Position numbers and translations under genes: made by a program
Source: Zygnema circumcarinatum SAG 698-1b
Lineage: Eukaryota; Plantae; Zygnematophyceae
Direction: 5' to 3'
DNA: 64,000 nt
Assembly (NCBI GenBank): GCA_037447605.1
Contig: CM074809.1
Location: forward strand, 1,478,689-1,542,688
The notes under the pieces: generated by a model
Seen by the model: only the letters and a program-made list of their open reading frames with translations
What the model was told of the DNA's origin: nothing
Database searches by the model: none
In this document: piece after piece, positions 1 through 64,000 of the stretch
Numbering within the stretch: the first letter of the stretch is position 1
How the letters are laid out: every line of letters starts with the position of its first letter

Positions 1-325
1 ATTATGCATAGAATACAGTAGACATCATACTCACGAAAGCACACTTTAGTTAACCGAATTAACAGATGGCGCACAATTCCAGATTGAATTACAGCTAGTC
101 TCTCTCCAACATTCAACTTGCTCCAATCTTACCGAGCTTGGCTTGCCTAACAACATTTGTTGCTTGACGTGCATCAGTGTGCTGACTGCCGGAGATGGAC
201 TATGTGCAGAGAAAGCAAAAAATACCTGATTTGAATGCATAGTGCGGACAAAGTTTGTAAAAGCATATGAAATGAAACAACCAAGCTAAAACAATACATT
301 TTCTCAATTTTCAAACAATACATAC

Positions 326-1725
326 CCCTCGAATGAGCTTCTCAAAGCGTTCGGCTTCATTGTCAATGCTATCGATGGTCTTTAGGACTCCAGGTAACAG
401 AGCTAACGCCTTCTCGTTCTCTTCACTCTGAAATGATAGACAAGAGTACTACTGTACTTGTAAGTGCAAAAGTGATCAGGGCCATCATGGGCACAAGCGG
501 AAACCGTAAGTAGTCAGACATGTTGAGGGCACAATACAACAGGAATGCTAGTTTTGGTACTAAGAGACAACTGCCGCGTACCAGATCAAATTGACATCTA
601 CTCAAGACAAAAACTTCGCCTCTTCTTTCTAAAAATACTTTTCAATCTACTCCATCAGAGGAATCACCTTCACTTTCTTGAATATGTCCTCGTACCCAAG
701 CTCCCTGAGTATTACATCCCTTAGTCTGCAGAGTGTCTTCAGTGCAATAAAAGCAAGGATGTCAACAGCATTGAGCAGCCACCGCCATTTTCATCTTTGT
801 CTTATATTCGCATCATATTGTTGTTCGAAAATAAATAAATCCATCCGCAGAGGAAGTAGTGGAAAGCGAAACCAAGCCAGTCATTGCTTTAAGGGTGGGT
901 GGCAACATACGATACAAGTAGGGGGACCGTCATGGCTTTCCGGATCTTTTTCGAAGTCATCTAACATTGAGAGATACCTGTGAGTACACCTTAGTGTGAG
1001 GGATCAACGTCTCTAATATGTCAAGATCATTGCTAACGGGTCCCAACTTACTGCATTTTAACAAGAAGCAACTTTTAATGACATACAATGCTTTGCCGTC
1101 GCTACATTTAGAAAGACTAACGCTAAAAAACAGCAGCTTCATCTGGGCCATCCACCGTCCGTCAACTCCTATTTGCAATTTTTGACAGCAATATTTTGCA
1201 TTAAGAGCTGCCCACCTATCTTCAAACTTCTGAGCCCTTTCCGCAGCATCTGGTACTGTCTCGTCGGCAGCTGCGCGTTTTCTGCCATTAGAGGGTGAAA
1301 AAGATTCATATAAGCTATCGAGGATTTAATGTTTCCATTAAGTCACAAGCTAAAAAATCAGCTGACAGCAGTAAAGAGCTTTGCGCCGATTGCCAGAAAT
1401 GAAGCGGGTGATTTCACATACTGCAACTGTGCACTGGACAATCTACAACTCCGCAAGATGCACTGTTTCTCTTTACGAAAAGCGTTTCGGATTACAAAAA
1501 CTCAATAAAATCCGGCAATGCTCCATCAGCATTCGTATGTTAAATGAAAAATGCCTCGTACTTGAACCCGGGCACGCTTTTCCGAAAAACGTTCAGCCAA
1601 ATCTTCTCTGTTGGTGTCGATTTTGACAAGCTGTCATGTTCCCTTCTGTAGGAAATAGTGCAGGGCTGATAGGAATCGGGTGCCTCCAGCAGAGGGAAGG
1701 GCACGAGGCGCGAAGTTGACTCCAT
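326..1725 (-). CDS. DUF89/ARMT1-like damage-control phosphatase (At2g17340-like), 5' part; 3' exons not found, gene probably continues beyond the window start
   Basis: Phase-consistent GT-AG exons 1725-1562, 1281-1216, 977-911, 736-668, 427-326 translate to MESTSRLVPFPLL...WLNVFRKSVPGFKKRAAADETVPDAAERAQKFEDRYLSMLDDFEKDPESHDGPPTCITLCRLRDVILRELGYEDIFKKVKSEENEKALALL...RFEKLIRG. This is collinear, from recall, with the N-terminus of Arabidopsis At2g17340. Confidence 0.85.
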
Positions 1726-2784
1726 GGCTCTTCCCTTCGCTGCTTGCCTTAGTCCCTTCTCAGCTTCGCGCTCTCCACCGACGAGGCAGGAGCAGGGGCT
1801 CCGCGACTTCTGCAGTCACTGGTCCTTTGCGAGCAGCGACGACGGAAGTGATGATGCTCTTCGATGCCCAATTGCATCCGACTTCAGATTCCAATGTCTT
1901 AACTTTTTGGCCAACTTTCAAAACTTCAGGTTTTCAAGAAAAGTAAAGAGGCGTTTTCAACGTTTCAAAGTTTTCAAGTGTTTGAAAGCTAAGGATAAAA
2001 GTCTCGAGGGAAGTGTAGTTCTTTGTGTGACATAGAAGCACTCAAATTTCAATTTGCTTCCAAAAGCATGCTCCGTTTTCCAAGTGCTTCTCTATTGACG
2101 ACTGAAAGATCTTTAACGGTTTGGCCTTCAGAAAGGCCTCACTTTCAAGTCGTGGTTTGCCAGACCTTGGACACTGTGTTGTATCTTGCTCGTAATCCAA
2201 AGCATGATGTTCGAACCACAGAGAGATGTTAGACAAGAGTTTGGCTATGTTGTCAAAAGCATTGCTTTGGATCATCTCACTGACTGATGGAGATTTCAAT
2301 GGTCACATTGGTCCATGCTCATACATTCATGACATGTTCGATGGTACATGCACCGACAGAATCGAAAGTTCAGACAAGTGAGAGACAAGAAAAACATGTG
2401 CAAGAAAGAGGAGAGAAGAGATGAAATGTAACTACGCTGTTGTTTACAAGCAGCGCTTCCCTCACGATTTTCCAGTCAGGCAACTTTTGCCGACAAATGA
2501 GCAGAATCAACGTGAAGTTCGCACCATTTCCATCGAAAATTTCAGCAAAGCCTCCCAAGAAGGCCACTCATTATTACAATTGAAGCATCCTCCTTAGCCA
2601 GCTATTCATCCATTCCGTCCTGCCTTCTGCTTCATCTTTCTATAAACAAAGCAAACCCGTCAACATCGTAGAGTTCAACCCACCCCCCCCCCCCCCCCTC
2701 TCCTTCCTGAGATTTCCAGTCTGACAACCGCCACAATGTAAACTAAAGCTGAACAACAAACAGACCTCCTACCCCCCCCCCCCT

Positions 2785-5700
2785 CTACCGCCGATCCGTC
2801 TTGCCAATTCCACGTTTTCCAGTGAGTAAATGCTTTGGCCGGACATTGTATATCGTCCGATCTGCTTCTCCTCTCCTGGCGTCCTTATTCCTCTGTTTCA
2901 CTGCTACTTTCCCCATCTTGATTGCCTTCTTCTTCTGCTCAGTGTCGCGGTACCCATCACCTGGCACAGCCACGTCCAAAGGCCTACTCTTCGACCTCGA
3001 CCGCGACCTCAATCTCTTATTGGGACGGCTTTCATCAATGTCCATATTCTCTGCACCTTCCTCCTCCGGTCCTTTCGACCTCTCCCGCTTCCTTCCGCGT
3101 GATAAGGAACGACTTCGAACACGCTCAACGGCTGCCGTTGGATCTATGCCCATACCTGTCAGATGCCGTTCCATGCGCTGAACTGTAAACTGGCGATCGC
3201 GATCGACTTTTCGTGGCATGATCGATTTACTCTCTGCCGTCGATTTCTTCAGACGATGCTCCTCAAGAAGCTTCCTTTTCTTGTGCCTGCACAGAGTTTC
3301 GTCCACAATCGTGATCAGGACAAACACCCTAGTAATCCCATAAAAGGTTGCTTACTACGAGAGCTATACCAGACCAACTTCCATCTCTCTGCAAACTCCG
3401 AGAACTTCAGAAAGTTAACTCAAAAGAGAGGGAGTCGTCACTCTTTTTTCTCTCACCTTATCGCAGTGAGCGCTTCCGCCTCCTCAGGCGCTAACTCTTC
3501 CTCCATATCTTCCTCCCCTCCCTCCTCCTCTCCCATCTCTTCTTCCTCTCTTTCCAACTCCTCCAGCCTCTGCATGATGTCAGAATCAATGAAGTCTGCA
3601 ATATTATGTCCATCGATGATTTCTGGCACAATGTCATTCTTCCAGCTGTCGTCCTCCAGCAGGTAACGCTTCTTCAGGTTAGAGGAGTACACTCCCGCTC
3701 CACCCATCTCCTCCTGCAGCTCCTTCTCCAATTTCTCTGCTCTCTCAACCAAGGGAAGAGGCTGACTTTGTCCGCGCGCTTGCCTGTCTAGAACAGCCTG
3801 CAAGGAGGAAAGCTATGACAATTTTGATTTCTGAAAGAAACAGAATATTGGGCTTGAAGGCTTCCTGGGGTTTGAAGACTTCAACTTATATGAATCAACC
3901 AGGGCGACAAAAATGTGCATATAAGAAGACTGAATGCAGGATTCCAGAATTCTGGAGATCAAGCTTTTGTTTTTTGACGTGTTAGGGGTCCGAGACTCTA
4001 CCTGCGGAATGACAGGTGGCCTCTCCTTATTGTCCCGCTGTCGGGGCATCGCCACATGTATTCGATTTGCAACATCGATCATTTTTTTGCTCTTCATTTT
4101 TACTTCAACTCTTTGCTGCAAGAGTTTCTCGCATGCTGCATTTTTCACCGCGGCCACATTTTCGTCCTTCATTGTTGACATAGTCAACAAGCAATCATCA
4201 CCAGTCAACCCCTCCGTCATCATCAACGTTGACCCACATTTTGCCGCTTCCTTTTTCATCTCCTCCAAAACTGCTCGGTCCTCAATCGGAAGAGTCTCCA
4301 GCGGTTGAATATCAGTTTTGTTGCATGCGATGATAAGTGGTTTGTTTGCAAAAAGGGGCTGCACAACAGAGAAAAACTATTTAGCCTTCTGACTCACGAT
4401 CAATATGTTGTTCTAGTTGGATCGATTACACGTGTCAACTGTGTCACACGTTCATGCCACTATATCGTTCTCCTCCTATCATTTCTCCCATTCCTCTCGG
4501 TGCCCCATTTCGTCTCCCCTTTCACCCTTCCGCCAACCTTCTACTTTTCCCCTCTCTCCTTGATTGCCAGAGCCAACGAGTCCGGACAAGAGTTTAAACG
4601 ATGTTACTCCTCGATTCCGTAGATTCAAAATTATTGCACTCATATTTCTGCTCCCTTTCCCCTTTCCTCCCACCACACCACCAACAAACCCAAACTCTAG
4701 CCTCTCCTATTTTCCCAGTTAAGGACAATATTGTTCCAACCATATCCTCTTCTTGGTTACCTAGGCTCCTTTCTTCTTACGATACTTAAATAGGATGTGG
4801 CAGAGTACATTGAAGCCATAAGACCAAAAGGTCCCATACCCATTTTCATCATACCTTGATACTTTCGAAAAGTCCTGCTTGCTGCTGTATGGAATATCCA
4901 CAGGATCCCGATAAATCGACCACAAAAAGTACTGCACATCGGAGATGAGCAAGTGCTGTGATGCTCAGCATTTCAATTGTATTGCGGTCCTCCAATGGAT
5001 GATCCAGAATTCCCGGAGTATCTATCACCTGGAATTTGTCAAACAAGCACGGAAACATACAACAAGAAAGAAAGAGAGGGTCATTCGATTTGGGCCCTTA
5101 GAGCCTGCAAAGTGAATGTCTTCAGCAGCGAACTAAAGGCCTAGATTCTTGTTTTTTAGTGCATTTAGGACAGGAGGGGAAGGGATGGGGCGAGAGGGCG
5201 CGTAAGAAGGAGGATAACAGATAAAGGGCAAGGGCAGGGCATACGAACATTAAGAGAAAAGGGGGAAAAAAACACGAAAAAAGAAATGACGAATAGAAAA
5301 CGGAGACAAAGGATAGAGATATGAAGGTGAAGAGAACTACAAAGACCAGACAGCGAGAGAGGGCATGAAGGTGATGGGAGGATAGCCTACAAGCTGATGT
5401 AAGGAATGATCACCATCACAACAGTCACCATTATCACTTGCATAGAAGGCGTTCGCTAATCCCAACTCAAAAGTCGAGCATTAAACAAAACCAGACGAAA
5501 CTAAAACCAAACAATTTAGGCAATTTGATAGATTCTAAAGGCTTACTTGCCAGCGGAGATATTTGTAGTCTGTATGCCCGACAAACAGAGACTTCGTAGT
5601 AAATGCATAGGGCTGCACGTCCACATCCGCACGAGTGACCTTGTTGATGAATGAACTTTTTCCAACATTTGGATATCCACAAACGAGAATGGTCCGAGTG

Positions 5701-6624
5701 TTCGGATCAATGGAGGGCAAGCGAGACATATGCTGACGAACCTGCAAAAAAAACGAAAAAAGGCTTAGAAAAAAATAAAATCTGGGAGAAATACATGAGG
5801 GGAGATGGGAAAAGGTTGAAAGGGAAGGAAGAGAAGGGTGGATGGGAGAGGAAAAAGGGAGACAAGGAGACCGTAAGTGATGGGAAAAGGGAGGAAGAGA
5901 ATGACGAGGAGACAGCAGGATAGAATGGAAAGAGGGTTGAGGAAAACAATGAGCACAGAGAAAAGGAAGAAGGGAGAAGCGAGTGGTAAGCGGCGAGAGA
6001 GTTAAGTAAAGAGAGCGTGGGAAAGGGACGGGAGGGCGAGACATGGAAAGCAAAATGAAAATAGAGTGATGAGGTGGGAGAGAAGGGGCAACCCTAAAAG
6101 TCTCCCAGAACCAGCTCGACAACCCTACGACCCACAAATTCAAATAGAAGAAAACAGCATACCTGCTCCAAATAAGCAAGGCTGGGTCCCTGTTTCCGCA
6201 TCAAAGTGCACATCCTTCCGAGCGCTGCCCGCTTTAGCGCTTTGCATCGGTACAAAGAATCTCCATACTTCAGCAGTCGAACGTAATCTTTTGATATTCT
6301 ATCGACCAAGTTTCTCGCAGTATTCACTTGTCCGAGCGCCAGCTTGTAATGATCCTTGTCGTACAGCACGTTCAACAAGTCTCCGTAAAACGGATGCACG
6401 TCATCGAGGCGCGGGAAGTCGTCAATAATGGTGGTCATCTTGTCATGGAAGGTTGATTGCGTGAATTTCACCTTCCGCATATAAAATTGTCGGATGCGGT
6501 TGATTGCTGAACCCTTGTGGATGACAGTTGGGGTTTGGCGCTGCGTCTTGGAGAGAACAATGTCTACAAAATCCTTTGAAGAAGGCACTATTCTAATCTG
6601 CTTAAAATTGTACTGGACCACCAT
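2785..6624 (-). CDS. NOG1: Nucleolar GTP-binding protein 1 (60S biogenesis GTPase), 6 exons
   Basis: Exons 6624-6163, 5741-5547, 5028-4855, 4358-4002, 3797-3457, 3286-2785. Motifs: N-terminal [10 protein letters not shown]...[15 protein letters not shown]1 [12 protein letters not shown]2 [11 protein letters not shown]3 DTPGILD, G4 NKTD, C-terminal [18 protein letters not shown]. Confidence 0.97.
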
Positions 6625-6980
6625 GATGCCCTGAGGAGCTTTCAGAGTTTAAGGTTTCTAGGGAGTTTATTATTTCAAAGTTGATCACAGGTTTCAGAGG
6701 TTTAAGATACTCAGGAGATAGTGCGATTTGGAGGCCTAACCCTAAATCTCAACCTGCTTTAGCACAGTGGGAGAAGCAAATGGTGGTTTCGTTTCCTCTC
6801 TCTCCAGCTCTCCCTACATTCCCTTCTCCCTCCTCCCTCCCTCCCTCTCGCTCCTGGGTGCTCTGCTTCCCTCGCCCCTCCCTCACCTCCCCTCCCTCTC
6901 GCCTCCACTCTCTCTCCCTCTCTCCCTCTGTCCCCCCACTCCCACGCCGCCTCCCCTCCCCCCTCCTCCAGTACGCAGCC

Positions 6981-7077
6981 AAACCCTAATCGCCTGCGCT
7001 CTTTGGATTTGGAAGCGCCACTTGACGGGCAGAAAGAAACATTTTCAGCCGGGTCCGTTTGTGCGTCGGCAGGCCCA
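6981..7077. promoter_or_regulatory. Telo-box (AAACCCTAA, 6981-6989) plus site II (GGCCCA, 7072-7077) upstream of NOG1
   Basis: Both motifs are seen directly, about 360-450 bp upstream of the NOG1 ATG. This motif pair is established in plant ribosome-biogenesis gene promoters. Confidence 0.55.
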
Positions 7078-7426
7078 AAATAAAATTCATTGCGTGCATC
7101 TCACGCCTTTGCGCCCAATCGGACGGCTGAAATCAGCCGAGAGAGGCCGAAACAAATCCAACTCCGCAGACCTCTGGCATTTAAAACGTTTTGAATCGCT
7201 TTTTTTGTTTTCGGGCAGGGCGGACCCCGCCGCCACCACACTGCTGCTTCGGCCGCCATTGCGGCGCTCCACGTGCGGCTATATGTGCAGAAAACGTTGC
7301 GCAGTTTCACAGGTACATGAACAAGACAGTAACTTTAATTGTACCTTAACACTAACTCTCGCATAGACATCGCTTATAATGAACCATCCTCGAAGAGCCG
7401 CTTTGCCTCCGAAAGAGCGCTGCCAG

Positions 7427-7856
7427 TAGGGTTGGGGGCACGGGGCACGGGCATGCCCGGGGGGGGGGCATGCCCCCCATTTTTGACCGTCCGTGCCCGG
7501 GGCACGCCTCCAAAAATTTTCCCCATATATTTCGTGCCCCCCCGTGCCCCCTGTCACGTGACGCTTACCTCGTACGACCAGGCCCGGGCCGGTGACGATT
7601 GTTGTGTTGAGTACTGTCCGTACTTTTCATATTTTCCCGTACATGTGTACCTTTATCCGTACGTTTAGTACATTCATCTGTACTTTCTGTACCTTCATTC
7701 GTACCGTTTTTAAAATAGTATATTCTTTTTGGGGCCGATTTGAATTGCTCAATGCAGTCACGTCACGGGGCACGAAAAAGGGGCATGCCCCCCCCCCTTG
7801 GGGGGGGGCACGTGCCCCTGGGCACGGGTCGGAGGGGGACCGTGCCCCCAACCCTA
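7427..7856. mobile_element. Non-autonomous hAT-type DNA transposon (MITE), 430 bp
   Basis: Perfect 17-bp TIRs TAGGGTTGGGGGCACGG (7427-7443) and CCGTGCCCCCAACCCTA (7840-7856); identical 8-bp TSD GCTGCCAG (7419-7426 and 7857-7864); subterminal GGGCACG repeats in both orientations; no transposase ORF. Confidence 0.92.
7611..7706. repeat. GTAC-core tandem array inside the MITE (about 21-bp units with two GTAC each)
   Basis: GTAC at 7611, 7620, 7639, 7647, 7659, 7668, 7680, 7689, 7701 (plus 7572). Units such as CCGTACATGTGTACCTTTAT / CCGTACGTTTAGTACATTCAT / CTGTACTTTCTGTACCTTCAT. Confidence 0.9.
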
Positions 7857-7914
7857 GCTGCCAGGTGTCGCGCGGGCCTGGGCTGGCGGAGGGAGCTTGA
7901 GGGAGGCGGCAGCC

Positions 7915-10900
7915 ATGGCGGAAGCGTGCCTGCGAGCTCCGGAGAGGCTTCCCTTTGGCTCCCTTTACAGCGCTCAAGAGCGGGGCAGAGTGCGCGGTTC
8001 GGTGAGCCACTGCCTTGAGTGTGATGTGCTCTACTGTGAGGGCAGGGAGGGCAGGAGCAGGTGCAGAGGCTGCAGTAGTTCTTCCCTGCTGGGCCACTTG
8101 TATGGCTTTTGTTTCTCTGTGTGAGCTTCAGGGTGAAGAATCAAGAGCTCGGAGATGTTAGGCGAGGCCAGGGGATTGAGTTTGGAGAATTGGAAGCTGC
8201 TGGGAATTGGGTGGCTTCAGCCGTTACTCAAATAATTTTGCTTTTAAGCCGAAAATATAGAATTAATTCACTAACGAATTGCTTCAGAATGCAGCAGTGG
8301 TCCGAGCCTTGTGCCCGTTTGAGGGTTCAGGGTTCCAATTCTCAGGAATTGAGGAGAGTATTTTGCTTGCGTCATTTGAGGGCGTCCTTTAGTTGCAACT
8401 GGTAAAATTGATAAGTTTTACATCGATGAATTTCCAAAGCAATGAATTATTGGCCTCGTTTTCTTGAAAGAATGACCTTTACCTGTCCTGCTCGTGTCAC
8501 TTCCTTCAGGGGCACTGGCAAGTTAAGCCCTTGAAACGGAACGTCGTAGTCTCCAGCATTAAGCACAGCGCAAGCCCACCTTTGTACTCCACTGTAAGGA
8601 TGAGCTAGGAGGTGATTCTTCCTTTCCTGGGGCTGGAATCTGACGTTTCTCGCTTGTTGCCGACGCATTATGTGCATTTCTGGAGTAGCAAAAGGAGGCT
8701 CCTTTGATTCTACTGTCTGTATAAATGAGCTGAATTCCATTGCTCCTTTTCCGGTGCTTGTGTATTTTCTATTGTGATTTTTGAGTGAGGCTTTATTTTG
8801 AGGGACGGTAAGGAACCTCACTTTTTGTCTGGGAATTCTATTCAGGATGCTCTTGAGCCCCATATGAGCAAAAGGGCTGTGGAGGTTCATTATGAGAAAC
8901 ATCACAAGGGGTACGCAGATAAACTTAATGACCAATTAGAAGGGAGTAGTTCACTTCAGCAACTCACTTTGGAGGAGCTTGTGAAACACGCTTATAATCA
9001 TGGCAATCCTTTGCCGTGCTTCAACAACGCCAGTCAAGTGAGTATTGGCCCCTTAATCATTGTAATGTACATGTCGCGTTGGTTAGCTTGTCGTGGTGCA
9101 GATCGATGCAGCGTCTGAGTGTTGAGCAGGAAGGGGTTTCCACTGGCCAGACTTTACGCTTGATTATACTACTTCTATTTTTTTACTACCAAGTTTCATG
9201 GTCATAATTAAATTCTTGAAGTTGTCAAAACTTGTCCTTTAAACATGTTTTTGCACGGTGAGACTTTTTATGAAATTATGATTTTCGCTCTTGACTGTGA
9301 TTTCAAAATGGACCCTGAAAGTGGGAGTTTAGGAACATATATTTTCGCTTTTCTTTTATTTGGGGACTTTGATAATTGCTGTTGTATGTTTAGCATAGTC
9401 TTCCTATCTCACTTTGGACATGAATTACCCTGAAGGCGAGTGGCAGGGCAGTAGAGGCTGATAGAGAGAAGGCCCTGCACTCTTGCAGGTGTGGAACCAT
9501 GACTTCTTCTGGCAATCCATGGAGCCTGGAGGAGGAGGTAGACCGGAAGGGGAATTGCTCTCCCTTATTGAGCGCGATTTTGGATCGTTTGAGAATCTCA
9601 TAAGTGACTTTAAAAAGGCAGCATCGTCGCAATTCGGAGCAGGCTGGACATGGCTATCGAGTGAGTGCTGCATTGGATGGTGAAATGTGCTCTGAGGTGA
9701 AAATTCTGGAAATGGGCTAGTAGTGGTTTCAGGTTGGAAGGGTTGCAAACGCCTGTGATGGGTGAGCCTCTGATTTGCGCTTCTGTGATATGTGCCTTTC
9801 CCTCCAGTTTTATCTGCAGCTGGGTATTTCTGGAAACCCTGAACTCTCTCTTCCATTTGCTCTACTGTATCATGCTTCGCTGATACGGCAGAATTAGAAA
9901 ATGGTGAATGCTTCTCATTGCTCCCTGAACTAGTACCAATTTTCAATGCGTTGTCAGCTTTTACTGATTTGAGCGATGGCACATGTTCAATGCGTGGAGA
10001 CCAGTCAAACCAACAGATGTCGTCCCGGACTACTTCTATCGAGCCCCCCGCGTGTTGGCGGGCCGACGTGAGTGCATCTCACTCCCCTTTGCATCGATTT
10101 GGGCTTTTTGGGGCTCAAAAAATCTTGAAATTGCTTAACCGGGAAGCTTGCAGAAGTTGTGGACTAGTAAAGCATGTACCTGTGGCGGCTGTTTGGTGAT
10201 TAGTTCCGATGAAGGTCAAACAAAGGAATATAGGAGAGTCAAGCATAAGGGCAGAAATCGACACGAGGAAGTTCAATGCAGGATCAGTTTTCCAGAGGTA
10301 GTAGGCCGAAGTGGCCGCTCGTTCTAAGTTCCATGAGTTGAGACGATGGGAGATGGAGCGGAGTGATAGTTATGAATGAGTTGGAGCATCTCAAACGCAT
10401 CCTTCTCTGTCTGTCCAAACATAAATGGAACTTGTTGCATTATCAGTAGACTTGCCGCTTGAACTCAGTCTGGAAGCTGATGGAAAGAAGATGTGGGGGT
10501 GTTGACAGCGGATGAAAGGGTGAAAATAGGACGCCTGGTGGTGGAGAATACGCCAAATGCCATCAATCCTCTTATATGGGGCCACTTGGTATGATGCCCT
10601 TTGTCGTTAAACATGGCTGAGGACGAATAAGGACATGCATGTTTGTTGCTGTTAGAATGCTGCTGCAAAACCCAACTATAGGGCCCTTTGGCTTTATAAA
10701 ATGTTGCCGTTTTTGCTTTAATTCTTCGTACCGTTTCCTTTTTGTAAGTTTGTTTACCTGACTAAGACCTGCGTGGAAAGCATAGATTCGGGTAGACTGA
10801 GGTACTTACCATGTGAAAATTCTGTGCGGGACATGTTTTGGTTTCTTATGCTGGACCTCTGGTGATGGGGATACAGCCTCTTCTCACAATCGATGTGTGG

Positions 10901-12091
10901 GAGGTGAGCTTCGCCCAACTTCTAGTGGCCATTTTCAAATGGGGAGGTTCTTTTGAAGTTTCTCCATGTTGTTTATGGCGACAATGCTTGGTCCATGAGC
11001 CGCTTGAATGCCTAAATAGGAATTGTCGCAGAAATAGGCAATGTTTTATATTATGAAGTAGGCGAAAGGCTTGTTTTTTAAGGATTGAAGGTCAGGAATG
11101 GCAAGCCGGAAGAACAACAGCAATCTGACTGCTGGTTAGGCAGCTGAGAGGTTAAGAAGCTAACTGTCGACTTAATTTCCTTGCTGCCTCTTCTGGTGCA
11201 TGTGCGGCGAACGAATTCATTGCAGCATGCATATTACCTCGACCACCTGGTATGAGTGCTCATCCTTCTCAAATGAAACATGCCTACATGTTAGATTTGA
11301 TGAATAAGACTTTAGAATTTGGCTGAACAGCTATCGTAGGTATATGGTTGGGGTGAGCGAGACGGAGAATGTGTTATGTTCTTTGCTCCGTCGATTTAAT
11401 GTAACACAATTGGAAATCAAGGAGGGGTATCTCAGGCATCTCAAATTTAAAGGGGCGTTGCCCAGAAAAAGGTAGTTAGAATGGATTGGGGAAATTATGC
11501 TCCTTTGCCTTCTTCGTTTTCTAATGATTCATGAAAATGAATGGATCATCATTTCTTGTGAGCCCGTGAGTACGTTGAGGCAAGTTAGTGCAGTGGTGTG
11601 CTAGAAAGGGCTTGGAATAAGCGTTACGTCATGCGGTCCTCCATAGTTGTGCTGTATACAGCCAATGCTTCAACTTCTCCGATATTTGGAGACACTGTAA
11701 GGCTTTGATGGAGTTACATGTGTGTCTTTTGAGCGCATCCCAACTTCCAACTTTATATGTGGTCGTACGGTTGCAGAATGGACGAACTGTGTACATTGAT
11801 AAGTTCCTGGAGAGCCTTGTGTCGTGGAAAGCAGCATCGGCAAGGTTGCAAAGAGCAAAGAATTTTATATCGATGGAGGAGCAAGTATACGAAGACGAGG
11901 ATGATGGAATGACAGATGCGGAGTGGTTGGCAGTTCATGTAAACGACAGGGCGGCGAAGAGAAAGTCAGAAGAGCAGGAGCAGGCTGAGGCGGAGAAGGT
12001 GGCTGCGGAGAGAGCAAAGAGTAAGAAGAACGCGGTTGCCTCAAAGGGCTACGCCATGTACGACGAGGAGGACGAAGGGGACGAGGAGTAG
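7915..12091 (+). CDS. FSD: Plastid-type iron superoxide dismutase (FSD3/FSD2-like) with a charged C-terminal extension, 8 exons
   Basis: Exons 7915-8001, 8510-8593, 8846-9037, 9489-9660, about 10509-10588, 10877-10903, 11226-11249, 11777-12091. Metal-ligand motifs [23 protein letters not shown] and DVWEHAYY. The N-terminus is Arg/Ser-rich like a transit peptide. Confidence 0.93.
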
Positions 12092-13480
12092 CTTAGTCGA
12101 GTACATCACCCTGTAAAATCCCCAGTTCGTTTAACGAAGAATTTTTTTCAATAAAGCGTTTCTACTCGTTCAATCTTTTCCATTTACATGAGTGCACGTG
12201 ATGATTAGTGAGGAAACTTCTAGCTTAAAAGTCCTGACAGAAACATCGTGATCGGTATTTTGACGTTCGGTTCGAAGCAAAGAGTTCCTGCGTGGCTGCT
12301 TCAGTTAAGCTTTCTTTTGCACTATGGAAACGCTTGCTTGAAAACGGCATACGCAACATTCTTTGCACTTGTAGAATGGCTGCTCCTAATGTCTAAATCT
12401 AACATCACAAGGGAATGTCGGTAGCATTCGTGGCCCATAGTCAATTGCCTGGCAACTTGCCACATTCACACGAATCGTCAATGTTATCTTTCGATATGCG
12501 CTTCAACCACCTGTCTTTACGAGAGCTGATGAAAAAGGAGTCTATTTCAGTCTCATCTAGTTTCTCGACATTCCACCTTTTCCTCAGATCCCCCATTTCC
12601 TTTCTTCATTTCTAAGTGGGCCCCCAAGTATTGTGTCAGTCATTACAACCGCTCCACCATATGCATGCGCAGCCATGACCCCATGACCCCACGACCCCAT
12701 CCATGGCGAGCTCCACTTTCACATGTCGCGGAAACGGACCCTCGCCTCCGCCCCGTCCCCTTCCGGCTCACTCCACTCGTCCGTACGGTCTTGTCCTGCG
12801 CGTGTCGCGATTCGAACCCGCGCCGCGCGGTCGGCGCGGAGGCCGCCAGCCAACCGCTTGCAACCGCCGGCCTTGCAACCTCTCCGGCTCGGCGCGCAGC
12901 GGCCCCGCTCCAGCGCTTGCAGGCCCGCGCCCTGCGAGATGAGGCAGCTCCACTCCGCGCAAAAGTGTGATAGTTTGAGATATTTTGGGGATATTTGTAG
13001 AGTTTTTCTTTCTCAAACGTTAGTTGAATCGAGGGACCAGAGGGCTTTAGAGTATGGTATAAGATTCTGCAAATGCAGCAGAGGGCTCCCAGGGAGGAGG
13101 ATGCCGTTGAATTTTCTTGTTTTGGAAATAGGTTTTTAGGTGAAATAATGCAGTGGCAGCTGTACAGTTCGTATTCATCCTTTCGTGCTTTTCGAATCGC
13201 AGGCGCTTTTTTTTTGGGAGGCAATGTACATTATACACCAGTGAAGTGCTTAATTGCGAATGCTAGAACCTATGGGCACCTCACCAACCATTGCATGTAG
13301 ATTTACAGGCTGAGTGACTTTCGATCTGTACATTAGCTTTCGCCTCCAATTATTTCCATCGGCGACAGTGACAGAGAATTTGTGGAAACTGGCGCGAGTC
13401 GCTCTTCGCAAGGGCGTTTCCCTTGATCAGATAGCTGCTCTGTGCATCCACCTCCTCCCCCTCTTCTTGCCTTTGGCCTC

Positions 13481-16400
13481 ATGGGCTCCACTTTTGGAGA
13501 CTGCAGCATTTCTCCACCCGCATTGTCGCCAGCAGCGACGGAGATGACAGGGAGCTCGTCGCCTACTCATCGCTTGGTGGCATTGTCTCCCAATAATAGC
13601 AGTGGGGACCACAGCTCAGACTCCACTGAGGTCAGTGGTCTTGCTAGCAAAGAGTGGAAACTCTTTTTTTTCTGCCCTTTTTTCATTATTTTTGTTTGGG
13701 AGGTGGCCAGTCGGAAGCTTAAATCAGTCTCGTTGAAAAAATCCAGTTCGAATTGCTGGACACGAGTTGGCATTACAGCGACCTTTTCTAATATTGACTG
13801 GCTGCCCACTGAACAACATCTTCAAAAGCGTAGTTTCGTTTTTGTCGACGTGGCATATTGCAATCAATCAAGTAAATAGCTGTTTTCTTATGGCATTTTT
13901 GAAATCTACGGTGTGTGGATATGTGATGCTTGGAAGTCCCTGAGCAGATGTTTTGCAACCAGCAGTCTTAAATTCTAAGCCATTTCCTTACAGGCCTTCC
14001 GACCATTGTCGGCTGGGGGGGTGCATCTTTGAGCGAAACCATGGCATGAAAGCAATTCATAACATAGGACGAACGAAAAGGGATCACAGTGCTAGAGGAG
14101 GGTGTTAGAGAACGTGCTATCAGATCTTTTGTATTATCGCATTGCTTATATGTGTAGCTTCATTCTGTGTGGGTTCATTGCCCGACACAATGACGAAACT
14201 GCGTCGAAATTGACGGCGCACCCTGTCATTGCGCGTGCAGATGCTCTCGATACTTGGCGGAAAAGCTTCTTGCCGGCGCAAATTTGTGATTCACGTCCAG
14301 CTAGTCGACGAATTGGTGCGAAAATTCTGGCAGTTTGACAATGCTGTTAGACCTTCCGCTTGACAGTGCAACACAGTCGACATTAGAAACTCTTCATGAG
14401 TGCAACAGGAATATATTATAATCTCAGTTTTTCTAGTAATCCCCATAGTGAGTCGAGGCGTGACTGGCTGTCCCTTTTTACGAACCACCTCTCCGGGGCA
14501 TGCTGTGGGTTTGCAGGGCAAGCTCGTCCAGAGGGACCTGCCGCTCACTGCCTCCCTTATGTACGCTTGCGACCGGAGGTGAGCCATGCTCCCTCATGAA
14601 CACAGCGCTTCTTATCTTTATCGTGGCAGTGCAGGTCTCAGATTTGGAAGTAAAGTTGCGACTTTCAACCCCAGCGCGCATGGTCTGATTTAGGCAAGTG
14701 AACGGGAATTGGTTGGGGCAGTCCCGTCAAGGTGGAGCCCGGCCAGACTGCGGTAGAACCTCCGCTATTCACAACATTCAACGGTGTTGAGTTTCCATCT
14801 CACGCAAGACCAACTCAGATGGTTGCAGGTCTGTACGCGAGCGTGATGTGTTCTTCGCTGAACGTATTGCATTCGTTAATTTTAAATAAGATTAGCATCT
14901 CGTTGGTGGAGAATAGAAAGCCAATCTTCTTCTGCTGGGGGGCTCGAGCAGGGCGCGCAACATTCAGGCTAGCAATATCCGTCCTGTCTTCAAAATGCGA
15001 AAACCGTCTCTTCACCGTCTGCTTTACTCCCGCAGCCCCCGAGCATTTGGCAAACGCAGCATCCCTGCCGATTTCCTGCTTCTCCGTGCCCATACGCAGG
15101 TGACGCATTTACCCTGTCTGGATGTGATCAATGCAATGCAGGGAGTGAAAAGAACAAGGTGCCGTATTCCTCTTGTGCCTCTTCCAGCAGACACTTTGTA
15201 GGCAACAGGAGAAAACTCACTTGTCGCAAGGGGATCGCAGTAAAGGCATTTGTTGAGTATATAGCTTTGCACAACTGGTCTTTCAGCTGGTCGCTTGTCA
15301 GCCAGAAACTGACTTTTTCTGTGGTTAATTCAGCATTTCTCGCAAACGGTCGCGAACAGCCCCAATTACGAAGAAGCCATCTGCCCCTATCAGCAATGCG
15401 TCCACATCAGCAATATCCACGAATAGCAGGTCATCCTCTTCCCCCTAACCACTCCAAATCAAGACCTGCAAAACATCGTAACAATTCCACACCTTCAAAC
15501 TGTCGTTGTGTTAACTTCCATACCCGACTCACTGCAGCTTCCACCCCTCTGCCGAAACTAGCGCTTCCCCCAAATCGGAGGCCAGGGGACCCCCCTATTG
15601 GACCATGCCCCCTATGGTCGCAAGAGAGAGCTGCGAAACCGCTAAACCGTTGGATGGCATCTCCTTCTCCTCCGTCCCTCACCTGCTTGCCGCCTCCCCC
15701 GAAGGAACCGCCCCCAGCCAAACCGGCGGAGCCGCGCCTCCTCTATGCTCACAGCCCCGCCAGCTGCAGTTCCTGCAGGACCCCCTCTCCCTGCAGGTGC
15801 TCGCCCAAGGAAGAGTAGTTTGTGGGAGAGAAAGTGGGAGTGAGAGGATTGCAACCTGCGTAGCGATTGAGAGAGTGTAGATGGCGGGCCGTTCATTGGG
15901 AGTACTGGCAGCGGTCTTTTTTGCTGACAGGTGTGAGAAATGTGCAGATGTCTCCGCCATCCGACGCTCGAGGGGGTCTATGGACGTCGCTGATGTCGGA
16001 GTTTCCGCTGAATGTGGGAGGGAACGACGAGCAGACGACCCCCCGTTCCAGCATGGCTTATATTACGAGCCAGGTGGCAACCCGCCACAGAGCGACAATG
16101 CAGGATGAGAACTTAGTAGTGCCTTTAGACATGCTGAAAGTGCAAAACTCACAATGTCTAGTCGTTGATACGAGTGATTGCCTTCTAAGATAAGCTTAAA
16201 AAGCGCCAGATCGTATCGAAAGTCTCAGTTCATGCAATCATCCACCTCAACTTCTGCAATCGGAATCTTGAGTTTTTTGACTGGAGTGCTGTGTTAAACT
16301 TTTGATGGGAGAACGTAGTGTTTCCACTGCTCAGTATGCTCGTTTATCAAGAGCTAAGTTCAGTTTGCATTTTCCTGCAGATGGCGCCACCCATTAGTGG

Positions 16401-17302
16401 AGTCGTGGCCGGCTTTGGAGTGAGGGATGACGTTTGGAAGAACCAATCTGCGGGGCCCTTTGGCTTTGAGACGCAGCGCTCTGCCGCCTCCGACCGCTCC
16501 ACCGACGTCCATAGACAGACCGCCTTTCCGCCCCTCAGTGAGTCCCACGCCTCCTTCCTGGCAGCCTCACCTTTTCCTCCCTAAGCCCCTAGTATGAATC
16601 CTGCTGCTTTCCTTCATGCATGTGGCTTCGGGAAGTCTTCTTAATGCAACAACTGGCGTCAAGTTTCCTGCAGGTACCACTCTGTTTGGAGCAATTCTCA
16701 GCCCTGGCGCCCTCTCACCTCCCGGTTTGACGCCGTTCGATCGCTCTGCACTACCTCCGGGTCCGTTCACTCTCACAGACGGGAGCAATTACCCCCCGCG
16801 GACCACCATGGCTGAAACTCCGCTCCTCCATTTGGCTTCCTACCTCCCAACAACCGACTTAGCCACTCCAGAGTCAGGCATCACCGCCTTGAATTCGCCT
16901 GAAGGTGGGTCCATTACGCTGTCGTCGGGCCTTAGAAGGGAGATCAGTCAAACAAAGGCAGCTGTGCTTCCGGAAGGCTCGGACTCCCCTGACAACCGCT
17001 GCTTTTCAGACGGCACCATGGATTCTACGCTGTACAGAGAGCGCCCTTCCTTCCTGCACTCAGCCTTAGCAGCGCACGCCGACTCCTCTCAGCTGGGCTT
17101 CTCAGACTTCACCTCTCTTCCCCCCTCCCCTCCGCGCGGTGACCCCCCTCCGGAGGCCCACCCGCCATTCTCTGCGAGGGAGGGCCCCTTCCTCCATCTC
17201 TCCGCCGCTCTGTCCCCCCTCGGCCGCGTCATGGCGCACTTTTCCCGCGAAGCCTTTCCCAGCGGCGAGGGGCCGCAGACCGTGCGCCGCGTGCGCGGCT
17301 GA
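13481..17302 (+). CDS. Uncharacterised Pro/Ser-rich, probably disordered protein (multi-exon; 5' part uncertain)
   Basis: Phase-consistent GT-AG exon chain from about 14720 (approximately 14720-14828, 15035-15099, 15333-15429, 15538-15797, 15948-16139, 16381-16538, 16674-17302) with no stop. Contains RKRSR (NLS-like), VKVE (SUMO-like) and many SP sites. A candidate first exon 13481-13630 ends at gag|GTCAGT. No recognisable domain. Confidence 0.45.
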
Positions 17303-17339
17303 GGGAGGGAGGGAGGGAGGGAGGGAGGGAGGGAGGGAT
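17301..17339. repeat. (GGGA)n microsatellite
   Basis: About 9 perfect GAGG units directly after the stop codon at 17302. Confidence 0.9.
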
Positions 17340-17981
17340 AGAGGGGGGAAGGAGGAGGGTGAGGGAAGGGAAGAGGATGGAAGGGGGAGGGGCGCTGAAA
17401 GCTAACGGGGGGCTGAGATGCTCGTGAGGAGGCAGAGGAGGGGGGGCCTGGGAAAATTGCCCACGTCCTGGTTTGGATGTTACTGTTTGGAGGTTTTTCG
17501 AACTAAAAGTATCAATTGTGATTGCTTTGGGTGTTCAGCTCTGAGTCATGGACTCATGGCTTCGTTTGCTGCTTCAGTGAGCATGCAGTGGCTGTGAATT
17601 GCATTGGATTTGAGAGAAGGTTGATTGCGAAGTGCTCATTTCGTCAAAAAGAAAAAGGACCGCATAAGATGGCTCAAGCATGTAGAGGCTGCTGCACTGG
17701 CGCCGCGAAGTGTGCATGTTTAGTTGTGAAGCCTGTTAAAACATGAAAATGTACTAATAAGGCAGAAACGAGACAAACAAAAAACGGGACAGAAACGCGT
17801 GGATACGGGACAAACACCCAAACTGCTTATACCATTCGCTTGAGGACTTGTTACAACATGCTGCAGAAAGGAGAGGGTGCTTTATTTTGCCTCATCCAAA
17901 CTCGGAGCTTTCCTAGAATATACACATTTTGAACAGGGCAGGTATGGCAGAGTGAGCCATCACCATTCAAAACACGAATGT

Positions 17982-20900
17982 TTATTCAAGCAGGGTGAAC
18001 TGCTTAGCGAAAATGGCAGTGACGATAACCATTGGAGATGATTGATGATTGATGATTGGTTGATACGTGGATGGTGGGGCGTTACTGGTCATGGAAAGAA
18101 TGGCCACCTCGCAGTTGGAGGGGGTTTCAATTTAGACTTACTTGACCAAAGAGCTTTTGGTCATCCCGTTTGGCTAGACTCCCCGGAGGATCAAGCATTT
18201 GCCTGTTCCTCCTCCGAAGCTCATTTGAGTTTCCACTTGGGGAGGAGGGAGGGCGCATCGTCACCTTTGAGTCGCTGCCACAAGCAAAGCGCATGAACCG
18301 TTAGAAACGTCGTCACCTCCCCAAGCTTCATCTGCCTTCTCCACGGCCTTACCGAGCTGAAGCGGAATTTTTCAAATAGGGCCTAGACAGAGCACGTACC
18401 ACCATTATATCTGAACAGCCTCCCTCAAAGGAAACAACATGAACCATGCTGGCAGCACCGTTCACACTACTGCCTTTTTAGGAGCTCAACAGATTTCCTA
18501 CCCCTCTTTCATCCAGGCATGTAAATCTTTAGATTTAGGCATCACAGGGGTGATCTGCACACAGGAGCAACGAGATCTCACTTGGTGAGCACGTCCACTT
18601 AGTAGCATTGTGGTTGTAGCCTTCGAAGCATCCACATACAAAGCTTCTGCGGAACGGTCTACAGATCCCATTGCCTCCGCATGCCCCCCCCGGCTGGGAG
18701 ATGTTGCACAAGTTTGCGCACTCGGAAGTCGGTCTTTGGGCTGCTAAGTAACAGCCTTTTGGATAGTCAGAGTATATACAGTTTCCTGCAAGGCCGTTAA
18801 TAGGCACAGCTGCAGTGTAAACTACGGGGCAGAACCGCTGTCCCTTTAGGCTGAGGGCAACAGGGCCGTATAAGTAGTTGTTACTGAAGTCAACAGAGAT
18901 GAGATAGGTCGAAGGGAAGTCCATCGTTAGCTGTCCCGTGAAGTAGTTCCTCGCAAAGCTCCTGAATCAGACAGTTGTTTCACCACATCAGCAGTCTACT
19001 TGAATTTCTACCTTCAGCAGCTTGCGGTTCCGGTACTTATCGAAATGGGAAAGGGAAAGGTGCAGCAAGTTGTGGTTTAGATGCGCAGGCTTCCTTGCAC
19101 TTACACTGAAAATAGACTTTCGGAATTGATGAGAGGGGGGTCTCCTGTGAAACGGTTGTTGCTTATATCTCTGCATGCATCCATTAGGCCATCCATCAAA
19201 AAAAAGATGGAAGAAAAAGCATGTCAACAGGAGCTCTGTCGTGAATTTAATGTTCGCACAGTTTTATCAGCAAGAACGAGAGCGAACATGAAGGACTCAC
19301 AGTATTTGAAGGTTCCTCAAGTTGCGAATGGAATTTGGCACTGTTCCGTTGAACCGATTTCCGCTCACATTTCTGCACGCCCATACTGAATAATTCCATA
19401 AGCAAATGATGGGAGCTTGGTTCCATGTAATTCAAGAAGGTCTTGCACAGTCAAAGTACGGAGCAAGGTCAGCTCTTGCGATGAAGAAATTGCCAACAGT
19501 GGCACTCTTTAGGGGACACTAACATCAAATCTCAGTATATGCCTCCCCTCTACTTGGAAGTGAAATAAGTATGTATCACGAAAGCAACCTCCTGGACAGT
19601 TTCTCCTCCAGCTCTTCAAAAGTATTGAGCGCGGTAAAAGACTCTCACAATGATTGAAGGCGAGAGAGATCGCCTATCTCTACCGGCAGTTCGTTCCTCA
19701 TCTTGTTTGAACTGAGGTCCCTGCAGGCCGTACAGAGAGAATGATGAAAACTCTGCCCTCAGGCACATGCTTCACTTTTCAGTTAGCTTCCGGCGACTAC
19801 TCGCGTTACCTAAAGCTGACCTTTTTGAAGATTAAACAAATATTTACAGTGTCTCACGTCTCAATAACTTCATGGCCAGAATTTCATCACCAAATCGAAT
19901 TCAGTTAGTTTGGTATTGAACAAATAATCATCCTTTTCTTCTTCAGTTGAATATTTATTATGTAACTGATTGAATTTTGAAAAATTAAATCTTCAAAATC
20001 AGACGTGTTAACACCGCGTGTTCATGAGCCGCTCTATGTTGGAATGCCAGGACGTGTGAGTGAACAATTCGAACATTTTGAAACAACTGATAAAAAACTC
20101 AAATGTTCAACCTCTAAAAAGAAAATTTAAACCTCCGAATCTCATGTTCAAATCTAACTGAATCAGATTGAACGAAAACAATTGACCGAAAACAAATGTC
20201 CAAATGTTCAGCGGGGTTCGCTCTACTGCTTAAACCTCAATGCATGCCGAGGGAGAGGAGAGGGGCTCTTGGCACTCACAGCACCCAGAGCCCTGCGAGG
20301 TGTCCGATCCGCCCCGAGAGCCGCCCTACGAGCGAGTTCTGGGAGAGGTCCCTGCACCGCCACGTGGAAGGAGGCAACGGGTCAGCGCTCGGACCTGCGC
20401 TGGGCCCGCCCGCCTTCGGAGGGAGGGAGGGAGGGAGGGAGGGAGGGAGGGAGGGAGGGAGGGAGGGAGGGAGGGAGGGAGGGAGGGAGGGAGGGAGGGA
20501 GGGAGGGAGGGAGGGAGGAGGGAGGAGGGAGGGAGGGAGCGGCGGGAGGGAGGGGCGGGAGCGGGAGGGAGGGAGGGGCAGGAGGGAGGGGCAGGAGGGA
20601 GGGGCGGGAGGGAGGGGCAGGAGGGAGGGACGGGAGGGAGGGCGGAGGGAGGGGCGGGAGGAAGGGAGGGAGGGAGGGAGGAGGGAGGGAGGAGGGAGGG
20701 GCGGGAGCGGGAGGGAGGGAGGGAGGGAGGGAGGGAGGGAGGGAGGGAGGGAGGGAGGGAGGGAGGGAGGGAGGGAGGGAGGGAGGGAGGGAGGGAGGGA
20801 GGGAGGGAGGGAGGGAGGGAGGGAGGGAGGAGGAGGGAGGAGGAGGGAGGGAGGGAGGGAGGGAGGGAGGGAGGGAGGGAGGGAGGGAGGGAGGGAGGGG

Positions 20901-22842
20901 CAGGAGGGAGGGGCGGGAGGACGTACAGGCTGGACAGCTCCTTGAGGCGGCCCACTGTTGAAGGTAGTCGTCCAGTGAGGTTGTTGTTTTTGAAGGTTCT
21001 GCACGCACAGCCACACTGTCAGCTGAGGCTCCGGCTCGCTCCTAGGGAAGTAGCTCCTCACGCTACTCTTCTGATTAATCAAGTCAAATGAGAGCTAGAT
21101 AATCATCTCTCTTGCTTCCTCTCTCCCTCACTCCCTCTTTCCCCACCTCACACGCTTCCCTCTCCCTCCCTCTCCTCACCGTTTCCTCGCCAAAGGAGGC
21201 TAAAGGTTAAGAAAATCACCAACTCAACTTCTACTAAACAGAGCCCTGACTGATAGCCCATGAAATAAGCTCACAAATGAAGCTCATGGCCCACAAAGAG
21301 CTCCTTTCAGCTAAGGATAAAGAAGAGGTAATGGCAGGCAATCGCATGAACGAGGCTGCTTTAGAATTCAATGGAAATTAAATGAAAAAAAGGAAAACCG
21401 GCCCAGAGGATCACACGCACGACTTGGACGAAGAGCCAAGCTTTAGAGATACCCGCATTGCTTACAGGAAAATGACAGCAAGTTTGTTCAAGTTTCTAAA
21501 GTGAAGCCCAAGCTGAGTTCCTGGCTAATCGATGATGCAGGCAAAGAAGCTCGTGCTCCAAAAGGAGAGCTTTTCGGTCTGGAAGTGGAGACTGTGGTAA
21601 ACTCATAGAAACGATTGCGCGACAAAATGATTAAAGCGCGCACTGCGAATTCTACGGCAAGCAGAGCGTCTCACACAGTCGGCACGGGAATGCCATGCAT
21701 GAGCTCCATGCTCATTCACATGCGGTCCACAAAGTCGCCCGGCACAATTGTTTCAAAGCGTTTGCAACATGCGCGCTACTGCAAATGCACGTGCGTGACA
21801 TTGCAACTATGCTTGGAAGGCAGCACTTGCAGTAGGAGGAGGCGGAGGCTTACAAAAGTGTGAGGCTGCTGAGGTCGCCAATGGAGGATCGGATTTGGCC
21901 GGAAAGGTTGCGGTTCGAAAGATCCCTGGCAGAGAAGGAAAGCTCTGCCTCAGGTGATTGGAACTAAGAAACAAAAAAAGAAAGAGAGAAAAGTAATACT
22001 GTTTTTTTTTTACCTTTCCTCCTTATAAATCTTAATGTTTGGTCTAAAATGCCATTCTCCGGCGCCAGCCAAGAATTTTTTGACTCGATCTGTAGAATTT
22101 TGGCCTAGTTGAGTAATGCAGACAGTGATATTTCAGGGAGGGAGAAACCTAGCAGAGGCCTTTTGCACGGCTACTCATTCTACCTTGATTCTACATTCTA
22201 GTTTTTTCAGTTGTTCGCTCCTCCTGCCCCTGCATTACGATTTACATAAGGCTCCAGGCAATAGATTTTCACAATGCTGACTAGTTCTATGGATTAAAAA
22301 CCGATAAATTATTCTGCATTTTCAAGTTCATGAAGAATGGAAAAATATGTGCAGGCCCGAAAGCCATCGAGCTTAAGGCTGCAACAGCCTCAACCTGAAA
22401 ACCGTAACTGTAACTGTAACTGCAACTGTGAGCTGCACGCACAAGGACCGCGATCAAGCCCCTCACCCCCCTCAATCCAAAGGAAACCAGCCTTCAGCTT
22501 ACAGAGTAATAACGCGGCCTGCGGCGTTGCAGGAGACACCCTCGAAGTCAGCGCAAGAAGCGCCCTCCGGCCTCCACCCCGCCACCGCCATGCCCTGCAG
22601 CCCCTCCCGCAGGTCCAGAAGCACCGCTCCTGCCGCCATGACGCCCGCCCCTCTCAGCTCAGAGTTCCAAGGCCATGGCCGTCAATGCCGTCGCATGCAG
22701 CCTCGCCCTCTTGCTCAGGCTCTCCAGTGTCTGCAAAGCACTCACTGTCGACAGGGCTGATGGCGACCCCGCGCACTGCTCGCACGTGCAGAGCAAAGAG
22801 AAGAGCTCCACAGAGAAGCAGGCTTCCCGGTAGCGCCGCCAT
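17982..22842 (-). CDS. Secreted LRR protein with a C-terminal Cys-rich EGF-like module; no TM or kinase domain seen
   Basis: Signal peptide MAALPGSLLLCGALLFALHVRAVRG (22842-22746); LRRNT cap WRPEGASCADFEGVSCNAAGRVITL (about 22629-22503); five exact 72-nt phase-2 LRR exons (21925-21854, 20998-20927, 20351-20280, 19720-19649, 19372-19301; e.g. DLSNRNLSGQIRSSIGDLSSLTLL). Exon 18961-18582 holds more LRRs and CGGNGICRPFRRSFVCGCFEGY. The tail exons ending at 17982 are tentative. Confidence 0.8.
20419..20920. repeat. About 500-bp (GGGA)n polypurine/polypyrimidine tract in an LRR-gene intron
   Basis: Pure GAGG runs at both ends with a degenerate G-rich middle. Lies between LRR exons 20998-20927 and 20351-20280. 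Confidence 0.95.
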
Positions 22843-22968
22843 GGCTGCCCTCCTCACTTTCCGCTTTCCACTCTCCTCTTCTCTCCACTCTCCTCCTCTC
22901 TCCTCTCCCGCAGCTCCAGGTCTTACTCTGCTTCCTCCCCTCCGGGCTTCAGTCTCAGGGAGTCGCGT

Positions 22969-23108
22969 GCCACGTGGCGGCCAACTTTTGCGCGCGCGCC
23001 TCCCATTGGCCCGCCGAGGCATCAAGGGCCGCCACGTGGCCTCGGCGCGCTGCGGCCTCTTCAGCCCTGGACAGAGGCGCGCCGCGGCCGTACGGTTAGT
23101 CCGTACGG
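22969..23108. promoter_or_regulatory. Two perfect G-box palindromes (GCCACGTGGC) and two CCGTACGG palindromes upstream of the LRR gene
   Basis: GCCACGTGGC at 22969 and 23031; CCGTACGG at 23088 and 23101; the ATG is at 22842 on the minus strand. Confidence 0.55.
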
Positions 23109-23513
23109 TCTGCAGGCGCGGTTCGTACGACCGGCGCAAGCGAACCGCAGATCGCGGCGGTTCCCACCGCGGTGAGTTCGGTGACCGCGGGCGGCTGCCA
23201 GGTGACGATCGCTTATTGGTTGGCGTAAGAGCGAGGGGCAAATCCGGGGATCTTTTCCAGCTGACCGTTTTTAAAGTCGGCATTATGGCGCGCGCCACGC
23301 GGCGCCGCGAGCGGTTTTTCCGCTCTGCCCGGCGGGCAGCGAACATTTTCCAGCGGGGCTGGCTTGCGGGCGCCGCGCGTAATTGGTTGGCGGAGGTCGG
23401 ACGGCGTCAGGGCTCGAGCTCGCACATGCGGCAGCTGGCCGCGGAGCACCCTTTAATGGCGGGGATTTACTGGTCGCGGCGGGATCGGGCTCCGCTTTCC
23501 TGAACTGCATCTC

Positions 23514-23646
23514 CATGGGGCCCACGGGGCCATGGGGCCATGGGGCCATGGGTGGGCCCCTGGGACCATGGGAACATGGGGGGGATGGGGGGCATTTGGA
23601 CATGGGGGGCCATGGGGGCATGGAGGGGGCATATTAATAACATGGG
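23514..23646. repeat. CATGG/GGGGCCAT short-unit repeat
   Basis: Three tandem GGGGCCAT units and about 10 CATGG motifs in about 135 bp. Confidence 0.8.
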
Positions 23647-24463
23647 CTGATTCGAACGTGGCTGCATGTATGCATTGGCGTGGAACGACGGCCATGCGGG
23701 ACGCGGCATACGGGTCATTACCCTCAACAAATGTACAACTCGTAGACCTGGCTTCCCAGTAGACTAAGAGAATTGTTACATGACATCTAAAAAGAAAACT
23801 GTCAACCGTTTAGGAACGAATGTTTAGTTATGTTGTAGACACATTGTTGTATGACATCATAGTCGATGGCTTCGACTTTCCCAACGAGGCAAGAGATCGG
23901 ACCCACGCAGTGCATGAATCCTCACACTTGCAAAACCACCTTGCGACCAACTGCATGGTACAGGAGCTGTCTGTGCCCATTCGGTGGCTGGACCATCCCG
24001 AATAAGTCTACAACGCAGAAGCGCAAAATACGATACTGTGCAAAAGTAAGGTGACGACCCAGTTTCCATGAAGGTACAGGATTTAGGGGTGAATGCGCGT
24101 CCCCCGCACGAGTTGCGTGGGGTGGGGCAACAGACCCTCTGCAACTACCGCACACAAAAAGAACGAGTGGTTTCGAGAACGATACGGAGGTTTGGCGGAC
24201 CGTACGATACCGGTGTATACAATTAGTCAGTGTTGACCTGTCCTGGAGCCACAAGAGTGCTTCTGCAAGCCACTTCCGCCGTATGGCAAGTAGCCGTAGT
24301 CTGCGACCTCAAACTGGGCATTTCCCAGGAAGCTCACATGCACGTGTTCCCTGTTCACCTCGTTTTGGACTCCGTTGGGGGCCGGAGAGCGGCACTTATC
24401 CTTGTGGGAAGCATTCTCCTCCGAGCCCGCTTATGACTTTATCTTCTTTCTCTAAAATCAAGG

Positions 24464-24523
24464 CTCTATCTTTGTCAATAAGCTCTATCTTTGTCAATAA
24501 ACTCTATCTTTGTCAATAAGCTC
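24464..24523. repeat. 19-bp tandem repeat, 3 copies (CTCTATCTTTGTCAATAAR)
   Basis: Copies start at 24464, 24483 and 24502, with one mismatch. Confidence 0.95.
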
Positions 24524-25539
24524 ATGGGCTTACGGTGCCACCGGGAGGGCCGAGGGCGAACTCAGCTGGTTGTGAAGAGGGAAAGGCCTACAAGGGGGGG
24601 GGGGAGGTGGGGGTGGAAACGGGGGAGGCTTAGAAAGAGGTGTTAACGTGATCGAGATGGAGAGGAGAGGAATGATGGGAGCAAACGGGGAGATGCATGT
24701 TATAGAAGGGAGGGGGCAGGGTACAGCTGAGCAAGGGATGGAGTTCACCACACGTGGCCTTGAAGCGAGTCCGGAATTGAACGTTTCCTGCATATGCCGC
24801 ACGTTCCCATGTTTTGCGAAGGAACAAAAGAAGCATTCAACACAGCACAATCTGAAGCGCAAACACTCCAAGCAGACAGTAAAACAGCATAGGCAACATC
24901 CCCTACAAAGCCTACATGCAATCCTAAGCCTCCACACGCAGTGGAGGCTCCAGTTGGCACGGATGCATGGCTTGTTCGAGAGTCTGAGGATCGTTAGGAT
25001 TGGCATCCATGGACAGACCAGGTGATAGGTAACACCCCTCGAGTCCCACTTCCATACGGGCCCAAACAAGAACCACTCCCGCTGGCGAAATTGGTGTATT
25101 AAGCTCTTCCCTTTCAAAACAAGCTCGCAGTCTGCTTCCGAGGCCGAAGCCCAGCACCAAGTCAATGACAAGCATAAGCTCCCTCTCGTCTTCTTCCTGA
25201 AGTAAACAACCTAAGCTGTAAGGCGTCACATAACACAGTAAGCCACAGTGGTATGGCGCTTTGAGCCTGCTGCATGTAAACATCCTGCCAGCCCCCCTAT
25301 TCAAGCAAGGGTATGCCCCAAGTGCTGTCAGCCGCCGGCCCACCTCCCTGAGGCTAAAGGTGCACTGGCTGCCTCAGACCTGAGATGCGTGCGCTGCAAT
25401 ACGGTGCTCCAGCTCTCTGTTCGCTGAGGCCAGGGCCCCAGAATGGCCTCGCGAGGGAAAAAACGCTTTCGGTCAATATTTGGTAGGCTAGCCAAAGACC
25501 AATGTCGCGGGGCTCCAATATGTAGAACAATCGAGTCAA

Positions 25540-28528
25540 TTAGAGCAGGTCTGCCACATTTGATGGCAGCTCTTCAATGACCGTGTTGTAAAAACGCTGA
25601 ATGTCCTGTAGCATGTGCTGATCCTCCTTTGTCACAAAATTGATAGCTACTCCTTTCCTTCCAAAGCGTCCAGATCGACCGATACGGTGCAGGTAGTTCT
25701 CAGGCTGGGTAGGCAAATCGTAATTAATCACAAGAGACACCTGCCAGGGCACGACAAACGACAACGTCAAGTTTCGTGCAAAATAGCACTATCGCAAGTA
25801 TTTGCTTTTGACGGATACGTGTAGCTTGAATCTACTTGAGTCATAGCCCGCTTGCGAGAAAACGAGAAGATTACGAAGCCATTCATAAAGAGGAAGACAG
25901 GACATACCTGCTGGACATCAATACCACGAGCCAGCAAGTCGGTGGTGATCAGGACTCGAGAAGAGCCTGATCGGAACTCGCGCATAATGATATCCCGAGT
26001 GTTCTGGTCCATATCACCGTGAGTCGCACTCACGGTATGGTCACGGCCGCGCATCTTGTCTGTGAGCCAGTCCACCTTCCGCCGAGTGTTGATGAAGATA
26101 ACAGACTGCAAAGAGAGGCAGATTGAAATAAATGGCAATCCAGGTGCATTGAACAGCTGTGCACTCACTCCCATGTTCAGCACTTTGCTCAGGAGCATAC
26201 GCACCCACCATTCTTTCAAATCTTGCACAGACTGATTTCAATGTGAACAGCTTATAAGCCTCAATCTTTCGCGCGGTTAGAGTAATTCCTAACTATTCCC
26301 TGTCTTAAAATGTGCTATACGTGATTAAATGAGTATAGGAGTAGTAATAGCACTTGTTTAAAAAGTGCCATAATGATGAAAGCCCGTGTGGAGCACAGCT
26401 GACTAAACAGCAACTGATTCAGGGCAGAGGCAGCACAACTAAGCTCGCCTCCCGCGTGAAGGGTAAGTTTCATTTACACAACAATTCTTCTGTGTTCTCC
26501 GCTCATCAAGGAGAATGTATAAAAAAACAGGAGACGAGCAGACAACACAAACGAGAACAGTACACACAAATCATACGACAGGACTGGAGCACTGTCTAAT
26601 AAGCTATCCCCTGAAACCCGGCCCTATGAAGGAGTAAAGCCCAAGAAGAGGGGGGCTACCTGAGTAATGGCCAATGTCTCGTAAAGATCACAGAGAGTAT
26701 CAAGCTTCCATTCTTCGCGATCCACGTCCACATAGAACTGTTTGATACCTTCCAAAGTAAGTTCATCACGCTTCACCAAAATTTTCACTGGCTTATTCAT
26801 GAACTTGCGAGTAATCTCGAGTGCCTCCGGAGGCATGGTAGCGGAGAAAACTCCGACCTGGAGCTTTGGTGGAAGAAGCTGGAAAATGTCATAAATCTGC
26901 AAGACCATCCCTGTGACATTCATTGTAACTTGAATCCCGTCTTATGATCACAAGGGACCCTTCAAGAACAAAGGGAATCAAAACCAGTTATCCAGTGGAA
27001 GCCCGTCTATCCGAGACCTTCCCTAAAAATGAAACTAGAACGCTTTGAGCCTGCGATGAAAAGTTGGAGGCCATGCAATACACTAGCTCACCTGATCCTT
27101 GAACCCGCGAGAAAGCATCTCATCCGCCTCATCAAGAACAAAGCACTTGATGTTGTCTGGCCGTAGGGCATGCCTTCGGAGCATGTCGTATACTCGTCCT
27201 GGAGTACCAACAACAACGTGTACTCCTGCCTGCAGAACAAACAAGCTACCAGTGATTAAACGAGAATGTACCACACGAACAATAAACCAAAAAGAAACGT
27301 AGAGCATACTACGACAAGAATAAGCTGTGTAACTTACTTGAAGAATGCGCTGGTCTTCACGCACACTAGTTCCTCCCACGCAAGCGTGCACCTTCACCTG
27401 AAGGTAGTCGCCAAGGGCGCGCATAACCTTCTCAATCTGCTGTGCCAACTCACGGGTCGGAGCAAGCACCAAAGCCTGGCACTCGAAAAGCTGGTAATCG
27501 AGCTGTTGCAAGATGCCAGAGCAAAAGGTGGCCGTCTTGCCCGTCCCTGATTGTGCCTGCTGAATGACGTCCAGCCCCTTTGCAAATGGGACGATTCCAC
27601 GCTGCTGGATGGCTGAGGGCTTCTCAAACCCTGCAGTCGGAAGGGAAAAAACAAAGTCAGATTGAGGGAAAATATGACAGCCTCTCCAAAGTGTATACAA
27701 AGGCCCTTAAGTACCAGTTCATTATCAGTTGCTCAAGGTCAGCGAGCGTCATACAACTGGACTTTCGACAAGTTCAAAGACAATTACCCTATGGCGTGCT
27801 CAAATGCGTGAACAGCAAACCAGCCAGCAAATCCTGGTTAAAGCCATCAAAGTGACGACGACAGAAGGAACCCAAAAAGCTCTTTAATCGAAAACAAAGC
27901 TAAGAATCGTTACTAGCGCAAAAGAGACAGTCACAAACCCCGTCTCCCCTACTGCCGGGATAAAGTCAAGAGGTCCAACACATGCAGGATGCAATAAATA
28001 TCAAACTAAACCAAACCAAAGAATGTAAAGCCTTCTCCGGAAAATGACAAAGAAAAGCCAAACGTTTGACAATAAGTAGCAGAGAAAACAGATACACGAA
28101 AAACGAAATTCGTGAATCCTTTCCAGTTTAGAGGTGAGGGCTAACCATAGGCGTAAATGCCTCGCAACAAATTCTCGTGAAGGTTCATGGCGTCAAAGGT
28201 CTCATGAACCTCGTCCCAAGTTGAAATGAAGTCGTCACCTTCGCCGCCCAACCTTTTTGGACAGAAAGTGGGAAAGACGAAACATTAAAACACTGGCCAT
28301 ATACACCGGAACTTGATGTATGTCTTAGGAAAAAAAAGAGTCCGAATGTTCATCGAGAATTGCTGAAACAAAAGTCCCAGTCAAGAACCAGACTTAGTTT
28401 CTACTCGGAAAATCTGACGGTTTAGGAACTTCCGTAGAAAGTTAAGAGTAGTGCACTTACACTTCAGCCATCTTTGTGTCATATTGCCGAGCATCAAACT
28501 GACTTCCTTCAGGCGCCATGCCCGCCAT
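25540..28528 (-). CDS. EIF4A: Eukaryotic initiation factor 4A (DEAD-box RNA helicase), 7 coding exons plus a 5'UTR intron
   Basis: Exons 28528-28461, 28252-28146, 27630-27338, 27229-27092, 26896-26660, 26105-25908, 25740-25540. Motifs: [68 protein letters not shown]. Confidence 0.98.
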
Positions 28529-28603
28529 GATTGCGTGAGTGACAGAAAACCTGCAAACGTATCAACGAGGTTCGCTTAGATGCCAAAAAATGGCCAACGC
28601 TCC

Positions 28604-28968
28604 AAACCCTAGCTCACAAGCATCCCGAAAAAGGTTCACGAAACTCATCCCCCCCCTCCTTCATTCAAAACACCACATCAGGGTCCAGACCCCCCCTCCC
28701 TCAGTCCTGCATCCTCCCCCGGCTCCCGCCAAGACCACCACCAATACCATGAGGCTCCCACACCATTGTCGATACACGTGCATACTGCAAGAAAGTAACT
28801 GACCTCGAGTTGCAAAGAGAGAGCGATATCCGAGCGCCCGACAGAGAGCCAAGAGGGCAACTTTTGGCAGTCCTCCGGACTTTGAGAGAAGGCGCCGCCT
28901 GCCTGCCTGCCTGCCTGCACGCCAAGGAAAAAAAAAAAAATTCCTACATGCCCGAGCGGCCACGTGGC
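28604..28968. promoter_or_regulatory. Telo-box (28604-28611, in the 5'UTR intron) and perfect G-box (28959-28968) of eIF4A
   Basis: AAACCCTA and GCCACGTGGC are seen directly. A 5'UTR donor gag|GTCAGT lies at about 28803 on the minus strand. Confidence 0.5.
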
Positions 28969-30186
28969 GCGTTTTCTGCCGCCGATCGCGATTCCAGGCC
29001 GATCGGACGGTCTGGCGCCAAACCCGAAACCCTCGTCCCGCGCGTCTCCGGCCAGGGCCCCGCGCAACTGCGCCGGACCCGTTCCATGCGCGCACGGCAC
29101 GGCACGGCACGGCCCGGCCCGGCCCTGGACGAATCGGGGGGTTGTCACGTGACGTGACACGATATGACGTCACGTGACGTGACGTGGGTGTAGGCTCATG
29201 TGAGACGTGAATGCATATGCACCACACCACCGGGTTCCACATTTTGCCTTTGTCCATGTACATTTGATGGCCTCGCCATCGCGAGTTCAATGAAAGGTTT
29301 TCCGTCCCATATGCACGCATGCATGCATGTTTTTTATTTTTTTTTTGAGAACATTTGATTAAGCCTTTGTGAGAACTATGCAAAAGAATCTTTTGTCAAT
29401 CGCACTGACTACGTGACGCTTCTGGTGACTTCGGATGGAGCCAATGTGGATGTGAAGCCGTGTTCTGGGTCGTGAGATCGATGTTTCTCATGTGTTTCTT
29501 GGTGCTTTAAAAGGTTTTTGAGGAACAGGATACACAATCCGTCTTTGCAAAAGCATGGGCTGTGTGGTTTAAGGGCTTTTGCCCATGCAGGCGTGGCAAC
29601 AGACGATTGGTGTGATAGCTTTTTTCGAGGGTTTAACTGCAATGTGTGAGGGACCTGCCACATGAGGAACGAAGCAGGCCCTTGGAGAGAAAACCGTAAA
29701 CCTTTCAGATGGAATTACGGGCTAATAGGAGGTTGGCAACTTCTATTTACAAGAGAAGAGCCCCATCCTGTACTTCTCTAAAAAAAGGAGGCTTCAAATC
29801 AGATTCTTCAAAGGGAGCTGGCAGAAATGAGTGTGTCCTACCGTTACATTGAGTTGAAAAATCATTCAAAAAAGTACAAAGGAGATTTGGAAAACTGAAA
29901 TTGAATGGTACAAGCTTGCGATTACTAACTACAGGTACATTGACAGGATCCACTAGAAGCGAGCTACTTCCAGCCATAGCAACAGGCGTTGTACACGTGC
30001 CACTTCTATCACTATGTTTAAACAAACCCCGAAAAAACGGACACAGCTTCCGGAAAGGCACATGTTCTGAGTATTGGATTAAAAGGAAAGCGCCTGCCCT
30101 GGTTTTTCCCACCCCTCCTTCCACCTCTGCCGCCGTTTAATTGTATATACCGCATAGGCATTGTTCGACAGTCAGCCTTCAACACT

Positions 30187-32801
30187 TCAGCTGCTACCCT
30201 GTCTGTCCTTCTCACCTGCCGCACTTTCTCCTGTTCTAAAAAGATCAGCGCCCTCTTCAAGCCGCAAGCCCTTTGTCTCAGGAAGCGCGTATAGCACGAA
30301 ACACCAAGTGAAAGCGCAGATAAGAGAATAGGTGCCGAAAAGAGCTGCAGGCCCGATTTTCTGCAACAGATCTGGAAAGGTTTGGCTCACCAGCAAGTTG
30401 CATATGAAATTTACAGCAACACAGAGTCCCACAGCAGAACCACGGAGGTGGGTCGGAAATATCTCAGAGCACACAATGGTAGGAACCGGTCCCAACCCGA
30501 AAACAAAAGCGCAACCATAAAGTGCGATAGAGGCCATAGCCAGCCCTGCTCGAAGGCTCCCGGGCACAAGAAAATGAAAGGAAAAGGCAAGAGCTGCCAG
30601 AGCCAGCCCCATTACAGGGGTGCTGCACAGCAGCAGGCGGCGACGGCCTGAGATGTCCATCAGCACCATGGCCAGTAGAATGCTCGGTATCTTCAGCGAA
30701 TATGACAGAATGGTAGCCAAGATGGATGCAGACGCCTCGTTGAGAGGAATCAGGCGCACTGCACCTGCGCTGCTCAAAATCTCCGGCGTATAATATACAA
30801 TGGCATTGATGCCACAGATCTGACCTCCACAGACACAACACGCGCAACACGTAAGAACAGGCTCCCAAACACACTGCACGTGCTGCTGCATTCAGAGCCA
30901 TGCAGTATGCCTTACCTGCTGCGACGCCTGCAAAAGGCAGCCAATAATGAGAGCCTTGCGGCAGCCTGCCTCGCCCACCAGCTCCTTCACATCCAGCGCT
31001 ATTTCATGCAGCAAAGCATGCACATATTCAACACTAGCTTTTTGCCTGCGGCCTGGCCTTGGATTCACTTGCAAGAGCTCTGCCCTTTCTTCCTCACTAT
31101 TCCCCAGCTCCAGTCCATCGCTCAGTTCATTGCATATGTGCCCTTCCATCTCCTTCGCCACCTCCTCTGCAACACCAAAAGTAATCATGTCGTCCAACAA
31201 GATGACACAACAAAGTAGACGAATTCAGAAACTGGCTTGGAAAATGTACCCAGTATGCCGATTATGAAGACGTGTTTACTTATTTGACTAACAGTCACTA
31301 TTCATCATAGAATGTAGACAGCAGCCACAGCAAGTAAATAAACGAACTGGTCCGTTGCAAAGCCATAGAGCGAAAAATCAGCATCATTCAGTGCATGCAT
31401 GGGATGTATAACAACTACTTTCTATCCTGAATTCATACAGGTCAATAAAACAGACGACCTGAATTGCAATTCTGAGTCGGCCCTTAAGAAACAAGGCAGC
31501 ACAAACAATCATATGGGCAATCATTTGAAAGGGTGGGTCGATATTGTTCCCAAAATAAAGTAACTAGAAATGGATATGAATACCTGGAGCAGGCAATTCG
31601 CTGGTTGGCAAATTCAGTCGTGCTGCAGCTGTGAGTGCATCTGCGCGGCGACCACGGAGGCAGAGCCAACGAGGAGATTCTGGAAGATAGAGCAGCAGCG
31701 CTCCAAAGAGCTGCACCGGCACCACACCGGCAAGGCTAATCACTGCCAATCTTTATAAAATGAGACCACTCTCTCACTAACCCTAAGCACGGTCCTCAGA
31801 GATGCCCATGCTATCTCGACGCAGTATGGATACAACCGAATCGTGGTTCGTATATGGCAACAAGGACGCTCAGCCTTAACGACCTTCAGCTCGAACATGG
31901 TATCGGCGGTGCCGCTGATAGAGGATGGAGGTAAGGGCTGACGCTCACAAGCCCCGGCAGGACGGAAGCACCTAGCATGAGCCGCCACTGAGGAGCTGCT
32001 GCCAGCGACAGCACGAAGGCAGTGCAGTAGGAAAGCAATATGCCTCCTGAGACCATTAGCTGCGGCAGTGTGGCAAGACGACCTCGTGCCGCTGCAGGGG
32101 CACACTCAGCGATATACACTGGCACCACAGCTGAAGCTGCGCCTATGGCCATTCCGGCTACGACACGGCCAACAATAAGGGCCTCCACGCATTCTGCCAC
32201 CGCCATTAATAATCCCCCTGCACTCGCCCGTGCTCACAAGGGCACCTCAGAACCTGCCTCTGCACGCGGGAGGGAAGACAGTCTTATTTTGAGCTCTATA
32301 AACCTTAACGCTGCAGGACTGAAGGATGAGGAAGGCAAATTACCTGCCACGAAGAGCAGAGCAGCTAGAAGCAGAGAGAGGCGCCGCCCGAGAGCGTCGC
32401 ATACGGGCCCGGCCACGGCAGTGCCCGCCACAGCTCCCAACAAAGCTGAGCTCACTACAGCTCCCTGCAATTCCGGGCGCTTCTCCAGATGCAAGTCGGG
32501 CACTATGTACAAAAGCGCTCCTCCAATGATCCCTGTGTCATAGCTGAAACATCCTTCCCAGAGTCCCCCGTCAAGGGCCTGAGCAGGGAAGAGGCACAGA
32601 CACTGTCAGCCATGCGAGGAGAACGAGCTCCGTACCCGAAAAGGAGCGAACCAAGCGCCGCGCTCACAGCTACGCCCGTGGCGACGCGGGGACGAGAGGG
32701 GGAACGGTGAGCCCCATGCTGCCAGGCACTCGGGGGAGCGTCCACATGGTGCGCGTCCGCCATATCCATAGCTCGCTGCAGAGCGGAATCATACAGCCCC
32801 A
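30187..32801 (-). CDS. MFS sugar porter, tonoplast sugar transporter (TST/TMT)-like
   Basis: Six exons. Motifs: LLFGYDTGIIGGA, DALGRR, GRVVAGMAIG, VPVYIAECAP..RGRL, PESPRWL, QQICGINAIVYYTP, DISGRR, GPVPTIVCSEIFPTHLRG, PETKG. The start could be 32801 or 32769. Confidence 0.9.
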
Positions 32802-33521
32802 TAAACCCTAGCCTGGCCTTCTCGCTCGGCCGCCATGTCCCGCCGACAATCAGGATTAGGGCCTGGGTCACCTTCGGCTTCAGCTTCAGCGTCCCTTTTA
32901 TGGCCGGAGGAGCGTGTTTGAAACCATCCGGCACACTACCAACTTAAATCTCTCGTTCGTTTTTCTTTCGTTTTAACCAATAGCAATGGCCGATGTGGAA
33001 TTTACGTTGCACCTTCAACAAAGCCTTCAGAAGTTACCGTACCTCTGAAACAAAGGTATTGGATTCTCCAATGAGGGAGGGGAGGGTAATCGACGGGGCC
33101 CATAGATACTTGGGGAGGTTGTCTATGGTGTGATCATACAGTGGGCCAGCAGGTGACATCTCACATGGGAGGCAGTGGGACATGGCATGGATGGCATGTG
33201 CTCAAAGTAATGCGATGGAAGCCATTGAAGCTGCTGCATTGGTGGGGGCATTGGCGACTCAATGCCGATGGTTTGTGCAATGGTTGGGTGGCGGGACACA
33301 GTGGCACTTGCTGCTGCTCCACAGCTGGTCAATCGGTCTCCTAAAGCCAAGCTGCAATCGATCGCAAACTTCTGCTCGTGCTTTCCACCAATGAATGATC
33401 GGTGCAAGTTCGACTCTCTCTTCCCATGGATTTAGTTTTGCTAACGACAACAACTTTTTGAAGATGATTAACTATCAAGCTTTTTATCTTTTTATTGAGG
33501 GAAAAATAAAATTACATGGAA

Positions 33522-33607
33522 ACGCCACGTGTCCCAACGAGGCAATCTTACGGTCGGAGTGCCTTGTGCGAGATTTCCGGACTTTGCGCCTGAGCACGCC
33601 ACGTGTC
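33522..33607. promoter_or_regulatory. Pair of identical ABRE-type elements (ACGCCACGTGTC) in the divergent transporter/PDH promoter
   Basis: Identical 12-mers at 33522-33533 and 33596-33607, about 240-330 bp upstream of the PDH ATG. Confidence 0.55.
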
Positions 33608-33849
33608 ACCACCTAAGCGTTCTATGCCAGTTTCTCGTCACAAGCATTTTTTTTGAACTTGTTTCATGGAAACGCCCTACGTCTCCATGCTGCGTGTCGT
33701 TAAGGCCGTTGTTTAACGGTAACTGTGACATAGATTGCGTACGGTGCTCCACGAGAGGCTTGGGCCGATATTTTGCCGCGGACACAGAGGCGGGAGAGAG
33801 ACAGGGAGGGAGAGAGTGAGAGGAGGAGACCGAGCGCGAGCCTGCCGCC

Positions 33850-36800
33850 ATGGCTGCACGGGCGCCCTCCGTTCGGGCCTTTGCTGCGGCCCTCTCAGCC
33901 CGCTCTTCAGTCCTCGCAGGGAATCCCACCTACAGGAGCTTCGCTAGCAGCGCCGCCAACGATGATACGCCCATGGAGGTGGAGGTCCCGGTTCCCTTCA
34001 AAGCACACAAGTGCGAGCCTCCTTCTAGGGTTGTGCAGACGTCACCCAAGGAGCTTGTCAAGTTCTTCAGTGACATGTTCAGAATGAGGCGAATGGAGAT
34101 CGCAGCAGATGCGCTTTACAAGAACAAGTTCATCCGAGGGTTCTGCCATCTGTATGACGGCCAGGAGGCTGTGTGCGTGGGCATGGAGGCCGCCCTAACG
34201 TTCGACGACTGCATCATCACGGCATATCGGGACCACTGCACGCATCTAGGGAGGGGAGGCACAGTGATGGAGGTCATGGCAGAGCTTATGGGCCGCACGG
34301 ATGGATGCTCACTTGGAAAGGGTGGTTCTATGCACATGTACAATAAGGCGAACAATTTTTACGGAGGAAATGGAATTGTTGGCGCTCAAACTCCCCTGGG
34401 AGCCGGGCTTGCTTTCGGACAGAAGTATTCTAAAATGGCAGCGTGCACGTTGGCAATGTATGGTGACGGTGCCGCAAATCAGGGACAGCTGTTCGAGGCC
34501 ATGAACATGTCTGCGCTGTGGGACCTACCTATCATTTACGTCTGTGAAAACAATCACTGTAAGTTGCACATTTTGTACTCCCCTGAAAGTCAGTTTTGAC
34601 TCCCTCCAGCTGTTTTGAAGCGGGATCAAGCAGTCCTGCATGTGAAAAGTACCGCTGTTGAGTCTTCTACCGCATTTGTAACTGTCACTTTGTTGTTCAG
34701 GTTTGTTGTCCTTAGGCAATTGCAATGTGACTAGGCAATGTGCGTGCATTTTGTATTGTAACATGAAGTGAACACCTCGACCTGAAGTTACCACGAAAAT
34801 GCATCACAGCTATCGTCAAGCAACTCTGGAAGCCGCTAAGTTACAGATGCAGACTAGTTTTTTAATTTAAGATTGCTTGCGACTTCGCTTTCAAATTTCA
34901 GCGGGAAGATCGACTAGCGCCTTGCACATGCCAAAGTTTGGGCACACACGCACATTCAATTGCAGGTGGCCCGGATTGTACTTGCTGCTTGTTGTTAAGA
35001 TAGCGAGGATGGGAAGCCAAGGAGTGATACAGAAAAGACCTGACGTTTCTGTTATGTATTGATGGAGTTGCGTGAGAAGCATGACTTTGGCAAACCTGCG
35101 CTTTGTTTAAATTTCTGACGTCGTTAACTCATTCAGAATACGTGCATGACAAGTAAAGCTTCATGGGGGACTTTTATCTAAGTATTCCAGTACATGTATC
35201 TCAGATTGCGCTTACGTCTGACTCATGGTTTGTTCAAGCTTTTACTCGCTAAACCGACACCTGTTTTGCACCTTGCTGCTTCATTTTCTTCATAGTTTTT
35301 TGTCTAGTGCACGCTGAGTTTCCGGTTGATCATACATTTCGATTCTAGAGTTTTCGAATTCATGATGTTTATAACGTTTGTGACTTCATGTATTCCAACC
35401 CAGTATGTCCTCTTAAGCAATTGGAGCTTTGTGCACGTGATGTTACAACAGATCTGAACAAGTCATTAGTGACTCTGAGGATTCCATGACTTAATTGATT
35501 AACTTGTGGATGCCCGTGTTATTCTCTCGACGTCCATGTTTTGGAAATTTGTCCCATCCGCTCTTTGTTTAGCCCCTCGTTTCTCCATTCCTCTTGTTTG
35601 GCATTTGGTTCAGCTATAGGTGGGACATGTGGCCCACGATCGGTTCTTGTTATGTTTTACTCTGATCAGTCCCTTACGATTGGAGTGAGCATCTGCCAGC
35701 TATTTTTTGTCGGACTAGTTCTCCTTGGCTTGCAGTTGTTGGAGACGTCCTGTGCTAAAGCTTGAGGCTGAGATTCTTCAAACAAAACTCCTCCTTGCCT
35801 TTACCCTCGCGTCCCTTCATAATGAACCCCGTTCGAGGCTTTGGACTTTTGAGAGTTGTGTGCCGTGCCATGTCATGAGAAGCTTGAGGAATGTATTTGG
35901 ATTAACAACGAATTAAGGGCATGCGGTTCAAGTTCTTTCGCAGGCGTGGCTTGCTGGCGGCACCATTTTAACCTTTTTGTTACTTTGTCTGGGAAACAAA
36001 TGCAGATGGCATGGGGACTGCAGAGTGGCGTTCGGCAAAAAGTCCTGAATATTATACGCGTGGTGACTATGTGCCCGGTCTCAAGGTGCGGCACTGGATA
36101 TTATAGGGGAGGGTGGGCAGCCGCTGAAGCTGGGGCTATTGCTAGCAGGATATCACTATACGCCTGGGTGAATGCGCAGATGTCTGAAAGTGTCTATACT
36201 ATTTCTTAAAGATCATATGGCCCAGGGAGAGGGAGAGAGAAGAGAGTTCCTCTGCGGAAAGGGGTGTGGCGGGATGGTGGAATTCAAGGAGTAATAGCTC
36301 ATCGGCTTCATTGAGAGGTGCAGGTGGATGGCATGGATGCGCTGTCGGTAAAGCAGGCCGTGAAGTATGCCAAGGAGCATGCAATTAAGAATGGACCTTT
36401 TGTAAGTTATGACCTCTTCCGCTCTTGGCAGAACTATGCTGTACGTACACTTTTAGTACAGGTCTTAACATTGATTTGTGGAGGAGGCAGGTACTGGAGA
36501 TGGATACATACCGCTATCACGGACACTCCATGTCAGACCCAGGGAGCACATATCGCACTCGTGATGAGATCAGCGGAGTGCGCCAGGTGAGACGTGGCAT
36601 TCCAGGAATGGCCAGAAAGCTTTCTTTTGTCAATAAGCTTGCTTCTCTTTCTTCTCCTCTTCTCCTCTGACCCCTCCTGTCCCTGAGCTGTGACAGGAGC
36701 GTGACCCAATCGAGAGAATTCGCAAGCTGCTGTTGGCCAAGGAGATCCTGTCTGTTGCAGAACTGAAGGTGCAGACCGTCCAATCTTTTTGGAGACTGCT

Positions 36801-37350
36801 GAAGAAATTTGGCTGCATTGCTGCTCTCTTTATGGCAGGATGAATTCTTATAGGTTTTGGTGGGGGCATCTGATGAACAGGCGATTGAGAAGGAGTCAAA
36901 GGCAGAGGTTGATGCTGTGGTCAATCAGGCAAAGGTACGACCTCTCTCAGGCCCTCTTGGAGCTGCAGCACCTTGACTGTCGTCCAAGGCGTGCGTATGA
37001 GTAACACAGACATAATTTACGGCGTCTCATGCGGAAGAATGGATGGTATGCTCCTGCAGGAAAGCCCACACCCTGATCCCAGCCTCGCATATAAACACAT
37101 CTATGTGAAGGACGCAGGCCTTGAGGTGAGGGACCATCTGCTCATGGCTTGGGTCTGATGTTCGTAGAAAGGGGCTACGTGGGAGTAGTTCTGGGTCGGT
37201 GCGTGTTGGATCTTCTGAGGAGAGGAGCGGATGTGATATAGGCACAGGAGAGGAAGGGCTCTACAGAGTTAAAGCTCCTGAATTCTGTTGCATCTGGCAA
37301 TGCAGGTGTATGGCCCGGACCGGAAACACACAACTATCAGCATCTCTTAG
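33850..37350 (+). CDS. PDH-E1A: Mitochondrial pyruvate dehydrogenase E1 alpha subunit, 8 exons
   Basis: Exons 33850-34558, 36006-36085, 36324-36401, 36491-36586, 36697-36768, 36881-36934, 37060-37125, 37306-37350. Motifs: [25 protein letters not shown]-binding [10 protein letters not shown]...[23 protein letters not shown]. Ala/Ser/Arg-rich presequence. Confidence 0.98.
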
Positions 37351-38135
37351 GGCCAGCCAGGGAAAATTCTGGAAGCACCAGGATGCCATAAGGTTTCCAC
37401 TCCCACTATTGTACGAGTCCATAATTGGAAGGGCTCTCAACGTTTTAGATAAGAATTTTGTTATAGCGGTTGCAAGCATTCTGCTTCTCTGTTGCTTGCA
37501 AATTCGAGTATGGACGTATTGGACGCGTCCATCAAGACCCTAGTCCCTTCCCTTCGTTGCTGGCCCCATCGGTGGGGCCAGTAAAAGCATCACCATGGTA
37601 GGGGTGTAGTCGAAATTTGTGGGATTGGTGGGAAAGCCAACAACTGACACGTCACTCTGTGGACATGCCACCTGTCCGTGCCGTTGCCTGCACCGTATCA
37701 TATTCGTTCTCTGTTTAACGCCGTCCATTCGCCGGCCAGTTGGTGGTGAGCAAGTGACGAGGAAGTGACTCCACAACCTGATCAAGAAGAAGGGGCGGCA
37801 ACTTTTAGAAGGGGAACAGTGAGAGAGGGATTGTTGTGTGTGCTGGTGAGGCTTGCGCCTCTGCCGGCTGCCTCAGCTCGGGTCCCTCATTTGGGGTCAA
37901 GGAAAAGCTGACTGGAGTTCGAATAAATGAACAGGCACTGATTGAATTGGACGTGTGTTGTCGTCACATTGCCACCAGGACGCCATGCTCTCCAACAATA
38001 TATGGAGCCCTTTTGAGGAGTTTGATTTCAACTGCAAAGTATAACCGCCAATGGCCATAATCTAAACATTAGCCATTCTGGATGCCTTCGACTTTGACTG
38101 CTACTGACCGACTCATGCTCACTGAGCAAGACTAT

Positions 38136-38404
38136 GCCACGTGGCGTAGAAAAAGTTGCTGGTTTCTGTTCAAGTTTTTTTCTTTTTGGCTTGGCCATAA
38201 GTGCAGACGTGGCAGCCAGTTCGTGCGGGGGGGGAATTTGCTCCTTGGCGTCCCCTTGCCAACGAGTTCGAAAGCAGTACCATACTGCCGCGCCATTCTG
38301 CGATATTGTAGCACATTCGGCCCCCGCGAAGCTGAAAACCGTTTTTGGCTAGTCGAACATCTTCTAATGGCGTTTCGCCACGTGTACAAAATTTTCCACG
38401 TGGC
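38136..38404. promoter_or_regulatory. G-box cluster upstream of the PRD3-like gene
   Basis: GCCACGTGGC at 38136, GCCACGTGTA at 38377, CCACGTGGC at 38396. Confidence 0.45.
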
Positions 38405-38673
38405 GTCTCGCCATTGGAACACGTTCGACTATTTATATCGTCCACAACGAAGTGAGGACGGCCCTGCAAGTAAGTGCAAGAGCTTCGCTTGCAAGAGGAG
38501 GCCGCTTAGAGCATTCGCGCGCAAATACTGAGCGCACTCGTACGAATACTACTAATGCGAAGCGAAGGAGATGTTATTATTGATCCTCTTGATGATTTTT
38601 ACGGATATCAGGCCATGATCAGTTTGTTGAATCGCAGTATTCGCGCTTGTTGATTGTATCCAATAATCCAGAC

Positions 38674-41232
38674 ATGTCATTTCTTCAAACAAATCTTGGC
38701 TTCAAAAAGCTTAACGTGAATCGGGGAGAGGGATCTGGTATTCCACGTTTTGCACCGTTACAAAGGTCAGGCTAAATTCATGTTTACAGTAAAATTCTGC
38801 ATGCAGAGAGAGGAACTTGAGTCTGTTCTATCCAGTGCACTGTCCCGAGGGAGCATATGCTATTTTTACCCTTTATTGACGTCGTGAATCATGCGTGCTC
38901 CCTTCACTTTCAGAGATGGACGAAGACATGAGAGACTGGCTTTCTTGTGATGGTCTTGTTGTCGTTCAGGGCATCATCAGGACGGAGCCGTATGTCGCAG
39001 CAGAATGCAGTCGGCGGAGAAAACGTTGCTGAAAGCGCAGTCGCACAGAATTCTTCAAGATTTGTCAGCAATCTTACTCAAAGCCAGCAGTCCGCTTCTC
39101 AAGGACTGACACAGTCGCAAGGGGCTCCATTGTCGCAAAACTCACAGGACGACCATCCGAGTATCAGCGAAGTATGCACAGTTTTCTCAAACGTCTCTCT
39201 TTTAGCAGAAGGGTCATGTGGCTGCTGTCCACGGCTGTCAAAATAATAGTCAGCACTTGCTTGAGGATTGTGTTTCAGCTGCTCAATAAGTTATGATGAA
39301 AGGATTTACAGTCAATATTTTCTCCTGCCACGTGACATTGCTTGCGAGCGTTTTCTACTTCAGACCATGTGTATTTGTACTTTTCGCCCTGCTGCATAGG
39401 TAGAAGACCAACATCGCTGGCCGAATGAACTATGGAGCCGAACCTGCTCGTCCGTCGTTTACACTATGCAGCTTAAAAAATCAATCTAACTCCACGCCGA
39501 TGGTTCCTTTTCCTCTTTTGGATTCTTGCAGACACTTGGCCGTCCAAAGGATCCTAACTTTCGAAAGCTCCTCCCACATCTGGCAGCGTACATCACCGCA
39601 CAGGCTGGAGGTTCCAAGACGGAATCTGACTGTAAATCCACATCAGTGCAGGCAGCTCCTTTCAATCAACAGGCATTGAGCCTTGTTGCAAGTTCCAAGA
39701 GTTGTACGTCGTCCATGATGCTGATCGAACTCACAAATCTGTCATGTTTTGCTCTCACTCAAGAAAAATCACAACGTTTTTAAAACGTTTTTTAGACTGA
39801 TTGCGGGATCATGAAGTAGAACTTAGCATCTCGAATCAAGCCGTATGAATTTCCGAGCGTAGGCTTAATCTGGCCTGCCATGACTCTAAAATTTGGTGAC
39901 GCAGGCTCTCAATGCGCTGAGTTACGACAGTCAATAGATGGACTCGGCAACCAGTGTGCGAACATGGGCACTCTGCTCTCCTCACTTCAGCTCGAGCTGG
40001 AGCAGGTGAAGAGATCTTTGACAAAAAGTCGTGCAACAGGTAAGTGTGGATACCATAAGGTGACAGTAAACACTTCGACTTTATTGTAGCAGCAGTTCCT
40101 GAAGTGTCAGATATTTGAGTTTTGCAAGGTTTCATTGAACTATGTGTAGGAGATGAGTTTGAAGAGGACGTGAAGGAGCAGCTTGAACGTCAGAACAAGA
40201 TGCTGAAATCGATGGTAAGCATTGAAGAGCAGATAATCCTTTTGTACTAGTCCCCTTTCTCAATGTATGTTCAATGCTTCTGCTGCTAGTGCCGCTCCTC
40301 CTTTGTCTGCTCTTTGCTTGATTGTTTGTGCCAGCTCAATGCCTTTTCTATTCAGCTGGTCTCAGATTCTTGGTCATTACTCAGATGTACTTGTTCAGCA
40401 GTCAATATGGTTTGGTTATGGCGACCCTGTTAAAGCCACTATCACATTTCTTGACACGTGCGATCTGGCTCGTCTCAGATGAATAATGAAGCTGCCTGGA
40501 AAGATCAGCTGAACGATTCATTAAATAAAATGCAAAAGGTGTTCAAAAAGGAACTCAATCAAACTGCAGAGGAGATAATGGAGCAACTCCAACGAACCAC
40601 GAAGGCGAGAATGAAGGTTTTTTTTGCTGTCCTGTTTCTATGGAGGATTTCAGGAGTTCGTTTCCTTATAGATATTTCTAAGCATTCTGGTTGCTCCGCC
40701 AAAATCTGATATTCTTTCAGGAGAATCCTGGCGTGGTAGTCAACTTTTTCACTTTCGATTTGTTTCCTCCCGTCTTTACAGGCCTGCCCTCGCGCATTGC
40801 CTCTTCCACAGAGAGGGCTGACTGTACTAAACTATGAAGAAGAAGATTATGACGATTTCTTAGGTAAGTCGACTGGAATCGAATCTATATGCGATTTCTT
40901 TTTTATCTGCAAATTTCGGGTTGTTTCCTATTGCTTGTTGGTTTTGTGCTTGTTACAAAACTGGAATGCATAAACAGAATCACTTTGTGGTCTGCTGCAT
41001 CACTTGAAGCGTCATGAATCACTTTCCAACCTTCCAACAGAGGTGTGCTACCTCACTTCGATAATCTTCACTGGATCGCTTTCATCTCCTCATTGCAGGT
41101 CAAAGTCAACCACAACCAAAGACACTGGAGATCAAATCAATTCAAGATCCGTATGAAAACTGCAATCAAGATGATGAGATACGGAGGATGATGATAAGGG
41201 CTCGTAGAAAGCGGCAGCGCTCGGCTCATTGA
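38674..41232 (+). CDS. PRD3: PRD3/PAIR1 (Mer2/IHO1 family)-like meiotic double-strand-break coiled-coil protein
   Basis: About 9 phase-consistent exons. N-terminal SQ/TQ cluster (LTQSQQSASQGLTQSQGAPLSQNSQ); central heptads (ELRQSIDGLGNQCANMGTLLSSLQLELEQVKRSL ... MQKVFKKEL); acidic VLNYEEEDYDDFL; terminal basic helix DDEIRRMMIRARRKRQR. This follows the architecture of PRD3/PAIR1 as recalled; no alignment was run. Confidence 0.6.
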
Positions 41233-42131
41233 CTGATGCTGTTCTCGTCTTTCGGCATTCAACAAAGATTACGGTAAGTCCCAGGATAGGAGACAGTTGT
41301 ACGGGCATTCTTGTTCTGGCTGCAGCCAGCCTCAAGTCCTACCTAAGGATTACTGCGTGCAGGAGCTTCCAAGGGCTTCCTATTAATTTCCTGGAAGATG
41401 AAGATGACGATAAGGTTATAAGCAGGAATTCTGCTGTAGATCTAGCCAAGGTGCGGGTGGACGACTGATTGTTTGATTTATTGTAGTCATATGACGGACT
41501 CGACCATGTTAGGAAGCTTTAAACGAAATTGATGAGTCGGACTCTCCTGTACCTCGAGTACAGAGGCGAGTAAGCGTTTACAATTCTTAAACGGTAACGA
41601 CGAGCAGGATTTACGCTGTCTCAGAAGTTTGTTCCTTAAGTTGACTATCGCACGTCTATCTACTATTTTTTGTCTACTTTTGGTTATTGCGGTAGTTGGG
41701 TCAGTTGATCATTTGCTCCTTGACTTGCACTCCAATTTATCCACTTTTGGTACGTTGTTGTAATGGCAAATGTTTGAGGGCTCTTTCGCAATCCAACGAC
41801 GTCGCCATGACGAATCATCTTTGAGCATCACCGTACACTCGTGCACAATTGTATGGCAAAAACAGCCTGTCGACGGATGCCATTTGATCATGCCAGCGTA
41901 AACTACGTCGGCTTTGCAGCAACAGCAGTGTTCAGTGTTGCAAATGCATAATGATTGCATGGCATGAGGACATCAACATATCAGATGTTGCACCATGCAC
42001 CATTGTTGTTGTTGCATGGCCATGTCATATGCTACAGTTCTACATTCCCCCAATTTCCACGCTGATCAGCCCACTCCATGTGACGAGCTAACGCGACTTG
42101 ACCAGCCGACGGAGCATGGCGCGCCCTCCAC

Positions 42132-42164
42132 GTACAGTACTGTACAGTATGGTACGTACTGTAC
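42132..42164. repeat. Dense GTAC cluster including the 14-bp palindrome GTACAGTACTGTAC
   Basis: GTAC at 42132, 42137, 42142, 42152, 42156, 42161. Confidence 0.85.
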
Positions 42165-43125
42165 GGCTCGCGGATTTGTCCCAGCTCCCAACTCCCAAGT
42201 CCAACCAATCCCCCACTGCGGTACCGTATGGGGGAACTTTCTGCCTCCGGGCGGGCAAACGTTTCGCCAGCCCGGGCCGCCGGCCCCCGGACAGGTCCAC
42301 TCTCCGCCGCGCCGTACAGTCCTCCCCAGCGCCGTCCTCATCATCATCACCCGCGGTCCAACGACAGGATATTCAAAATTCAAACGCTTTTTTGGCCCTT
42401 TGCCAAGTGGGAGGAACCACGCCCCGCGCCAGCCTGCCTCCCATCGCCAAAGCGAACTGCCGCGGTGCCGTACAGAGGCGCCGTGCACGATCGCAGCGAA
42501 CCCAGACCGAGTGCATGTTCCGCCCGCCTGTCCGTTGTGGGCGGGCGGGCGGGCAGGCAGACATGGTTCACGTGACGCGTAGCTCGCGCCAATCATTGCG
42601 TACTGCCGACCATGCCTGCATCCATCACTGTTGTGACGTCACTGCGTTATGCCGCGAATACCAGGGCATAGATCGACTATTTTACTACATTTTCCACTGA
42701 ACAGTGAGCACGGAACACTCCGTCGGTCGAGACCCATACCTTTTGCAGTTAACTCTCTCTGCGGTCGCGTGTCAAGAGCACAGAACCGTCTCACGCTGTT
42801 CCAAGCCCACCCGGTTGCGCCCCCGCCAACGGTTTCGTTCCGTGCCGCGTACCTTCCCTGCCTCCACCGTACAGTGCGCCCCCCCCCTCCAACGGCGTGC
42901 CGGCGTACCGGCGGCGGGCGGGCGGCAGTTCAAACAAAGTCCCGCCTGCCTGCCCGCCTGCCTCGGCCCGCGTGGAGGTCCCCCCCCCCGCGGGAGGCGG
43001 GCCGTTGCCCGCCCGTTCGTTGCGCGGCCGTCCCGTCCCGGCCTCGCCGGCCGGTACCGGTCGCGTACCGGCCGGTGGGCGCCGGCAGGCCCGGGCCGCG
43101 TGGTGGGGCCGTCCGCGGTCTCCCT

Positions 43126-43500
43126 CCACGTGGCGCGCGTGCACTGGCTCGCAACCGCCTCCCGTGCCACGTCGCGCCGCTAACTCTGCCGCCTACGGCC
43201 CCTCCATGCACCCGTCGTTAAACTGCAGGCGCCACGCTTTCCCCTTCCGTTCCATGCCCAGTCCCCGCCCCGTGAAACAGCCCCGCGCCCCCCGCTCCAT
43301 GTCCCGCGCCCGGCCGCCTGCGGACGCCGGCGAAGCGAGCCGCGCTGCGAACCGCGCGGCGATCCAAACCGCGCGGCGCGCGGTCGGGCGGGCGCCGTTG
43401 GTGATTGGGACGGGCCCTGACAGGGAGGGAGCGAGCGAGGGAGGGAGCGACCCGTCCGCCCGCCCGCCCTCGACGCGCCCTCCGCAACGCGCCACGTGGC
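43126..43500. promoter_or_regulatory. G-boxes in the GC-rich island upstream of GAE
   Basis: CCACGTGGC at 43126 and GCCACGTGGC at 43491. Confidence 0.45.
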
Positions 43501-44248
43501 CCGCCGGCGCGCTCCCTCCTGCGCCCTCTTCCCCCGCCCGGCTGCCCCCTTCTTCTTCAGCAGCAGCGCCCGCCCACCCTGTGCCTGCCAGCCTGCCTCC
43601 CTCCCTCCCTGCCTGTCTGCCTCGGCGGCCTCCGCCTCCCCGGGGGGGGCGCTGCGGAGGGGCGGTGGCGCGCGGCAAGAGATGTGCGCCAGAGACGGAC
43701 GGACTCGCGGCGGCCTCCCGCTAAGGTTTGCCACCGGCGAGCGTTCACACGTGGAGGGGCTTGCGACGGCAGCCCTTGCGAGACCAGGCACATTCCATGC
43801 TGTGCCCGCCAAGGTGAGCGCAGGCAAGGCGCCACCTTGCTTGTTTTTAGGGTTTCGGGTGAAAGGGTGCGGAGACTGACAAAGGAAGCGGCCATGGCGG
43901 GAGGGGCGCGTGTGCAGGTGGTGGGCGGTGTGGCGGCTGTGGTCTCGCATCCATCCAGCGGGCGGTAGGGGGGACTTCTTAGAGAGTGGAGGCACTGTGG
44001 GGACGCCGGGGGGGCTGAGGGAGAGGGAGAGAGAAAGAGAGAGGGGAAGAGACAGGGAGTGGGAAAAGGAGAGGGACCGAGACAGCCCGCATCAGAGGCT
44101 GCGTTCGCCCCTCAAGTCGCGCTCGGTCTCATCGCTTAGGTCAGCCCTAGAAGTAGAACTGGGGAGCAGTCCAGGGGGAGGGGGAGGGTCCTCAGGCGTC
44201 GTTGGGAGGAGCCCCTCCGCAGGAAGATTGAACGGATGCAGCGGCAGC

Positions 44249-46110
44249 ATGGGTTTGAACTCTCCCATGACGAGCGGAGGGCCTGCATCTCCAGATAGCA
44301 TTCCTTCCACGCCCGGGAAAGTGAAGGAGAAGACCTTTTTCCAGTGGTCCGCGCCGCGCGTGGGATGGTCTTTCACTTCAATCAGAATAGCAGCTATAGC
44401 GGGTCTTTTGCTCATTGCAGGAGTGGCATTCACATGCCGCTTTTCCGCAGGAGAGCCGAGCAGGCCTTCCCTCCTCAGCTTCGATCTTTCTTTGCCGGGC
44501 AAAGGGCCCCGCAAACTGTGGGGAGGTCCGGAATGGGAGCAGAAAGTCAAACTGTCCGGGCGGCCGAGGCGGCCCGAGAGGCTTGTAGTACTGGTGACGG
44601 GGGCGGCGGGCTTTGTGGGCTCTCATCTCGCTCTCGCTCTCAAGAAGAGGGGCGACGGCGTGGTGGGGTTAGACAACTTCAATTCCTACTATGATCCTGC
44701 GCTTAAGCGCGACCGGCAGGAGCATCTCCGGCAGCACAGCATCTTCATAGCGGAGGGAGACATCAACGACGGCGAGCTTCTCACGCGCCTCTTTCAGCTC
44801 GTGCAGTTCAGCCACGTGGCTCACATGGCAGCGCAGGCAGGGGTCCGTTATGCGTTGGAAAATCCCGCGTCTTATATTCATAGCAACGTCGCGGGGTGGG
44901 TGAGCGTGCTGGAGGCCTGCAAGAGGGCCGTTCCGCAGCCGGCCATAGTATGGGCGTCATCAAGCAGCGTCTATGGTCTTAACACGAAGGTTCCCTTCTC
45001 TGAGACAGACCGCACAGACCAACCGGCCAGCCTCTACGCAGCAACTAAGAAGGCTGGGGAGGAGATAGCACATACCTACAACCACATTTATGGCCTTTCG
45101 CTCACAGCGTTGCGTTTTTTTACTGTGTATGGTCCTTGGGGCCGTCCTGACATGGCGTACTTCTCGTTCACACAAAATATTCTGGACGGCAAATTGATAA
45201 AGGTCTACCAGGGCGTCAACAAGGTGCGTTCAGCTATGTCGCTGGAAGGAAATGTCCGGTTTTTAGTTTTACGCGATGCTCCTGTCAGTATTTTAAGGAA
45301 ACCTTTCTGTTTGACCTAAATTGCGAGACGAGACTTATGTCCTGCAGCGGATCTCTAAAAGCTTTGTCTACTTAGCATGCTTTGCCGTAAGAGTTAGGCG
45401 GTGTCTTTGATGAGTAAAGTACGCATAGTACAGGTTAGCGTGATTGCTCATAGTAGCCGAAGCAGCCAGAGGGTTACGGTTGCTTGTCTTCTTCCCGCCC
45501 TCCGTCCCCGTCCCTCTATCTGCATTTGTATGTCTTTCACTGCAACTCCCCCCTCCTGCCATCACTGAGTGAGCCATGGGCACATCATCACATAATGCAT
45601 CCATCCTGCTTTACCCAGAAATTGGACAAACCCTCGGACTTTGTTCTTGTGATGTCGTATGGGCTGTAGACGGATCTGGCCCGGGACTTCACATACATCG
45701 ATGATATCATCCGCGGGTGCGTAGCGGCTCTGGACACAGCGCTGGCGAGCACGGGCAGCGGAGGGAAGAAGCGCGGCCCCGCGCAGCTGCGCACCTTCAA
45801 CTTGGGCAACACGCAGCCCGTGTCGGTGCCGGACCTCGTATCGCTGCTCGAGCGGCAGCTCAAGGTGAAGGCGCAGAAGCATTTCGTGAAGATGCCTCGC
45901 AATGGCGATGTGCCATTCACGCATGCCAATGTGACTCGAGCGCAGCTGGAGTTGGCCTACCGGCCTTCCACCAACTTGAAGACGGGGGTGAAGCAATTTG
46001 TGAAGTGGTATATGAGCTATTACGGTGACAGAGAAGATGGGGTAGAGGATAGTGGTAGAAAAATTCACAGTAGTGTAGGAAAGCAGAGTAGTTTGCAGGG
46101 CACTTCGTGA
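44249..46110 (+). CDS. GAE: UDP-D-glucuronate 4-epimerase (Golgi type II membrane SDR), 2 exons
   Basis: Exons 44249-45223 and 45670-46110. Motifs: PSTPGK, TM segment IAAIAGLLLIAGVAF, WGGPEWEQKV, VTGAAGFVGSH, AAQAGVRY, ASSSSVYG, YAATKKA, RFFTVYGPWGRPDMAY, RDFTYIDD, FNLGN. The start codon may lie further upstream. Confidence 0.96.
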
Positions 46111-46948
46111 GTCCTTCATTAGCTGTAGATGCATCGCCAGCTCTGGAGGCTGCTAACGCCTCCTCTTGGGCGCATCCATACCCTCTCTCTCGTCCCGCCC
46201 TGTTTGGCGCATAAGGGCGGCAATGCCACGGGCGCAAGCCCCCTCTTGCCGTCTACTCTCCACTACTAATAAAGCATCAGTGCGCAGCACTGCTGGCTAC
46301 CTTCCCCCCCCCCCTCTTCCCCCTCTCCTTGGGCGCCAAGTGCCTGGTTTAGGAATGGTTGGCTCAACTGTTTTATGTTCCGCGCTAAGCACAGGCCTGT
46401 TGTGTATGTCGGCGGGTCGTGGTCGCCTAACTGTAAAGACTGGATGGTTCTCAGTCGTTAGTCGGCAGCAGGAGCGGCATCGGGGTGTTGCTGCTCGATA
46501 TTAATAACACGAATTTTTTATAGGCCATTGCTTAATTTCGAGTAGATCTGTAAGTCCGTCGATCAGTACAGTAATTGAATCTGCTTCTATTTCAAATTCC
46601 ACCTCTGCAACCTCCATTGCACCTCTGGACGTGGTGTACCTTGGTGATGGCTTCTTGGGACACGTGGTGAGATTTTTTATGACTTGGCTGATTTCTAGTC
46701 AATTTCTGCAGTGTATACTTTGCGTCAATTTGCACTCTGTGCAAACAGATGGAGGGTTCTTTTCTCCAGAAATTTTACCAGCCTGTCTGTTCAGTGTCCA
46801 TGCGTATGTCCTCAGGAGAGTGACGGAAAATGCTTTTTCAATCCAAATCAAAGCTAATCTCAAGCAGGGACGATACCAAGTAAACACATCCACAGCAAAC
46901 ATGATCCAGAACCAACACGCTTACACAGATAACGGCAACTTTGACACT

Positions 46949-49900
46949 TTACTGCATATCTTCTGCCAAACAGTTAAAAGCGGTATCTAACTTGGCCCGC
47001 ACATGCTTGTGGAGAAACTGGCGAGCACTTCTCAAATGTTCCAAACCGGGCTCCGCCTGTTGAAGCGCCTCGAGTGTCCAGCCCTCCGTCCCTGCTCCCC
47101 CCCGCAATTGCTCCACCAAGAAGCGCGCAAGCAGAGGCAGCGCTGTGCTCCAAACCGCCAGCCCCGGATGGACCCTCAGACAGACCTCCGCCAGAGAGCT
47201 CGCCAGACCATATTGCCGCACAACAGTGAGCTCCGCCACAGCGCAGGGGAGGGCGAGTGCAAATAGCGGCCCGGCCTCCGCCCCCTGCTCCTCTACTCTC
47301 CGGCCTGTGATATGGGCTTGAGGGTGAGATTGAGATTGGGCTGCAAGGTGCTCTTGGCGCTGCCTCACCAAGGGCCCTAAAGCATGCAGCACGGCAAGCA
47401 GTAGATCAACATGTTCCGTCTCTGCAGCCAACATTGGCAGGACCCCGCTAGCCAATACCAGCAGCACCACCTCTCGGTCGACCACAGTAACATCCTTCGC
47501 GTCTGATAAAGGAGCATCACCACACGACGAATCATTCTTCATAGCATCTTGTAGCCACCTGATTGCGGAAGAGTGAAGCTTCCGATAGGGCAGGAGGAGG
47601 GCAACTTTAGCTGCCAATGCACGTTTGCACTGGATACGCTCGAGGACGTCCTGTGCCTCTCCCTCTGTCAATAGCGCGAGATCTGAGGACAAGTGAGGTG
47701 CTGCTGCATCTAACGCTGCCATTGCTCGCAGGACCTGTTTGCCCTCTCCCAGAAGCAGACCCGGCAGCAGCATCGCCCAGCATCGGTGGAGGGGGTGAAG
47801 GGGCCATCTCTCCTCCCCATCACCTCCAAGAGCACCCCATCCATCTCCCCACTCGTCATTGTGAGCCCTTTCACTCCCTTCTTCGCCTCCTTGGCTTCTC
47901 CCGTGCAGGACCTCTCCCCATATGTCTAAGAGGTTCAGCAGCGCCGCTGTATGCTCTGCAGACGTTGCCGTACTGTGCAGGCGAACAAACAAAGCTTCTG
48001 CTGCTACAGTGGATGCTACATCCTGCGCTACAAGTTCGATGTCTGGCCAGAGAGGCACAACTGCTTCCGCTGACCTCATAAGCAACAAAGCAGCAGGTCC
48101 AATGTGAGCATCCACCTCATCCACACTAGCCATGTCTGCGACTTCCGGAGCCCACCTTCCCCACTTTCCCCCTCCATCTCTCGCCCTTGACAACCTCCTA
48201 TTCGGCGTCCACCGGTCCTGCTTTATCCCTCTGATCTCCTCCAGGTCTGGGGCGATAATCTCCAGCAGCTGAAGCAACTGAATACGTGATATTCGTTTCC
48301 TTTCCACATCTGCAGCAGCTTGGCACAACCGTCGCCAGAGGCTGCTCCGAAGGGTCCGCAAGAGCCGCAAATATGCAGGAGGATGCTGTGAGCTACTCTC
48401 ATCTTTCAAGGATGTCACAGCCCCCTCCACTGCTTGCAACCCTTCGCTGTTATCTGTTGCGAGGGCTCTGTCAGATACAGCCGCATAGAGAGCATGAAGA
48501 TCAGTCGGGAGGGGTTCATCAACTGCAGCAGGCAAGGGGGGCTTTTCTTCTGGTTGAAGTGAAGTTTGGCGTACAGACCCTGAAAGGACTTCACTGTCTG
48601 ATAGTCTTTCTTCACTCTCTGTCTTCACAGTAGGCACTAACTTCCCTGCTCCTGTTGAGCCTTTTACACTTCCATCCACAGCCCCTGATGAATTGCTTAT
48701 TCGAACCACACCCAGTTTGCCACCCCCTCGTCCTTTACGCTTTGCCAAGGACACACTGCTTAACCGACTTCGACCGTCTACTGAGCTTGTAGCATGGCTA
48801 AGAGTAGGCTTGCTCGTTTCTGGTGAAGTAGCCACAGGAGTTAATTGACGACTCCTGCTCGTCTCTGCCGGAGGAGGGATTGCCGGGTTTGAAAGCGGCT
48901 TCCACGGTCCATACACAGTCTCCATGAAGTTCAAGATGGATAGCAGAGAGCACCCATTTGCGATCATTGCTTCCATAGTGGCCGCCCCTACCTTTACCGA
49001 CTCTGCTCCGTTATCCCGAAGAGGGTCCACTGCTTCCATGGCTGCCCGTGCCTGCGAAGGAGAGATACGACCTCCCTCGAGGAGACTTCGACAAGCTCGC
49101 AAGGAGGCCATGGCTTCCACAAGCCGAGCTTTATCCTCTTCGGCTGAATTGGGGCCCAAGAGCTGCATAGCATCCTCAACAACCGCTTCCCAAAGTAGCA
49201 AAGGAGGGTCTTCTGCTGAGATGCTGTCCTTCACCACAACCTGCAAAAACTCTTTCAAATCTGTTGCTTTTAATTTGCACAAATACCTTCGGCATGCGCC
49301 ATAGCCGTCAAAGGAACTGCTTTGACGTTCTTGCAAGGAGCTGCTCCACATGGACCGTACAAGGGAGAGGTAGATGGCCTCCTGCGAGGGCAGCAGGGAC
49401 GCTTCGTTGTGTCCTAACTCTGCCAGATGTGCCGCCAACCCTGCGAGGGTGTCTACATTGGCGGGAGTGAGATGTGCCTCTATCTCCCCCAGTGCTTCCG
49501 AACACTGCGACTCGTGCCACTGCACGCACCGCAGAAAGTCGAGCCTTGGGGCCGCTTCACTAAGGCGGAGACATTCATGTTCATACGTTTTAAGGGCTGC
49601 GAGCCGCTCTGCTAGAGAACTTTCAGCAGGGAAGAGGGCAGTTGGAAGCTGCTCCTTCAAGTTGAGTTCTTGGTGGGTTTTTTGCAGAGAGCGGTATCCT
49701 TGAGAGAGGAGGGAGAAGCAGTACGCAAGGCGAGCATGGCGGGAGCCGCTGAGTTGGGGGAGGACGGACTTTTGAAGGAGCTTTACAAACTGAAGAGGAT
49801 TTGCTAGGAGGGTGTCCTCTTGGCTTGATACTTCTGCCTCTACCTCATCCGTCTGCCAGTCACTCAGTAGTAACGCTTCCACATGCGCCAAATGGACCTG

Positions 49901-52900
49901 TTGCCAAAACCACCGACGCTTTACTTAGCATCTGCTAACGTTAATCTGCAGCAACAACATGTTTTTCTACTGTAAAAAGGCGGACTCTCGTTCATACCTG
50001 CAGAGAGTCGACTCCATAATGCTCTGCTAAGGACAGTGCATGCGATAGCATGTCGGGGACGCCTAAATGGTGCGACCCCACCAGAGAGAGTATCATGGTT
50101 TCCATGTAGGGCTTGTCCCGGGCTGCAAAGCGGTGGGGGTCTGCTTCAGGTAGCACCTCTTGTAGCAGGCGAGCATCATCCGACGCACGAAGCTTTGTTT
50201 CTGCTTGCCGAGCCTTCTCCACCCACTCTGCTGCACCTTCTGCTGCCCCCATAGGTACATCTCTCAGAATGTACTCACTCTTTCACAGAACAGGGTTTAA
50301 ACTAACGTATTAACAGATTAAGAAAAGGAGTAAAGAACTTACCCTGATCCAAAACTCCCTCCTCAGACGCCCTTGCAAGCTGCTGTGCAAGCTCCAATGG
50401 AGATGCTTGCAGTAGCTGCTGAGCTTGCCATGGCTGAATACCTGTCGGCTGCAGCAGTAAGGCCTGCACTGCACAATGGTAAAGGCTCATGGCCAAGGCT
50501 CTACGGGAGGCACTGTGTTCCTTTCTCCTTTCCATCTCCATCTCCAGCAGTGCTGCTGCCTCCCCTGCATCTGCTGCATGCAGGGCATATCCAAGCCCCA
50601 CGGAGTCTCCATCCCTGCCCTCCCCATAACGTAAACCTTCACCCATGGCTGCCTTCGCCATATCAATAAGCAGTCTGTCTGCAGGTGCCACTTGAAAGCT
50701 TGCTAACGTATGGAGAACTACAGAAGCAATCTGCCCACGCATCACTTCAGATGCTGGGTTCGTATCTTCCGGGGGGTAGCTTGCCAGCAGCCATGGCAGA
50801 TGCAGGCAAGCAAAAACTAGAAGCTCCTTCGGAGCTGTATGCAAAGACCATTTCCGTTCCTTATCCACGTCTCCACTGACCTGCGACAAAGCCACCTGCC
50901 CTATCTCCAACCTATCCTCAACCTCATCTCCTCCTCCCAAATGCTTGATGCCCCCACAAATTGCTGCCAAAAGCTGTTCCTCATCCTTCAAAGTGGGTAC
51001 CGCCACAGCCGCTACAAGCCCAAGCTCCCCACAGCGCTCTGCTGTGTCCGTACCGCTCCATGCTCGCAGAAGGGGAAGAAGAGACTCTTCGTCGCAGTGG
51101 GCGAGTGCGAATCCGAGCAGCTTTGCCCTTATGCTAAGGGGAAGGCCGGCCTCCTCAGGGCCCCTTCCCAGAGCTGCACAAAGGTCCCAAATGTCGCCAT
51201 GGCGGCGCTGCAGAAGTTGGAGGCAAAGGGTTCGGGCAAGTTCTGTTTCGCCTTGGCCAGCTGCATGCCGTGCAACTGCTGCTAAAACTGCGGAGTCATT
51301 TTCAAGGCCTATTTGTCGGGCAAGTTTGAGGATGGCTGGGGGGTCAAGGAATGCAGTGGGTGAGGCAGTGAGGACATGTGCGATGAGGGCCATAGGGCTG
51401 CCCATTTGGCGAACTTGCAGAGGGAGAAGCTCTACCCCCATGTTGGGCAGAGTATCTACGATTGCAGAGACAAGTTCTGCCTCTTGGCAGGCAATTGCAC
51501 TGTCAGGGATGAGTGCGAGGCACTGTCGAGCTCGTTCCACCTGCAGCATTTGCATGTCAGACGTGTTAAACATTGAAAACAGATACCATGTCGTTTCCCC
51601 ACTTGACAGCAAACCCTTCTGCAGACTTTTTCTACCAGCAGCACTGACCACGACGGAGCTCTCACATCTGCAGAAGTGTGACTCGTTGATGAGTAAAACC
51701 AATGGCGTGCAGCCTCTATCACAAGTTGCTCGGACTCCTCCCCTGCAAGCTGCTTCAGAGGCCCTCCCGCTGCTTCAAAGCAGCCTGCATGCAGCAGCCC
51801 CCTGCAGTACTCTGCAAGCAACTGCTCCCGCAACAGGAACGGAAATCCCTCTGTCTGAAGGGAGCAGAGTGCCCCCCACAGCTGCCCCCACTCTCCCTCT
51901 GAGGGAGGGGGTTGCCGTCTGCTGAACCCTGCAAGCAGCCTTCGTAGCAGATCCTTGGCAGCCGCCACATCTCTCCGAGCAGCCAACTGCAGAAAAAATG
52001 CCATGGGCTGGGCCACCTGCAGGATGACTCCTGTACGGCATTCAGATAACTGATGGAGGAATAGAATCCAAAACCAGAGACGTAGGATAGCATCAAAGTG
52101 ACCACTTACATGATACTTAGACAAGAGCTTTGCTGCTCGAAGATGTCCAGATGCAATGATGACTCTCTGATGAATATCACTATGAGTCTCCATTGCCTCC
52201 TCCCCTGCTGCTGCTCCGGTCAGTTGGGCTTCCATCGGAAGTTGTTGAGCCCTTCGATGCAATGCAGAACGTAGCCCCCTTGGCGAACCCCTATTTTCTC
52301 CAGGGGCACTCGCAGCAGTGCGTGTGAGAGTTAGCAGCACAGCAAGCAGCTCATCCACCTGCTTCCAATGGTCTACAGAGGGGAATGCATAGCAGCAGCG
52401 GAGCCCAATCTCCATCACATCCTCTGCGTTCATTCCGAGCCTGTCCCAACCCTGCCCTTTCAGCACAGCGGTGCACACTTCAAGCTTACCCTCCCTCGCC
52501 CGCTCGTCCAACCACCGAGAGAGGAGAGCTGAGCTGCTCCTCTCCGTGCTCGAACTCGGCAGTTTGCGAGACCACCGAAGAAGTAATGGAAGGGCACGTT
52601 CGTGAAGGCGCTCTCCCACATCCTCCGCATTCGCCCCCTCTAGAAGGAGCTCAAACCGAGAGTAGACACCCATACCTTGCCAACGTTGCCAGGTGAGATT
52701 AGGGGCACCTCCATACACAGCTGCGTGCATATCCGCCATGTCTTCAAGGAGGGGTGTGAGTGAGACCATCCCTCGCTGCACCCCCAAATCGAGTAACCCC
52801 ACACTGTGCTCCAACCGCCCTGTTTGCTCCTCTATGACTGCAGCCCTCCGTCGATACCACTCTTCCACTTCAGAGGGAGAGGGCCATAGCAATCCTTGCC

Positions 52901-55900
52901 CGAGACGGACGAGCTCTTCAGTGCAAACTTGCAGAGGGACTGCCTCCCGTCTCTCTGCCTCCCTCGGAGAAGCGGAAATGGGGCCCTTGCTTCCTCTGCC
53001 TGCAGCTATGGCTTCTAGAGTAGTAGTGCTCTCTACCCAGTCCGTTCGCCTTACAGTAGCAAGGGATGGGGGGGTTGGGCCGGGGAGAAGAGTTTGAAAG
53101 CTCTTAGGAGGGAGGAGTTCTGGCAGAGAGTCCAAAAGCGTGAGGAGACAAGGGGCCAAACTATGGGTGTGCCGCCTTAGAAGCAGGTCTAAGGCAGCAC
53201 ATTTGCCTGCCTGCGCCATGAGAAGTGCAATTGCCAACAGACTTTCGTCGCGAAAGTTGTAGTAGTCGGCAGGGACGAATCTGACAGTCGACATGCACAG
53301 GCAGGAGTGTCTGAGAGAGGGAAACATGCCCAAGTCGAGCTGTGACAGCCATAGAATTCAATCAAAACTGAAAGCGACCAAGTTCTTTACATGAATTTCC
53401 GAATGTCAGCCACTGCATGCCTTTTGGCAGAATCACCTGCCCATGGAGACCGCCATGTATGTCTCCAGTCGCTCCCGATATTGCAGCAGCCGAAGCCTTT
53501 GCCTGCGAAACCACCATAGCCGTTCTTCCGCCTCCTCCCCCATCAACCCCTCTCTGATCAGCGCTATATCGCTGCTCCCTTGCTCTATGAACTGCTGAGT
53601 TTCCTGCAGCCCATAGTGTAGCAAAGCAGCCGCAGCTTCAGCAGTTCGAGGTCCATGACCAAGACACTCTTCCAGCAACCACCCTAAGTCGTGCACCCTC
53701 ATAAGGTTGTCGCGGATGCTATGTCTCCCGCAGTCGGATAGACGCCACCTTTCCTTGTATACAACATCTGAATCGAGACCATAAGCGGCAGCTAAGGTCA
53801 GAGCCGCCCCATACTCCTGCTCAGCCAAATGGATTTTCATCATCTCTTCGGGGCTGCGTTGAACGAGTGACACAAGCCTCCACCCGTGAAATGCAGATTC
53901 ATCATCTGGGGAGTAATCATCACTTCCTTCCCTACGGCTACCAGAGGCGTAAGCCGTGCCTAGCAGCCATGGCAGCAGGCTTGTAGATTCACTAGGGGAA
54001 GCAGTAATACCTTCGTTTTCCTGCCCACCCTGTGCACACAGTTGCGTCTCCAACACAAGCAAGCAGCCATTGCCAGCCCAACATAGACGGGGCTCAGCCT
54101 CAAAGAGCTCTGGGCGTGATCCTAACAAACTGAACCCTTCAGGAACAGTCTGCAGGGCCACTTGCCCCCCCTTCAGTGCTACTGCCAAAGCCTCCTCTCC
54201 CCACCATGCCACATCCACTGCTTCCTCTACCTTCAGAGACACTCCCTCCTCCGGCCCTTTCCAGGGAACTGCATGGAAGCTCCAAGCATCGGAGTTTTGC
54301 AGCTGCCAAACATGCACTTTCCCAAGTTCATCTACTACAGCCAAGCCTTGGCCTCCTGGGGAAAACCTGCTCACTGGAGGAGACCCGTCCAGCAGAACAT
54401 CCTTACCAAGTGTGCGGTTTGGCCCGCTTATTGCACTGACGCAAAGAAGGTTACATTTGAACTTGGGGCCATCCTCCAGCTGCCACAGTGAGATAAATGG
54501 CGGCTCTGTCTCCGACCAAAGGCAGTTCACAAGGTTTTGTCTCAGTGGGAAGCAGATGTACTTGAAATGAAATCATCCGGCATCACATCATAAAACTCTT
54601 TTAACTCTCTACGATACATTCCTTCCTTTTTGTGATATCGTACCGATTGTAGGAGAAAATAAAAATTTTGGCGCGTAACATGAAGAAATGTAGGGAATGA
54701 AATGTGGATTGAGACGCGTTGCTAGTCTAAACAGTGGCTCTCATACCTGCAGATGCTGTGGGGCCCACCACCGCGAGCAGGGCCTTTTGGGGGTGAAACG
54801 CAACACAAGACACAGGTCTTCTATGCTGCCATCTGAGCGAGACTGAAGCCTCTTTGCTCGCAGAGTCTCCAATTGGTAGCTTGAATAGGGTAGCATTCTT
54901 GCTCACCAGAAGCACTTCATGGCTGCGCACAACCAATGCGCCGGTCATGCCGTAATTCATATGATATGTTAGAAACCTTCAGATTAGCCATTGATCATTC
55001 AAAAGATACAATAGTCAGCTTCATCGATGCCCTGCAATCACTTAGTTGAGACAACACGAAAGCAAAATTCTGCAACTTGATCAAAAGTCGCTTCGCCAAG
55101 AGGTAGTGATGAAGAATGAAAGACCCTGTGATAAGGGACAGAAGTGATGGGGCTAAACTCCCAACGAAGTTGTACATTACAGAGCTAGCCAACTGGGCAC
55201 AAAAAGTAATGTTTCGTCTCGTTTTCCACGACCATTTTCCTCCCTTTTGCTAGGAATATTCTCTTAACTTTATAGAAAAGAAATTGGTTTAAAATTTCGA
55301 CAACCATTTTTTCAAGTATGTCTACAGACATTACCTAAGACCACAACGTTATCCTCATATTGTTGCCATCATTTGTCAGACATAGAGCTTTAAGCACTAC
55401 ATCCATAGGGACTTGTTGTTGCTGAACTTCCTAAGTAACCCCTTTCTCCTGCTCCATTATCGTCACTATTGACAATAAGGCCATGATTCTAATGCTAGAG
55501 CAAGTTCGACCGGACTGATTATTCCATAATTCCCTCAATCTTGTGGTTGGCTTCTCTCACCTTCTAACCGAACTTGTCCCTGGTCTTTTCCGAATAGCAA
55601 GGCCTACCACCACCCCTTCTTTGCGCCATTCTCGGCGGGGAATCGTTTGTATCAGTTGTGCATTCTTGTCTAAAACATGCACCGCTCCTTTCGCAGGATT
55701 GAACACGGCCAATAGGCTTCCATCTTCGCTCCATGTAGCGTGCTGCAAGGCTGCCCTTGACCCCTCTGCCTGCGGCTCTGCCACACGCCGTATGACCTCA
55801 GTTAACAGGATGGACTTTACTGAGCGAACAAGTGCCTGCTCTTCAACCTTCGACAGTTTCACTTGCTTGACATCTGACTAGTCAGTACTCTGTTTGAAAT

Positions 55901-56645
55901 CAGTCTGAGTTTAACATTTTAGCCGCCAAGAGAGGTGAGGGAAGCACCAGAAAACACGCCCGCCACGTCTTCAAAGTTGCTTGAGCTCTCGAGCACCGTC
56001 AAGGTGGCGCCAAAAACGACAGCCGCTCGCTGCCCATCCGCCGACACCGCGAGGCTCCGCCTCGCAGTTGCCGGAAGTGCAGGGGATACCGCCGCGTTCC
56101 GGCGCCAAGACCGCCATCCTCCTGCACCGGGGAAGATGCACCGCAGCGTTTCCAAGTCTGTCCTTTAGTTTATCGGCTCAAAACGAGCATTAAAGTTGCA
56201 TGTCTCTGACCTTCACAACCAAATCCTGTACTGCAACGAGCCCCTGGGATGAAACTCGAACTTTAATACCTTCACATATCTCGATCAAAACAGAGATAAA
56301 ATTGCACATTAGCCCCAAATGCGGAGCAGAAATTGGCGAGAAACTCACCACGGCGCGAGGAACTTGAGCCTTGCGGTGAACTGACCCTTCCAACTGCCTG
56401 CTCCCCCCTAGCCCGAATTCCTGCACGCATCAGATGCGAATCGTTCAAGCTGCAGCGATGGGAGTGCTCACTTGCCAAATAAAACGAATTCCAGAGGAGC
56501 TCACCTCCTGAAGAGATTCCTGGACGGAGGCCAACTCAAACTTCTCGTAAAGAATGGGCAGAAGAGACGCCCCGCCGTCCTCAGGGACGCGGAAGAAGGG
56601 CGGGGCCGCCATGGCGGGATGGGGAGGAAGCAGCTCGCCCGCCAT
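46949..56645 (-). CDS. MIP2: MAG2-interacting protein 2 / NBAS (Sec39-domain ER tethering subunit)
   Basis: Collinear large exons: N-terminal beta-propeller-like segments (PILYEKF, ATWSEDGSLLAV, CVAFHPQKALLAVVG, DVAWWGEEALAV); LVSLVQRSPEEM...EYGAALTLA; central YYNFRD...RRHTHSLAP...LLDSLPE and helical repeats; terminal exon 49891-46949 with WGDGW...HPLHRCW. Well over 2000 aa in total. First exon 56645-56505. Confidence 0.85.
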
Positions 56646-56671
56646 GGCACTCACCCGGCCAGGCGCGGAGC

Positions 56672-56681
56672 GCCACGTGGC
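56672..56681. promoter_or_regulatory. Perfect G-box palindrome 27 bp upstream of the MIP2 ATG
   Basis: GCCACGTGGC seen directly. Confidence 0.4.
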
Positions 56682-58266
56682 GGAGGGCGCTTTGGCGGAC
56701 ACGCGTCGCGACGACCTTTCATGAAGCTCCAACCGACACCTCCCGTTCCATGGCACCCGACGCTGTTCCGTTGAACGCGATTACAACTGAACTTTAAGTG
56801 TGCTCCGTTCTCCAGCGGCGGTATATGCACTTGTAAGCCAAAGCCTTCATGGCCCAACTGGGTTCAACTTGTTTCCCATTTGGTGGGGCCCACGGGAAGA
56901 TGGGGTTCTCCCCCCTCCGCCCAAGCGGCCATGGCCGTGGCCGTGTGCAGCTCACCGGCCACGCGCAGCAACAATCTGTTGAGCATCTTCGGAGGATAAT
57001 TCCGAGGTCGGGCCCTATCGAAAGTTGGCTCACAGAACCTAACTCAGGTCCCTTTCTCTCTTCCAGTCTAGCATTGAGTCATACAGCGGATCTGCATTCT
57101 TTGGAGCAGGCTGACGGCGGCAGATTAAAGAGAGGCACAATCATCTGGCGAGGTCACCTTGCGCCCTTTGTGGGAATTTGAAAGGATCGAGTGTGCAGCG
57201 CTGGGCTCGCCTATTGAGCATTGCATTGGAAGGCCCGACCAAGAAGATCAGACCCGCAACCGAAGGAGTGAGTGCAAGGGCCGCTGCCTCAAAGGCAGGC
57301 CCTTGCCTCCGGCTCTGGCTAGAAGTCTCCCGTTTCTAGAAGAGGCGCCTTTGTTGCGTCGGGAGTGAACCCGAATATGATGGGCACGCCTAACTCAAAA
57401 AGGTGCGGCTTTGTAATTGTGGCGATGACGCTAGTTACTGAGGAAAAGGCAGTTGCATTTGGTCACGAAAGACGTGGTCCTTTTGTTCTTCACGTACGGA
57501 AAAAGTCCGAACACTAGGATGAAACTCTTTTCGGGTGAAGGGCTTACTGGGGAAGCGTTTGAGAAAGCGAGATTGATTAAATTGGTCAGAGATAGATTCT
57601 TGAGTTTGGAAAGGAAATGCAGGCGCACACTTTCTTCTAGCAGATTTGCATTCGAATGAACTTGAGGATTGCATTGCTTCTTTAAACATTTGGGAAAACC
57701 TAACAGCTACAAGCGGATATCTGGCGACTTCCTACTGTTTCACAACGCCATGATCAAAGTCTAAAACAACGTCAAAACTGCAAATTTTCGTATCAGAGGT
57801 CCCATAGCAATGATGAAAAGTAAAGACGTAAGCGAACTAGTAGTTGCTATAAAGACGATGGAAAAGGCAGGTCCTTCGATTGGAAAAAATCATCACCTAA
57901 ACGACCCCCTCACCCAAATAAACTCTGTTATTCACCATGTTTAATCAAACCTAATATTTTATCGGCACTCCACTGTAATCACGCCACGCTAACTTTCCTT
58001 CCTTGCGCCGAGACGAATCGCAAGCGGACCTCGTATGTCACGTGCAGTCACCCCCACACACCCTCCTCAATCGCAATCTGATAACTAGCCCATCGAGACT
58101 ACATACTACCATATAGTAGTCTGTCCTTAGGATTGCCCACCAACATACAGTACGAAAACCGCTCTGCATTCAACCCGCGCCCCTCAAACGCTCTCGCATT
58201 CATGTGCCACCACCTCCGCCTCCTCCTCCTCCTCCGCCGGCCCATGCAGCGACATGCTGCGCCCCA

Positions 58267-58528
58267 CTACATGGCCTCTGCGAGCGCCTCAACGGCTTGA
58301 GGCCACGAGTAGGCGTTGCGGTCGCTGTAGAAGCTGCGCTCCGCCAAGATGGCGTACGCCTTCTGCGTGACGTGCCCCGCGTCCCAATACGCGTACCCGG
58401 ACTGGTCCGGGCACAGCGTCGCGCCGGGCCGCCCGCACATCACGTCGCCGTTGAAGAGCCCCCCCCCGCAGCACGCAGTGTACGCGATCGAGAAGCCTGC
58501 GCGCGCGTGGTTCCAATGCACCACTCGT

Positions 58529-58602
<74 letters not shown>

Positions 58603-58752
58603 GAGACAAACTTGCTGGCAATTGATCGTTTTCGCCAGACAGAGAGAGAGAGAGAGAGAGAGGTGAGACAAACTTGCTGGCAATTGATCGTTTTTTCCAG
58701 AAAGAGAGAGAGAGAGAGGTGAGACAAACTTGCTGGCAATTGATCGTTTTCG

Positions 58753-58790
<38 letters not shown>

Positions 58791-58884
58791 GAGACAAACT
58801 TGCTGGCGATTGATCGTTTTCGCCAGACAGAGAGAGAGAGAGAGAGAGAGGTGAGACAAACTTGCTGGAAATTGATCGTTTTCG

Positions 58885-58932
<48 letters not shown>

Positions 58933-61638
58933 TGGGAGGGAGCGGCTATCATGACAGAGGCAAAAAAAAAAACAGGTGATAACTGCTCTGCTGCTTGGGC
59001 GGAATATGGTGTTGCGGCTCACCGAAGGTCTCAGGATGTGTGGATAAGTCAGAAGTGAAGTTCTGAATGCCGAGAACTGTGATGTTGACGTCGGTCAAGG
59101 CGCTATGTATATCGAGCGCTGCCCTAAGGGCCGTGTTGTGGATCGTACTGATTGCGTTCAGAACGGAGAAGCAGGAGGGATTGGTCAGCGACGTATTTAC
59201 GTAGGCTAATACTCCCGGTACGCAGCCAAGAGAAGGTATCTCAGTCACGACAAACTTTCTTGCACCTTTTTGTTGTAGAAACTGCAAAGGATGGCCATAT
59301 AGCAATACATTCAAAAGTTGGCATCCAAGCCACAAGTTGAACTGGAGAAGCAAAAATAATCATTTTCTCGAGTGCCATTCATCTCACGACAGAAAACCAT
59401 TGAAGGAGGTGATTTCTCTGCAGAAAAATGGAAGGGAGCGTGGTATGTTCCAAGGAGCGAAGGATTGCACGAGGGAAAAATATCACCTGTATGGCCCTCA
59501 CTATGCCCTCCACCACCTGCTCAACGATTCCGAATAAAATGGTAGGTTCGTTTTCTATAGCTTCCCCATTAGTAAAGTAGTCGTTGGAGCCAATTGAAAG
59601 TAAGAACAGACTGTCGGCGATCACCTGAAAGCCACACACGTTTCAATCATTATGGAACACACGATGCGGTGTTGGCTCTTGAAATCTACAACCAAATATA
59701 GCCGTCTCCCCCACGTACAGTGGCTTTCAGCGTCACGCTCACCTCACGCGAGTACTTCCCAACCACGTTGGCAAACGAGGACAACTGTGAATCGAGCGAG
59801 AAGCAGCAAGTATCCTGCAGGCATGCAGTTTCAATCGTTCAAACCCATGCAGCTTTGATCAGGATATTGTGATAGTGGCTGGATACGCTAAAAACGAGGC
59901 AGCGTAGGCAAAATTCTCCACAGGGCACATTCCATGACTTAAAGACTGTACGGAGAGAAAACGAAATGAGGCGCTCACTCCATTACAATTTGTTGAATTG
60001 AAAACGCCTGCTCCTGCTGAACCATAGTTTATGCCATATGTGAAGTCGGAGGTCAGGCTGGTGAATGGGGGTGCCGTAGGGATGCCAGCGAAATCAGCTG
60101 CATTATCAACCAAGAGAGGAGATTGCAGAAAATTAAAATTCCGTTGATGTAACTTAGCCGTATGCGCTCAGCAGAAATGCTGCAATTACTTAGCACTATG
60201 CGAAGTTCGAAATGCCGCATTCAATCCGTGAGACTCACCCCAGTAGTCTACTAGAATTTTGCCATCCGAGAATCGGCCACTTGCCAGGATGTACTCTTTT
60301 CCGTATGGAGGGTAGTTCGCCCTGATTGCGTTGACATCCTGGAGAAAATTATTCGCTCCTGCGTCCGATGCAATTTCAAACGTAGCAAGCCGATGCCAAC
60401 AAACAAAGCAGGAGAGGCGACAGAGGAAAATGGAGCATAATGAGTAAACGATTTGAAATATGACAATGGCAGTTCAATCAAGGCTAAAGGGTTTAATTGT
60501 GCCCTCACCAACATCGACGGTGCTATCACCGAAGGTGAACATGGCCGGAAAAACAGGGGTTGTCCGTTTGGGACGGTTTGTAGAGTTTCCAGCAAGGAAC
60601 CGGCGCCGATTTCGACAGGGAGACCCCGAAGTGCCCGTTTGGAAAACCACACAGCGGCGAGATTCTGGGTACATTTCTTGGTTCTCATCTCCAGGGGTGA
60701 GATGCAGCGTTCCTATGTGAAGATTCAACAAAGGGAGACTGATACATAGGTCTCCGAGTTCTCTCTTGAGATGCTGCAAAAACATATTAACTCCATTTAG
60801 GAGGTTACACAGTACGTGTTCACTGTGTTTCTCGATTAACTGAAATGAATCGCACAATTCTAGCCACCTCTGACGGAGTTGAATGGTTTTTTCCCAAGTT
60901 ACGCGTTGTGATTCCAGTTACTTATGTCTTTCATGAACATGAACGCAACCTCATCACCTGTTGAGTACCGAGTCCTGAAGTGGATGAATTTATCACTTGA
61001 AAATCGCTAACGTGAACCTGTGCCGGTTGTCCCTCCACCCAGAATTGGTGGTTTGGGATCGGAAGGCCTTGCGATCTTCCACACATCTCTTGCACATCTC
61101 CTGTTCCAGACTGCCTCACCCATACTCGAGTGCCGCTCGTTCGGTCGATCACAAAAGGGCCCACCCCGCTCCCTCCTGTCGTATTAAGACTGCTTGACCA
61201 CAATGTGACAAAGAAAACCCATTCGCAAGCATATTAGTAAGCATCTCAGCCCGAAGGAGAGACAAATTGGAAAAGTGGACAAGATGCGAGCTCTCAGAGT
61301 TTCCTCGAAATGCATATCATTGGCTGGGAACGTTCTAAGGGGTGTGAATCTGCAATTTCATGCCTTTAAGATAGAATCAAATAATCCAATGTGCTTCATC
61401 AGAAATTTTTAAGACAGATTGAGCAATTCGGAACCAACTTGATGACAGGCGTTGTGTCTGCGAATCCTTCAAACACGAAGTCACAAGTTTCTGCCGGACT
61501 TCTTCCGCAAAGAGGGTCACTATCTCCCCCAAAAAGTGGCCTCCTCCAAATCTCTCCAGCTGCAGCTGCTTCCACGAAAAGGAGCACGACTGAAAGCCTA
61601 ACCAAGAGCAGTAGTTTCCGCATACGCTCCTTATCCAT
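58267..61638 (-). CDS. Secreted GDSL (SGNH) esterase/lipase with an extra N-terminal domain, 8 exons
   Basis: Signal peptide MRKLLLLVRLSVVLLFVEAAAA. Exons 61638-61439, 61189-60969, 60712-60509 and 60358-60239 are phase-consistent and lead to block I FTFGDSTVDVG, ANYPPYG, GRFSDG, block II GINYGSAGAG, block III SIGSNDY, GARKFVV..LGCVP, CCG, and block V YWDAGH in the last exon 58496-58267. Confidence 0.9.
58530..58928. repeat. Composite minisatellite: five 38-bp units separated by variable (GA)n tracts, in the last GDSL intron
   Basis: Unit GTGAGACAAACTTGCTGGCAATTGATCGTTTTCGCCAG at 58601, 58663, 58719, 58789, 58851. Confidence 0.95.
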
Positions 61639-62146
61639 GGCGTCCAGACACCAACCCAGCTGCCACGTCTGCCAAAGACCACCTGATCCGAGGTCTGTGC
61701 AGCTTCTAGGTAGGCATTCTGAAGAGTGCCTGAAACCTCTTTAACCAGGGAAGTAGCCGATGTCCCTAACGAGCTCTGTCGGAGCAGCAGAGGGGGGGCC
61801 GGGTCTCGGCTGGCGCGATTGCATGGGCCTGCAAGGACCGACGTCGAATTGTTACCAATCGAACGGCTGGCGGACGGCCGTCGGATTGGTGACGGACGGC
61901 CAGACGTACGGATGGTCGGATGTACATAAGGACGGACGGACGGACGCACTGACTTACACTGGCATGTACGGTCAGTTTGAAAGCGATGTTGAACGGAAGC
62001 CTAAACGGAGCACATGTAAATGGAGTTTTTATCTCGCTTTGGATTAGACTGGGACATGTCAGACTTAACAAAATCTTGCGGAAGGAAAAGCTACTGAAGA
62101 AGTACTCCGCTGCAAGCGTATCGCGATGTCACCGGAGTACTCGGAC

Positions 62147-62507
62147 GCACGGACGGACGGACAGACGGACGGACGTATGAAAGTACGGACGGACAGCCTT
62201 GCGTACGGATGAACGGACGGACGGACGAACGGATGGACAGATTGACGGACGGACGGATGTACGGACGGACGCAAGGACGGACGGGCGGACGGCCATACGG
62301 ACGGACGGACGGATGTACGGACGGACGGACGAACGCAAGGACGGACGGACGGACGGATGTACGGACGGACGGATGTACGGACGGACGGACGAACGCAAGG
62401 ACGGACGGACGGACGGACGGACGGACGGACGGACGGACGGACGGACGGACGGACGATTGAACGGAAGAACGGACGGATGGACGGACGGACGGACGGACGG
62501 ACGGGCG
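62147..62507. repeat. Degenerate (GGAC)n satellite with a higher-order repeat
   Basis: GGAC runs with interspersed GGATGTAC and GAACGCAAGG variants. The 40-bp blocks at 62301-62340 and 62361-62400 are identical. Confidence 0.95.
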
Positions 62508-62847
62508 GTGACGCGCGTCGCGACAGCTGCCCGGCCCGGCCCGGCCTGAAGGAAGTGTTGAGAATCCGACATTCTCAGTTTTGTCGTACTATTTTGTCGT
62601 TTTCCCAGCCACGTGTACTTACACCTGGCTGTGCTTTTAGCTTGTACTTTTCTGTTAGTTTAGTTGTACCTTTGCGGCTGTGTGCTTCACACCCGGCCGC
62701 CCTTGCTCAGGCTAGTTCCACACTCTTTTGTCGCGTAGCTCTAGCCGCAATGTATATAAAACAGATTAGGACATTGTACACTTCACCACGTTAATAACAC
62801 ATCTTTCTTTTGTGTCAACTCTCTCTGTCCTCACTTGTGATCGTACA

Positions 62848-64000
62848 ATGTCCACTCCGTCTTTTTCAATAGGTTATGGGCCCACTCATGCCTCAAATGC
62901 GCTTGAAAAATTTGATGGGACAAACTGGCACGACTGGAAGTTTCAGTGCCAGCAGCTTTTTGAGGAAGAGAATCTGTGGTCTGTCGTTACTGGTTCAGAG
63001 ACCTGTCCTTTGCCACTTTCCTCCACCGTCGACGCGGCCGCCTTGGCTGCACGCACGAAGGAGATCGCCGATTGGACAAAACGCGACAAGAAGGCGTTTG
63101 TCCGCATCACGCTCGGCATTCAACGCAGTTTAATCGGGCACATCCGTGACGCCACCTCCTCCCACGACGCTTGGACTCTCCTGACCAATGCGTACGAACC
63201 TCGGAAGTGGTCCCACAAGCTCCGCCTACGGCGTGCCTTCACTAACTGCGAAAAGGAATCTTCTGAAACCATGCTGACTTATACTGACCGCGTCAAATCG
63301 TTTGCTAGACGGCTTCGCAGCATTGATTGCATAGTTCATGATGATGAGATCATTTGTAATCTCTTGGGCGGCCTGCACGACTCTTTCCGGTCTTTCATCT
63401 CGTCCATTGATGCTGCCTCGATCTCACTAACCGTCGCTGATCTGACCGACCTTCTTTTGAACGAGGAGGAAAAAGATTCCACCCCCTCCAGATCCTCCCA
63501 CGCGTCCGCGCTCTTCGGCTCTGGTCCTCCACCGTCCAAATCTCCTGGCGGCCTTTTTTGTCGATATTGCAAGGAACAGACTCACGTAAAGGACAACTGT
63601 CCCGCTCTGGCCAAAAAGGAGGCGCGCCGACTTTTGCCGCGCCCGTCCGTACCTCCGCCCGCTGGCGCGGCAAATATCGCGGCGCCCTCCGATTTGGCCC
63701 CTGCGATTCGGTCCCCCGCTGAACCTGTCGTACAGCTTACGTGGCCACCCTCCCTCACGTTCCCTACCGCTCCCTTGGTCCCGCCGCCGCCGCCCGCCGT
63801 ACACCCCTCTCTTCACCCCGGCTTCCCCCCCCCGGCCGGCCCGCCTCCCACCCCGGGTGTCGTCTATGGTGCTCCCGAGTTCGGTCACGCCTTTCTGGCC
63901 GCGGACCCTTTTGGGTATGACCCTTCTCTCCCTGACTCCACTTGGCTTATTGACTCGGGTGCCTCCCATCATCTAACTTTTCGTCGTGACTGGTTCTCTC
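62848..64000 (+). CDS. Copia Gag-Pol polyprotein, N-terminal part (open to the window end; absent from the ORF track because it has no stop)
   Basis: MSTPSFSIGYGPTH...KFDGTNWHDWKFQCQQLFEEENLWSVVTGSETCP (copia Gag N-terminus); CCHC knuckle CRYCKEQTHVKDNC; protease WLIDSGASHH. About 384 codons with no stop. Confidence 0.93.
   Translation, partial: MSTPSFSIGYGPTHASNALEKFDGTNWHDWKFQCQQLFEEENLWSVVTGSETCPLPLSSTVDAAALAARTKEIADWTKRDKKAFVRITLGIQRSLIGHIRDATSSHDAWTLLTNAYEPRKWSHKLRLRRAFTNCEKESSETMLTYTDRVKSFARRLRSIDCIVHDDEIICNLLGGLHDSFRSFISSIDAASISLTVADLTDLLLNEEEKDSTPSRSSHASALFGSGPPPSKSPGGLFCRYCKEQTHVKDNCPALAKKEARRLLPRPSVPPPAGAANIAAPSDLAPAIRSPAEPVVQLTWPPSLTFPTAPLVPPPPPAVHPSLHPGFPPPAGPPPTPGVVYGAPEFGHAFLAADPFGYDPSLPDSTWLIDSGASHHLTFRRDWFS
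62872..62885 (+). promoter_or_regulatory. Primer-binding site complementary to the anticodon arm of initiator tRNA-Met (half-tRNA priming)
   Basis: GGTTATGGGCCCAC is the reverse complement of GUGGGCCCAUAACC in plant tRNA-iMet, and it abuts the LTR end. Confidence 0.85.

Follow-up and report, generated by a model that had tools for sequence, protein, structure and literature searches.

A hAT-type MITE as the probable source of the proximal promoter and 5' UTR of a Zygnema circumcarinatum FeSOD gene, with candidate SBP sites

MITEs that spread binding sites include rice mPing and Brassica MITEs with E2F sites, and MITEs of the hAT superfamily are exemplified by rice nDart and maize Ds-like elements. 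hAT elements such as Ac/Ds bear many short repeated motifs for binding of the transposase, located subterminally and at both ends. In carrot, the DcTourist_15 MITE spreads LHY/RVE sites, with effects on binding and expression documented by DAP-seq and insertion polymorphism (PMC13102513). GTAC is the core of SBP-domain sites, whose copper-linked readers are CRR1, SPL7 and PpSBP2 (PMC3617394, PMC10796333); the extended SBP consensus is quoted as TNCGTACAA, and the streptophyte algae listed with it possess one to three SBP genes (PMC10796333). Moss PpSBP2 represses FeSOD via GTACT (PMC3617394). In Arabidopsis, FSD1 is copper-regulated via SPL7 and is the only FeSOD described as an SPL7 target, and FSD2 and FSD3 (PAP9 and PAP4) are located at chloroplast nucleoids (PMC8963501).

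Analysis of a 64-kb stretch of the Zygnema circumcarinatum genome (the window) identified a MITE directly upstream of an FeSOD gene. Like DcTourist_15, it represents a small non-autonomous DNA transposon family that carries ready-made cis-elements into promoters; unlike DcTourist_15, its elements are of the SBP type (GTAC/CCGTAC), they form a phased array of nine sites, the carrier is hAT-type, and it apparently supplies the start site. Whereas binding was shown for the carrot element, the sites of the Zygnema MITE are candidates. Like the known CuREs (CRR1 at CYC6/CPX1; SPL7 at FSD1 and miR398; PpSBP2 at FeSOD), the sites have a GTAC core, are multiple and promoter-proximal, and stand before an FeSOD; in contrast to those CuREs, which consist of few sites in native promoters, the candidate sites form a transposon-borne array, GTAC is generally over-represented in the window, and the SOD is not clearly of the FSD1 type. 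The element shares with hAT MITEs (nDart, Ds-like) an 8-bp TSD, a short TAGGG TIR, a non-coding body, subterminal repeats and insertion 5' of a gene, and departs from the usual form in possessing a central module with a GTAC array and a TATA-like stretch. The literature searched contained no case of a transposon-borne GTAC, SBP or CuRE array.

The element, its family and the adjacent genes

The FeSOD gene (7915-12091, + strand), delimited by Pfam and RNA splice joints, comprises 347 codons plus stop in nine coding exons (7915-8001, 8510-8593, 8846-9037, 9489-9660, 10005-10067, 10509-10587, 10876-10901, 11224-11248 and 11776-12091; sum 1044 nt). It contains both SOD domains (Sod_Fe_N, 2.1e-12; Sod_Fe_C, 1.2e-09), and spliced RNA contigs of runs X20 and X7, with GT..AG joints, confirm each of its eight introns. 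The type of the enzyme was compared exon by exon rather than on the whole protein: exon 3 matches PAP4/FSD3 first among PDB entries (1e-20, versus 1.2e-11 for the FSD1-like cowpea enzyme 1unf), whereas exon 4 matches 1unf (1.3e-25) and FSD2 (1.9e-24) ahead of PAP4 (2.4e-18). A long, acidic C-terminal tail of about 70 residues aligns weakly with the tail of FSD2. Thus, the caution of the first-pass annotation that the protein looks FSD3-like is borne out by exon 3 and contradicted by exon 4, and with matches mixed in this way the protein cannot be assigned to FSD1. The divergent neighbour encodes a NOG1-type nucleolar GTPase (first coding exon 6094-6624, - strand; Pfam NOG1_N, 3.9e-52), and its RNA contigs extend to 6796-6814.

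The DNA between the two genes contains a non-coding, hAT-type MITE of 430 bp from a high-copy family (7427-7856, + strand), delimited by TIRs, TSD, word depth and contig ends. The left TIR (7427-7443, + strand), which begins TAGGG, is 17 nt long and 100% complementary to the right TIR (7840-7856, - strand; inverted pair I3), and both TIRs directly abut identical copies of the 8-bp TSD GCTGCCAG (7419-7426 and 7857-7864, read from the sequence). The 8-bp TSD, the YARNG-type TIR start and the small, non-coding, multi-copy body agree with the hAT superfamily, as the first-pass annotation had proposed for the carrier of the array. The only ORFs that cross the element are spurious, and the 64-kb window contains no transposase. 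A TATAAT is present upstream of the element at 7375-7380. The MITE appears to have inserted into a promoter region shared by the NOG1-type and FeSOD genes, its right end lying 58 bp before the FeSOD ATG (7915).

The element consists of three parts: two GGGGCACG arms and a central module in which the array of nine GTAC cores is followed by a TATA-like stretch. The left subterminal region (7437-7548) is full of GGGGCACG/CGTGCCCC (GGCACG at 7437, 7444 and 7501; CGTGCC at 7492, 7533 and 7543), with repeat families D2, D4 and D7 and Tandem Repeats Finder periods of 7 and 10; the right subterminal region (7769-7846) contains the same motifs (GGCACG at 7769, 7807 and 7821; CGTGCC at 7811 and 7841) and a C10/G9 hairpin at 7779-7819 (inverted pairs I2 and I6). 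Of the 37 GGCACG/CGTGCC sites of the window, 11 fall in these arms, and the centre of the MITE has none. Because they fill both arms and form part of the TIR, the GGGGCACG/CGTGCCCC repeats are likely candidates for transposase-binding sites. The central module (7602-7756, + strand), which consists of the GTAC array and an A/T-rich stretch, is bordered by the points at which other subfamilies diverge; contigs of both DNA and RNA have loose ends there (7601 and 7757). Its A/T-rich, TATA-like stretch (7707-7725, + strand), just past the array, reads as a candidate core promoter.

This anatomy bears on the proposal that the GTAC repeats serve transposition, as transposase or host-factor sites for excision or integration. 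Such a role would be in keeping with the many short transposase-binding motifs of hAT elements such as Ac/Ds and with retention of the array by most copies; however, the array is central and one-sided, as opposed to the subterminal, both-end pattern of GGGGCACG/CGTGCCCC, and subfamilies share the arms and diverge at 7601 and 7757, which suggests that the arms are what mobility needs. We consider the proposal very unlikely; the alternative named in the first-pass annotation, that the GTAC repeats serve only as transposase-binding subterminal repeats, is contradicted, and it is GGGGCACG/CGTGCCCC that fits that description.

Word depth over 7370-7951 is 3332-4452 in DNA run X4 (38.7 for single-copy DNA) and 6186-7919 in DNA run X5 (68.5 for single-copy DNA); across the two runs the words of the MITE reach about 30-110 times single-copy depth and their summed depth about 85-115 times, which is a rough guide and not a copy count, and the family is estimated to have tens to about a hundred copies. 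In X4, 246 contigs aligned, and those with foreign flanks stop at the TIRs (7425/7427 and 7856/7858). By blastn, the 64-kb window contains no further copy of the MITE or of the array. Only three positions of the module differ in at least 10% of copies (7645 G>T, 7688 T>C and 7718 G>T), and at all three most other copies differ from the present one (depths 1172-6859); GTAC core positions do not vary at this threshold, and 7688 T>C creates a CCGTAC, so that the family consensus has four where this copy has three. The copies are near-identical because they are young, so that selection cannot be read from the conserved cores. Deletion derivatives without the array are represented by joints from 7566 to 7751 (at single-copy depth in both DNA runs) and from 7468 to 7833; an empty-site allele (joint from 7426 to 7865) was absent from two DNA studies. 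The 17-bp TIR was also matched in public metagenomes, at 19 loci with one exact match each; these are chance hits, because blastn similarity is absent beyond the seed. The array is a trait of the MITE family, acquired ready-made and not built at the FeSOD locus. Since it is common to a whole multi-copy family, other genes could receive it, in accordance with the earlier suggestion that it may have been delivered beside them.

RNA across the upstream region of the FeSOD gene

The first coding exon is continuous in RNA with a 5' UTR of at least 154 nt, 96 nt of which come from the MITE (7761-8001, + strand): record 3 of RNA run X20, a contig of 7761-8002 with depth 128.5 and 0 mismatches, bridges the junction of MITE and flank at 7856|7857. 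In X20, 6982-7369 has a depth of 0 and 7564-7757 one of 5.09, and most of the latter belongs to record 2, another copy of the element that covers only 7459-7601, so that X20 is essentially without RNA over 7602-7756. The intron contig of the FeSOD gene has a depth of 3.7, versus 544 for the internal exons. In RNA run X7, depth is 2-3 at 6982-7369 and about 35-43 over the array; at 7688 and 7718 the contigs over the array agree with the family and not with this copy, and the RNA is therefore probably derived from other copies. Read-through at the FeSOD locus is another possible source of X7 RNA over the array. All runs are Logan assembled contigs, from which the true 5' end is not readable and whose depth cannot rank expression.

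The junction-bridging contig and the near absence of RNA over the array and the DNA upstream make it most likely that the FeSOD mRNA starts inside the MITE, just past the array and the TATA-like stretch; we infer the exact start to within a bracket of about 7705-7790. This resembles transposon-derived promoters and 5' UTRs (TE exaptation), in that an apparent RNA start in an element runs into the first exon of the host, and it differs from mapped TE promoters in that the start is bracketed from assembled contigs of one or two runs. The RNA contig has its first base (7761) 36-54 bp beyond the TATA-like stretch, which may be used for the FeSOD start.

The start inside the MITE could alternatively be an artefact of assembly, with a native promoter upstream of 7427 (the TATAAT mentioned above) and the MITE within a long 5' UTR. 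Contigs do break at repeated words, and the end at 7761 falls on a predictable branch of the k=31 graph, because another transcript shares 7757-7790 (loose contig ends occur at 7757 and 7790); some X7 RNA also covers the array. Against this, the depth of 128.5 for the junction contig contrasts with the emptiness of X20 at 6982-7369 and over 7602-7756, X7 has little depth at 6982-7369, and its contigs over the array show family letters; an artefact is therefore improbable.

If the mRNA begins inside the MITE, the element is the source of both the proximal promoter and about 100 nt of 5' UTR. This MITE-derived leader would be very G+C-rich and would hold an upstream ATG (7785-7787, + strand; within ORF 7740-8018) in a different frame from the main ATG (offset 1). 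The predicted fold of the 5' UTR has a free energy of -98 kcal/mol, mostly an effect of composition, given a z of only -1.7 against shuffled sequences. A search for known RNA families over 7000-8200 returned only sub-threshold matches on the G/C hairpin, of which the best scored 26.9 bits against a gathering threshold of 37.

The GTAC array and its possible readers

Ten GTAC cores start within the MITE at 7572, 7611, 7620, 7639, 7647, 7659, 7668, 7680, 7689 and 7701. The nine from 7611 to 7704 occupy 94 bp in about five units of 20-21 bp, each beginning with (T/C)C(C/T)GTAC; the tenth (7572-7575, TCGTACG) is isolated in the left half of the element. The array is the densest GTAC cluster of the 64-kb window: at the window's own rate 0.26 GTAC are expected per 94 bp, and among 200 sequences of 64 kb simulated under a first-order Markov model, no 94-bp stretch held more than 4. 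Ten cores, nine of them within 94 bp and a chance expectation below 1 had been reported by the first-pass annotation, and all of this is confirmed. Start-to-start spacings are 39, 9, 19, 8, 12, 9, 12, 9 and 12 bp, with the alternation of 12 and 9 confined to 7647-7701; Tandem Repeats Finder reports a period of 21 (2.8 copies, 75% matches) at 7647-7704. The earlier description of alternating 9- and 12-bp spacings in units of about 21 bp thus stands for that part, but the phased half is the one near the gene, not the distal one. The units are arranged head-to-tail, with CCGTAC at a spacing of about 21 bp (two helical turns), and the core words are constant across units while the spacers vary. 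The extended forms first noted are present, CCGTAC at 7620, 7639 and 7659 and TCGTAC at 7572 and 7701; CGTAC occurs five times and the GTACT/AGTAC form at four sites. Agreement with the extended consensus TNCGTACAA is incomplete at every GTAC site, reaching 7/9 positions at best. The array begins 304 bp and ends 211 bp upstream of the ATG, as the earlier estimate of about 210-300 bp had it.

GTAC is also the most over-represented tetramer of the 64-kb window (1.69x), and five smaller clusters (at 23090, 36441, 42132, 62102 and 62586) bear out the earlier caveat that such clusters occur elsewhere. A general association of GTAC with promoters was considered and is only weakly echoed in the window: density is ordinary at the gene starts placed there (NOG1, PDH-E1 alpha and the native SOD flank), and, taken per 500 bp, GTAC correlates weakly with the CpG observed/expected ratio (rho 0.17, p 0.065). 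The over-representation argues against copper specificity.

This weighs on the reading of the array as a CuRE cassette through which an SPL7/CRR1-type SBP factor puts FeSOD, and genes beside other copies, under copper control. In its favour, the ten GTAC cores include three CCGTAC (four in the consensus) and four GTACT/AGTAC sites as in moss FeSOD (PMC3617394), the array immediately precedes the apparent start of the RNA, and FeSOD is a classic copper-regulated target in Arabidopsis (FSD1 via SPL7; PMC8963501). However, the complete SBP consensus is lacking at every site, GTAC leads the tetramers of the window as a whole, exon-wise SOD matches are mixed, the long C-terminal tail is as in FSD2/FSD3 (PAP9/PAP4) where FSD1 alone is described as an SPL7 target, and, unless the majority of copies are inert, a copper regulon of about 100 copies would be implausibly large. 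The cassette reading is consequently quite unlikely. A copper-specific switch is a speculative version, less likely than the array as a landing pad for SBP factors of a general type, and it is plausible that such a landing pad helps the module to act as a portable promoter.

Alternatively, the array may be a neutral passenger, an internal 21-bp tandem repeat without a regulatory role in an insertion that the gene tolerated; a preference of hAT elements for open 5' regions would explain the landing in a promoter, and native upstream elements would have moved the start into the A/T-rich patch of the MITE. Native elements could indeed drive the gene and merely choose a start in the sole A/T-rich patch, a point counted against a MITE promoter. 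The tandem structure of period 21, a family-wide near-identity that fits recent amplification rather than selection, the existence of deletion derivatives without the array and the ordinary GTAC density at native gene starts in the window all agree with a passenger, whereas the extreme density of nine cores in 94 bp, the retention of the word amid varying spacers, the two-turn spacing of CCGTAC, the position of the array immediately before the RNA start and the recurrence of GTAC clusters in CpG-rich islands do not. We regard a passenger as a real possibility, though one we lean against. The account that we favour, and hold to be probable, is that of a MITE-derived promoter and 5' UTR of FeSOD with candidate SBP sites: the FeSOD mRNA would begin in the MITE, 3' of both the array and the TATA-like stretch, and SBP-domain factors may bind the array.

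Implications for FeSOD and for transposon-borne regulation

On a modest reading, a MITE would have replaced the proximal promoter and 5' UTR of a plastid antioxidant gene that is essential and has not been silenced, and the upstream ATG and the strong G/C hairpin that it adds are predicted to affect FeSOD translation. A bolder reading, which we consider rather unlikely, is that the module is a portable promoter (phased SBP sites, a TATA-like box and a start) that exists in about 100 copies and recruits genes, including that of a plastid FeSOD, into an SBP regulon that may be copper-responsive. Were the module to function as a promoter that SBP factors read, it would constitute a natural experiment on the spread of a complete regulatory unit by a transposon, set in a lineage with a handful of SBP genes, and about 100 insertion sites would be available for the study of TE-driven rewiring. 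Should the portable-promoter reading be true, it would represent a regulon built by a TE for the most ancient plant-specific family of metal-sensing transcription factors.

A GTAC array carried inside a hAT-type MITE

A recount confirms ten GTAC cores, the centre of SBP-domain and copper-response sites, at 7572-7704: nine lie within 94 bp (7611-7704, here called the array), and the cores include CCGTAC sites at 7620, 7639 and 7659 and TCGTAC sites at 7572 and 7701, all in agreement with the first-pass annotation. The window's 176 GTAC give an expectation of 0.26 per 94 bp, and when the window was simulated 200 times under a first-order Markov model, no 94-bp stretch held more than four. Successive cores are spaced 39, 9, 19, 8, 12, 9, 12, 9 and 12 bp apart; Tandem Repeats Finder assigns 7647-7704 a period of 21 bp, and the array consists of approximately five units of 20-21 bp, each beginning with (T/C)C(C/T)GTAC. 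The regular phasing described earlier is present, but it had been placed in the distal part of the array, whereas it occupies the gene-proximal half.

The array was delivered by a transposon, as had been proposed: it lies within an element (7427-7856) with perfect 17-bp terminal inverted repeats (7427-7443 and 7840-7856, found by an inverted-pair search) and bordered at both ends by the 8-bp direct repeat GCTGCCAG (7419-7426 and 7857-7864). This duplication, the TAGGG beginning of the terminal repeats and a 430-bp non-coding body identify a hAT-type MITE. The motifs GGGGCACG and CGTGCCCC crowd both of its arms (subterminal regions) and form part of the terminal inverted repeats, which, judged from sequence, would suit a role as subterminal transposase-binding repeats; 11 of the window's 37 GGCACG/CGTGCC sites fall in the arms (7437-7543 and 7769-7841), and none in the MITE centre. 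The same role for the GTAC repeats, the alternative named in the first-pass annotation, is unlikely, because the array is central and one-sided.

Family-wide array and modular structure

Contigs of public runs of the source organism that contain this stretch, comprising two DNA runs from different studies (X4 and X5) and two RNA runs (X20 and X7), were placed at 80% likeness on 6400-12200. Across the MITE, word depth adds up to 3332-4452 in X4, where the flanks stand at 38.7, and to 6186-7919 in X5, where they stand at 68.5; positions 7645, 7688 and 7718 have 27 to 100 times single-copy depth, and the family is read as having tens to about a hundred copies, depth not being copy number. DNA contigs with unrelated flanks stop at 7425/7427 and 7856/7858. 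Within the central module (7602-7756, the array plus an A/T-rich stretch), differences shared by at least 10% of the depth occur at three sites only (7645 G>T, 7688 T>C, 7718 G>T), all of which leave the GTAC cores untouched; in the family consensus, 7688 T>C converts TCTGTAC to an additional CCGTAC. Given the family depth and the absence of any variant at 10% or more in the cores, the array is family-wide, a trait of the MITE family and not of the FeSOD locus. The suggestion that a multi-copy family carries it is thus borne out by high depth, foreign flanks and cores intact in other copies.

Contigs additionally diverge at 7601 and 7757, the borders of the central module, and each DNA run shows, at single-copy depth, two deletion derivatives, one joined from 7566 to 7751 and the other from 7468 to 7833; the MITE is therefore modular, with common arms and an exchangeable centre. 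Of these derivatives, located elsewhere in the genome, one is without the whole GTAC module and the other has little beyond the MITE ends. No second copy was found within the 64-kb window, a metagenome scan with the terminal inverted repeat returned chance matches only, and no empty-site joint was seen in the two DNA studies.

The FeSOD gene and its probable transcript start

The FeSOD coding region extends from the ATG at 7915 to 12091 in nine coding exons (1044 nt; 347 codons plus stop), with Sod_Fe_N and Sod_Fe_C detected by Pfam and the four metal ligands readable in exons 3, 4, 7 and 8. Its eight GT..AG introns are confirmed by spliced contigs in X20 and X7, which establishes both runs as RNA; a minor alternative donor of intron 2 (joint 8609 to 8844, GT..AG) appears in X7 at about one-tenth of the main-joint depth. 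The protein had been said to look FSD3-like rather than FSD1-like. Compared exon by exon, exon 3 ranks PAP4/FSD3 chains first, in keeping with that description, but exon 4 ranks an FSD1-like cowpea enzyme and FSD2 first, which suggests that FeSOD cannot be assigned to any single angiosperm type. At its C-terminus the protein has an acidic tail, some 70 residues long, with a weak alignment to the FSD2 tail.

The neighbouring gene, encoding a NOG1-type GTPase, lies on the opposite strand (ATG 6624; RNA to approximately 6814). At 6780, a contig in both RNA runs matches rightwards, while its opposite end consists of 158-255 unrelated letters; this may be an alternative splice in this gene's 5' leader. 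The stretch 6820-6934 is low-complexity, CT-rich and proline/serine-coding-like; it is masked as a repeat and forms a gap in the DNA contigs.

The X20 RNA contig that enters the gene begins just after the array, within the MITE, which fits the proposed promoter position of the array. X20 depth is 0 over 6982-7369 and 5.09 over 7564-7757, most of the latter due to a MITE copy from elsewhere (record 2, depth 21.8) that reaches only 7601. A contig of 242 nt at 7761-8002 (record 3, depth 128.5, zero mismatches) spans the junction between MITE and flank, and its first 96 nt are MITE sequence; for comparison, depth is 544 in internal exons and 3.7 in the intron contig. X7 depth over 6982-7369 is 2-3, and where the contigs of this run cross the array, positions 7688 and 7718 read as in the family and not as in the local copy. 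The lack of X20 RNA at 6982-7369, together with the depth of the junction contig, indicates that the FeSOD transcript probably starts within the MITE, past the array. The start is likely bracketed by about 7705-7790, with hardly any transcript from the array and none from upstream of the MITE; contigs do not reveal true transcript ends, 5' ends are under-covered, and the end at 7761 matches an expected k=31 branch, since another transcript has 7757-7790 in common. An A/T-rich, TATA-like stretch (7707-7725) lies 36-54 bp before 7761.

In the empty site, TATAAT at 7375-7380 would stand approximately 105 bp before the FeSOD ATG, and the insertion probably parted this old core promoter from the gene. 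The MITE-derived leader contains an upstream ATG (7785-7787), out of frame with the ATG at 7915 and opening an overlapping ORF, and a C10/G9 hairpin (7779-7819, an inverted pair), both of which should reduce translation; for the entire leader, the predicted fold has -98 kcal/mol, but its z against shuffles is only -1.7.

Copper, SBP factors and GTAC elsewhere

GTAC is the core of SBP-domain sites and is read by the copper-linked factors CRR1, SPL7 and PpSBP2; FSD1 is an SPL7 target, and moss FeSOD carries GTACT (PMC3617394, PMC8963501, PMC10796333). These precedents underlie the proposal that the array is a copper switch on FeSOD. Against it, GTAC is the window's most over-represented tetramer (176 versus 104), smaller clusters occupy CpG-rich sequence at 23.1, 42.1-42.9 and 62.1-62.7 kb (that GTAC clusters occur elsewhere was a caution of the first-pass annotation itself), and a copper regulon of about 100 copies would be of unusual size. 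A copper switch is accordingly improbable, while some SBP-factor role of the array may be entertained tentatively. Within the window, GTAC is only weakly linked to promoters (rho 0.17, p 0.065), and its density is ordinary at the three placed gene starts.

The cluster at 42132-42164, six GTAC in 33 bp almost back to back in a CpG-rich island of 63-74% G+C, is native and non-MITE, and precedes by 2 kb an ORF resembling UDP-glucuronate epimerase (Pfam Epimerase, 6e-44). At 62102-62378, a (GGAC)n-type satellite has GTAC every 44-56 bp, accounting for eight of the window's GTAC, with a CpG observed/expected ratio of 1.44. The CpG-rich stretch 23090-23128 has three CGTACG-type sites, two of them as CCGTACGG, 13 bp apart; it lies inside a 388-codon ORF without a Pfam match and may be a further promoter island and not coding. 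Very long open exons (980, 466, 625 and 365 codons) on the minus strand at 46949-54530, where Sec39 matches weakly, resemble a single large gene of NAG/Sec39 type.

The earlier interpretation is therefore partly supported: transposon delivery and the family-wide array hold, as does, in all probability, the promoter position, and the copper part is unsupported. Promoters derived from transposable elements are a known phenomenon. MITEs that spread binding sites are also known, such as carrot DcTourist_15 with its LHY/RVE sites (PMC13102513); a literature search found no case of a transposon-borne GTAC/SBP array. What distinguishes this MITE is a phased multi-site GTAC array with a TATA-like box and an apparent start site behind it.
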